Assembly: GCF_964213995.1 (NCBI RefSeq)
Contig: NC_135812.1
Location: forward strand, 14,012,001-14,076,000
DNA length: 64,000 bases
From: Mustelus asterias
Lineage: Eukaryota
Reading direction: 5' to 3'
Shown here piece by piece: positions 1-64,000 of this stretch. Both the position numbers and the translations under genes were made by a program. Positions within the stretch are counted from its first letter, which is position 1. Each line of letters begins with the position of its first letter. The notes under the pieces are model-generated. The model saw only the letters and a program-made list of their open reading frames with translations, did no database searches and had not been told where the DNA came from.

Positions 1-1036
1 CAAAAGCCTGGTTTGCAGGTGCAGTAGATAATTAAGAAGGCAAATGGAATTTTGTCCTTCGTTGCTAGAGGGATGGAGTTTAAAAACAGCGAGATTATGT
101 TGCAGCTGTATAAGGTGCTGGTGAGGCCACACCTGGAGTACTGTGTACAGTTTTGGTCTCCTTACTTGAGAAAGGATATAATGGCACTGGAGGGGATGCA
201 GAGGAGATACACTAGGTTGATTCCGGAGTTGAGAGGGTTGGCGTATGAGGAGAGACTGAGTAGACTGGGACTATACTCACTGGAATTCAGAAGAATTAGA
301 GGGCGGCACGGTAGCACAGTGGTTAGCACTGCTGCTTCACAGCTCCAGGGACCTGGGTTCGATTCCCGGCTTGGGTCACTGTCTGTGTGGAGTTTGCACA
401 TTCTCCTCGTGTCTGCGTGGGTTTCCTCCGGGTGCTCCGGTTTCCTCTCACACTCCAAAGATGTGCGGGTTAGGTTGATTGGCCATGCTAAAATTTCCCT
501 TAGTGTCCGTAGGTTAGAGGGAGTAGTGGGTAAATATGTAGGGATATGGTGGTAGGGCCTGGGTGGGATTGTGGTCGGTGCAGACTCGATGGGCCGAATG
601 GCCTCTTTCAGTGCTGTAGGGTTTCTAAGATTCTAAGAATGAGGGGGGGCGGGTTATAGAAACATACAAAATTATGAAGGGAGCAGATAAGATAGAAGCA
701 GGGAAGTTGTTTCCACTGGCAGGTAAAACTAGAACTAGGGAGCATGGCCTCAGAATAAGGGAGAGCAGATTTAGGACTGAGTTGAGGAGGAATGTCTTCA
801 CCCAAAGGGTTGTGAATCTGTGGAATTCCCTGCCCAGTGAAGCAGTTGAGGCTACCTCATTGAATGTTTTTAAGGCAAGGATAGATACATTTTTGAATAG
901 TAAAGGAATTAAGGGTTATGGTGAGCGGGCGGGTAAGTGGAGCTGAGTCCACGAAAAGATCAGCCATGATCTTATTGAATGGCGGAGCAGGCTCGAGGGG
1001 CCAGGTGGCCTACTCCTGCTCCTAGTTCTTATGTTC
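1..1036 (+). mobile_element. CR1-type LINE 3' fragment, interrupted by a SINE at 301-636
   Basis: LVRPHLEYCVQFWSP, FTQRVVNLWNSLP motifs; TTCTTATG tail. Confidence 0.92.
301..636 (+). mobile_element. tRNA-derived V-SINE (HE1-like)
   Basis: A/B boxes, V-domain, CR1-like tail; near-identical copies at 27981-28325 and 30595-30950. Confidence 0.9.
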
Positions 1037-1039
1037 TTA

Positions 1040-2170
1040 GCAAGGCAGCATTTGACCAGAGTGTGGCATCAAGAAATCCGACCAAAATTGAAGTCAATGG
1101 GGTTCAGGGGGAGAACTTGCTCCTGGTTAGAGCCATATCGAGCAGGAAGGAAGATGGGTGTGGTCTTGGAGGACAATCATTTCAGTCCCAGTACATCATT
1201 GCAGGAATTCCTCAGGGTAGTGTCCTATCGCTAATAAGTCTCTTCTCTTCCAGATGTGAGTACATCCTGTCCCTAAGAATCTTCTCCAATAATTTCCCCA
1301 CCACCGATGCAAGGCTCACAGGCCCGAATGTTAACTCGTCACGTGTCACCCCAACCTTCTTCAGCTGCTTCATCAATGACCTTCTCTCATAACGTCAGAA
1401 GTGGGAATGTTCACTGATGACTGCACAACATTCAACACCATTTGCAACTCTCAGATACTGAAGTAGTCCATGCCCAAATGCTGCAAATCTGGGCAACATT
1501 CAGGCTTGGGATGACACGTAACATTCGGGCCTGTGTGAGCCTTACATTAGTGGTGGGGAAATTATTGGAGAAGATTCTTATGGACAAGATATACTCACAC
1601 CTGGGAGAGAATAGGCTTATTAGCGATAGGCAGCATGGTTTTGTGAAGGGGAGGTCGTGTCTCACAAACTTGATTGAATTCTTTGAGAAAGTGACAAGAA
1701 AAATTGAGCAGGGCAGGGCAGTGGATGTTGTATACATGGACTTTAGTAAAGCCTTCGATAAGGTTCCTCATGGCAGGCTGATACAGAAGGTGAAGTCATA
1801 TGGGATTCAAGGTGAGCTGGTAAGATGGATACAAAACTGACTTGGGCATAGGAAGCAGAGAGTAGCAGTGGAAGTGTACTTTTCTAACTGGAGGTCTGTG
1901 ACAAGCGGTGTTCCACAAGGCTCAGAGCTGGGGCCTCTATTGTTTGTAATATATATATAAATGATTTGGAGGAAAATGTAGGTGGTCTGATTAGTAAATT
2001 TGCAGATGGTACAAAAATTGGGGGAGTAGCTGATAGTGAGGAGGATTGTCAGAGGATAGAGCAGGATGTAAACCAGCTGGAGACCTGGGCCAAAATATGG
2101 CAGATGGAATTTAACCCGGACAAATGTAAAGTGATGCGATTTGGAAGGTCTACTGCAGAAGGAAAGTATA
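1040..2170 (+). mobile_element. Degenerate LINE RT fragments (CR1/L2-group followed by CR1)
   Basis: QHGFVKGRSCLTNL, DFSKAFDKVPH, SKFADGTK motifs. Confidence 0.88.
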
Positions 2171-2668
2171 CAGTAACAGATGTAGAAAATGTACCGTCTA
2201 CAGTAGCAAAGTCATTGCACAGACCTTTCTCACTATCATTTTTACATCCTCCAGAGTATTTGCAAAGGTCACAAGAACTTAGCAAATTCTCCAAATTGGA
2301 AACTATGGAAAGTAAGTGACAAGCTGTCTCTCTTCCATTGAGATTGGAGCGAAACGTGGCACATTTGTACAGAATTCGAGTTTGTACAGCTACTTTCTCC
2401 TGACTGAAGCAGGTGATGAGAAAATAAAAGCCTTGGCAGGCAGGAAACATGTATTAAAGGTGAACCTTTGGGCCATCTTAATCTGAGGAACCAGGTTGGT
2501 TGTAAAATGGTTGCAATGTTAGTTGAATTAATGGACATTCTCACCGAATTGGCAAGAGAGGGAGTTGCGACATGAACATCTATCATAGGACCGGGATTCC
2601 CATGCGTGTTGACTTTATGAAACACAATTTCAAGCAAACGGCATCACTGGACTCTCCTCATCGCTTAC

Positions 2669-2995
2669 CCTCCACTTTTACTTGGATGTGACGTTTGATC
2701 GGTTTCTCCAAGCTGACATGCTCAACTCGACAGGTGTAGGTGACGCCATTGTCCCTGAGGGAGGCGACGAACCTGAAGAAACTGCTCATGTTGTAGGTGC
2801 CGTCTGTGTTCCGCCTGTGGGGCGAGAAGATGACGTTGGACATGTAGACGGGCAGCATGTGCCCCTCGCCCTGCTCCCGCAGCCACCTCACCGTCACGTC
2901 CAGCGGAAAATAGCGGCCTGCCTCACACATCAGCTTCTGCTCATCCCCCTCCTTCAGGGAGAGGGAATCAGGGCTCACTGAGACAATGGGTGACT
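2669..2995 (-). CDS. TAPBPL: Tapasin-family gene exon 5 (Ig C1 domain); TM/tail exons presumably left of the window
   Basis: CEAGRYFPLDVTVRW..DGTYNMSS..YTCRVEHVSL; 327 nt phase 1-1. Confidence 0.92.
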
Positions 2996-3554
2996 CTGCA
3001 AAGGAAGCGCCAAATCCACGATAAGTCACAACCAAACTGGACACACGTTCACATTTTATAGGCTCGCTAACACTCAAGGATTTCCCCGCCCCCACGGCAC
3101 GATTTCCGGCAGCGGGGACAGTTCACCATTGGCCACCAACGGGATGATGCGGTCCCACTAAAGTCCAATGGCGATTTGCGTTGCTCACCCACCGTGCCAC
3201 CTGGGAATGCGCCACTGGAGTTCACCTCCAGTGGGACCGGAAGATTCCGCCAGCGGGAAGGGCCGGAAAATCCCGCCCTAAGAACCTGAAGCTTTCAATC
3301 TCTTTAAATGGAATGAAATTGGAAGAATAGTCTTCCAATGTGAACATGACTCTGCAGTAACAAGTAAGGGGACCGACCAATTAAAAAAAAGTATTAAAAT
3401 AGTTTTTGAAAATAATCCTTTACGGTTTTCCTCAATTGCATGGTGATATTTTCACAATCATTATGTTACGCACACGCTTAAAAACGCTGGTGTTTAATGT
3501 ATCTGCAAGGAGCGTGTTTGAGAGTGAGAGGATTCAGACTGTAAAACTATCTAT

Positions 3555-4230
3555 GGGCGACTCGGTGGCACAGTGGTTAGCACTGCTGCCTCACAGCGCC
3601 AGGGACCCGGGTTCCCCCCTCTGTCTGTGTGAGTTTCCTCCGAGTGCTCCAGTTTCCTCCCCCAGTCCTGAAAGACGTGCTGGTTAGGTGTACTGGCCAT
3701 GCTAAATTCTCCCTCTGTGTACCCGAACAGGTGCCGGAGTGTGGTGGCTAGGGGCTTTTCACAGTAACTTCATTGCAAAAGTAAAAAAAAGTAAGTTTAT
3801 TTATCAGTCACAAGTAGGCTTACATTAACACTGCAATGAAGTTACTGTGAAAAGCCCCAAGTCGCCACACTCCAGCATCTGTTCGAGTACACTGAGGGAG
3901 TATTTAGCACGGCCAATGCACCCTAACCAGCAGATCATTCGGATGAAGCATAACTGGAAAGGGACAGCATTTGGAAGTTATTATTAAATGTGCTATCTTT
4001 CCATTTTTATTTTATTTATTATTATTGTCACAAGTAGGCTTACATTGACACTGCAATGAAGTTACTGTGAAAATGCCCTAGTCGCCACACTCCGGCACCT
4101 GTTTGGGTACACTGAGGGAGAATTTAGCATGGCCAATGCACCTAACCAGCTCGTCTTTGGACTGCGGGAGGAAACCGGAGCACTCGGATGAAACCCACGC
4201 AGACACGGGGAGAACGTGCAGACCCCTCAC
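3555..4230. mobile_element. Cluster of V-SINE variants with an alternative tail (head-to-tail and inverted)
   Basis: Shared ctccctcagtgtacccgaacag...gtaagcctacttgtgac tail in both orientations. Confidence 0.8.
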
Positions 4231-4363
4231 AGCGACAGTGTTAATGTAAGCGGCCGCTGTCATGTTCGACACTGTTCTGTCATCCCCAACGGATTCAAAT
4301 AGTCATTTCTCCTGGCCCATTCATGTACAAATGTTGATCAATGTATCGGATTTGGTATCTTAC

Positions 4364-4702
4364 CCATGACCTCCACCTCAATGGTCTGTGTTCCAAAGAG
4401 TGGAGGGACATACACGGAACAGGTGTAGGATCCCTCATCTTTAATGCCGATATTTCTAATGCGGATGGAAGCATTTCCGTTCTTGATTTGATCCATAAAT
4501 ACTTCAACTCCTTCCTCCAAGTGTTCAACCCGCTCATGTCGTCCATTGTAGGAGAACAGTTTCTTCTTGGTCCCTTTGTGTTGGTATCTCCAGTCAATGT
4601 TAAAGTCGGTACTGTGATCAATCTTGTAGCCGCAGTCCAGAACCAGGTCTTGCTTGAGTTTGGTTGTAATCAGTGGGGTGCTGGTATGTACAATGTAGCT
4701 CA
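4364..4702 (-). CDS. TAPBPL: Tapasin-family gene exon 4 (Ig V domain)
   Basis: LDCGY..WRYQHKG..GNASI..DEGSYTCSV; 339 nt phase 1-1 with AG/GT. Confidence 0.92.
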
Positions 4703-4804
4703 CTAACATGTAAAAAGAAAAGGCTATTTATCTTGCATTTCGCAACAATTAATTATTATTCATACCCAAGATAAAACCGCTTAAAATCCTATTTTCCTCA
4801 TAGA

Positions 4805-5445
4805 ATAGAATCATAGAATCCCTCCAGTGCAGAAGGAGGCCATTCGGCCCATCGAGCCTGTACCGACAACAATCCCACCCTATCCCCGTAACCCCACATA
4901 TTTACCCTGCTAATCCCCCTGACACTAGGGGGCAATTTGGCATGGCCAATCCACCTAACCAGCGCGTCTTTCGGACTGTGGGAGGAAACCGGAGCACCCG
5001 GAGGAAACCCACACAGACACGGGGAGAATGGGCAGATTCCGCACAGGCAGTCACCCGAGACTGATCGTGCCGCCCATCATTTCACAAATCCAGTCACATG
5101 GTGGCACAGTGGTTAGAACTGCTGCCAAGGTCCCGGGTTCAATTCCGACCTCAGGTGACTATCTGTGCGGAGTCTGCATGTTCTCCCCGTGTCTGCGTGG
5201 GTTTCCTCCGGGTGCTCCGGTTTCCTCCCACACTCCAAAGATGCGCGGGTTAGGTGGATTGGCCATGCTAAACTCTCCCTTAATGTCCCAAGATGTGTAG
5301 ATTAGATGGATTAATCATAGTAAATGTGTGGGGTTACAGGGATAGGGTGTTGGAAAGGGCCTGGATAAGATACTCTGTCAGAGAGAGTCGATGCTGACGT
5401 GATGGGCCGAAAGGCCTCCTTCTGCACTGTAGGGATTCTATGATT
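4805..5445. mobile_element. Two back-to-back V-SINEs (- then +)
   Basis: Similarity to the 301-636 copy. Confidence 0.85.
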
Positions 5446-5525
5446 CAGTATGTTGCATGGTTACTTACTTTGTTCATCCACGTTAATATTGATGGTTTTT
5501 AACACTCCCATGGAAGGCAGACATT

Positions 5526-5883
5526 NNNNNNNNNNNNNNNNNNNNNNNNNNNNNNNNNNNNNNNNNNNNNNNNNNNNNNNNNNNNNNNNNNNNNNNNNNN
5601 NNNNNNNNNNNNNNNNNNNNNNNNNNNNNNNNNNNNNNNNNNNNNNNNNNNNNNNNNNNNNNNNNNNNNNNNNNNNNNNNNNNNNNNNNNNNNNNNNNNN
5701 NNNNNNNNNNNNNNNNNNNNNNNNNNNNNNNNNNNNNNNNNNNNNNNNNNNNNNNNNNNNNNNNNNNNNNNNNNNNNNNNNNNNNNNNNNNNNNNNNNNN
5801 NNNNNNNNNNNNNNNNNNNNNNNNNNNNNNNNNNNNNNNNNNNNNNNNNNNNNNNNNNNNNNNNNNNNNNNNNNNNNNNNNNN
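5526..5883. other. Assembly gap
   Basis: Run of N. Confidence 1.
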
Positions 5884-6036
5884 GCGCGCACACATGCGCA
5901 CGCGCACACACATGTGCACACACACGTACACACGCATACACACATATGCACAGACACACGCACACACATGTGCGCACATGCACACACACGCACACGCACG
6001 CACACACACATACATGTACACATGCGCGCGCACACA
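5884..6036. repeat. Degenerate (CA)n microsatellite
   Basis: Alternating purine-pyrimidine tract next to the gap. Confidence 0.95.
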
Positions 6037-6097
6037 TATCTTTTTTTGCAGCACTCTCTCTGAAATTATCCCGGGTTGGTCTGCGTTTGAACATTAC

Positions 6098-6379
6098 CTT
6101 GAACTAACAGAGTGTCGGTATCACCAATGTCTGAAGCTTCGTCGTCCACATTTGCTTCACTGTGCTGGCCGTCAGGTGCTTCTACCTTCCTCACAAAGCT
6201 GGTCGCAATGAACCTGCTAGTTAAATGCTTTATCGTCACCGTGAACCATATGTCTGTAATGGCCTCCTTGCCCTGCTGCGGCCAGGGCACGTGGATGCCG
6301 TGGGTGGAGTACCTGCTGATTTCACATCCCAATTTGTCAGGCTGCTCACCCACATACTGGAAGATATCTAATGAAGACT
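6098..6379 (-). CDS. TAPBPL: Tapasin-family gene exon 3 (CEISRYSTHGIHVPWP...DIWFTVTI)
   Basis: tttacag acceptor, AG|GTAAT donor, 282 nt phase 1-1; CEISRY motif of the tapasin/TAPBPR family. Confidence 0.9.
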
Positions 6380-6448
6380 CTGTAAATAAGGAGGAAGGGT
6401 CGCATAATAATTAAACAGTACGTTCATAGGAAACGATGCAAACCATTC

Positions 6449-6820
6449 ATAAGTTCATAAGATATAGGAGCAGAATTAGGCCATTCGGCCCATCGAGTCC
6501 ATTCCGCCGTTCGATCATGGCTGATATGCTCCTCATCCCCATTTTCCTGCCTTCCCCCCACAACCCTTCAACCCCATTACCAATTAAAAATCTGTCTCAC
6601 TCCTCCTTAAAGTTACTCACTGTCCCAGCATCCACCGCACTTTGGGGTAGCGAATTCCACAGATTCACAACCCTTTGGGAGAAGTCGTTTCTCCTCAACT
6701 CTGTTTTAAATTCACTACCGCTTATCCTAAGACCTCTTGTCCTAGAATCCCCCAACAACAGGAAGCATCCGCTCCACGTCTACTTTATCCATACCTTTTA
6801 TCATCTTGTAAACCTTCACA
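6449..6820 (-). mobile_element. CR1 3' fragment
   Basis: Reverse complement of the CR1 3' end and tail. Confidence 0.8.
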
Positions 6821-7061
6821 GAAAGATGGGTCCCAGCACTAAACATACACATTTCTCTAATCCTCTCAACTTGTAAGATTCTGCAGATCTTTCCGCCGTC
6901 ACTTGTGATCGAGAAACAACCAGGGTATTCATGTATTTAAATATTACTCTTAAATCCCGAGTTATCTCTTTTTACACTGAAAATCTATCTCTCCAAATCA
7001 ACTTAATCAACACTACCAATTCCATTTGACCTGCTATTTTGAAATGACTGACTGAGTGTTC

Positions 7062-7582
7062 CTGTTGGGGAACACTTCAGAGGTCACGGGCATTCGGCCT
7101 CTGATCTTCGGTTAAGCATTCTCCAAGGCAGCCTTCATGACACACAACAGCGCAGAGTCGCTGAGCAGAGACTGATAGCCAAGTTCTGCACACATGAGGA
7201 CGGCCTCAACCGGGATCTTGGGTTCATGTCACACTATCTGTAACCCCCACAACTTGCCTGGGCTTGCAAAATCTCACTAACTGTCCTGGCTGGAGACAAC
7301 ACACATCTCTTTAACCTGTGCTTAACCCTCTCTCCACTCACACTGTCTGTACCTTTAAGACTTGATCACCTGTAAAGACTCGCATTCCAACCGTTATCTT
7401 GTAAATTGAGTTTGTGTCTTTATATGCCCTGTTTGTGAACTGAAATCCCATTCACCTGACGAAGGAGCAGCGAGCGCTCCGAAAGCTAATGGCTTTTTCT
7501 ACCAAATAAACCTGTTGGACTTTAACCTGGTGTTGTTAGACTTCTTACTGTGCTTACCCCAGTCCAACGCTGGCATCTCTAT
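7062..7582 (+). mobile_element. Penelope-like element 3' part (GIY-YIG C-terminus plus pLTR with hammerhead motif at 7453-7492)
   Basis: Homologous to 33696-34240; CTGACGA-GGAGC..GCTCC-GAAA. Confidence 0.85.
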
Positions 7583-8268
7583 ATCCTGTCGACATCAACA
7601 GGGACAAAGTAGAAAGGGTCGAGAGCTTCGAGTTTTTAGGTGTCCAGATCATCAACAACCTGTCCTGGTCTCCCCACGCCAACACTATAGTTAAGAAAAC
7701 CCACCAACGCCTCAACTTTCTCAGAAGACTAAGGTAATTTGGCATGTCAGCTACGACTTTCACCAATTTTTACAGATGCACCATAGAAAGCATTCTTTCT
7801 GGTTGTATCACAGCTTAGTATGGCTCCTGCTCTGCCCAAGACCGCAAGGAACTAGAAAACGTTGTGAATGTCACCCAATCCATCACGCAAACCAGCCTCC
7901 CATCCATTGACTCTGTCTACACTTCCCGCTGCCTTGGCAAAGTAGCCAGCATAATTAAGGACCCCACGCACTCCAGACATTCTCTCTTCCACCTTCTTCT
8001 GTCGGGAAAAAGGTACAAAAGTCTGAGGTCACGCACCAACCTACTCAAGAACAGCTTCTTCCCTGCTGCCATCAGACTTTTGAATCGACCTACCTTGCAT
8101 TAAGTTGATCTTTCTCTACACCCTAGCTGTGACTGTAACACTCCATTCCGCACTCTCTTCTTTCCTTCTCTATGAACAGTATGCTTTGTCTGTATAGCGC
8201 GCAAGAAACAATACTTTTCACTGCATACTAATACATGTGACAATAATAAATCAAATCAATTCAAATCA
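7583..8268 (+). mobile_element. Rex1/Babar-like LINE 3' fragment
   Basis: FLGVQI..LSWS..KNSFFPAAIRLLN; (ATCAA)n tail; related copies 17770-18160(-) and 26060-26630(+). Confidence 0.8.
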
Positions 8269-9084
8269 ATGAACACCGTTTCTCCCAAAAGACTTCTTCA
8301 GACTAATTATTGGCAATTGCATCCAATTTCTGTTTGAAACATGTCACCCTTATTGAGTAAGCTAAAGGTAAAGTTGCTATAGTCCCAGGCACTTGGCACT
8401 GACTGGTGGCGATTTTACTTGAGGGTCACCACACCTCAGGTAAGGGGCAAGGATGAGAAGGCAGCAACCTTCAAGAATAACCTCAGCCGGTACGGGAATT
8501 GAACCTGCCTTGCTGGCCTCACTAACCAGCTGTCCAGCCAACTGAGCTAAACTGACTGAGTGGACCAGCCCTGTCCCCACAAGCCTTGAGCAAAGAGCTG
8601 CCTATGTTATAATTTCACACGTTGTGCACATTTATTTCTTTTCCCCCGTTGAATTATTAGTCGTACCTTACCCTCTGTGACCCAGGAAGAATTGCATTTG
8701 TAGAACTCCTGCGGTGCAGAAGGAGGCCTTTCGGCCCATCTGGCCTGCACCGACTCTCCGGCAGAGCGTCCCACCCATTCACTGTAGTAATGCAGGAAAT
8801 GCGGCAACCAATTTACGCATAGCAAGCTCCCACAAACAGCAATGGGATACAGTAAACTCCTGTCCCTTACAGGGGGTTTCCATTCCCGCGAAACCCCGCG
8901 GTATGCGAATTGGCGAACCGCCACATGCGCAGAGTCAGTGCACGCACAGCGCACGCTTTCTCCGGAGGAAAGGTGACAGTTCAACATCTTAATCGCAGTT
9001 GAGTGAGTTTCGGGGCCGGTATTACATGTACAAATGCATCTGCGCGGGTTAATGATTTCACGATAGAGGAGGTCGTGAATCATA

Positions 9085-10450
9085 TAGAATCATAGAATCC
9101 CTACAGTGTAGAAAGAGACCATTCGGCCCATCAAGTCTGCACTGACCACAATCTTACCCAGGCCCTACTCCTGTAACCCCCACATTTTTACCCTGCTAAT
9201 CCTCCTGACACTAAGGGGCAATTTATCATGGCCAATCAACCTGACCTGCACATCTTTGGACTGTGGGAGGAAACCGGAGCACCCGGAGGAAACCCAGACA
9301 GACACGGGGAGAACGTGCAAACTCCACACAGACAGTGACCCAAGCCAGGAATCGAACCCGGGTCCCTGGCGTTGTGAGGCAGCAGTGCTAACCACTGGGC
9401 CATCGTGCCGCCCCACGGGAGTTTACTGTAATGATAATCTGTTTCGTGTCACCCCACCTGGCCCTCTTCAATATAGTACTATGGCCTCTCTTCCATCCAC
9501 CTGAAGGTAGGCTGAACCTCACTTTACCATCAAGACAATATCAGGCACTGCATACCCCATAGCAGTGAGCAGAGGGGTCACACTGTATCACAAATCTCCA
9601 ATACGGGACTTAAAACCACAATCTTCTAATTCAGGGGTACGGGTGCTACTCACTGGGTCATGGCAGATCTGCACAGCGAACAGAAGCTGTGATAATCTGT
9701 CCTTCACAGGATCATCATAGAATCCCTACAGTGCAGAAGGAGACCATTCACCTCATCAAAGTAAAGTTTATTTATTAGTGTCACAAGTAAGGCTTACATT
9801 AACACTCCAATGAAGTTCCACTGGTCGGCGCAACATCGAGGGCCGAAGGGCCTGTACTGCGCTGTAACGTTCTATGTTCTAAGTTACTGTGAAAATCCTC
9901 TAGTCGCCACACTCTGGCGCCTGTTTGGGTACACTGAGGGAGAATTTAGCATGGCCAGTGCTCCTAACCAGCACGTCTTTCAGACTGTGGGAGGAAACAG
10001 GAGCACCCGGAGGAAACCCACGCAGACACGGGGAGAATGTGCAGACTCCGCACAGACAGTGACCCAAGCCAGGAATCGAACCCAGATCTTTGGCCCTGTG
10101 AGGCAGCAGTGCTGACCACTGTGGCACCGTGCCGCTGCAGGGTATCTAGAACTAGGGGTCACTGTTTAAAAATAAGGGGGAACGCCCATTTAAAATAGAG
10201 ACGAGGCAAAATGTTTTCTCTCAGAGGGTCGTGAGTCTTTTGAACTCTTTTCCTGAGAATGCAGTGGAAGCAGATTCTTTGAATATTTTGAAGGCAGAGG
10301 TGGATAGAGTCTTGATAAGCAAGGGGGTGAAAGGTTATTGGAGGTAGGCAGGATGCATATTTGAGATTGAGATCAAATCAACCCTGATCTTATTTAATGG
10401 CAGGGTAGGCTTGAGGGGCCGAATGGCCTACTCCTGCTCCTTGTTCGTAT
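9085..10450. mobile_element. V-SINE copies (9085-9415, 9715-10135, minus) and CR1 3' end (10140-10450, plus)
   Basis: Similarity to other copies in the window. Confidence 0.8.
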
Positions 10451-10499
10451 GCTAGTATAATAAAATAAAGAAGGCAGGGCTTTCTATTACGAGTGTGGA

Positions 10500-10852
10500 A
10501 AGGCAATGGCCTAATGGTATTTTTGCTCGATTATTAATCCAAAAACTCAGCTAATGTTCTGGGGACCCGGTTTCAAATCCCATCACGGCAGATGGTGGAG
10601 TTTGAATTCAATAATAAAATATCTGGAATTAAGAATCTACTGATGACCATTGTCGATTGTCGGAAAAACCCATTTGGTTCAGTAATGTCCTTTAGGGAAG
10701 GAAATCTGCCATCCTTACATGGTCTGGATTACATGTGACTCCAGAGCCACAGCAATGTGGCTGATTCTCAACTGCCCTCCAAGGGTGACTTGGGATGGGC
10801 AATGAATGCTGGCCAGTCAGCGACGCCCATGTCCCACGTATGAGTACAAAAA
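10500..10852 (+). mobile_element. Second tRNA-derived SINE family (second copy 41210-41592)
   Basis: A/B-box head; tail shared with the LINE 3' end at 25240-25300. Confidence 0.75.
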
Positions 10853-10961
10853 AAATTAATTGTGGGGGAATAGAAAGGATTTCCCGAACCATTGCGGACA
10901 ATTACCCTCAATGTGGGAGATGCCCTCCAGAGAAAATAAATCGATGACCAAAGCACAATAC

Positions 10962-11141
10962 CTTGAAGTTTGAAAATAATGGCCTTCTCATTTCCACTCA
11001 GATCACCAGACAGAAGCAGGGCCTTCCTCTTGATGACTGTTGGTCCAAATACTTGCATCTCTTCACTTTGCATCTCATTCACAAACACGCAGTCCAGCTT
11101 TCTGTTTGGGACCGTGCGTCTATTCTGTGCCTGCACGATTG
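10962..11141 (-). CDS. TAPBPL: Tapasin-family gene exon 2 (N-terminal domain, LDCVFV...ALLL)
   Basis: tttctcaag acceptor, AG|GTATT donor, 180 nt phase 1-1; DC...ALLL motif typical of the tapasin N-domain. Confidence 0.85.
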
Positions 11142-11755
11142 CTTGAGAAATAAATAGAGGAGTTTAAAAGAAAAATTTCAACACCAACTGCATACTGTCA
11201 CTCCGCACATTGCACAGACACCTCACTGAATACCAAGTTGGATTACTTGCCATCTCTACATTGGTGATGATTGTTCTGCTTTCAAGTGCATCTTTTTCAT
11301 TAACCTCTTAAGTGTGGCTCGGTCATTAGCTTTTGTGCCTTGGTGCCATCATATTATGGGTTCAAGCCTTGTCCCAGGAACCCGAGCACGTAAGCCGGGC
11401 AATACTACTGCGCTCACTCAGTATTGCACAGCAGTACCGAGGTTTGGAACCAAAATGGGTGTGCAGAGTTAAGGTACAGATCAATCAAAGTTTCATTGAA
11501 ATGTGGAACAGCCTTGAAGGGCTGAATGGCCTACTCCTGTCCCCATGTTTCCCAACCCGGTGCAATTGGTTTCTGTATTGGACTAAGCATCATTACAGAA
11601 TTGCTATACATTGCAGAGAGGTTATAAACACTGCAAACCATTCCCCACTTATTTTCACCTGCACCCCTGCTACTATCATCAAGCAGTCTACATCCAATTA
11701 TCCAAACCAACACCTCCATCCAGGTCTTCCTCTACAAAGATTATAAAAAGACTTA

Positions 11756-12425
11756 AATAAAAGCAGAACACTGTGGATGCTGGAAATCTGAAATAAAAGC
11801 AGAAAATGCTGAATAAACTCAGCAGGTCTGGCAGCATCTGTGGAGGCAGAAACAGAGTTTTGCTTCCATTGAGCGCTGACCTTTGTTCTTCTATTAACAC
11901 ATTCTGCTATCCTCCCTTTTTAATTTTTTTAACTTCATCCTTAAAGTTACAAAGCCAATGCTCAGAATGGACCAGGCAAAACCCAAATCCATTCCTTGCT
12001 TGCTCCAAAAACCAAATTCAAAATCCAATTGAATCCAATTCATGGTCCCCACAAGAGAGACAAACAAGATCCAAGATGACAAGATGAGGCATTGCATCCC
12101 CATCTTGGGCTTGAATCTGACGCTTGATCTTAGCCAAAAGACTGACAAATCTTACCTTTATGCCACTATTAGCACTTCTTCAGTCCTTAATGCCACCATT
12201 AACACTCCCTTTGTCTTGTGTCCATGACATCTTTGTCAATCTCTCCTTAATTCCGACCTGTCCCTGACCTTCCATTCACCTCCCCACCACTATATAATCG
12301 ATGACATTTCTATCCTTCTTCAATTCTGTAGAATTGTCAGACAGACCCGAAACGTTAACTATGATTCTCTCTTCACAGATGCTGCCATTCCTGCTGAGTT
12401 TATCCAGCATTTTCTGGTTCTTTTT
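11756..12425. mobile_element. Penelope-like family B relic with inverted terminal repeats
   Basis: aaaatgctg..ctcagcaggtctggcagcatctgtg at the left, inverted at 12345-12420; related pieces at 16945, 23920, 32080, 36720, 59690. Confidence 0.65.
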
Positions 12426-13184
12426 GTTATCAAAAGACTTTATTGGTCTGCAACACTTTTGATGCACAGAACACTTTATTGTAACTCACGTCATTCAAGC
12501 AAAGCATTCCCTGGTTCCTGCACAGACCAATGTTGTGATTGCGTCGCTGAAGATTTTATCTGCTGGGCATTTCTTGTGAAATTGTAAATGCATTTCCTTA
12601 AAGGGTTTTTAAATTGAATAGGCAAAAAAACTGCCTTTATATAGCACAATATAGAATGACTAAGTAATCTACTTATGCCAAAATTGGTAAGGGGATTGAT
12701 GGTATATTAGGGAGAACTCCCTCTTTAAAATTACCATGGAATTTTTAACAGCTCTAAATGGGTTTACCCTTTCATTTATCATGGAAAATGACTGTTGACA
12801 GACCAGCACTCCTGCAGCACTGCACTCTCGTGTCAGTGCCCTGTGAACTCACAGAGGGATAGTCCAACCTCACTGATGCAAACTGATCTAAAGATACCAG
12901 GGTGAATCTTCACAAAGACGTTTCCAAGGTCATAACACATAACCGGATCGAGGAATGCTTATCCCAGTGACCCTTTACAGGTGTGATTTACAATGTTTGT
13001 GGGCTGCTAATCATTGTGGGGTCCTAAAAGCCATTATATTCTCCCGTCATTGACACAATGAGCCAATGGTTTTCTGACTTGTCTTAGAACCATAGAATCC
13101 CTGCAGTGCAGAAAGAGGCCATCCAAAGAGCATTCCACCCAGGCACCCCCTCCTCCATACTATCTCTGTAGCCCCTGCGCATTT

Positions 13185-13765
13185 ACCATGGCTAATTCAC
13201 CCAACCTACACATCTTTGGACACTCAGGGGCAATTTAACATGGCCAATCTACATAACCTTCACATTTTGGACACTAAGGGGCAATTTAGCATGACCAATC
13301 CACCTAACCTACACATCTTTGGACACTAAGGGGCAATTTAGCATGGCCAAACCATATAACCTTCACATCTTTGGACACTAAGGGGCAACTTAGCATGGCC
13401 AATCCACCTAACATGCACATCTTTCGACGCTAAGGAGCAATTTAGCATGGCCAATCCACCCAACATGCACATCTTTGGACGCTAAGGGGCAACTTAGCAT
13501 GGCCAATCCACCTAACATGCACATCTTTGGACGCTAGAGGGAAATTTAGCATGGCCAATCCACATAACCTAAATATCTTTGGACACTAAAGGGCAATTTA
13601 GCATAGCCAATCCATATAACCTAAACATCTTTGGACACCAAGGGACAATTTAGCATGGCCAATCCACTTCATCTGCACACCTTTGGACTGAATGGGGCAA
13701 TTTAACATGGCCAATCCACCTAACCTTCACATCTTTGGACGCTAAGGGGCAATTTAGCATGGTAA
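13185..13765. repeat. Approximately 52-bp tandem repeat (about 11 units) expanded from a SINE internal segment
   Basis: ggacactaaggggcaatttagcatggccaatccacctaacctacacatcttt units. Confidence 0.92.
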
Positions 13766-14916
13766 ATTCACATAAGAAGATTAAAGCGCATGGGATTGGG
13801 GGAAGTGTATTGAGATGGATAGAAAACTGGGTGACAGAGAGGAAACAAAGAGTAGGAATTAATTGGTACTTTTCAAATTGGCAGGTAGTAACTAATGAAG
13901 TGCCACAGGAGTCAGTGCTGGGATCCCAGCTATTCACAATATATGTTAATGATTTGGATGAGGGAACAAAATGTAACATCTCAAAGTTTACAGTTGATAC
14001 CAAGTTGGGCGGGAGGGTGAACTGTGACGAGGATGCAGAGATCCTTCGGAATGATCTGGACAGGTTGGGTGGGTGGGCTAATCAATGGCAGATGCAGTAT
14101 AATTTGGATAAGTGTGAGGTTATTCACTTTGAAAGCAAAAACAAGAAGGCAGATTACTATCTGAATAGCTGTAAATTGGGAGAGGGGAGTGTCCAACGGG
14201 ACCTGGGTGTCCTTGTGCACCAGTCGCTGAAGGTAAGCATGCAGGTGCAGCAGGCGGTAAAGAAAGCAAATGGCATATTGGCCTTCATTGCAAGAGATTT
14301 CAAATACAGGAGCAGGGATGCATTATTGCAATTACACAGGGCCTTGGTGAGGCCACACCTAGCGTACAGTGCGCAGTTTTGGTCTCATTTTCTGAGGAAG
14401 GATGTTCTTGCTCTCGAGGGAGTGCAGCGAAGGTTTACCAGGCTGATTCCGGGGATGGCGGAACTGATGTGTGAGGAGAGATTGACTAGGTTAGGATTGT
14501 TTTCGCTGGAGTTCAGACGAATGAGGAGGGATTTCATAGAGACTTATAAAATTCTAACAGGACTAGACAGGATCGATGCAGGGAGGATATTCCCAATGGT
14601 GGGGGAATCCAGAACCAGGGGTCACAATCTGAGGATTCAGGGTAGACCATTTAGGACGGAGGTGAGGAGACCTTTCTTCACCCAGAGAGTGGTGAGCCTG
14701 TGGAATTGATTACCACAGGAAGTAGTTGATGCCAAAAGATTGAATTTATTCAAGAGGCGGCTGGATATAGCACTTGGGTTGAATGGGATCAAAGGTTATG
14801 GGGAGAAAGCAGGATTAGGCTATTGAGTTGGACGATCAGCCACGATCATAATAAATGGCGGAGCAGGCTCGAAGGGTCAAATGGCCTCCTCCTGCTCCTA
14901 TCTTCTATGTTTCTAT
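13766..14916 (+). mobile_element. CR1 LINE 3' ~1.15 kb (RT C-terminal half, decayed)
   Basis: ORF 13735-14709 with a degenerate FADD (FTVD) motif; TTCTATG tail. Confidence 0.93.
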
Positions 14917-15035
14917 AACCTACACATCTTTAGACACTAACCTGTACATCTTTGGACTGTGGGAAGAAACCCACGCAGACACAAGGAGAACATACAGACT
15001 CTACAGTCACCCAAGGCTGGCGCTGTGAGGCACTG

Positions 15036-15250
15036 GATAAAAGCAAATTTTTTGCTGGAATTTGAAACCAAAAGAGAAAATGCTGGAAAATCCCAGCAGG
15101 TCTGGCAGCATCTGCAAGGAGAGGAAAGAGCTGACGTTTCGAGTCCAGATGACCCTTTGTCAAAGCTCTGACTCAAAACGTCAGCTCGTTTCCTCTCCTT
15201 ACAGATGCTTGCCAGACCTGCTGAGATTTTCCAGCATTTTCTATTTTGGT
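15036..15250. mobile_element. Palindromic Penelope-like family B mini-element inserted in a SINE
   Basis: 15068-15145 is the inverted repeat of 15170-15250; degenerate hammerhead at the centre. Confidence 0.75.
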
Positions 15251-15497
15251 GCTGTGAGGCAGCAGTTCTAACCACTGTGCCGCCCCCTTACAGTGTTGTT
15301 ATATTCAGTCTGGTTCTTTTGGCTGCTCCCACTAGTTACTTTAACCCTGCCATTTTCTCCTGTGTTTGCGCTGTCAGGATCCCCCGAGCATTTGTTAGTT
15401 TCACAATGGAAACCCCGCTTTCCGCGGCCAGTTTCCAACAACAACACAATCATGACATTAGACTCGGCTCTCCGTGTACTCGGTCTGATGTTCTTAC

Positions 15498-15543
15498 CGG
15501 CAGCAAGAATGGAAAAGAGTAGAAGGAATATTTTCCAATACAT
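15498..15543 (-). CDS. TAPBPL: Tapasin-family gene exon 1 (signal peptide MYWKIFLLLFSILAA)
   Basis: Kozak ccgccATG at 15543; hydrophobic leader; donor G|GTAAG phase 1 joins in frame to the next exon. Confidence 0.85.
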
Positions 15544-15589
15544 GGCGGGTCCTCTGTCCGCGCTGCTGTCTATCAGGCTGCTGCCTCTC

Positions 15590-15601
15590 ACTTTCGCTTT
15601 C
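15590..15601 (-). promoter_or_regulatory. IRF-E/ISRE element upstream of the tapasin-family gene
   Basis: GAAAGCGAAAGT matches IRF consensus GAAA(G/C)(T/C)GAAA(G/C)(T/C), about 50 nt upstream of the ATG; adjacent kB-like AGGAAGTTCC at 15612-15621. Confidence 0.7.
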
Positions 15602-15699
15602 AATTCAAACAAGGAAGTTCCGAAAGGCAGTTTGAAGGGACGTTTTTGGGAGATGGGGATCTGGTGGTGGAAGAGGGAGAGAGTGGGGTGGTGGAAGAG

Positions 15700-16750
15700 G
15701 TAGAGATTGGGAGGGGAGGGGAGAGGGAGAGATTGGCGGAGAGGGAGAGATTTGGGGGGAGAGGGAGAGATTGGGGTCAGAGGGAGAGATTGGGGGTCAG
15801 AGGGAGAGATTGGGGGTCAGAGGGAGAGATTGGGGGGCAGAGGGAGAGATTGGGGGCAGAGGGAGAGATTGGGGGCAGAGGGAGAGATTGGGGAGCAGAG
15901 GGAGAGATTGGGGCAGAGAGAGATTGGGGGGCAGAGGGAGAGATTGGGGGGCAGAGGGAGAGATTGGGGGCAGAGGGAGAGATTGGGGGCAGAGGGAGAG
16001 ATGGGGCAGAGAGAGAGATTGGGGGCAGAGGGAGAGATTGGGGGGCAGAGGGAGAGATTGGGGGCAGAGGGAGAGATTGGGGGCAGAGGGAGAGATTGGG
16101 GGCAGAGGGAGAGATTGGGGGGCAGAGGGAGAGATTGGGGAGCAGAGGGAGAGATTGGGGAGCAGAGGGAGAGATTGGGGCAGAGAGAGAGATTGGGGGC
16201 AGAGGGAGAGATTGGGGACAGAGGGAGATATTGGGGGACAGAGGGAGATATTGGGGGGCAGAGGGAGATATTGGGGGGCAGAGGGAGAGATTGGGGGGCA
16301 GAGGGAGAGATTGGGGGGCAGAGGGAGAGATTGGGGGGCAGAGGGAGAGATTGGGGGGCAGAGGGAGAGATTGGGGAGAGGGAGAGATTGGGGGAAGAGG
16401 GAGAGATTGTGGGAGAGAGATTGGGGGGAGAGAGATTGGGGAGAGGGAGAGATTTGGTGGAGAGGGAGAGATCTGGGGGAGGAGAGATTGGAGGAAGGGG
16501 GAGAGATTGGGGGAAGGGGGAGAGATTTGGGGAAGGGGAGATTTGGGGTGGGGGTGAGGGGGAGATTTGGGGTGGGGGTGAGGGGGAGATTTGGGGTGGG
16601 GGTGAGGGGGAGATTTGGGGTGGGGGTGAGGGGGAGATTTGGGGTGGGGGTGAGGGGGAGATTTGGGGTGGGGGTGAGGGGGAGATTTGGGGTGGGGGTG
16701 AGGGGGAGATTTGGGGTGGGGGTGAGGGGGAGATTTGAGGGGAGAGATTT
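15700..16750. repeat. G-rich minisatellites: ~19-20-bp GGGGCAGAGGGAGAGATTG array and 24-bp GGGGTGGGGGTGAGGGGGAGATTT x ~8
   Basis: Direct reading. Confidence 0.95.
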
Positions 16751-17074
16751 GGGGTTGGGACAGTAGGGAGCTAAAGAGAAGTGGAGGGAAGATTGGGGGT
16801 GGTTCTGGGGTTGTGCTGGGCAAATGGGGTGAAGCTTGGTGGGAATAATGGGGTGAACGGGGATCTGAGGAAGGGGTGGTGCTGGAGACTGAAAGGAAGA
16901 CGGGAGGAAAATCATGATCAAGGTAGATTGAGGCAGGCAGAAATAAAAATATAAAACTGGCAGCATCTGACCTGATTATTTCCAGCATTGTCTGTTTTTA
17001 CTGAGTGATTTCAGATTCCCAGCATCTGAGTATTTTGATAGGGGAGGGAGTCAGAAACAAGAGATGTGCATGGG

Positions 17075-17310
17075 GAAGTTTTTCACGCAGAGAGTGGTGG
17101 GTGCTTGGAACGCGCTGCCAGAGGAGGTGGTGGAAGCAGGCACATTAGCAGCATTTAAGAGGCATCTAGATGGGTACACGAATAGGGAGGGAATAGAGGG
17201 ATACGAACCGAGTAAGGGCAGAAGGATTTTTTTAGTTTAGTTAGGGCATCATGATCGGCGCAGGTTTGGAGAGCCGTAGGGCTTATTCCTGTGCTGTACT
17301 TTGTTCTTTG
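17075..17310 (+). mobile_element. CR1 3' fragment
   Basis: FTQRVVGAWNALP-coding segment. Confidence 0.8.
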
Positions 17311-19314
17311 GAGGGGTGAGGGGAGATGGAAAAGAAAACTTTGCAGGTTAAAGAACAGTTTTCAGTAAACCAGACTAACAATTCCTGGGGGCCCCTCCAC
17401 ATTTTCTCCACACATTAAAATACAAAATATAAAAATATTTGTGCAGAGAGAGGGCTTATGAAAATGCTGTATTTATATCCTAACCATCTGCCAACTCTGC
17501 CTCCAATCCTCTGACACTTATTTAATTACTACAATATTCTGATCCATTGATTATATTTTTTCTGCAGTACCCCACACTTGGCAGGGACCCCCAGGCATAA
17601 ACCTGTGAATTTATCCACCCCTTGTGATATGAATAATAAGATAGTAAAACTTCAGTCCAAGGCTATTTCTAATTTGAAATAAAAGTTTCAAATACTGCAT
17701 TATCATTGGAATTCATCTAATTCCTGGGCCAAATGATATGATTGGAGGGTGGGTTCTTTTTGATATTATTTTATTTGATTTATCATGTTAATATACAGTA
17801 AAAAGTATTGTTTCTTGCGCGTTATACAGACATCGAGGAGAGGGTGCAGAATGTAGTGTTACAGTCATAGCGAGGGTGCATGCAAAAATCAACTTAGTGC
17901 AAGGTAGGTCCATTCAAAAGTCTGATGGTAGCAGGGAAGAAGCTGTTCTTGAGTCGGTTGGTACGTGACCTCTGACTTTTGTATCTTTCTCCCGACGGGA
18001 AGGTGGTGGAAGAAAGTATGCCCAGGGCGCATGGGGTCCTTAATTATGCCGGCTGCTTTTCCGAGGCCGCGGGAAGTGTAGACAGTGTGAATGGATGGGA
18101 GGCTGGTTTGCATGATGGACTGGGCTACATTCACAACCCTTTGTAGTTTCTTGCGGTCTTGTATCAACCTTGGAATTAAACAGGATGAGATTGTGCTGTG
18201 CAACATCTTGCATTACTGCAACTGTATAAAGTTCTACTGCCGTCGATATGTGCATTTGAAAGGAGTTAATTCCTCAGTAAAACTGCCGACAATGGAAATC
18301 CACAAGTGCTACAAGTTTCTCTTTGTTTCAAACAATTATTCCAAAAACAAACCATAGAATACATACTTAACTATGTCGGTCACATTAATGTACACGGAGA
18401 TAAAGAGAGACAAATAATGTCTGTAACTAGCATATCGCTAATACTGCTAAAAACCACAGGATTCTACAGTTATGTTAAGGGATAAAAATGCGACATACAA
18501 GGTCAGACAGTAGAAACTTCATAAATACATGAATCTTCTGAATACATCAACACTTTAGACAGAAAATTACATTTCATTTTTAAGTACAAGGGACAAAGTG
18601 TTCATTATTTTTGATTACACAAAAACAAGTGCAGATTAAGCTATACAATATACTATTAAAACACTCCGAACTAAAGAAACAATAGAGGAATGGATACAAA
18701 ACATTACAATATTAGCAGAGATTGCTTAGAGAATTGAACCATGAAAAAAAAGTATCAGTGCAATATGTGCAAGTAGTGCATTGAGCTGTACAGCCAGAAC
18801 CATGAAATTTATTTTCTTAAATATATTGTAATATCTAGCTTATTAAGTATAGATCAATCCTTGAATCACATTATGGGATGCTGCTTAATGTTTTCCTATG
18901 AAATTACTAACCTGCCATTTAAAATAAAGTTATATTGGAATATTGGAGAAATGAATTTTGCAAGAACACATTACACGTGCTAACGTTGTATGGTGTAACT
19001 ATAAAGCCTCAACCTTTCCTTCAAGATAGATCAACCATTTTTCTCTTGAATAGTCATCCCTTCATTCAGCTACCACTCCACCACACCTCCCCCCCCCCCC
19101 CTCCTCTGCCAGTTTTATTCCTGTTCATAATTCTGCAGTCTGCATTACCTCCCGGAGGTGGATAGATGATCTCCTCCTAGAACTTTCTTTGCTGATCTCC
19201 TTACACCCGCTTGAAGATGTCCACTAGCAGCCATGGGGCAACATTTTTTCCAATTCTTCCGACCCTTTTGAGATGGCCGTTGATGGAAACTCAATCACGA
19301 AAATTTATATATAA

Positions 19315-19622
19315 CAGAATCCTACAGTGCAGAAGGAGGCCATTCAGCCCATCGAGTCAATCCCACCCAGGCCCTATCCTCATAACCCCATGCATTTACC
19401 CTAGCTAGTCCCCCTGACACTAAGGGGCAATTTAGCATGGCCAATCCACCTAACCCACACATCTTTGCACTGAGAGGGGAAACCGGAGCACCCAGAGGAA
19501 ACCCATGCAGACACGGGGAGAATGTGCAGACTCCGCACACAGACAGTGACCCAAGGCGGGAATCGAACTCGGGTCCCTGGCACTGTGAGGCAGCAGCGCT
19601 AACCACTGTGCCACCGTTCTGC
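19315..19622 (-). mobile_element. V-SINE
   Basis: Full-length copy; others at 20513-20932, 25464-25762, 40510-40830, 49167-49467, 51870-52180, 54627-54925, 57432-57715. Confidence 0.85.
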
Positions 19623-19639
19623 CCTGTAAAATAACCCTG

Positions 19640-19673
19640 TGGAGATGCCAGGGATTGAACCCGGGGCCTCATA
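19640..19673 (-). pseudogene. 3' half of tRNA-Ala (fragment)
   Basis: TATGAGGCCCCGGGTTCAATCCCTGGCATCTCCA matches the vertebrate tRNA-Ala 3' half; no D-arm or anticodon. Confidence 0.7.
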
Positions 19674-21401
19674 GTATGGCATCACAGGCTGGTGCCCCAA
19701 TACATGGTGGGACAGAGCACAGCTTGAAAAGGGTTGTCTGACCAGATACAATAGAAATCTCCTGAGTCGAGCTCCATAGTGAACTTAGCATCGATTGGGA
19801 GGTTAAATGAAATCAATGGGTATTCCCGAAGCATTTTGCCTTCAAGGTCGTTTTCTAGAACGGCTCAATGAATTTAAACAACCACGTCAGGAAAACCCCA
19901 AATTCAATTCTCCAGAGTGTGTGCAGTTCACTTATTGACCTCATCCAGAAGGAAGCTACAGCTGAATACGGATGAGACAGAAAGGGCTGAATTTACTGAG
20001 GTTTCGGCCATCTGTTGACCCCAGTAAGTAGATATTGAGTGGCAAAAAAACATAGTGACACCCCCCACCAATGTCACAACTCACATGTGAATCATGGCTA
20101 CTTAGATGAGCTATCCAGAGCCAAGCCGTACCAAGGAGTCAGTTCTTTCAAAAGAGGGAAGGGAAAGGAGGCGGGGAGGATGAAGAGTGGGATGGCAGGT
20201 TAAAAATCCTCCCTCCTTGCAGCTTCTAATTATGGTTTCTTTAATTATCAAGAGATAATCTGGATAATATTAAGAATGCTTATGCTGTGGTACATAGTTC
20301 TGTTAAACAGACAGTAAAGAGCTCCATAAAGAGAAAATTTGGCAAGCTTTGTAGTGGATCACCACTTTCATCGAGTATAATCAGTACATCACAATAAAAT
20401 TATATCCCACTTTATAACAGTCACCATACTTCAAAATACATCACTGGCTGTAAAGCACATTGGCTGTCCTGCAGTGGTGAAAGGCATTGGAGACACACAA
20501 GTCCATTTTAAAATCATAGGACACACACAGTGCAAAAAGAGGCCATTTGGCCCATCGAGTCTGCACCAACTCTCCCAAAGAGATCCCACCCAGGCCCTCC
20601 TGATTGTCACAGTAACTTCATTGCAGTGTTAATGTAAGCCTACTTGTGACACTAATAAATAAACTTTAAACTCTGCCCTATCCCTGTAACCCCTGCATGT
20701 TTACCATGGCTTATCCACCTAACCTACACATTTTGGGACACTAAGGGGAAAACTTAGCATGGCCAATCCACCTAACCGGCACATCGTTTGGACTGTGGGA
20801 GGAAACTGCAGCACCCGGAGGAAACATCTGCAGACACGGGGAGGACGTGCAGATTCCACACAGTCACCCAAGGTCGGATTCGAACCCAGGTCCCTGGTGC
20901 AGTGAGGCAGCAGTGCTATCCACTGTGCCACCCACCATTTTCTTTTTACATCAACTAATTAAGCTCAGGGGACTTGTACAAAAGTATGAATGGCAAGGTT
21001 TTAATTTCAGAATAAAAGGCCAAATTTCAACAGGTGCTGCAGGAGACACTGGCTCGGAATAAACCTCATCTGCTGGCAATCACATCTGTCCGAAATGCCA
21101 CAAAATTTACCAGTATCAGTAAAATTAGACATTTCATGTCCAAAAATACAATTTAGTGTAACCAGAAACTGCTCTCCAGGACAGTGAGGCAATAGAAAGG
21201 CATTAAAACAAATCCCCTCTGCAGCAAGGTTTCTCGTACCATCTTTGTGAGTCACACTGGAGTTGGAGTGCTGCCATTTTGGAGAGGCACTCGGACATTA
21301 CTGAGTTTACAACCTAGTGTGGGTCCCTGCCTGTACCATGCTTCCAGTCACCAAGAGTATTTGATGGTCCCTGTTTAAAATACACACGTTAATTACAGTC
21401 C

Positions 21402-21869
21402 TTATTTGCTTTGATTTGCTCGATTCTTTCGTGTGGCTTCTTCAGCTTTACTCTGTCTCCACTCACAAATGTCTGCAAAGTCACAGTACCGACATTTCCA
21501 CGCCTCCTCGATATCCACGCCCCTGGCCTCCCTCTGGCCCTTCCAGAAGGAGCAATAGTGCCGCAGCTCGCTTTTAACCCACTCCTCTTCAAAGGGCACC
21601 ACTTCTGTTCCGATCACAGAGGCGTCCGCTTGGTAACAGTATTCGATCTTCAGGGTGTCGACGGTGGGGATCTCCGCGTACGTCAGGTTTAGCAACACTA
21701 AATCCAGAAGGTCGCCAAACGTGCTTACCGTATATCCCACACTCTGAGCGTGCGCGAGCACCTCTGACCCAAACGGCTGCTCTGTCCGTAAGCGGAGGTG
21801 GTGAGTGATGGTGTCCTTCTTCAGTTGGCCTTTGATCATCGCCTCAAAGAGAAGTTTGTATATGCTAAC
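21402..21869 (-). CDS. EXO5: EXO5 exon 6 (terminal; EEAWKCRYCDFADIC)
   Basis: Three C-terminal Fe-S cysteines, stop TAA; joined CDS 1203 nt. Confidence 0.95.
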   Translation of the reverse strand, partial: VSIYKLLFEAMIKGQLKKDTITHHLRLRTEQPFGSEVLAHAQSVGYTVSTFGDLLDLVLLNLTYAEIPTVDTLKIEYCYQADASVIGTEVVPFEEEWVKSELRHYCSFWKGQREARGVDIEEAWKCRYCDFADICEWRQSKAEEATRKNRANQSK

Positions 21870-23150
21870 CTGGTAATAAAAGGGATTTGATCTTATTAAA
21901 CGATAACAGCACAGAGACAAGATCACTCCGACATCTGTTTGTTAATCATTTCACACTCGAGGACGTCACTGGTTCCCCTAGTTTTGTGGCATAGATTGTG
22001 CCTGGACTACAAAGCAAGAAAAGCAAAGTGACTTTACAGCAGCAACCCATAACTTCATCCCAAGTGGACATTTGCCAAGGCATTTTGTCATTTAATGTGC
22101 CTGAATTGATTTAAACAGAACACAGCAGCACCAAGAAATAAATACTGCTGTTTAAACAGCGAGTTCTGGCATTGAAACATCTCCGAGGACAACATTTTGT
22201 AAAGTGCTAGAACTGTGAGGTAGAGAGGTCCACAGTCATTCTGCAGCTGCAGTGTCCCAAACATTAATGGGGAAATTGTTTGAGGGAGGAATATTAATAA
22301 GTGTATCAAAACTGAAGCAGTATTTCAATCAGATGCATTCAGGAACACGACCGACATTCCTACAGACTTAGAGAGAAACAGAGTCGCCTATTTCAAATAC
22401 ATGTACAATGCAAAATCATAGAATCACAGAATCCCTACAGCACAGGAGACGGCCATTCGGCCCATTGAGTCCGCACCGACCACAATCACAGCCAGACCCT
22501 ATTCCCACAACCCCACATATTTACCCTGCTCATCCCCCAAAATTAAGGGGCAATTTAGCATGGCCAGTCCACCTAACACACACACACATTTGCGGACAAC
22601 TGTGCCACCGTGCTGCCCAGAGATGGCTAGCTAACAGGAAACAGTTGGCAAAAGTGGGCGATTTTCTGGTTGGGAAGATGTAACAAGGGGTGTGCCACAG
22701 GGATCAGTGCTGGGGCCTCAACATCTTCCAATTTATATAAACGACTTGGATGATGGGACTGAAGGTGTGGTGCAGATAGGTAGGAAAGTAAGATGTGATG
22801 AGGACATCAGGAGACTACAAAAGGATATAGATAGGTTAAGTGAGTGGGCTAAGATCTAGCAAATGGAGCATAGAATCATAGAATCCCTATAGTGCAGAAA
22901 CAGGCCATTCGGCCCATTAAACCTGTACTAACAATCCCATGATGTGGAGATGCCGGCATTGGACTGGGGTAAACACAGTAAGAGTTTTAACAACACCAGG
23001 TTAAAGTCCAACAGGTTTATTTGGTAGCAAATGCCATTAGCTTTCGGAGCGCTGCTCCTTTGTCAGATGGAGTGGAAATCAATCCCACCCAGGCCCTATC
23101 CCTGTAACCCTGCATATTTACCCTGTCGGTCCTCCTGACAATAAGGGGGA

Positions 23151-23500
23151 ATTTTGTCATTTAATGGGACTGAATGTGATTTAAACAGAGCACAACAGCA
23201 CCAAGGAATAAATTCTACTGTTTAAACATCGAGTTCTGTCATTGAATCATCTCAGAGGACAACATTTTGTAAAGTGCTAGAACGGTGCGGTAGAGGGATA
23301 CACAGTCATTCTGCAGCTGCAGTGTCCCAATTCATCAACAGCACCAACCACGAAAAATCCCCTCCAGCTCTCCAAACACTGGCAACTCTCATACACGCTC
23401 TGCTGTACAAGGCACAACCATGTCACTTCTTTAGACACACCGTACAGCTGAATGGTCAGTCACAACGTCATTCACTACTAAAGCAGGCAGTTAGAGAGTT
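23151..23500 (+). pseudogene. Chimeric local duplication containing a partial EXO5 exon 5 pseudo-exon
   Basis: 23151-23330 copies 22082-22260; 23331-23500 copies 26984-27154. Confidence 0.9.
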
Positions 23501-24529
23501 TAGCATGGCCAATCCACCTAACCCACACATCTGATCAAACTGAATGGAATCTATATACAAAGATAGACTAAAAAGCTTTTGCAGGTAGAGGTTAGAAAGA
23601 AAGAACTGTATATTTAAAGGTTATCTATAAAGGAATACCTCATGGCATAGATATTTTCGTGGTTTTCCTTTCAAGGGTTTAAATAATAATATTTTCTTAA
23701 TATATTACGCTATAGAATGTTGTAGAATGGCCTGATCAGAGAATTTATCAAACAATTAAGAAACCTAAAATGGGGTCTGAGGCGATGCCACTTTTGAAGA
23801 ATGATCTAGTGGAAGCAAGAGGATACTTTCTAGTCGTTAAACAATTAATAAAGTTCTGAATTTATGGACACTTAAAACACCTTCTCAGCCTTCTGCATGT
23901 TCATTTACATTCCCTTTATCCAATTCCACCTCCCCTCCCTCACAGTAGAAATCACTGTTGACTCTTTCCTCTCAGCTCTGACGAAGGGTTATCCAGTCTC
24001 GAAACGCTGGCGCTATTCTCTCTCCATAGATGCTGTCAGACCAGCTGAGATTTTCCAGCAATTTTCTGTTTTTGTTCCAGATTCCAGCATCCACAGTATT
24101 TTGTGTTTATATTATTATAGAGTTCTTCTGTTTGTTATCTGGAGGACATTACTGAACATTTATTTAAATAAGTGAAGGCATTTTCAAGGGCGCAGGAAGT
24201 TGGGAATCACCAGACATTGATCTAACACTGTGATCAAGCTGAGGTCTAGTAGATTCCGGAGAATCCACAGGCAAGCAAATGAGAGGCAGCCAGAGGGAAG
24301 CTTGGAGACTGGAGTGGAGCAGTGGCCACCTGTGCCTTGCAGGGAGGGCTGGTTGTCTCACCTAGAAATGAGCATGCATGCAGGAACACCGAGAGTGGCA
24401 ACAAGTTCACAAGGTAGACCTGTAGAAAGCAAAGCTGCTGGGAGGCATCAGCCTTGTTCAAGAGAGGGGAACATATTAAAATATTTAAGTAGGAACAGCT
24501 AGCTCACTGATATCTGCAAGCAAGATGTC

Positions 24530-25300
24530 CAAGGCCCAACCATCTTCAGCTACTTTATCAAGTACTAGTTATCTTCAACAAGTGGGAATTTAACCAGCAT
24601 CCCTTGACATTCAATTACATTACCATTGCTGAATCCACCGCTATCACCATCGTAGGGGTTATCATTGACCAGAAACTAAACTGGATCAGCCATATAAACA
24701 CTGTGGCTACAAGAGCAGGCCAGAGGCAATGAATCCTGTGGTGAGTTACTCACCTCCTGACTCCCCAAAGCCTGTCCAATATCTACATGGTACTATCAGG
24801 AGTGTGACGGAATACTCTCCATTTACCTGGATGAGTGCAGCTCCAACACAAGAAACTCAACATCAACCTGGACAAACCAACCCGCTTGATTGACACCCTA
24901 TTCACAAACATTCACTCCCTCCACCACTGATGAACAGTGGCAACAGTGTGTATCATCTACAAGACGCACTGCAGGAACTCATCAAGGCTCCTAAGCAACA
25001 CCTTCCAAATCCATGACACCTACCATCTAAAAGGACAAGGGCAGCAGATACATGGGAACACCATCACCTGAAAGTTTCCCTCCAAGTCACTCACCATCCT
25101 GACTTGGAAACATATCATTGTTACTTCACTGGTGTTGGGTCAAAATCCTGGAACTCCCTGCCGAACAGCACGGCGGGTGTACCTACACCTCAGGGACTGC
25201 AGTTGTTCATGAAGGCAGCTCACCACCACCTTCTCAAAGGCAATTGGGGATGGGAAATAAACACTGGCCTAGCCAGCGACACCCACATCCCGTAAATTAA
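24530..25300 (+). mobile_element. CR1/L2-group LINE 3' fragment
   Basis: Decayed RT C-terminus, SKSWNSLPNS motif. Confidence 0.75.
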
Positions 25301-26881
25301 TTTTTAAAAATCCTGTTCTCTTAAAAACATTTTAAAATATTCTGCATGCACGACTTGTATAATAATTTTATAATTTAGATGGTAGACCATAACTATCTAT
25401 ACATTTGAAAAGGGGTCCTTCAACCAAAAGGTTTGAAAACTAGAGGCCAAATCTACAGGCTTTGGGCGGCACAGTGCTTAGCATTGTTGCCTCACATCGC
25501 CAGGGATCCAGGTTCAATTCCGGCCTCAGGTCACTGCCTGTGTGGAGTTTGCACATTCTCCCCATGTCTGCATGGGTTTCCTCTCACAGTCCAAAGATGT
25601 GCAGGTTAGGTTGATTGGTCATGCTAAATTGACCCTAGTGTCAGGGGGACTAGCAGTGCAAATGTGTGGGGTTACAGGGATAGAGCCTGGGTGGGATTGT
25701 GGTCGGTGCAGACTCGATGGGCCGAATAGCCTCCTTCTGCATTGTACGGGATTCTATGATTCAAACCCAGAAGAAGGGTAGACTGGAACCAAAAGCAGCA
25801 ATAAATGTAGAGACCTTTATTTTGAAGGTAGCCCCAGGATTTTCAATGTCCAAATGAACTACTGGTCTTGGCAGATAGCACTTCATTTGACGTCTCATCT
25901 GATGCTACCTCCAGTAACACAGAAGGCTGCGTGCTGGACCTGTCTGTGGATTTGATTCCTGATGGGGAGGCACACTTTCTGACCCAGAGGTGAGAGAGCT
26001 GCCAAATAAGCCAGAGAGAAAAGTCCATGAAAATACTCCCGCAACATCAACCCTGAAATGCAACCGATTCAAGAACAGCTTCTTCCCTGCTGCCATCAGA
26101 CTTTTAAATAGACCTACCTCGTATTAAGTTGATCTTTCTCTACACCCTAGCTATGACTGTAACACTACGTTCTGCACTCTCTCCTTTCCTTCTCTATGAA
26201 CGGTATGCTTTGTCTGTATGGCAAAGAAACAATACTTTTCACTGTATACTGTATGGAAAGGGTAGATGCAGGAAGGATGTTCCTGATAGCGGGGGAGTCC
26301 AGAACCAGGGGTCACAGTCTGAGGATTCGGGGTAGACCATTTAGGACAGATATGAGGAGACATTTCTCATGGTGAGCCTGCGGAATTCATTACCGTATGA
26401 AGTAGTTGATGCCAAAACATTGAATGTATTCAAGAGACAGCTAGAATCTGTCTAGCGAATGGGATCAAAGGTTATGGGGAGAAAACAGGATTAGGCTATT
26501 GAGTTGGACAATTAGCTATGATGGTGATGAGTGGCGGAGCAGGCTCGAAGGGCCAAATGGCCTCCTCCTGCTCCTATCTTCTATGTTTCTAGATTAATAC
26601 ATGTGACAATAATAAACCAAATCAAATCAAAGGGCTCCGTGAACATTGTTGGACTGTACAGTCAGTGTTGTGTCCATATGATCCTCCCGCGCAGTGGTAC
26701 TAAATGTGATATACACGTTACCAATGCAACAGGCTATGTTCGTCCAATGAGGTTTGAGAACGATCAGTCATTTTTCTTCCAAATGATAGGGAAATATTTT
26801 GCAACGGCTTAATGTCAATATTTTAAAAAGTCAGTCATTGAAAACTGATTCATTTCAAATGATTCTTTTCCAGACACTTAC

Positions 26882-27054
26882 TTGTAAGTGATGACTTTTT
26901 CTTTGGGCTGCACTGGGATATGTTCGATTGCCGCGAGTTTTCAGTTCACGCAATTCCAGTTCTCCTTTGGAATTATAGCAGAGTTCATCAACAACACCAA
27001 CCACGAAAATCCCCTCCAGCTCTTCAAACACTGGAAACTCCCGTACACGCTCTC
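26882..27054 (-). CDS. EXO5: EXO5 exon 5 (REFPVF..GVVDEL..ELKT catalytic motif)
   Basis: RecB-type D...ExK motif; phase 1 to 0; GTAAGT donor. Confidence 0.93.
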
Positions 27055-27309
27055 CTGTACAAGGCACAACCCACGTCACTTCTTTAGACACACCGTACAG
27101 CTGAATGGTCTGTCACCACGTCATTCACTACTAGAGCAGGCAGTTAAGAGAGTTATCTGGCCCACCACTCAAATCCAACTGCCTTTCAGTTAGATTCAGC
27201 CTGCTCTGACCTGGATGCAGCTCACCACGGGGAAGCTTGCCACATTCTGAAAAAGCCAACACGACAACTTTTTTTAAAATAAATCACTCTCCATCCAGTA
27301 GGTCAGGCA

Positions 27310-28670
27310 AATTGAAATGATACCAAACTTGGAAGCATTGCAAACTGTGAGGAGAACTGTACAGAGCTTCAAAAGGGCATAGGCAGGTTGGTGGAGTGTA
27401 CAGATAGGTGGCAGATGAGGTTCAGTGCAGAAAAGTATGAGGTGATGCATTTTGGTAGGAAGAACATGAAGAGACAATATTGTTAGGAATGGGTTAACAG
27501 TCACCTTCCACTTCAGTTCTAAATTGGATGTTAATCATTTAATAGAAGTTACTAGGATATATAAAGAGGTTACAGGTGGCATTGGGTGTTGGGGAGAATT
27601 GTATGTGGAGTTGACTCATAGAAATAAAGGTAGTTTATGAAGAAGCGGAACTCGTGTCTCCTTTACTGAACTGCAACTGAGAGACTCTAACAAATACAAA
27701 ATAAGTGGTACAATTCTTTTGGGGGGGGGGTATTAATAGGGGCATACGGTACAGAGCAAGGAGGTTATGTTGGACTTATACAAGACACTAGTTAGACCTC
27801 AGCTGGAGTATTGTGTTCAGTTCTGAGTGCCAACACTATAGGAAGGATGTGAATGCATTAGAGAGAATGCTGAAGAAATTCACAAGGATGGTTCTAGGGA
27901 TAAGAAACTTCAGTTATAGGGATAGAATGGACAGGTTCTCCTTGGAGAGCAGAAGGCTGAGAGGAGATTTGGTAGAGATAGGGCGGCACGGTAGCACAGT
28001 GGTTAGCACTGCTGCTTCACAGCTCCAGGGACCTGGGTTCGATTCCCGGCTTGGGTCACTGTCTGTGTGGAGTTTGCACATTCTCCTCGTGTCTGCGTGG
28101 GTTTCCTCCGGGTGCTCCTCCCACAGTCCAAAGATGTGCGGGTTAGGTTGATTGGCCATGCTAAAATTGCCCTTAGTGTCCTGGGATGCGTAGATTAGAG
28201 GGATTAGCGGGTAAAATATGTAGGGATATGGGGGTAGGGCCTGGGTGGGATTGTGGTTGGTGCAGACTCGATGAGCCGAATGGCCTCTTTCTGTACTGTA
28301 GGGTTTCTATGATGATTTCTATGAGAAGTTCAAAATTGTAAGGGGAGGGGGGGTTGCTGGACAGAGTAGATTGGGAGAAACTGTTCTAGCTCGTAAAAGT
28401 ATCAAGAATAAGGGGGCACAGATTTAAAATGATTTGCAAAAGAAGCAAGTGCACTGAGAGAAAAAACTTTTTCACACAGTGAGTGGTCGGGGTCTGGAAT
28501 GCGCTGCCTGGAAGTGTGGTGGAGGCAGGTTCAATCGAGGCATTCAAGAGGACGTTAGAAACACAACGTGCAAGGATACAGGGAGAAGGCAGGAGAATGG
28601 CAGCAAGTCATAATGCTCATTTGGAGAGCTGGTGCAGATATGATGGGCCGAATGGCCTCCTTCTGCTGTG
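27310..28670 (+). mobile_element. Decayed CR1 hosting a solo LTR and a V-SINE
   Basis: CR1 motifs resume across both insertions. Confidence 0.8.
27481..27692 (+). mobile_element. Solo LTR (212 bp)
   Basis: TGTTAG...CTAACA termini, TATATAAA, AATAAA, 5-bp TSD aatat/aatac inside CR1. Confidence 0.8.
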
Positions 28671-28782
28671 CTACAAAACAAATTTCCTAGCTGGAGGAGT
28701 CCGAGATGCTTTGTGGCAAAACAAAAAGGAAAATGCGGAACATAGTAAAATATTTTATGACCTTCCAGTGCCTTTTACATAC

Positions 28783-28887
28783 CTGCTTGCAGGAACTGGA
28801 TCATTGAGAGGAGATTAAGCATCTTTACGGCCCATTTATCTTCCCGGCTCTCTACAGTTATTGGGACAATGTCTTGGACCTCCAACT
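28783..28887 (-). CDS. EXO5: EXO5 exon 4 (ELEVQDIVPITVESREDKWAVKMLNLL)
   Basis: Not in the ORF track; 105 nt, ttttag / AG|GTATGT, phase 1-1. Confidence 0.9.
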
Positions 28888-31257
28888 CTAAAACAGTAGA
28901 GGCATAAATACATTTTAATCAACACATGTCCCCCCAACACCGTGTACACACTATGCTAGTGGCTTTTGCTACCAAATAAACCTGTTGGACTTTAACCTGG
29001 TGTTGTGAGGCTTCTTACTGTGTTTACACACTATGCGACAGAACAACCAGTGCCATGTGAATTAAACTGGATAGATATGAGAGGCTTTAAGCCGTGCGCT
29101 AGAAGTTTGAAAAATAACTACTTTAAAGGCAGGGATTTTAATCCTAGCCCACTTCATTCAGCAATGAAACAGAGCTGGTTCTTAAACTTATTGTCAGGTT
29201 CAGGTAAACCTCAGCGGCAGCTGTGTGCCTTCCAAGCCATCAGTTAAACGATAGTAAAATAGAAGTGAGCAAATGCATAGTTAGATACCACTGGCAAAAT
29301 AGGCTGGAAAATAGGCACACGTAGACGGCATTGGATTTGGCTGAGATGTAACTCACCACCTAATCACAAGCCAATACTGACCATCAAGGCTTGGAAACAA
29401 ACTGGGACCCTCAACACGTTAGTGCCTCCAAAAGAACAGAGAGGAGAGAAAAGAAAAAAACACACAAAAAAAAAAGAAACCCCATGTATGAGCTGTGTAC
29501 CGAGGAAAACCACTGGGAGGTCAAGGGAGCAGATGAGGAATACTCTTGACTTTACTTTAAATCTAATGAGGGTATTCAGTCAACGCTTCAGTAGCCTTTG
29601 AACTTGGTGGTAACACTGACTGGTAGAAGCTCATAAGATTAAGGACCTCTGTTGATGGCAGAACACACTTTTTGAACTCAGAATTGGGAATTAAAAGTGA
29701 CACTTGCAAATCTGGAGATCATGTTTGTGGAGATTGATTTTTTTTAAAACAATGTAATGGTGCTGGTAAAAGTTGGCAATTATTGATGTGGAAGTCCAGG
29801 AACACTTTATCTCTCCTCCCCGTTCTAATTTTTAAAGTGATTTCACTGCTTTACTGACTCTCCCAGTGGCACCAGCCAGCTCTTGTCTAGATGGGAAATC
29901 ACAGACAATGGAGTGCTCTAGGACCGGCTTTTAGGAGCTGTGCATTTCATAGAATCCCTACAGTGCAGAAAGAGGCCATTCGGCCCATCAGGTCTGCACC
30001 AACCACAATCCCACCCAGGCCCTCTTCCCGCAACCCCACATATCTACCCTGCTAATCCCCCTGACACTAAGGGTTAATTTAACATGACCAATCAACCTAA
30101 CCCGCACATTTTTGGACTGTGGGAGGAAACTGGAGCACCCGGAGGAAACCCATTTGCTCCCATTAGATTTTTATCTCCTTCTGGAAAGCACTTTTTTTCC
30201 TGTTTACTGGTTTCCCAAAGGGGCTGTGATCTAAAAAGCACAGAACAGCATTACACCGAACATATAGCACAACCAGTCCATGTGGGTGTTTATATTCCAC
30301 TCCAGCCTCCTCCCAAATTTCTTAATCTAAATCCTCTAATCACTCCTCCTTCATGTGTTTAGCCTCCCCTCAAATGCATCCGTACCGTACAGTTCAACTA
30401 TTCACTAAAGTTGTAAAGTTTATTTATTCGTCACAAATAAAGGCTTACATTCACACTGCAATGAAGTTACTGTGAAAATCCCCTAGTCGCCACACTATGG
30501 CACCTGTTTGGGTCAATCCACCCTAACCAGCACATCTTTCAGACTGTGGGAGGAAACCGGAGGAAACCCACACACACATGGGCACGGTACATATGGGCGG
30601 CACGGTAGCACAGTGGTTAGCACTGCTGCTTCACAGCTCCAGGGACCTGGGTTCGATTCCCGGCTTGGGTCACTGTCTGTGTGGAGTTTGCACATTCTCC
30701 TCGTGTCTGCGTGGGTTTCCTCCGGGTGCTCCGGTTTCCTCCCACAGTCCAAAGATGTGCGGGTTAGGTTGATTGGCCATGCTAAAATTGCCCCTTAGTG
30801 TCCTGGGATGTGTAGATTAGAGGGATTAGCGGGTAAAATATGTAGGGATATGGGGGTAGGGCCTGGGTGTGATTGTGGTCGGTGCAGACTCGATGGGCCG
30901 AATGGCCTCTTTCTGTACTGTAGGGTTTCTATGATTTCTATGATTCTATGACATGGGGAGAACGTGCAAACTCCACACAGACAGTGACCCAAGCCGGGAA
31001 TCGAACCCGGGTTCCTGGTGCTGTGAGGCAGCAGTGCTAACCCACTGTGCTGCCCCATGATATTGAGTTCCACATCCCCACCGCACTTTGGGTAAAAGGA
31101 ATTTTGTCGAAGCTCCCCACTGGATTTCTTGGTGACTCTCATATTCATGGCCTCTGGTTATATACTTCCCCACAAGAAGAAACATTATGTCTGTATCCAC
31201 TCTACAAAAACCATTCATAAATTTGAAGAACCCTATTAGGTCATACTTCAACCTTCT

Positions 31258-31288
<31 letters not shown>

Positions 31289-31398
31289 AGAGTGTGAAAG
31301 TGTTGGTACAGATCTGTATCTTGGTGCCATGTGGTTTCTGGCTATTTCACCGTGATGCTGGACCACAAGCAACGTTTCATGCTGCTGTAATAAGTTAC

Positions 31399-31664
31399 CT
31401 CTTGCCAGGTGTAGACAGCTACCAGCTTTCACAACTGGAATGTCTTCTCGTAGTTCTTTAATGTGTGGTAGCTCCGCCCCATAAACCACTTGCTGCTCGC
31501 ACCAAGCCTGCCGACTCAGGTCAGTGACGGTCAGGTACTTCCATCCAAACCGCTCCAGTGGGATCCTTCCATCCTGCTTTCTCCTTTTGGTGCCGCTGCC
31601 CTCACAGAGCGGGTCACTTCCCTGCTCCGAGGTGGTCGGCTGATTGGGGGATTGCTCGTTTCCA
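31399..31664 (-). CDS. EXO5: EXO5 exon 3 (PLERFGWKYLTVTDLSRQAWCEQQ...GSCLHLAR)
   Basis: First Fe-S Cys motif; polypyrimidine acceptor; phase 2 to 1. Confidence 0.92.
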
Positions 31665-32380
31665 CTGGGGGGGGGGAAAAAAACGGTCGTTTGCCTGATT
31701 TACTTTCCGATTAAGCAAAGAACAGCGCGGCACCAATTTCCCCTTTTAATGGTAATACAGGAAATGCCTGTAATGAATGACCCCCTGTCACAACTAGGGC
31801 AGCCTGTGGTTCTGAAGCATGCAATTACAGTGAATGGATCTTATATAGTGCTTTGTTAAACTCCAAGCTTTTTTTTCCCCAAAATAGTCATTTCACTCCA
31901 AAAATATAAAAGGATTTCACAAGGCCTCTAATTCTCAGGTTATGTTTAACCTTCATCAATACTGCTTTAAAAAAATTGCTGCAACAGCCTGAGGGATAGA
32001 TGGATTGCATGGTGACATATTCAGTAATTAAAACCACAGAAGTGCAATCAAACCCACACCTCCGAACCAGGGTAAAAGCAATGCTTTGTTCTTTATTACT
32101 ACCATTATCACTCCATTTGCATTTCGTTCCATGGCATCAATTTACCCCACCCTCTAACACATCCCTGACCTTTCTTTGTTCTTCAACTGAATCCTTTTCA
32201 CGGTATTAAACCCATCGCCTCTCTTCAGTTCCAGAGAGTCGTACAGACTCGAAACGTTAACTCTGTTTCTCTCTTCACAGATGCTGCCTGACCTGCTGAG
32301 TATTTCCAGCACTTTCTGCTTTTTAGTTCAGACCTCCAGATTAAGGATTAGCCACAATGGTATTAAATATTTAAAATTAC

Positions 32381-32477
32381 CTACAAGTAGCTTCGGCTGT
32401 GCCTTGGTCCGTACAACAAGATTCAGTGGTTCTGCTTGAGGTGTGGCCATCGCCTCCTTCACACGGTTTAGGCTTTT
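32381..32477 (-). CDS. EXO5: EXO5 exon 2 (low-complexity linker)
   Basis: AG/GT bounded, 97 nt, open frame, phase 1 to 2 exactly bridges the flanking exons. Confidence 0.7.
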
Positions 32478-32664
32478 CTATGAATTCAACTTTTAGGCAA
32501 CAGATCATTAAATATACTTCAGTAAACCTCTCTTGCTACATTCTTTTTGCAAATTAATTAAAAAATTGTAGTTGTTCTAAAATTGACAACTAACAATCCC
32601 CAGCATCCACCAGTCTACAAAGCAAATTACAAAACGGCATCACATCTCTGACATTATAATCTTA

Positions 32665-34240
32665 ATGTGGAGATGCCGGCGTTGGACTGGGGTGAACACA
32701 GTAAGAAGTCTCACAACACCAGGTTAAAGTCCAACAGGTTTAGAACAAAGAACAAAGAACAATACAGCACAGGAACAGGCCCTTCGGCCCTCCAAGCCCG
32801 CGCCGCTCCCTGGTCCAAACTAGACCATTCTTTTGTATCCCTCCATTCCCACTCCGTTCATATGGCTGTCTAGATAAGTCTTAAACGTTCCCAGTGTGTC
32901 CGCCTCCACCACCTTGCCTGGCAGCGCATTCCAGGCCCCCACCACCCTCTGTGTAAAATATGTCCGTCTGATATCTGTGTTAAACCTCCTCCCCTTCACC
33001 TTGAACCTATGACCCCTCGTGAACGTCACCACCGACCTGGGGAAAAGCTTCCCACCGTTCACCCTATCTATGCCTTTCATAATTTTATACACCTCTATTA
33101 AGTCTCCCCTCATCCTCCATCTTTCCAGGGAGAACAACCCCAGTTTACCCAATCTCTCCTCATAACTAAGCCCCTCCATACCAGGTAACATCCTGGTAAA
33201 CCTCCTCTGTACTCTCTCCAAAGCCTCCACGTCCTTCTGGTAGTGTGGCGACCAGAACTGGACGCAGTATTCCAGATGCAGCCGAACCAACGTTCTATAC
33301 ATCTGCAACATCAGACCCCAACTTTTATACTCTATGCCCCGTCCTATAAAGGCAAGAAAAAAAGTTTATTTGGTAGCAAATACCATAAGCTTTCGGAGCA
33401 CTGCTCCGTCTGCATGGTTTCCCCAATGTACCATGCCTCGGGACATCCTTTCCTGCAGCGTATCAGGTAGACAATGTTGGCCGAGTTGCATGAGTAGGTA
33501 CCGTGTACCTGGTGGATGGTGTTCTCACGTGAGATGATGGCATCTGTGTCGATGATCCAGCACGTCTTGCAGAGGTTGCTGTGGCAGGGTTGTGTGGTGT
33601 CGTGGTCACTGTTCTCCTGAAGGCTGGGTAGTTTGCTGCGGACAATGGTCTGTTTGAGGTTGCGCGGTTGTTTGAAGGCAAGAAGTGGGGGTGTGGGGAA
33701 ACCATGCAGACACTACGACAACGGATGAATGAACACCGCTCGACAATCACCAGGCAAGACTGTTCTCTTCCTGTGGGGGAGCACTTCAGCAGTCACGGGC
33801 ATTCAGCCTCGGATCTTCAGGGAAGCGTTCTCCAAGGTGGCCTTCACGACACACGACAGCGCAGAGTCGCTGAGCAGAAACTGATAGCCAAGTTCCGCAC
33901 ACATGAGGACGCCCTAAACCGGGATGTTGGATTTATGTCACATTATCAGTAACCCCCACAGCTTGCCTCCTGGACTTGCAGGCTGTCCTGTCTGGAGACA
34001 ATACACATCTCTTTAACTTGTGTTTAATGCTCCCTCCACCCACACTGTCTGTACCTTTAAGACCTGGCTGGCTGTAGGGATTTGCATTCTAATCAGTATT
34101 CTGTAACTTGATTTTGCGTCTCTGTGCACTGTTTGAGAGCACATTTCCACTCCACCTGACAAAGGAGCAGCGCTCCGAAAGGTTATGGTATTTGCTACCA
34201 AATAAACCTGTTGGACTTTAACCTGTTGTGAGGCTTCTTA
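32665..34240 (+). mobile_element. Penelope-like element (GIY-YIG remnant, internal inversion) with a nested CR1
   Basis: GETMQTLRQRMNEH..VGEHF..EQKLI..LNRD; TSD ttataatctta; pLTR pieces at both ends. Confidence 0.9.
32741..33362 (-). mobile_element. Young CR1 3' fragment nested in the Penelope pLTR
   Basis: Open 163-aa ORF; (TTCTTTG)n tail. Confidence 0.92.
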
Positions 34241-36237
34241 TTATAATCTTATCCAGACATGCAAATAAAGACATTTGTTTCGTTGTGCTTCAAAGCCAAC
34301 TGCACTCTCATTCAAGAGCACACATGCTCGATAGAGGCAACATAATCATAGAATTCCGACAGTACAGGAGGAGGCCATTTGGCCCATCAAGTCTGCACTA
34401 ACTCTACAACAGTAACTCACCCAGGGCTTATCCCCATGTATTTACCCCACTAATCCTCCTAACCGTGGGACACTTGGGAGACAATTTACCATGATCAATG
34501 CCCCTAACCTACACATCGCAGTGACTGTGTGGGTTTCCTCCAGGTGCTCCAATTTCCTCCTACAGTCCAAAAGACGTGCTGGTTGGGTGCATTGGCTATG
34601 CTAAATTCTCCCTCAGTGTACCCGAACAGGAGCCGGAATGTGGCAACTAGGGGATTTTCACAATAACTTCATTGCAGTGTTAATGTCAGCCTACTTGTGA
34701 CAATAATAAAACAAACTAAACTAAACTAACCTGTGACTTTTTGAATTGTAGTCACTGTTGTTTAGTAGATAAATGTGGTAACAAATTTGGACACAACAAG
34801 CCCCAATATGGCAATGGTTAGAGCTTGATGCCCATTCCTGATTGAATGTGAAATGGTGGTGGTGAATTGCCTCCTCGAATTGCTAAAATCCATGTGGTGC
34901 AGGTACTCCCACCGTGCTGTCAGGGAGGGAGTTCCTGGAATTTGACCCAACATCAGTGAAGGAACGGCAATATAATTCCATGTCAAGATTGCATGGTTTG
35001 GAGGGGAACTTGGAGGTGGCTTTCCCATGCCACTAAAAATTAGAAAAGGTCAGAAATCCAAAATAAAAGCAGAAAATGCTGAGAAATGTTTGGTAGCATC
35101 TGAGGGCAGCACAGTGGCTAGCGCTGCTGCCTCACAGCGTCAGGGACCCAGGTTCGATTCCCAGCTTGGGCCACTGTCTGTGCAGAGTCTGCACATCAGA
35201 ATTGATGGGCCTAACAGCCTCCTTCTGCATTGTAGGGATTCTATGGTTCTAACATTTGGGATCTGTGACCTTTCATTAGAATTGAATCAGACTTGAAATT
35301 TTAACTAGCTTCTTTCTCTAAATATGCTGCCAGACCTGTTGAGTATTTCTCACATTTTCTTTCGGCCACTTTCTGTTCTGGTGGCTAGTTGCGAAGAGAA
35401 AGTTGGTCAGGTTACTGAGAATTTGCCTACTCTTAAAATGAAAGACTGGCATTTAGATAGCATCTTCAACAACCTCAGGACATGCTAAAGCACTTTACAG
35501 CCAATGAAATGGAGTAGCTACTATTGTAACATAGCAACAGCCAATTTGCTATTTTTTAAAATTAGTGTTACAAGTAGGCTTACATTAACATTGCAATGAA
35601 GTTATTGTGGAAAATCCCCTAGATGCCACACTCCAGCACCTGTTCGGGTACACTGAGGGAGAATTTAGCACGACCAATGCACCTAACCCGACAGCTCTCA
35701 TGAACAGCAATGTGACAACGGCCGGATAATCTACACAATGCTGGCTGACAGATGAGCATTGGCCAGGGCAAGGGGGATAATTCCCCTTCTTCAAAATGGT
35801 GCTGCACAATCTCTGACATCCACCTGAAAGGAGAAACAGGGCCTCGCTATAGTATCTCATTCCACAAGACGGCACCACTGACAGTGCAACACCCCCACAG
35901 TGCCCACACTGGGAGATCTGGTGTTCTGTAGAAGCCCTATCAGACCCAAAACATTAATTCTTACATCATAGAATCCCTACAGTGCAGGAGGCGGCCATTT
36001 GACCTGCACCAACAACAATCCCACCCAGGTTCAATTCCCATCGCGCCACATATTTATCCTGCTAATCCCCCTGACACCAAGGGGCAATTTAGCACGGCCA
36101 ATCAACTGAACCCGCACAACTTGGGACCTTTAATACCACCTTTAATATGATTCCTAACGTTTTCCTAAAGTCCGCCTATCAGGCCACTCAAAAAGGGACA
36201 CCGTGGGAATTAGAACAACATCACTGGAGCTCCATCA

Positions 36238-36635
36238 TTGGAGCTAGGGCTGTTCTCTCTGGAGCGGAGGAGGCTGAGGGGAGACTTAATAGAGGTTTAT
36301 AAAATGATGAAGGGGATAGATAGAGTGAACGTTCAAAGACTATTTCCTCGGGTGGATGGAGCTATAAGGGGGCATAACTATAGGGGTCGTGATGGGAGAT
36401 ATAAGAAGGATATCAGAGGTAGGTTCTTTACGCAGAGAGTGGTTGGGGTGTGGAATGGACTGCCTGCAGTGATAGTGGAGTCAGACACTTTAGGAACATT
36501 TAAGCGGTTATTGGATAGGCACATGGAGCACTCCAGGATGATAGGGAGTGGGATAGCTTGATCTTGGTTTCAGATAAAGCTCGGCACAACATCGTGGGCT
36601 GAAGGGCCTGTTCTGTGCTGTACTGTTCTATGTTA
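36238..36635 (+). mobile_element. CR1 3' fragment
   Basis: RRLRGDLIEVYK, FFTQRVV motifs. Confidence 0.9.
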
Positions 36636-36899
36636 TTACTATCAAAAGTAGCAGTAAGATCTGGTAGATTTAGGTAGCCATGGTCACCTCGGCTACTGGC
36701 TGTGCGCCTGGAGGGGACCCACTTTTCTCCACAGATGCTGCCAGACCCGCTTCGCCTTTCCAGAATGTTCTGTTTTTATTTATTAGTGTCACAAGTAAGG
36801 CTTACATTAACACCGCAATGAAGTTACTGTGAAAATTCCTCTATTTCACTTCACCGGGGGTGACAGCCTGGATTCTTGTGCTCAAGTCTGAGGGCGGGG

Positions 36900-37700
36900 A
36901 CTCGAACCCAGCACCGAGTCACTGCTGCCTAGGATGGTCCGTGATGGTGAATTTACCACAGTCGGTGGGAAACAAGTCCAGGTCCAGGGCGAGCAGCTCC
37001 TCATCGCTCAGCTCCCGCTGCACCATCCCGGTGAGGTCCGTCCCCATCATCAACCCCCCCGTGACTTCCGGTCGATCATTGGAGTCCGTCCCCATCAGCC
37101 GTCTCCCCCACCCCACCCCACCCCCCCCCCCCCGGCGACTTCCGGCATAGGGGTTGGAGTCCGTCCCCATCAGCCGTCCCCCCGGCGACATCAGCGTTCA
37201 CGCTCAGAAATCCGTTCCGGATTAAAATCCCGCCGCACAAAAAAATGAATTCGCACATTCCAATGCCGATGGTCTCTCCTGGCTCCCACTCCCAACCCGC
37301 CCGCCGATATCATGAACCCAAAGACCTGGCAATGGGAAGCAAAAATAAACCCCGCATTTCGAAGCCTCCACCGAGGTAGTGGGTGGGGGGGGGGGGCGGG
37401 GGGTTCAGCCTCCGCACTGTCCGCGGATTGATACATGAATCAAGCTGAAGCGGGGATTCAGAAGACAAAACGGAGCCATTAGCGAAATGTGTTGGGGCGT
37501 GGTGAACTAATGCAATCACCAAGAGTCCCTGACAATTTTTATTTTTCAATCGGCCATCTCTTTCGTTTATCTTTTTGGGGGGAACTATGTTCTGAGGCGG
37601 ATGTGTCGCGGTCTGCGGAGGGGAGGGGAAGAGGCGTCTCCATGACAACGCGTCACTGGGAGGCCAAGGTGACTAAAAGGCAGCAGCATGAGGGAGCTGG
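36900..37700. promoter_or_regulatory. CpG-rich bidirectional promoter region EXO5/LIAT1
   Basis: High CpG content; ETS CCGGAAGT motifs at 37064-37071 and 37138-37145; X-box-like GTCTCCATGACAAC at 37636-37649; divergent genes. Confidence 0.7.
36957..37050 (-). CDS. EXO5: Exonuclease V exon 1 (MMGTDLTGMVQRELSDEELLALDLDLFPTDC); in-frame upstream ATGs at 37095, 37170, 37191
   Basis: G|GTAAAT donor phase 1; acidic LSDEELL motif like the EXO5 N-terminus; lies in a CpG-rich region. Confidence 0.7.
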
Positions 37701-38236
37701 AGGGGCAGAGCTTGTGGGGGGGCTGGAGACAGGGTATAATGGCTTAAAATATATATATATATAGAAAGGAAAATATAATTCAGGCTGGGAAAAGAATAAG
37801 AAAAAAAAGTAATAGATTAAAGAAGAGGCAATCGGGAATAACCATGGGGTACAAGATGGTCTGTCTGCTATAGGTGAGAGCAAATTGCTCCAAAGCACAC
37901 AGAGGATATATTATGTATGAATAGTACTCCATAACCTTAAAGAAATTAGGAGGAAAGACCACAGATCCGTATCCAGAGCAGTTAGAGGAGAAAAAGGCAT
38001 TGAAATTTGCCCAGCATTCCCTCCTTCGAAACCTGTTGTGGACTGCCCTGGAGAAGCAGCGACTCGCTGTGGGGTATTAGTGCATCCAAATATTCTTCTG
38101 AGTAATCCCTACCTTTGGGAAGACATTTACCATACTGTGAAAATGAAACCAAAGTATCAATTTTAAAGAAAAAGGAGGGAGGGGTGGGATTTATAAAAAT
38201 CGGATGGAAAAATTACAGGTTAAGAAAGGTTGATTA

Positions 38237-38414
38237 ATGATGGAGGACAAAACACCAGCCAGCAGACATAAGACAGCCTCGGCCCCAAATCTGACTGTTG
38301 GCTCAGCAGAAAAGAAGATAATTAAGAAAAAGAGAGGCAAGGAGAAGAAGAAATCCTCTAAGGTGGGAAGAAATTCTTCAAGTACGCCATCGACTTCAGA
38401 AGAGACTGTTTCGG
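38237..38414 (+). CDS. LIAT1: LIAT1 first coding exon (Lys-rich tract)
   Basis: KKIIKKKRGKEKKKSSK basic tract; TCGG|GTAGG phase-1 donor matches the next exon. Confidence 0.75.
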
Positions 38415-39689
38415 GTAGGGCAAATTTAAAATTTGTATCTGGATTATTAAAATCAAAACACGTGAAATATACACACTACAAGGTATACATAATCTTTAAA
38501 ACAGCCAACTACAGAAAGCTGCAACGCAAACAGATTGGTCTGTCAGCACCTGTGATTGAAGGAGACAACATTTTGGACTTGTGCACTTCTTTAGGAATGT
38601 AGTAGTCTATTATTGGCATCAGAAGGGAGGGAAACAATATTTTAAAAAACAGGCACCATACAGATGAAATTCTAATGCAGTGATCAGTTGGAAGTTATCT
38701 CATCTGGAAAGAAGCGTTAAAAAAAATTAAAGACATAAAGAACAGGTGAATAGCTCAGTGGTGGGAAGCCTAAAGAGAAAGGTAAGAAAATTGGAGAAAA
38801 ATTTGGAAAAGGTTTGGGATGAAACTAGTGGATCACCCAGCCCGAAACTCATATAGAACAGGTCACCAGGGAAGCTGCAGCCTCCCTACTCATCAGTGCT
38901 CTGATAATGGACCTGCATTCACCCAAAATACCAACTCATCTCCCATCCCATCAGGCACCAATCGACCCGCTACGTGCAAACACACTTGTTTAAGTTTTGT
39001 TTTCAATTTTGCTTTTACACACTACAAGGTATACATAATCTTTTTACACACTTTTCTTACTGTGTTTACCCCAGTCCAACGCTGGCATCTCCACATCACA
39101 TCCCTTTTGACATGGATGTGCAGCTTGGCAGGAGATCAAGAGTACTAGACCTCTCAAACATCTCCTGTGTTCCCCACCTTTTGAACACTATCGAATCCAT
39201 TTCCACCACTCGATCAGGTAGTATACCAATGTCGATTTTTTTCCTCAACTTCCATTTTTCCTGGTAACGTATGAATAGCCTAAACAGAAGCTCCACAGGG
39301 CACAGCTATGCTCTCCTGCTGGGGGAAGCCCTAGATCATAGAATCACGGAATAGTACAGCACAGAAGGAGATCTTCCTGCTCACTTAGCCTTTGCCAGCA
39401 AGGGCACGAGGGATGGGCAATAATTGCTGGCCAGCCAGCGACATCCATTGCTCTTTCAAAGAGCAATCCATTTAAACCCACTTCCCTGCTGTTTCTCCGC
39501 GACCAGGTTGTTTTTTTCTCCCAGTCTTTGTGCACATTAGAAGGGGTGACGCCCTCCTCCTCCCACACCATGTGTGCTGAAGCTTGATGGGCCCCTCATT
39601 TCGAGTCGAGATCCCGGGGCATAGGCGCTGGTGTGCACAACTTGCTACTTTGGAATTATAAATGAGAGTTGCAGAGTTATGGCAGACTA

Positions 39690-39838
39690 GCCCTGTTTGT
39701 GAACACAACTCCCACTCACCTGACGAAGGGGCAGTGCTCTGAAAGCTTGTGCTGCCAAAAAAACCTGTTGGACTTTAACCTGGTGTTGTGAGACTACTTA
39801 CTGTGTTTACCCCAGTCCAACGCTGGCATCTCCACATC
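39690..39838 (+). mobile_element. Penelope pLTR fragment with hammerhead
   Basis: Same family as 7062-7582; other short copies at 22940-23080, 28957-29024, 41669-41800, 61742-61880. Confidence 0.82.
39717..39751 (+). ncRNA. Minimal type I hammerhead ribozyme motif
   Basis: CAC-CUGACGA-A-GGGGC agu GCUCU-GAAA-GC-UU-GUG. Confidence 0.7.
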
Positions 39839-42596
39839 ACATCCCTTTTGACATGGATGTGCGGCTTGGCAGGAGATCAAGAACACTAGACCTCTCAAAC
39901 ATCTCCTGTGTTCCCCACCTTTTGAACACTATCGAATCCATTTCCACCCACTCGATCAGGTAGTATGTTCCCAATCCTAACCAGGCGTTGCATATAAAAT
40001 CCTTTTCCCTGCGTTGCCTCTGGTTCAATCACCTGTGCTGTGCCCTTTGGTTATCGTCCCTTCAGCCATTAGAAACAGTTTCTCTTTGTGTACTCTATCT
40101 GAACCTTTCATGAATTTTAATGCCTCTATCAAATCTTTTCTTCACTTTCTCAACTCCAAGGAGAACCATCCCAGTTTCTCCAATCTAACCACATAACTGC
40201 AATCCCTCATCTTCTGTAGCTCCTTGAAAGCCTTCGCACCTTTTGTAACCACAGGGGTGGCTGCAGTCAGCTTCCCAGTAAAGTTTGAATCAGATTTTCT
40301 GGCACTGCAGCAATCAGCCTACCTGAATTCTATATCACATTGCAAACACATGGATAACTGTAAATCCCATTACTTACTTGCATTAAGGTGCCAGGCAAAA
40401 TAATAATTCAAACTAGTTTCCAAACAGCTCCACGTTTGTTTATTTAAAGATAATATACCTCCCTGAGTACTGTACAGCTTTCCACAAAGAACTGGGATAA
40501 TGACAGTGAATCATAGAATCCCTACAGTGCAGGAGGAGGCCATTTGGCCCATTGAGTCTGCACCCACCACAATTCCACCCAGGCCCTATCCCCACAATCC
40601 CACATATTTACCCTGCTAGTCCCCCTGATACTAAGTGGCAATTTAGCACGGCCAATCCACCCAACCCGCACATCTTTGGACGGTGGGAGGAAACCAGAGC
40701 ACCTGGAGGAAACCCACACAGACACGAGGAGAACGTGTAAACTCCACACAGAGAGTGACCCAAGTTGGGAATTGAACCCGGGTCCCTGGCGTTGTGAGGC
40801 AGCAGTGCTAACCACTGTGCCACCGTGCCACACTTGAATGTGATATAAACTTATTCGTATTAGAACAAGTTTTCCCATTTTGGATGAGAGCTGGAATTTT
40901 GCTGTGAAAAGCCCCACACAACTCGGATTCATTCTGTTCAGTTCAAACTCCTTAACCAAATTTTAATCTCTTGTTACTGAATAATGAAAGCTGCATCACT
41001 CAGACAGCAAATAGGAATGCAGCCAAATTCTCATGAAAAGGATTATTTTACTGCAGTTTGAATGGATTCCAGTAGATGGCATCCTGTGACTACAAACTGT
41101 GTTACAAACTGTAACAAGAGCAAGAAATAGCATTCTGATGCCTGGGATAGAATTGCCTAATCCTGATGTAAATGCTGTGACATTCCCCTTACCATGTTAC
41201 AGAACAAATGGGGGAGGCAATGGCCTAGTCATATAATCACTAGACTGCTAATCTAGAAACTCAGCCAATGTTCTGAGGGCCCAGGTTTGAATCCCGCCAC
41301 GGCAGGTGGTGGAGTTTGAATTCAATTTTTAAAATCTGGAATTAAGAATCTACTGATGACCATGAAACCATTTTCGATTGTTGGAAAAACACATCTGTTC
41401 ACTGATGCCCTGTAGGGAAGGAAATCTGCCATCCTTACCTGGTCTGGCCAGCATGTGTCTCCAGAGCCACAGCAGTGTGGTTGACTCTTAACTGCCCTCT
41501 AAAATGGCCTAGCAAGCCACTCAAGGGCAACTAGGGATGAGCAATAAATGCTGGCCATCCAGTGATGCCCATGTCCCACGAATGAATAAAAAAAATAACA
41601 AATACATACCTGGAAATAATTTACAGAACCACAGGGTCTGTGTGGCATCACTGGCCATGTTTGTAAATAGTAAGAAGTCTCACAACACGCTGCTCCGAAA
41701 GCTTATGGTATTTGCTACCAAATAAACCTGTTGGACTTTAACCTGGTGTTGTGAGACTTCTTACTGTGTTCACCCCAGTCCAACACCGGCATCTCCACAT
41801 CATGTTTGTAAATGGCAGCCGATCCACAAGACCGAATTTTAACTTAATTTGTTCCCAATCTTATTTTATTATAATGTACACAAGTTAGCTGCATTATGTA
41901 CATTATGAATTCCAGCCTTGCACAGAAAATAATTACAATATCAGTCACCCCTGCAATTTTCTCATAGCGGTAAATTGGTGATTTAAGTAGGACAAATTGG
42001 GGACATGATCAGTTGCCGGTGAAGGAGGTGGAATTACCATTTTTCAGTACTTTATTTCAAACATTCTGGAGTGTCATTAGCAGATATCTCAAGAAGGTTG
42101 CTTGTTTACCTTCTCATCTGGATATGGAACAGATATTTTATAACCGGGAGAGAAATCAGGGGGTTGGTGGCAGTTAAAGAGTTAAAAATGACAGCACAAT
42201 AATGCAACCTCAGAAAATGCACTGTTAAGTATTTGAACAACGTGGAAAGATGCGGGTTTATCGAGGTCTTCCCCACATGCCTGTTCCCTGATCTCAGTGA
42301 GATGAGAGCCATGTACAAATTCACTGAGCAAAAGCTAACAAGTACAAAATGTTGAGTGGATATAACACTACATATCACAGTCATATATATGGAACAGTCT
42401 CCCGCCTGCCTGATGCAGAGCAAAATAAAGGGATAGTGACATTGCAATAAAACCCTCATTCTTTTAATGGTAACAAATTTTGACCCTAAAACCAACAGGG
42501 TTTCCTTAATCACAGTAATCTGAGTTGCTGGTACCTGCTTCTACTAACCCGCCTAACAAAATGACCAAACTCTTCAAATCTGCTGTCTCTTTATAA

Positions 42597-43082
<486 letters not shown>

Positions 43083-43631
43083 GTCCAAATTTCAAAGTTG
43101 CCTGAGCCAGAATCCCAGTCCATACTCTTTCAATCCCAGAATGTTCCTTGCAGTTATAAATCTACAAACATAAGCACGAAAGTGGTTTGAATTCCCCTCT
43201 CTAGATGGTTCCTTAAACGCTGTAAAAGAAAACCTTTAACCAACCAGGCCAATATGTTTTAAACCACATCTTTTTTATTGTTTCAGAATGTTGACCAGTG
43301 CACTTTTTAATAGTTTAAGACAATCTAGTTAGGCACTGGCACTCCAACATTCTGTAATCAAAAGATATTCCGATCTGAGTGAAGAAAAATATAAGGGATT
43401 TGAATTTGTGTGTGTTTCCTTTTTTGGGGGAAAATAACTGAGATCTTTGCATCTGAAATGGCTATATATTCCAGTCATCATCATATGGTAAAATACAATT
43501 GGCATTTAAACCTATAATTTCTCAGGGTAATGGTGTTTTTTTTCCATGCAAATTCAGACCAAACCATACTTGTTGAGGTGCTTGAACATGTTCTGTATGT
43601 GTAATTTATAACCCTTAGGAGGTCAAAGTAG

Positions 43632-44275
43632 ACCATAAGACATAGGAGCAGAATTAGGCCACTCGGCCCAACGAGTCTGCTCCGCCATTCAATTATGGCT
43701 GATATTTTTCTCATCCCCATTCTCCTGCCTTTTCCCCATAACCCCTGATCCCCTTATTAATCAAGAACCGCTCTATCTCTGTCTTAAAGACACTCAATGA
43801 CCTGGCCTCCAAAGCCTTCTGCTGCAAAGATTTCCACAGATTCACCACTCTCTGGCTGAAGAAATTCCTCTTCATCTCTGTTTTAAAGGATTGTCCCTTG
43901 AGTCTGAGGTTGTGCCCTCTGATTCTAGTTTTTCCTACAGGTGGAAACATGCTCTCCATGTCCACTCTATCCAGGCCTCGCAGTATCCTGTAAGTTTCAA
44001 TGAGATCCCCCCGTCATCCTTCTAAATTACAGACCCAGAGTCCTCAACCGTTCCTCATACGACAAGCTCTTCATTCCAGGGATCATTCTTGTAAACCTCC
44101 TCTGGACCCTTTCCAAGGCACATACTTCCTTAGATACGGGGCTCAAAACTGCTCACAATACTCCAAAATGGGGTCTGACCAGAGCATTATACAGCCTCAG
44201 AAGTACATCCCTGCTCTTGTATTCTAGCCCTCTCGACATGAATGCTGACATTGCATTTGCCTTCCTAACTGTCGA
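43632..44275 (-). mobile_element. CR1 3' fragment
   Basis: FFSQRVVNLW motif and tail. Confidence 0.9.
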
Positions 44276-45559
44276 CTGTCCATTTTCTGGCTATGAAGTT
44301 TTGCTGTCTGGTGAGTGCAAATGTAAAATGGTGAGAATTTGATTTTATGGTGGACTTTAAAGTGCGGTGACTCCTGCAATTTCTCTTAAATTGAGTGGGG
44401 GTGAGGGCGAGGTTCAGCAGTAGCTCCAGGACCACAGCAGTGAAAAATCATACGGTCGAGCCATCTCTGGCCACGCATCTTTATGTAGCCGTTCCAGGTA
44501 TCGCATTGGCAATACGCTGAACTGGGTCATCCTTCACTGCTCTCTCAGATAGCCCGTGATTGATTAAATGCGTGAAATTATGACCAATTTTATTAAGACA
44601 CTTTAGCAACTGAAAAATCCACCAGCTAGCGATGTGGACCCAAAGATGCAAAGGACTTATTCTGTGATGTTGTACTGACACACAGAGCATGTTTAACACA
44701 CCAAAAACACCATGTTGTGCTCTAGTGAGTTAAAGAGGATTGGAAAACGCAACTTTTCTTTTTAATCATGGTTAAGAACTGACTGCAAATTATGCGTGAT
44801 TTTGCTTAGGTGAGTGAAATAATGTTGTGCTCCCAGCAGGAATCGTTCAACTCATTGAAGATGCTGCCAGATTGCATATGCATTTCTTTTTTAGATTCAG
44901 TTTCACTCGTCTTTGCCAAATGCCCACATTCAAAATGCTTCCTCTATCGCCATCATACTTGAGAACGGGCTACAGGGTTTGGAGAGAAGACTGACACTAT
45001 TTTCAAATGTAAACATGTTTCATTTTTTTAAAAATCAGCATTGAAAAGATATTAAATTGTGTGCTAAAAATAAAATTGTCAATATCAACATTGCTATGTG
45101 TGCATTTAAACCTACCACAAATTTCAAATGATTGTACATTCATATTTATTTATGCAGATGTCTCTCTCTCAAATTACTTTTACTAGAAAATGCTATCAGC
45201 TGCGGGTGTTTTTAAACCATTCTTTACACCACAATTCCTGACTTTGTCAGATAATCAAAGACTCAATCTGTAGTTTCATTGCTCAGTTGGACTGGACTAT
45301 CATATGTTCTTCCCTCTGCAGACATGGCAGTGCCATTGATTCAGGCTGTAGCCTACATTTTAAAAACACGTGTGTGAGCTCTGCAACTAATTAAAGGATG
45401 CTATAAGATGATGGACCCCATTTCCCTGCTCACCCAAACTAACAGCACACCCCTTTTAACAAAAGAAAGCAAAGAAATTTCAAACTTATCCTCACCTTCA
45501 AAGGAAAGTGAAAGGGCATTATTTGTCTTGAAAGGGCTTTTTGTGTAGATACTGTATTG

Positions 45560-46130
45560 AATCTCATCCTATTTGACCCTCAGCTGAGCTTTCTTCCCAT
45601 ATCCTCTATTCCATCTTTATAAGATTGCCCATTTCTGCCTTGCCTTGGCTAATCAGCTGCTGAAACCCTCATTTTATTACTTTCAGACTTGATTATTGCA
45701 GCGCCCCCCTGGCTGGCCTTCCATCCTCCACAAAGTCTAGGTCATCCAAAACTCTCTTGTTAGAATTCTAATATGTGCCATAGAATTGTTAGAATTCTAA
45801 TATTCCACCCATTACCCTTGTGCTCACTGACCTACATTATCTTGTCGGTTCAGTAACTCTTCAACATTAACATTCTCATCCTCGATGGATTTTCCCCTCT
45901 CTTTCTCTGCAACCTCTTCCAGCCCTTCAATCATCCAAAAACTCTGCATTTCTCTAACGTTAGTTGCCCCGTGCATTTCCCTTTGCCACACAATTGACCA
46001 CTGTGCCTAGGCTCTGAGCTCTGGTAATTCTTTCCACCTTTCACCCCCTTTCGGACCTTCTTTAAGACTTACCTCTTTGACCTAATTTTTAGTCACCTGT
46101 CCATAACATTTCCTGCTTTGTCTCAGCGTC
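45560..46130 (+). mobile_element. Highly decayed L2-like fragment
   Basis: Residual similarity to the L2 ORF2 C-terminus (AAETLI..SRLDYC-like). Confidence 0.5.
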
Positions 46131-49100
46131 AATCACCTTTGAACATTTTCCCCACATCAAGTGTGTGATATAGACAGATGCTGCTATGTCGTCATTGGAT
46201 GATTGGACAGGCCAGCAAGAGGAGGCTCAATCCAAGTTCATAGAGTAAGTCAGGCTAGATCAGAAATCACCTTGATTAAGCTGAGAGAGCAAGATCTGTA
46301 ACTGCTCTATATGTAGCTGGTAGTTATTTAATTCTGCTTTCTTCTGATCAACTCCCTTAGGGTTCTCTTGCACACTCACTAACAACTAGCCTCAAAGAGA
46401 CATGAGTAGAAGCCCGTGACCAAGTTACTTACAATTGGCCATAGATTATGCAGAGTAGACATACACAGTTGGGAAAAAATGGGGAAAGAGTGCCCTACTG
46501 AACTGAGTATAACATGCATACATTTATATTTTATGACATTTTCACTCAAAACCTAGCTTGATAAAAGAGAAAACACGAATAATTGTGTTAGTGGAGAAGC
46601 AAATTATTGGCAGTGAATGAGTAAAAGGGATGGATTACCTCAACTGCAAGTATGGAGTGCTTCAAAGTACTACCAAAGGTTACATACGTATATAGTTTCA
46701 ACTACAATTTAACCAATTTTATTTGTTCTTTAGTGACACTGAAGCTTCAGAAAAAAGTGTCAAGGAGGTCATTAGCCTCATTCACAATGCAAGGCATCTA
46801 AGTCATCAAGAGAGACGAGGACTTTACAAAAGTGTACTCTTAGGGGAATCAGGTTCAGGTTTCTGAAGGAAACAGATAGTGCTCCAATTGGCAGTTTGTT
46901 CCAAATAAATAGGTTAGGGAGGATCAGGGTTGGATGAGGCCTGATCTAGATTAGATATCAGGTGATTCTTTTCCCAGAGAATGGCAAACCCCTGGCATCT
47001 CATGCAGTGCATGCTAATTGGCTGAATTACTTCAAGCAAGTCCTGTTTCTGATTGAAGCAGAGATCACCTGTCACAAAGAGTAGGTAGTTCAGGGCCAGA
47101 GTGATCTCCTGGACCAGTTTTCCCTGGTTGCTCTGCCCCACCACAAAAACGGCCCGGCTTTAACCTGGCCTTTTGCCTCGCCCAGGACGTTACGTGGTTT
47201 TTAAGTGTGGCAAGGGTTGTATTGTATAGTATTGCAAGGTATTGTAATTGTGAGGAATAGATCAGACGGACCCGGGGTTCTGTATTTCAGTCATTGTTCA
47301 TAGGTTTGTGTGGTCCCTTTAATCATAAAACAGAGCACGTGCAAAATTCTGCATTTTCTGTGAATTTATAGTTAGTGAACATGAATGTTGTCTCAAATAT
47401 GGGCGGAGATCAGTAACAAGACTCCATAATCAGAGGAAGATTATGTCCTGTTTTGAGTTACTGGCCAGTACCAGGGCTCCCCCTCCACAAAGAACTTTGC
47501 GCAGTGTGTGTGTGTACGTGCCTTCAATTTCCATAGTAATCTGTTACAGATAAATGAAAAGGCCATCGTTTACATAAGTACAAAGATGGCAGACATTATC
47601 CCTCAGATTTCAAATTAAATTTAGCCTTTTATCTTTTTGCGACTTTGTCCACAAATACACATTGACTTGAACCTTGTTTACAATAGCAAACTACATATTG
47701 ATCTCATTGCTTTATTGTAACAGTTTATGAAATGAGCCTCAGGAATTCTCTTTGCTGCTTCATTGTTTACAGAACTTATTGGACTGAATGTTAAATCATT
47801 AAAGGATTTTGAAAAGTTCTGTTTGGCTCTATTCTCTGATGCTAAAGTCCTTGCAGTCAACTAGTTAGTCTGCCCGAATGGAAGGTTCTGCAGCGTGCTG
47901 CAATTTCACTGGATTTCAACGAGGCAATACAAGACCAATCCTGTTTTACTGCAAGCGCTCCCAAGTCGATGTGGCTCAATGAAATGGTTGAAGCAGTGTC
48001 GTCGGGCCAGCTCAAAAGCAGGGGGTTGAGTGGCATTGCTAATGAAGTCAGAACTGTACCCGACCGACTAAACGCATGTTCAACTCAATTGGTATCCTTT
48101 TCTCACATTTCAGTCACTCATTTCCTCTCGCCCCTTTTGGATAGCAGCACTTTGTTGCTGACTTTGGGATAACGGGAGTGGTGGCAAGCTAGGTTTCTTA
48201 GCTTTAGTCCCTTTGCAGGCATCACTAAAGTCTGAGATTTCTATTGGCACAGCCAATATCTGGAATAGTCTGCACAGTGTTGCAGATCCCAGCCCACACT
48301 AACCACACTGTGGCACAGTTTATTATCAGTACACCACCCCAACAGACATCCATTTCATTAAAACGTACACCAAAGTCAATGGCAATTACTTGTTAATATA
48401 ACATTCCAGCACATTAATACATCAAAATGCAAACATCTACAGTGTAAGCCATTTTGTTTTTTTTATTCATAATTTACACCTTTTTCAAATCACAAAGTTC
48501 TCTTTGAAGAAATACAAAACTATTTTTAAAGCCTTTCATCCATCCATGTCAGGCCACACAATGTTCTGATATACAAGAGTAAAGCCGAGACAAATCACTG
48601 AACAAAGTATTATAGCAATAATGAGTTTTGAGGGGTAAATATCAGGAACATCTCACCTCCCAATACAATCTAAGAACAGGGCTGTAGTGTTTTAGATATA
48701 TAGTCAATTCCTTAACATTTAGGATTAAGTAAAAATGGAGTTTAAAAAATGCAGTAAGTCTTTACCAAGCCACTCAGCCTTTTTCTTAAATTCCTCTTGC
48801 TCTGGAATGCTATTCCTGGCACATGGCTTTCATGGTATTTGCACTTCAATCCAAACCTTAATACAATGAAGCCATTCTATAACTGTTCATTTAATGTTTG
48901 TAGACGGGGTGTGTAGCACACTTTCAAATCTCCACCTATAAAGTGCATCGGATTGGACTAAACTGGAGAAAAAGGACCGGCCATGATTCTTAGCAATTCC
49001 AAAGAGACAAGTGTGGATTATTGCATTATCATATTTACTCACTTTACATTCCCCTTCCACTTTGACCAGCGCACTGCAGCAAGATTAGGCCCATTCTCTG

Positions 49101-52100
49101 AGATTTGGGTGACTACAAATCATTTCATTGAGGTATAGTACTACATCTGAAGGAAGGAAAGTCTGATCATAGAATCCCTACAGTGCAGGAGGCCATTCGG
49201 CCCATCGAGCCTGCACCGACAACAATCCCAGCCAGACCCTATCCCCCATAACCCCATGTATTTCCCCTGCTAATCCCCCTCACACTAGGGGGCAATTTAG
49301 CAAGGCCAATCAACCTAACCTGCACATCTTTGGAGTGTGGGAGAAAACCAGAGCACTCGGTGGAAACCCATGCAGACACATGTAGAATGTGAAAACTCCA
49401 CACAGTCACCCAAGGCCGGAATTGAACCTGGGTCCCTGGCACTGAGAGGTAGCAGTGTGCCACCGTGTGGAAGTGTAGCTTTTTGGCAAGCGTAAAACGA
49501 CATGGAAGATAGCCAGCCACTTTGTACAGCACCCCAATGCACCCCATTTCCCAGCAAAAAGGTCATAAAAGTCAAGACAGAACAGGAGGCTATTCAGCCC
49601 ATTGAGTCCAGGTCAGCTCTCAAGAGCAATCCAGTCAGTCCAACTACCTCACCTCATAGCCATGCAAGGTTATTTCCCTCAACTGCCCACCCAATTTCAT
49701 TTGGAAATCGATTGTCTCCGCTTCCACCACCCTCATCAGCAGCGAGTTCCAAATCATTAGCACTCACTGTAAAAAAACAAAAATTCTCCCTCACATCCCT
49801 CCTGCATCTCTTACTTAAAAGCCTAAATCTGTGTCCTCTCACCTTTGTACCATCAGACAACGGGGAAAGCTTCCCCCCTCCCCCCCACCATCTACCCAAT
49901 CTAAACCAGTCAACAACATCCTATACACCTCCATCGACTCTGCTCCAACACACAAATCGTTCTGTAGAGAAGACAAAATGGACAGAACTGGACAATTATC
50001 ATGTCATCTCCTGTGTGGGTTCTGAACCAGAATCCACTCGTCTGACAGAAAGGAAAGTTCACTTTGGACTCTCTGCAGCCTACGTAGCCTCTCTGAGTAA
50101 GTTGGGCAAAGGAAATTGCACATTGATGTGTATTTAGGTTTGCTCTCCTACAGATGGAGTGGAGACATATTGGTCACTTTTCACCCTGCAACCGCTCCAG
50201 CTACACTGAATTGGAAAGTTTTTGACACAGTCATGAGGTACAGATTGTGAAATGGTATTTCCATTACCCAGCATATTAAAATCCACACATTTAGCATAGA
50301 ATCCCAAATAATTACCTGTCTTTTAAAAAGCAGTGGATTCAGTAGTCGAGAAACATCGGAAGCATTCCGTTATGCCAATACCTACAGTATTACATATGTA
50401 GTAGGAAATAATTCCCAAAATAATTCACCTTCCATCGATAAGAGCATGTGACTAAAATGTGTACTCCATGTACATCGAGGTTCGAGTACAAACCTTGGGG
50501 AACTTCCTTATGTCATGCTGGTCTGGAATTGGTGTGGACTTCCACTGCTCCAAAATCCAATTAAAACCATAACTTTTTACCGGTTTTAATGCTAAAATAT
50601 TGGTTTATCCACGTTTTTTTAGATAAAATACTATCCATTCCCAATTCTGAACGTGGAAGAGACACCGAGTTCAAAGTCAAACAGCCATGCCCTTTTAAGA
50701 CTGGAGTGGGTGATGTAGTCAGTCAATTTCAATTACCAAACATGCATCAGCAGAGCTGATCTGTTTCACGGATTATCTGGACTATTTCAGGACAAGTGTC
50801 ACATTTCCCCAAAGATGCTCGTCTTCCTCCACCCACTTAAATCACTGCTGCAAAGCCTAGTCAGGTGTCAGGTATTCAGAATGCAACACCACATTTGTCA
50901 AGCATGCGTGCAAACTTGAAGCACTTGCATTTGCAGTGCACATCTTAACACATGCCCTTCAACTGGGTTAAATTTCCCCTTTTCAGTGCCAGCTTGGAGC
51001 GATATCAAGTACGACTACAATCCTGAATAGTTGCCTTTTAAAGCAACAAAGGCCCCAAAATCAATGGCAATCTGCTAAAACAAAAGAGTAACCTCAATAA
51101 TCACACTAAAGATACAATATATTAAAATATTCCACATTTATTGAGCCAGTTATATATAAAAATGGATGCAAGACCATTGCAGTATGTTTTTTCTTTCCAA
51201 AACTGCTTGGGCTGAACTGGGGTATTTGTGCAAATATTTGTTGAACCACGTTCTAAAACGTGCGTTAGTAAGAGAAATCTTCCTCCTTTGGTCTTTTTAA
51301 ACACTCAAAACAAGAGGAAAAAAAATTAGGAAGCAATCTCATGAGTACTCTTCCAAATATTACAAGTGCTTGAGCAGTTTTAAAGTGAACCTTCCACATC
51401 AACCCTCCTTTCTCTCCACCGCGCCCCCCCCCCCCCCCGCCCCCCCACCCCTGCCATCCCCCAAAGAAGCTGGCTGTGAAATGTAGCAAATATTGTACCT
51501 GCCAACAGGAGCTGGTACAACCTGATGTCACTAACTTGCTTTGCCCTCAATGCCAATGCGTCTGACAGGAGCAGTCCATCCTCAGACTCCTTCGTGCACA
51601 GTCTGTCCTTCTCATTCCAGCAGCAATCGCTGGGACTGCCGGTGTCATTAGATTTGCTGACTGCATGTTAAAGATCAGCCATAATTGCATTACAGCCTCA
51701 TTAAGAGCAACCTTTGACCAACCGCGCCAAATAATTAATGACTTTACCTTTAAAGCTGCACAGTTTCTGTTGTTGCAGATGGGTTACTCTGCAAAATTCA
51801 GCATAATTTGACTAATTTTTATACACCATGAGGACAAACCACAACACCAGGACAAGAGGACAGTGCTTGATCATAGAACCCCTACAGTACAGAAGGAGGC
51901 CATTCGGCCCATCAAACCTGCACCAACAATCCCACCCTATCCCCATAACCCCACATATTTACCCTAATTCACCCCCCCCAAAACTAGGGTCAATTTAACA
52001 TGGCCAATCAACCTAACCCGCACATCTTTGGAGTGTGGGAGAAAACTGGAACACCCGGAGGAAACCCACGCAGACACAGGGAGAATGTGCAAACTCCACA

Positions 52101-53521
52101 CACAGACGGTGACCCAAGCTGGGAATCGAACCGGGGCCCCTGGCGCTGTGAGGTAGCAGTACTGACCACTGTGCTGCCCAAATGATGCTGGAGAAATGTA
52201 ACGTCTAGCAGGTCAGGGAGTTGTTCACGATATAGTGAATGGTGCGGCTCAGACAGTGCAGACAAGACTCTTTCGAGGGACAACTGGGTGTCTTGATTGG
52301 GGGGGGTGGGGGGGGGGATGACCTTCCTCCTCTGCATCAGTCCACTCAATTCTGTCAGGAGAATAGCTCCTCTAGTCACTACGACACCCAAGCAGTTTTC
52401 ACAACTGCAAAGAGTTGGCTTTGGTGGAAACAACTGAGGTGGCTCCATAACCAGCCATCTCTGATCGAGTTTCTTAAGGAATCAAAATAGAAAACATCCC
52501 TCCCTCCCACTTATACTAAAAGGCAAAATTAAACTGTAACGTAAGCAAATGTGCGGAGCTGTTAGCTATTAACCAGGCGAGTGGCACATTTGGAAATCAA
52601 GTCCTGCTGCACTTTAGTTCAGTGGGCTTTAATGGAATTGTCCTTCATTAAGAGCAGAGACCCACAGTAATATTTCAACAAGTATGTGGTTATATATACG
52701 TACATCTGTCTGAGCTCTTAGGGAAAATGTTAAGAAATTCCACATTAAAATTCAGCTGTGACTGTTCGGTTTATCATGATGGAGAAATCCACACTAACAA
52801 ACCTCAGGTTTGCCGATTCCTGAATCTCCGCTGCTTATTGTACTTCAAATGAATTATTTTGTGTTTCAAACACAGCATTTTCACCATTATTCACATACGG
52901 AAATATTTCCTGTGCATTTAGTACCTGTAATGATTAGGGGGAAATACAGTGAGATTTCCTCAGTCGCGTTTTGAGCCTTTTTTTTTTGCCTCGCCACCCC
53001 AGCCCTGTATCCAAACTGAACACAAAAAAAATGCATTCAGCTACACCCATCTCCAGTCTCAGAGTAGGCTGGTCACAACCTAGATTGGCAATTTATTCCT
53101 CGTGTCCTTCCCGACACCGCACTCGAGTTTCGGGATCAATGCGTCCATCCATTCCAACGGGGACTGAAACCCAGACTCCCAGTGGATGGGCGACAAGACA
53201 TCTCGCCACCCATCTCCACGTTAAAACAATTTTTAAAATCGCAACTGGTTCCTTGTGTTTTGCTTCCTTAATCTATTCCTGCCTTATACATGTTAACGGC
53301 AATAAAATCTCTAAGAAAATTCCTAAACTTTATTGAGAGATTAAAAAAAAGGAAACACGATAAAGGCTACGTGGCAAGGAGCAAAATAAATGCAGTATTC
53401 AACAGGTTCAGAAGCCACCACGGTTTAGAAGCAAGTATGGACAATCTAAAGAATGACTGGATTCAATAAAAAAAAATCCTCGTTGAACAAAAAAAAAGCA
53501 GGCAGCATTTGTTATTTTAAG

Positions 53522-53849
53522 TCACTGGCCATCTAAGTGCGCCATTTCACTGTAATCTGTGGCTTCAAGTTCCACACTGGACAAAAATTTGCGTGCTGCT
53601 TTTCTGCAGTTGTAATCCACGGTGGTTGTATAGACTGTTTTTGCGTACTTCGGGTACACGATGACAGTGCTTCGGAATCGTCGCGGTTTGTGCTGCGGCT
53701 CAAATTTCAGCTCCGTCTTGTAATTCCGCCATGTGCAGTTGGGAACGCAGATGACCGTCTGGCTGCAGGACCCAACGCCCAGCGTGTGCTGCAGGAGCAC
53801 TTTGTTGACGTAGTGCCGGTCCGAATCATACTTCACAGAGGAGGTGTAC
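53522..53849 (-). CDS. RFLNB: Refilin B terminal exon
   Basis: VKYDSDRH..CSQTV..TWRNYK..YTTTVDYNCRK..FLSSVELE refilin motifs; acceptor phase 2. Confidence 0.93.
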
Positions 53850-55307
53850 CTGGGAGAGCACAGACGGGGGTAGGAGGGTGGAGGAGAGGGGGTTAATTCA
53901 GAAATGCTCATTTATCCTTCACAAGGCAATGCGCCAAAAGGTCCAACTCTGGACTCTGGCCCAGAGGAAGTGGCTAGACTGTTCACTCATGTCTGGAAAC
54001 TCAATCACTGGCCAACCAAATCCACTCCCCACCCATTTGTGACACAAAGTTGCCCAAAGATCTCTCAATGGGGGAATATTTCAATGCACTGGCCCACCAA
54101 TGGTATGTCTATCTAAAATTCGGAGGATAAATCAGATAAAAATCCATTTGTGGCAGCTTAGACAAGTGGCTTGCCAGTCCACTTCAGGGAGACCTGCTAA
54201 AAGTCAACCGCATTTCACGTTTGGGGTTTCTCAGTATGACATATTAAGAATTTAACTCACTGGTCAACTCTTGTTCCCTGAGCAACAGTGCTGAAAAACA
54301 GATTAGAGTTCGGAAAAAGCACCTATTCATCGCAGGACAATGGGAATAATTAGCATCCTGGCAAATAATCCCTTTGGATGTTGGAATGCCCCCTCCATGA
54401 GTTGAGCAGTGGTTAGTCTCCAGGGAGTTCACACTCGGGGAGAGTGCAGCAGCCAATTTGCCAGTCCTCTTTGGCCAACCCCCCCAGAGAGGTAGAAGGT
54501 TAGAGGTCAAATTGCTGGCTGACTGACCAGCTAAGGAACAAAAAGAGGGATCACCTGGTCCAAGTCAGTTGCTAATAACTGGGGAACATAGCGAGAGAAC
54601 TATTACTCCATTACGGCCTGATGTTACAGTTAGCACTGCTGCCTCACAGTGCCGGAGACCCAGGTTCAATTCCAGCCTCGGGTAACTGCGGAGTTTGCAC
54701 ATTCTCCCCGGGTCTGCGTGGGCTTCCTCCGGGTACTCCGGTTTCCTCCCATAGTCCAAAAGATGTGCAGTTAGTTTGACTGGCCATGTTAAATTGGCCC
54801 TAGTGTCAGGGGGATTAGCAGAGTAAATACTTGGGGTTACAGGGAGGGGGCCTGGGTGGGATTGATGTCAGTGCAGGCTCGAAGGGCCAAATGACCTCCT
54901 TTTGTACTGTCGGGATTCTATGATTTTTGAAATAAAGCAAACCAGAGCCAGTTCTATCCAGAAGAGTTACACTTAGGCCCTGTTAACAGGGATGGCATGA
55001 CATTCCATTACAGGGTACCAAGCAATAAAGTCCTAATTGTAAAGGACACAGGATCTGCTTTGGAGAGTGAGATACCAATCACACCAAGAGAGAAAATAGC
55101 CAGACTTTGGGATACACAACTTCATTGAGTTAGCCTGCCAGACCCATGTGGACTTTCAGTGCAACCTAATACATCCCAACATGAATTGTTTGATAAAGCA
55201 GAAAGTGGGCAAAATTTTATTCTTTAATCACAAAACCTCTCCCCATTTCAATACTATAAAAGACCCCCCAAAAACAGCATCAATGCATCAGGCGCCGTAT
55301 TGTTTAC

Positions 55308-55417
55308 CTAATCTCCTTTGGTGGCAAAGGGTCCACTTCAACTCCTTCTCCAAATGATAACGGATGCAGCCTTGGCCCAAAGCCCGTGACTGGAAAAGGG
55401 GAAGTAATCAGAGTGTC
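55308..55417 (-). CDS. RFLNB: Refilin B exon 2 (PRLHPLSFGEGVEVDPLPPKEIR); exon 1 not found in window
   Basis: ttgcag / AG|GTAAA, 110 nt, phase 0 to 2. Confidence 0.9.
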
Positions 55418-55779
55418 CTGCAACAGAAAACACAACAGACAAAGATGTAAGAGTTTAGTGTGGACAGTGGAAGCACCCCCCCCCACCCGATCCATAGCTC
55501 CAGTGGCAACCCTGAGCTGGTTTCAGTCAAGCCAATTAATTACTGCGTATTTGAAAAAGCAGTAAGTCCCAATTCAGGGGGAAAAGAAACCTCAAAATTC
55601 ACTAAACCTTGATTCCTGATTTGGAGTACAAGGTAACGCAGTAAATCAGTTGGAGCAGCCGCCTTTTTGATCAGACACCTCTCTTACGAGGCAAACAGGT
55701 CTTTTCTTTTTCCAGCCAGTTCTCAGCATCAAAACACAGTTTGCTGTTTCAGTGCTGAGAACGTACTTCAAGTTTGCGA

Positions 55780-56170
55780 GGGGCGACCTGATTGAGGTGT
55801 TCAAGTTTATGAGGGGCATGGACAGTGTGAATAGGGAGCAGCTGTTCTCCTTAGTTGAAGGGTCAGTTACGAGGGGACACCAGTTAAAAGTGAGGGGTGG
55901 GAGGTTCAGGGGGGGGATGTGAGGAAAAACGTCTTTACCCAGAGGGTGGTGACGGTCTGGAATGCGCTGCCTGGGAGGGTGGTGGAGGCGGGATGCCCCA
56001 CATCCTTTAAAAAGTACCTGGATGAGTACTTGGCACTTCATAACATTCAAGGTTATGGGCCAAGTGCTGGCAAGTGGGATTGGGTGGGCAGGTCAGGGCC
56101 TTTCATGCGTTGGTACAGACGTGATGGGCTGAAGGGCCTCTTCTGCACTGCAGGATTCTGGGATTGTGAA
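55780..56170 (+). mobile_element. CR1 3' fragment
   Basis: FTQRVVTVWNALP; others at 49570-49900(-), 59930-60240(-), 60375-60775(+). Confidence 0.88.
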
Positions 56171-57714
56171 TTTTGCCGTCTTCAAAGAGGAGCAACAGTG
56201 CGACCAGCCTTCTAAATGGACAATCCATTAACTATTAGGTAAGAGGTTCAATAAGATGCATCTCCATAACCCTTCAGCTGAATATCTTTCTTAGCAGTCA
56301 AATGCATTTTAAACACTCAAAATATTCTAATTCTCCTGCAACAGTAAGATATTCCGACATGGAACAGAATCCCAATTAAAAAAATCAAAAGCCTCAGGAC
56401 AGAAGATGAGATAGCCATTGGTCAGAGATGAACAAATGTTGCCGTGACAATGTAAAATGGTCACCAGCAAAAAGAGCGCGCAAAATACGGGAAAACTGAT
56501 ATTCGAACACTCAGCTGGTCAGACGGCAGCGGTGGAGAAAGGAACAAGAGTTAATGTTTCGGTCGATAACCTATCACAAGTAGTTGGCCAAGTATTAACT
56601 GATGTGTTTTATTCAACTATCCTGGGATGCAAATAAATTTTGCAGAGTAGTTAGCCGGAGGGTGTCCAACACTGCTAAGTCTAGCCACAGAGTTCCTTTC
56701 CTTTGCCTTCACATTCTTTGGATATTAAGCACACAAAACCTGCTCCAACTATGGCTAGCTTCACTGGGAGTTATCATAAAGCAGAGGGGCCCTTTGGCCC
56801 ATTGAATCTGCACCGACATGAGAAACATCAGACTGTGTTCTTAATCAGAGGGTCCAAGCACCATAGTGTCAGAGTCATAACAGTCCCTTCAGCCCACCAT
56901 CAAATACCAATCTCTACTAATCCTATTTACCAGCTCTTGGATCACAGCCTACTATGCCTTGGTGATTTAAGTGCTCGTCCAGGTGCTTTTTAAACGTTGC
57001 GAGAGTACCTGCCTCCACCACCCTCTCAAGCAGCACATTCCATATTTCCACTACCTTCTGGATGAAAAACAATTTCCTCAGATCCCCTCTAAACCAGATG
57101 AACAGTACGACAGCACTAATGCTGGGGTCTCATTCACGATTGTCCAAGGCTCGTTACCCTTCATCTGGTTTAGATTGGGAATTTAATAACAGTTTATTCC
57201 AGTGAACAGGCAGATTTCCAATACCGACACAGCTGATCACAGGACTGAAAACGTACCTGGCTGCACGCACTCTGTTCCGCGGGGAGGGGGGACCTGCACT
57301 TAGCATAGGCTCAGATACAGCACAGGATTGTAAACGTACCTAGCTGCATCCTGTCCTGTTGGATGAGCTCCACCCTTGCAGCAGCTGTAGGATTGGGCTC
57401 CACCCAAAGTGAGAGCGAGAGAGAAAAACTTGCACGGTGGCACAGTAACTGTGTGTAGAGTTTGCACATTCTCCCCGTGCCTGCGTCAGTTTCCTCCGGG
57501 TGCTCTGGTTTCCTCCCACAGTCCAAAGATATGCAGGTTAGGTGGATAGGTCTTGCTTAAATGGCCCCTTAGTGTCTGAACTTGTGTAGGTAAGGTGAAT
57601 TAGGGGTTACAGGGATCGGGCAGGGGATGTGTGGTCCGGGGTAAGATGCTGAGTCGGTGCAGACTTGATGGGCTGAATGGCCTCCTTCTGCACTGTAGGC
57701 ATTCTATGATTCTA

Positions 57715-58125
57715 TATTGTAGCCCCTTTCACAATCTGAGGAAGCTCTAAAGCCCTTTACAGCCAGTTAGGCATTTTTGAAATGCAGTCACTGTTGTAAT
57801 GTAGGAAACACGACAGCCAATTTGCACACAGCTTCCAGTGACAATGACCAGATAATCTGCTTCTGTGAAGATAATGGAGGGATAAACATTGGTCAGCAAA
57901 CCAGAGAGAACAACCCTGCTCGTCTTTGAAACAGTAACATGGGATCTTTCATCACCCAAGGGCAAACTGGGCCTCAATATCAACATCTTACCCAAAGACG
58001 ACGCCTCCAACAGTGTACTGCACTGGAGTGTCACCCTCGATGTGTGCGCTCAAATCACCCGAGTGGGACTCAAACCCACAATCGTCTAACACAGGAGATG
58101 GAAGTGCAGCCAGCTGAGCCACAGC
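57715..58125 (-). mobile_element. Deu-domain SINE (AmnSINE1/SacSINE1-like)
   Basis: aattggctgtcgtgtttcctacattacaacagtgact...ggctgtaaag segment; second copy 35440-35910. Confidence 0.65.
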
Positions 58126-58423
58126 CGACAATGATTCAAATCCACAAGTCAGCGGGCGGACTGTTTCTCCCCGCCCCCCTCTCCAATCAGCTTTCCAGCC
58201 TAAAAATGTTTACAGGCTGGAGACTGACATTTTCAAATGCCAGGGGTACATTGAGGGCAGGTGAAGCTTGCGGAGGAGAGGAAACCTACTGGGCGAGGTC
58301 TTGGATGTGTACAGGGCAGCAGACCTTTTCTGGCTATAGGTGGTCTTGCCTTTCGTGAGATACCTACAAAAGTAGGGATGTGCATTTATGGAGCTTTCGG
58401 TTTTCCCTGTTTATTGAAAGATC

Positions 58424-58832
58424 GGTAAGAAGTCTCACAACACCAGGTTAAAGTCCAACAGGTTTATTTGGTAGCAAATACCATAAGCTTTCGGAGCACA
58501 GCTCCTTCGTCAGATGGAGTGGATATCTGTTCTCAAACAGTGCACAGACACAGAAATCAAGTTACAGAATACTAATTAGAATGCAAATCTCTACAGCCAG
58601 CCAGGTCTTAAAGGTACAGATAATGTGGGTGGAGGGAGCATTCAACACAGGTTACAGATTGTGTATTGTCTCCAGACAGAACAGCTAGTGAGATTCTACA
58701 AGCCCAGGAGGAAAGCTGTGAGGGTTACTGATAATGTGACATAAATCCAACATCCCGGTTTAGGCCGTCCTCATGTGTGCGGAACTTGGCTATCAGTTTC
58801 TGCTCAGCCAGTCCAACGCCGGCATCTCCACA
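58424..58832 (-). mobile_element. Penelope-like insertion with 12-bp TSD
   Basis: TSD tattgaaagatc; pLTR plus GIY-YIG 3' end. Confidence 0.9.
58481..58517 (-). ncRNA. Minimal type I hammerhead ribozyme motif (intact core)
   Basis: CCAU-CUGACGA-A-GGAGC ugu GCUCC-GAAA-GC-UU-AUGG. Confidence 0.78.
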
Positions 58833-61800
58833 TATTGAAAGATCACCTTCTCCCTCCTGCTTAGAGTATCCAGCCCCACATTTCCAAAAGCATCACTGAA
58901 AGGTAGCTAAAGTATGTCGAGTCCACAATGGTGAGATTATACTGATCTATCAGACATGGAGGTCTGATGTGCCAAACAGCCTCTCCTTGTTTCACTTCCC
59001 TTGCCTGCCATTCTGTTGTATTGAAGGAGATTGAGCAATTCGTGCCAAAAACCCATTTTTAACAATTCTAATTCTCACAGGCTGTAAAAACATCATATGC
59101 ACCCTCAGCCGTAATCGATTGCACGCGGCAGGTTTACCATTTAAGGACCGTCTAGCTGTGAAGAGAATGAATGCACCAGACAATTGCCAGTCTATGTCAT
59201 TTTCCACCCCCCTCTCTATATTCACTCCATCGTCAATACAATTATCTTTAATTCGAAAGCCGACACACAAAAAAACACACAGCTATCCTCAAGTTCCCCT
59301 TAATTACTATGCTGTGGTATTTCAGTAGCTGCAGAGCTGTCAATCCAGCTCCGCAGGGACTCATGGAACCCACTTCAGCGCTGACTTCTAGAGTCAGCAA
59401 TTATACAATCGGAGGTGGGGGTAGGAAAGTGCTTACCCCCACGCCAGCCCCCCCCCCCCCTCCCCCTCCCAGCCTTCAAACAAGAAATGGGGTTTGATCT
59501 CACCATCTTTTGGGTCAAACAAGAAAGCCAGCCAAAGCTTCTGCTCTTAATCCCGCTCTGTGAAACTCATTAAATGACCCAAGTTAGAGAAAAACAGAAT
59601 ATGCGCATAGTGTACATCATATAATCGGGCTCATGTGATGCCCTCCCATAGTCATTTGTACTTTATTAAGGTGCCAATTTGAAATAAGTGACTGTGGAGA
59701 GAGAAACAGAATTAACATTTCCAATCCGTCTGACTGAAGGAGACTCTCTCTGGTTCTCTCTCCACAGATACTACCAAGGCCCACAGCATTTTCTGTTTCT
59801 ATTTCAGATTTCCAGCATCCCCAGTATTTTGCTTTTACTGAAAAGGTGATTAACTGGACAAAGAGCAGCCATTTAAGTACATCCCAACACGCGCTCAAAC
59901 CTGGTTTTGGAGGGGTGATGCGGAGGAAAGAGAGAGGAACATAGCTGGAACAGGCCATTCAGCCCTACGGCCTGCTCAGCCATTCAAGATGATCATGGCT
60001 GTTCTGACCATGGTCTCAACTCCACCTTCCTGTCTGCCCCCATCATCCTCGACTCTCTTAATCAAACTTAGCCTTAAAAATATTCAACAACCCAGCCCCC
60101 ACTACTTCCGAGGGAAGCAAATTCCATAGACTAATGACCCTCAGTAAAAAAAAATGTCCTCACCTCTATTAAACCTAGACCACTTATCTTTAAACCATGA
60201 CCCCCGAGTTCTAGTCTCTCCCACAAGAGGAAACATTCACTTGGGATTCACCCTAGCCACCAACTGGAATAAAATACTTTTGAATGTAAACAGATAACCA
60301 GGACGGAACCTCTGCGCTGGAAGGGCTTGCAGTTTTCGGTACATGTTCACTTTGGCACGATAGTGAGAAAATCATGGAGATGGAAGTGGTTAAGAGGAAA
60401 TTTGATAGAGGTGTTCAAACTCATGAGGGGGATGGGGATAGTAAACAAGGAGAAACTGTTCCCACACGTAAAAAGGATCGAGAACGAGGGGGCACAGATT
60501 TAAAATCATTTGCAAAAGAAGCAAACGTGATGCAAGAGAAAACCTTTTCACAAAGCATGAAGTTGGGGTCTGGAATACACTGCCTGGAAGTGTGGTGGAG
60601 GCAGGTTCAATCGAGGCATTCAAGAAGGCAGTAAATGATTATTTGAATAGCAACGGTATGCAAGGGGAAAAGACAGGAGAATGGCAGTAAATCATAATGG
60701 TCATTTGGAGAGCCGGTGCAGACACGATGGGCCGAATGGCCCCCTTCTGCGCCATAACAATTCTGTGATTCTGATTGAGAGATCAAATGCACCACCACCA
60801 ATGGTGCAGTCCCCAAGAAAACATACTGCATATTTATAGACTTCTCATTTTGGCATTTGTGCGTCTACACAAAAGGGGAAATTGGAGATATCCAGACTCT
60901 TCAATTATGAAAGGTGGTGGTAGAGTGGGTGTATTGTTTATACGAAAGCCAAAACGCAAAAGATAAATCCAGAGAACTACTTCAAAGTAAGCCTTAAATG
61001 GTAGGAGAGAGAGGAAGGATGCAAGGAAATATTCAAGTCGGTGAACGGAAATTTTTAGGATTGATGTCGGAAGGTCCTTTATTAGACTCTCAGTAGTTGG
61101 AAGGGAGACTGGGTTGGATGCTCGAGTCTAAATCCGTGTGACCATTCAATGCTGTGAATGGGGTGGGGAAGATAGTACAGACAGGGAGATATCGGCTTTC
61201 CAACAGGAATGATCAAAGATGTCAGAAAATTATACATCATCTCTCCCGTAACCACAATCGCGCACAATAAATCTCTGTTCACGTCACAATTCATGGGCGA
61301 CAGCCTGTGGCCATTTTAGACACACACTGGTTGTACCTCCCCATGGTGCTACAGAGTGTATTACGGTAGAAGGCTTGGTTTTAAAAACTGTGTCCTGTTC
61401 CCAACTGATGTCTTCCTGAAACCAGTCACCCGATGAGCTATCCAGGACGACTGGCCCTCTGCCGTTCCTTCCCCGTAGAAGGAGCTACATCTAGTCTCTG
61501 CAGAAAGCCCTCTTATGGGCAATTATCTTAGTGAGAATCAGAGTCCAGAAGATGCTCCCATCTTGTATAACTCCATGGCACAATACAGTAAGTGTCTATT
61601 CACTATACCATCTGTGTACAGCATTTCACAATTTATATTGTTGTCCTATAAATATGCTATTAGTATTCTTGAAGGAAGTGAGAGGATCATCAGTTGGAAA
61701 TGTGTGGTGTTAGTGGCTCAGAAGGTTGGATGAATAATACATGATGTGGAGATGCCGGCGTTGGACTTGGGTAGGCACAGTAAGAAGTCTCACAACACCA

Positions 61801-63107
61801 GGTTAAAGTCCAACAGATTTATTTGGTAGCACGAGCTTTTGGAGCGCTGCTGACCTGATGGTGTTGTGAGACTTCTTACTATGAATAATACAAGCATGAG
61901 AAAACAGTTTGCATTTCCCCAATACTCAAGTGAGCTCCCACACGCAGTCATTATAAAACATGCCCTTATATGGTGCCTTATCAATGCCAAATGTCTTAGA
62001 CAACTCAATATAATAAATCCCTTTTTGGAGTACGGCGACTTATGTGCTCAGTACTGGCAGTGTCCCAGAAGCAAAGAGGAGGGGAACAGCCAGCTAATCC
62101 TAGTATTGGATGAGGGTGGACTGTTGCCCAGGTCTTGGTACATGCGTGGAAGCAGGTCCCTCTTTCAAAGAGGGAATAAAAAGTCATACAATATTTAAAT
62201 CAAAATTACAAATTCTACGTCAGACCAACTGCATGTTTACAAAAGGACAACTTTCGCGATTAAGAGAAACCAACTGAAGAGATGGCAGTCAATGTTTCGG
62301 ACCGAGAAGAAACTGCAGAATCGCTCTGCTCCCAAAGAATGCGCGAGTGACACAGGCCTGAACACATACTTCACCCCCTCTCTTATCACTGTACCTTCCA
62401 CACTGTGGTGACATCCCAGCTCCCCACTCTATTGCAGCCTCACCACGGGTTACATCATGATAAACACACACATCTTCCCAAGAAATTCCAGACATGTTTA
62501 GTTTCCTAACGTTTCTTTGTGTGGACGTTAAAAAGCAAATTCCCAAAGATCGTTCAAGGTTTTGATGGTGTATAAAAAATAAATACCAAGTACAAAAATA
62601 TATTGGTAGGAACTACATACAATAAAATCATTATCTAGCACGTGTGGGGAATGGGCAGTGCCAGATATTGGAATGCAGCGCAATACCAGTAGCGTAAACT
62701 AATATGCAAGTACGCAGAAAGAACTATATTCTTTTCACTTTTACTCTTCAAAGTACATTCAAACATAAATTAAAAGTGTAAAATAACACCATATACAGGT
62801 ACAGGTTCCAGATTACTTCCTGATTGCTTCTGGTTGATAAAGTGATGCATCATGTTAAAGTTTTAAAGTTTATTTATTAGTGTCACAAATAGGCTTACAT
62901 TAACACTGCAATGCGGCTACTGTGAAAATCCCCCCAGTCGCCATCCTGTGTTCGGGTACACAGAGGGAGAATTTAGCATGACCAATGCACCTAATCAGCA
63001 CGTCTTTCAGATCACTAAAGGATCACTACAGTGCAGGAGCGGCCATCAAGACCATCGAGCCCATACCGACAACAATCCTACCCAGGCTCTAGCCCTGTAA
63101 CCCCACG

Positions 63108-63968
63108 TAGAGAGACTGAGTAGACTGGGACTATACTCATTGGAATTCAGAACAATGAGGGGAGATCTTATAAAAACATAAGATTATGAAGGGAACAGAT
63201 AAGATAGAAGCAGGGAGGATGTTGGGACTTTATTCCCTGGAGCGTAGAAGATTGAGGGGAGATTTGATAGAGGTGTATAAGATTTTGATGGGTATAGATA
63301 GAGTGAATGCAAGCAGGCTTTTTCCGCTGAGGCTAGGGGAGAAAAAAAACCAGAGGGCATGGGTTAAGGGTGAAAGGAGAAAAGTTTAAAGGGAATATTA
63401 GGGGGGGCTTCTTCACGCAGAGAGTGGTGGGAGTGTGGAATGAGCTGCCGGATAAAGTGGTAAATGCGGGGTCACTTTTAACATTTAAGAAAAACTTGGA
63501 CGGGTTCATGGATGAGAGGGGTGTGGAGGGATATGGTCCAAGTGCAGGTCAGTGGGACTAGGCATAAAATGGTTCGGCACAGACAAGAAGAGCCAAAAGG
63601 CCTGTTTCTGAGCTGTAATTTTCTATGGTTCTATGTTTCCACTGGCAGGTGAAACTAGGACTAGGGGGCATAGCCTCAAAATAAGGAGGAGCAGATATGG
63701 ACTGAGTTGAGGAGGAATTACTTTATCCAAAGGGTTGTGAATCTGTGGAATTCCCTGCCCAGTGAAACAGTTGAGGCTACCTCACTGAATGTTTTTAAAG
63801 GCAAGGAAAGATAAATTTTTCAACAGTGAAGGAATTAAGGGTTATGGTGAGCGAGCGGGTAAGTGGAGCTGAGTCCACGAAAAGATCAGCCATGATCTTA
63901 TTGAATGGCGGAGCAGGCTTGAGGAGCCAGATGGCCTACTCCTGCTCCTAGCTCTTATGTTCTTATGT
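63108..63968 (+). mobile_element. CR1 3' end interrupted by a second CR1 subfamily (about 63222-63635)
   Basis: Host sequence resumes at atgtt|tccactggcagg; host subfamily matches 1-1036. Confidence 0.88.
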
Positions 63969-64000
63969 ATTTACTCTGCTAATCCCCCTGACTCCAAGGG

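What the first reader, a model, noticed from the sequence alone, without database searches (positions are those of the whole stretch)
2669..15543. Non-MHC-linked tapasin paralogue, probably the third lineage absent from mammals
Seen: five in-phase exons encode a leader, N-domain, IgV and IgC1, and the neighbours are EXO5-LIAT1-RFLNB. Established: tapasin lies in the MHC and mammalian TAPBPR lies near CD27/VAMP1, so this neighbourhood fits neither. The motif CEISRYSTHGIHVPWP resembles, from memory, the third tapasin-like lineage reported in fish and other non-mammals. Inference: this is a poorly characterised MHC-I editor/chaperone in the oldest lineage with adaptive immunity.
Basis: partly seen in the sequence, partly recalled or inferred. 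Interest (0 to 1): 0.7.

Follow-up and report, generated by a model that had tools for sequence, protein, structure and literature searches.

The report
Shark third tapasin-family gene, TAPBPL
This is an intact shark copy of TAPBPL, a known but functionally untested third relative of tapasin (the helper that loads peptides onto MHC class I), and it likely works as an interferon-induced class I helper held in the endoplasmic reticulum without docking on the TAP peptide pump.

Summary
The five exons are real (minus strand, GT-AG, all phase 1, 391 codons, no stop). Three more exons left of the window complete a 432-aa type I membrane protein with the tapasin fold. In a 38-row tree it sits in a third clade (100/100) with frog, bird and marsupial TAPBPL in the sense of Grimholt 2018. 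AU tests reject grouping it with TAPBPR or tapasin, and this genome has separate genes for both. All 140 MHC class I matches lie on another contig. Correction: marsupials have the lineage; only placentals are reported to lack it. Function is inferred. It keeps most MHC-I-gripping residues, a long editing loop, a di-lysine ER-retrieval tail and an IRF-type element 47-58 bases upstream of the ATG. It lacks the TAP-docking membrane motif and any spare luminal cysteine. It is therefore likely an interferon-induced, TAP-independent class I chaperone or editor (about 0.6). A modelled complex passed its score only by laying the cut N-terminus in the peptide groove, so I discount it. New member of a known kind; my searches found no paper on the shark gene, but this scan noted it four times on other DNA.

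The parts
15590..15601 (-). IRF-E/ISRE-type element (two GAAA cores), 47-58 bases upstream of the ATG; predicted interferon-responsive element
   Evidence: Only match to GAAASYGAAASY in the 64 kb window, 0.22 expected by shuffles; first seen; the pattern is recalled
15498..15543 (-). Exon 1 coding part: most of the signal peptide
10962..11141 (-). Exon 2: end of leader and first half of the N-domain, with C33 and the editing-loop equivalent (residues 34-56)
6098..6379 (-). Exon 3: second half of the N-domain, with C94-E95 (TN3 equivalent) and the lineage motif
4364..4702 (-). Exon 4: IgV domain, with jack-hairpin D206/R208/Q210 and sequon N246
2669..2995 (-). Exon 5: IgC1 domain, with R343 (TC2 equivalent) and sequon N351
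1..2668 (-). Part of intron 5. The gene runs on beyond the window's left end: exon 6 (membrane helix, G000:C12:14010708-14010800), exon 7 (14007514-14007530) and exon 8 (di-lysine tail end and stop, 14005460-14005474)
21402..31699 (-). Neighbour: EXO5 (two Pfam-matched exons; context only)
38234..43082 (+). Neighbour: probable LIAT1 (two open frames; name recalled, no family match; context only)
53522..55390 (-). Neighbour: refilin (FAM101 family) exons, likely RFLNB (context only)

Best explanation
The gene is the intact shark orthologue of TAPBPL, the third tapasin-family lineage, and it likely encodes an interferon-induced MHC class I chaperone/peptide editor that would be held in the ER by a di-lysine tail and would work apart from the TAP peptide-loading complex. 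Shown: gene structure, lineage, three separate tapasin-family genes in this genome, location off the class I contig, and the residues present or absent. Predicted by modelling: the tapasin fold. Inferred steps: (1) IRF factors bind the upstream element and raise transcription with the class I pathway. (2) The protein enters the ER, forms three disulfides and is retrieved by COPI. (3) The N-domain and IgV hairpin grip the alpha2-1 helix and groove floor of empty or poorly loaded class I, E95 catches the residue at MHC position 84, and the loop at 34-56 competes at the F pocket. (4) With no TAP-docking helix and no spare cysteine for ERp57 or UGGT1, it acts alone, like TAPBPR but ER-retained like tapasin. 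Identity about 0.97; mechanism about 0.6.
For: Lineage: clade of 17 rows at 100/100, against 13 TAPBPR and 8 tapasin rows; AU rejects both alternatives. Profiles of the other two clades pick human TAPBPR (E 1e-157) and human tapasin (E 7e-76) in the PDB, while this clade's best is 2e-41. The genome's own TAPBPR (C3701) and tapasin (C931) fall in the other clades. Fold: AlphaFold2 pLDDT 82.5; tapasin and TAPBPR entries take ranks 1-12 (3f8u Z 25.1, rmsd 3.1, 316 aligned; 5opi Z 23.2, rmsd 3.4, 312 aligned). MHC-gripping residues: E95, D/E206, R208 and R/K343 in 7 of 7 and Q210 in 6 of 7 cartilaginous-fish TAPBPL rows; their role in TAPBPR and tapasin is from PMC7117912 and PMC10040737 (passages). 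Tail: Lys at -3 and Tyr at -1 in 17 of 17 TAPBPL rows, second Lys at -5 in 16 of 17; KKxx/KxKxx as a COPI signal from PMC3437018. No TAP motif: the GPSxED stalk pattern is in 7 of 8 tapasin rows and 0 of 17 TAPBPL rows, and the membrane helix has no Lys. Six luminal cysteines only, in 7 of 7 cartilaginous rows. Interferon: upstream element; salmon TAPBPL1a and TAPBPL2 rise with IFN-gamma (log2 2.55, 3.90) and virus (2.02, 2.09) in PMC12234341 Table 4.
Against: No binding, editing or localisation experiment was found for any TAPBPL; a 2022 review and a 2025 paper call the role unknown or undefined. The fourth TN6 residue (TAPBPR Q272 / tapasin Q261) is Gln in 13 of 13 TAPBPR and 7 of 7 tapasin rows but in 0 of 7 cartilaginous TAPBPL rows (T274 here), and Q261A lowers class I surface expression for tapasin. 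The hairpin residues are lost in tetrapod TAPBPL (0 of 6, 0 of 6, 1 of 6), so the family may not keep one client. The loop sequence is poorly conserved beyond cartilaginous fish. The upstream element is one 12-mer found after scanning seven patterns, the transcription start is unknown, and 19 of 100 shuffles gave a match somewhere in the window. No human tapasin or TAPBPR sequence was in the tree itself.
Confidence: 0.62

Rival explanations
1. It is TAPBPL, but its clients are non-classical class I (or class I-like) molecules, which it holds and folds without peptide editing.
For: This genome has 140 class I exon matches on one contig; many of the alpha1/alpha2 exons read lack peptide-anchor residues. 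The invariant Gln of the other two lineages is replaced. A TAPBPR-MR1 complex model is in the PDB listing.
Against: E95 and the hairpin residues used on classical class I are kept. The salmon orthologues are induced together with the classical pathway.
Confidence: 0.22
2. It is a cycling ER-Golgi retrieval or cargo receptor. The di-lysine plus terminal aromatic tail resembles ERGIC-53/VIP36-type tails (recalled), so it would catch badly loaded class I that escapes the ER and return it. This can coexist with the best explanation.
For: Terminal Tyr in 17 of 17 TAPBPL rows and 0 of 19 database TAPBPR and tapasin rows; the tail is the most fixed feature from sharks to marsupials even where the MHC-gripping hairpin is lost.
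Against: The comparison with lectin tails is from memory; no trafficking data. A proline before the Tyr differs from the double-aromatic export signals I recall.
Confidence: 0.2
3. It is a B7-like cell-surface ligand rather than a chaperone.
For: B7-H6 is the next-best fold match after tapasin/TAPBPR and the next-best sequence match after TAPBPR. A protein called TAPBPL, which I read as TAPBPR under its human symbol, has been reported as a T-cell co-inhibitory molecule (PMC8103088; search listing and abstract start only).
Against: Conserved ER-retrieval tail, full tapasin-type N-domain, retained class I contact residues.
Confidence: 0.05
4. It is a divergent TAPBPR orthologue, as the database name suggests.
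For: NCBI names it 'tapasin-related protein-like'; the best PDB sequence match of its profile is TAPBPR.
Against: AU p 1.5e-38. It lacks the HxDC motif found in 13 of 13 TAPBPR rows. The genome has its own TAPBPR gene. Identity is 23-27% to TAPBPR rows against 30-42% to bony-vertebrate TAPBPL rows.
Confidence: 0.02

Closest known systems
TAPBPL in the sense of Grimholt 2018 (PMC5824609; teleosts, gar, frog, turtle, alligator, birds, opossum). Not the human gene symbol TAPBPL, which names TAPBPR.
   Same: Same clade, same motif after the second cysteine, same basic tail ending in K-P-Y, six core cysteines, no membrane lysine, sequon at the tapasin N233 position.
   Different: Cartilaginous fish are not among the paper's listed species. 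The extra N-domain cysteine the paper noted in fish and birds is absent (V123 here; 0 of 7 cartilaginous rows). The MHC-gripping hairpin is intact here but eroded in tetrapods.
Tapasin (TAPBP)
   Same: Same three-domain fold (Z 25.1, rmsd 3.1, 316 aligned to 3f8u), di-lysine tail, N233-equivalent sequon, TN3 and three of four TN6 residues.
   Different: Not on the class I contig; no GPSxED stalk or membrane lysine; no C95 equivalent; longer loop (24 residues from the first Cys to the next strand, against 18 in human tapasin, counted on the alignment); no Q261 equivalent.
TAPBPR (human symbol TAPBPL)
   Same: Same fold (5opi Z 23.2, rmsd 3.4, 312 aligned), long loop (24 against 23 residues), jack hairpin, no TAP-docking motif.
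   Different: No HxDC cysteine (the UGGT1-linked C94); conserved ER-retrieval tail; no Q272 equivalent; separate clade and locus.
B7-H6 (NCR3LG1)
   Same: Related IgV-IgC1 pair (28% identity, Z 16.6, rmsd 2.2, 205 aligned).
   Different: B7-H6 has no tapasin N-domain and is a surface ligand.

Membership tests
Tapasin family | Leader, N-domain, IgV, IgC1, one membrane helix, six core cysteines | tested here: met
Tapasin family | Fold matches tapasin/TAPBPR over all three luminal domains | tested here: met
   Predicted model; ranks 1-12 and 1-11
TAPBPL (Grimholt 2018) | Groups with named TAPBPL sequences, apart from tapasin and TAPBPR | tested here: met
   100/100 clade including the frog protein whose isoform matches, by eye, the sequence printed in the paper's supplement
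TAPBPL (Grimholt 2018) | Y-x-T-x6-W-P motif after the second cysteine | tested here: met
   My pattern matched 16 of 17 TAPBPL rows and 0 of 21 others; fish rows seen
TAPBPL (Grimholt 2018) | ER-retention-type basic tail and no membrane lysine | tested here: met
TAPBPL (Grimholt 2018) | Extra N-domain cysteine (noted in the paper but missing from its own frog, turtle and opossum rows, so not universal and not treated as defining) | tested here: not met
   V123
TAPBPL (Grimholt 2018) | Shared gene neighbourhood with bony-vertebrate TAPBPL | not testable with these tools
   Only this genome's neighbours could be read
Tapasin (TAPBP) | Groups with tapasin orthologues | tested here: not met
   AU p 7e-39
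Tapasin (TAPBP) | Linked to the MHC | tested here: not met
   Gene on C12; 140 of 140 class I matches on C8
Tapasin (TAPBP) | Stalk and membrane motif for TAP (F397/F401/G405/K408/W412) | tested here: not met
TAPBPR | Groups with TAPBPR orthologues | tested here: not met
   AU p 1.5e-38
TAPBPR | HxDC motif with the free cysteine C94 | tested here: not met
   13 of 13 TAPBPR rows, 0 of 17 TAPBPL rows
MHC class I peptide editors (function) | Conserved class I contact residues TN3, TN6, TC2 | tested here: inconclusive
   TN3, three of four TN6 and TC2 kept; Q272/Q261 position replaced
MHC class I peptide editors (function) | Binds class I in the editor geometry | tested here: inconclusive
   The modelled interface was the cut N-terminus in the peptide groove, not the editor interface
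MHC class I peptide editors (function) | Catalyses peptide exchange | not testable with these tools
   Needs a bench assay

The most novel reading that the evidence does not exclude
TAPBPL is the earliest-branching tapasin lineage, already outside the MHC-type regions in the ancestor of jawed vertebrates. In sharks it is still a working, interferon-induced, stand-alone class I editor that cycles between ER and Golgi on its lysine-tyrosine tail; its MHC-gripping surface decayed in tetrapods before placentals lost the gene. The shark protein would then be the best living model of the ancestral peptide editor that predates coupling to TAP. The basal position rests on a rooted tree with SH-aLRT 90, unstarred, with long-branch outgroups.
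Probability: 0.25. Interest if true: 0.65.

Novelty: new member of a known kind. Interest (0 to 1): 0.36.

Why it matters
It puts all three tapasin-family genes in one shark genome, so the third lineage is as old as jawed vertebrates; the 2018 description listed only bony vertebrates. The function of TAPBPL is an openly stated gap. Shark and fish copies keep the class I contact surface that tetrapod copies have lost, and a solved class I structure close to the shark's own exists (6LUP; recalled as nurse shark), so the shark protein is a practical place to test what this lineage does. The gene is in public annotation under a misleading name and was noted four times on other genomes in this scan, so surprise is limited.

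Tried and rejected
Complex prediction. Residues 23-392 were folded with the alpha1, alpha2 and alpha3 exons of a classical-looking class I gene of this genome as separate chains, without beta2m or peptide; the alignments were not used. Score 0.63, best of 3 controls 0.02; the mark was reached by 51 of 78 solved complexes and 2 of 108 mismatched pairs (eukaryote set: 39 of 65 and 2 of 126); runs agree in at least 44% of contacts; partner pLDDT at least 58. I reject it as evidence. The only confident partner residues are 23-33, the end I cut, and they touch the class I peptide-anchor residues (equivalents of Y7, Y59, R84, T143, K146, W147, Y159, W167; numbering recalled). The model filled an empty groove with a free terminus; the hairpin and IgC contacts of tapasin/TAPBPR do not appear, and related complexes are solved, so memory is also possible.

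LIAT1: no Pfam match; the Atlas gave no answer. RPH3AL: no FYVE_2 match near the gene; the only C12 match is weak and 13 Mb away. Exon 3 alone found no tapasin-family chain in the PDB. The third homologue search returned mostly bird TAPBPR and no protein named as mammalian tapasin among the 120 of 144 listed. Absence in placentals was not properly tested: none named among 21 hits, a search limited by shared words. A sequence look-up among earlier findings returned nothing. An alternative donor on exon 7 would add three residues but does not match the database protein.
Full report
OBSERVATION. The gene lies on the minus strand. Exons 15498-15543, 10962-11141, 6098-6379, 4364-4702 and 2669-2995 have canonical splice sites, all junctions are phase 1, and they give 391 codons without a stop. 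This equals the start of database protein P0001, 432 aa, named 'tapasin-related protein-like [Mustelus asterias]'. The window is G000:C12:14012001-14076000. Three further exons lie left of the window (membrane helix, two tail exons); all eight reproduce P0001 exactly. The 358 N lie in intron 3. A search of the genome with P0001 returned these exons, two other tapasin-family loci and weaker Ig matches (20 matches, 97 of 178 candidates scored), so no second copy was seen.

LINEAGE. Grimholt 2018 (PMC5824609; main-text passages and two supplement parts read) defined a third lineage, TAPBPL, in teleosts, gar, frog, turtle, alligator, birds and marsupials, apparently lost in placentals. I gathered relatives, named 20 of them and chose 36 database proteins out of about 320 held, leaving out most bird TAPBPRs, fragments and multi-Ig proteins. 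I added this genome's two other loci and labelled the rows from names and motifs before building the tree. In that tree (38 rows, 431 columns) the protein sits in a clade of 17 rows at 100/100 with shark, ray, chimaera, lungfish, sturgeon, teleost, frog, caecilian, condor and marsupial proteins; the internal order roughly follows the species tree. TAPBPR (13 rows, 100/100) and tapasin (8 rows, 100/98) are separate. On 35 rows (three partial ones dropped; LG+G4), forcing the protein into TAPBPR or tapasin is rejected (p-AU 1.5e-38 and 7e-39). Human sequences were not in the tree; the two other clades were anchored by PDB profile searches (TAPBPR E 1.5e-157, tapasin E 6.7e-76) and by colugo and platypus TAPBPR. 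This genome has its own TAPBPR (five in-frame exons on C3701) and tapasin (IgC and membrane exons at the end of C931). A tree of the two Ig domains rooted on a B7-H6 protein and an unnamed multi-Ig protein puts TAPBPL outside tapasin plus TAPBPR, but only at SH-aLRT 90 with a long-branch warning.

LOCATION. All 140 MHC class I matches lie on C8 (150 of 156 candidates scored); the gene is on C12. Order along C12: a Rap-GAP gene about 60 kb to the left, this gene, EXO5, probable LIAT1, a refilin, then VPS53 about 170-240 kb beyond the window. From memory this resembles human 17p13.3, which is not one of the MHC paralogous regions. The 'tapbpl' of Verissimo 2023 (PMC10751288; passages and supplement rows) is placed in MHC paralogon 12, with CD4 and LAG3 in reedfish, so I read it as TAPBPR; its supplement has no LIAT1, RFLNB or EXO5 entry.

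ANATOMY. The AlphaFold2 model (17 sequences, pLDDT 82.5, pTM 0.71) matches tapasin and TAPBPR over all three luminal domains. The segment at 40-49 is a low-confidence loop where the scoop/editing loop lies. From C33 to the next strand there are 24 residues, against 23 in human TAPBPR and 18 in human tapasin (counted on the alignment), with V46/F47 near the place of the loop leucine; tapasin L18 mutants lose activity (PMC10040737, passages). Contact residues, mapped through and counted: E95 (TN3) 7 of 7 cartilaginous rows, 3 of 4 bony fish, 3 of 6 tetrapods; D/E206 7/7, 3/4, 0/6; R208 7/7, 3/4, 0/6; Q210 6/7, 4/4, 1/6; R/K343 17/17. The fourth TN6 position is Gln in all 20 TAPBPR and tapasin rows that cover it, but in 0 of 7 cartilaginous rows. 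TN3 and TN6 mutants of TAPBPR lose editing activity (PMC7117912, passages). The ectodomain has six cysteines, so none is free for ERp57 or UGGT1. The membrane helix lacks the tapasin stalk and lysine (candidate TAP residues from PMC3437018, passages). The tail has Lys at -3, -4 and -5 and a terminal Tyr; Lys -3 and Tyr -1 hold in 17 of 17 TAPBPL rows, and KKxx/KxKxx is a COPI retrieval signal.

REGULATION AND EXPRESSION. An element with two GAAA cores lies 47-58 bases upstream of the ATG. It is the only match to the recalled IRF consensus in the window, with 0.22 expected. By my arithmetic a chance match within 200 bases of the ATG is about 1 in 1,400, or about 1 in 200 after allowing for seven patterns. 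ISREs as paired GAAA cores are described in PMC7819612 (passages). Salmon TAPBPL1a and TAPBPL2 are induced by IFN-gamma and by virus (PMC12234341, passages with Table 4). Two relatives come from contigs of 1,874 and 1,801 bases that hold 390- and 410-aa products, which implies spliced transcripts in related animals (inference). Splicing in this animal was not checked against reads.

MECHANISM. Most likely an interferon-induced, ER-retrieved, stand-alone chaperone/editor of class I (about 0.6): TAPBPR-like in lacking TAP docking, tapasin-like in its tail. Rivals: non-classical clients only (0.22), a cycling retrieval receptor (0.2, partly compatible), a surface B7-like ligand (0.05), a divergent TAPBPR (0.02). 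The complex job scored 0.63 against a best control of 0.02 (mark reached by 51 of 78 solved and 2 of 108 mismatched pairs; runs agree in at least 44% of contacts; partner pLDDT at least 58). Its interface is only residues 23-33 lying in the empty peptide groove, so it says nothing about editor binding and I give it no weight.

NOVELTY. The lineage is known, and reviews list it with no functional data (PMC9586880, PMC9372762; passages). Seven searches showed no paper on a cartilaginous-fish TAPBPL or its neighbourhood (one search listed only 25 of 449); the library lacks most subscription papers and bioRxiv supplements are closed. PMC6523485 and PMC13262535 (passages) added nothing on it. Four earlier notes of this scan report the same gene in two sharks, a sawfish and a skate; they are AI notes, mostly unreviewed, and not independent support. 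I found the upstream element before reading them, and ran the tetrapod count and the Rap-GAP search after. Verdict: real, correctly read apart from 'absent from mammals'; new member of a known kind; interest 0.36.

Noticed in passing
G000:C3701:9137-20717 (-), loci L032-L034: This genome's TAPBPR: five in-frame exons with the HxDC motif, on a 27.8 kb unplaced contig; leader and tail end not traced.
   Followed up: partly
G000:C931:135831-136981 (-), locus L035: This genome's tapasin: IgC and membrane exons at the contig end, with the GPSxED-type stalk and membrane lysine; upstream exons run off the contig.
   Followed up: partly
L036:326-928 (+), G000:C931 about 117.5-118.1 kb: Ankyrin-repeat exon about 18 kb from tapasin; from memory it resembles GPANK1, an MHC gene, which would make C931 an unplaced piece of the MHC. 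Pfam shows only ankyrin.
   Followed up: partly
G000:C8:21.6-43.4 Mb (one match at 3.7 Mb): 140 class I exon matches, with near-identical blocks at 22.6-24.7 Mb; many exons read lack peptide-anchor residues, and the alpha1 exons in L049 and L068/L076 appear frameshifted.
   Followed up: no
L073:4156-7628 (+): A class I gene that keeps the peptide-anchor residues; best PDB match of its alpha2 exon is 6LUP (E 7e-35). Candidate classical gene.
   Followed up: partly
window 15720-16745: About 1 kb of purine-rich tandem repeats directly upstream of the short promoter that holds the IRF-type element.
   Followed up: no
window 13190-13760: Array of about 41-base copies in intron 1, followed by a LINE reverse-transcriptase fragment (name recalled).
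   Followed up: no
P0009: A database isoform from an epaulette shark lacks the second half of exon 3, which would break the N-domain; may be a prediction artefact.
   Followed up: no
P0070, P0167: Strongly diverged, teleost-like TAPBPL proteins that do not end in the di-lysine tail; possibly a second copy in some fish. Not in the tree.
   Followed up: no
G000:C13:80.08-80.10 Mb: Second refilin gene, likely RFLNA.
   Followed up: no
L047:486-497 / L077:6674-6685 and L030:2531-2542: The same IRF-type pattern occurs at one site in or beside a class I gene on C8 (seen in two overlapping loci) and in one Ig-domain locus on C8; 3 of 81 loci matched.
   Followed up: no
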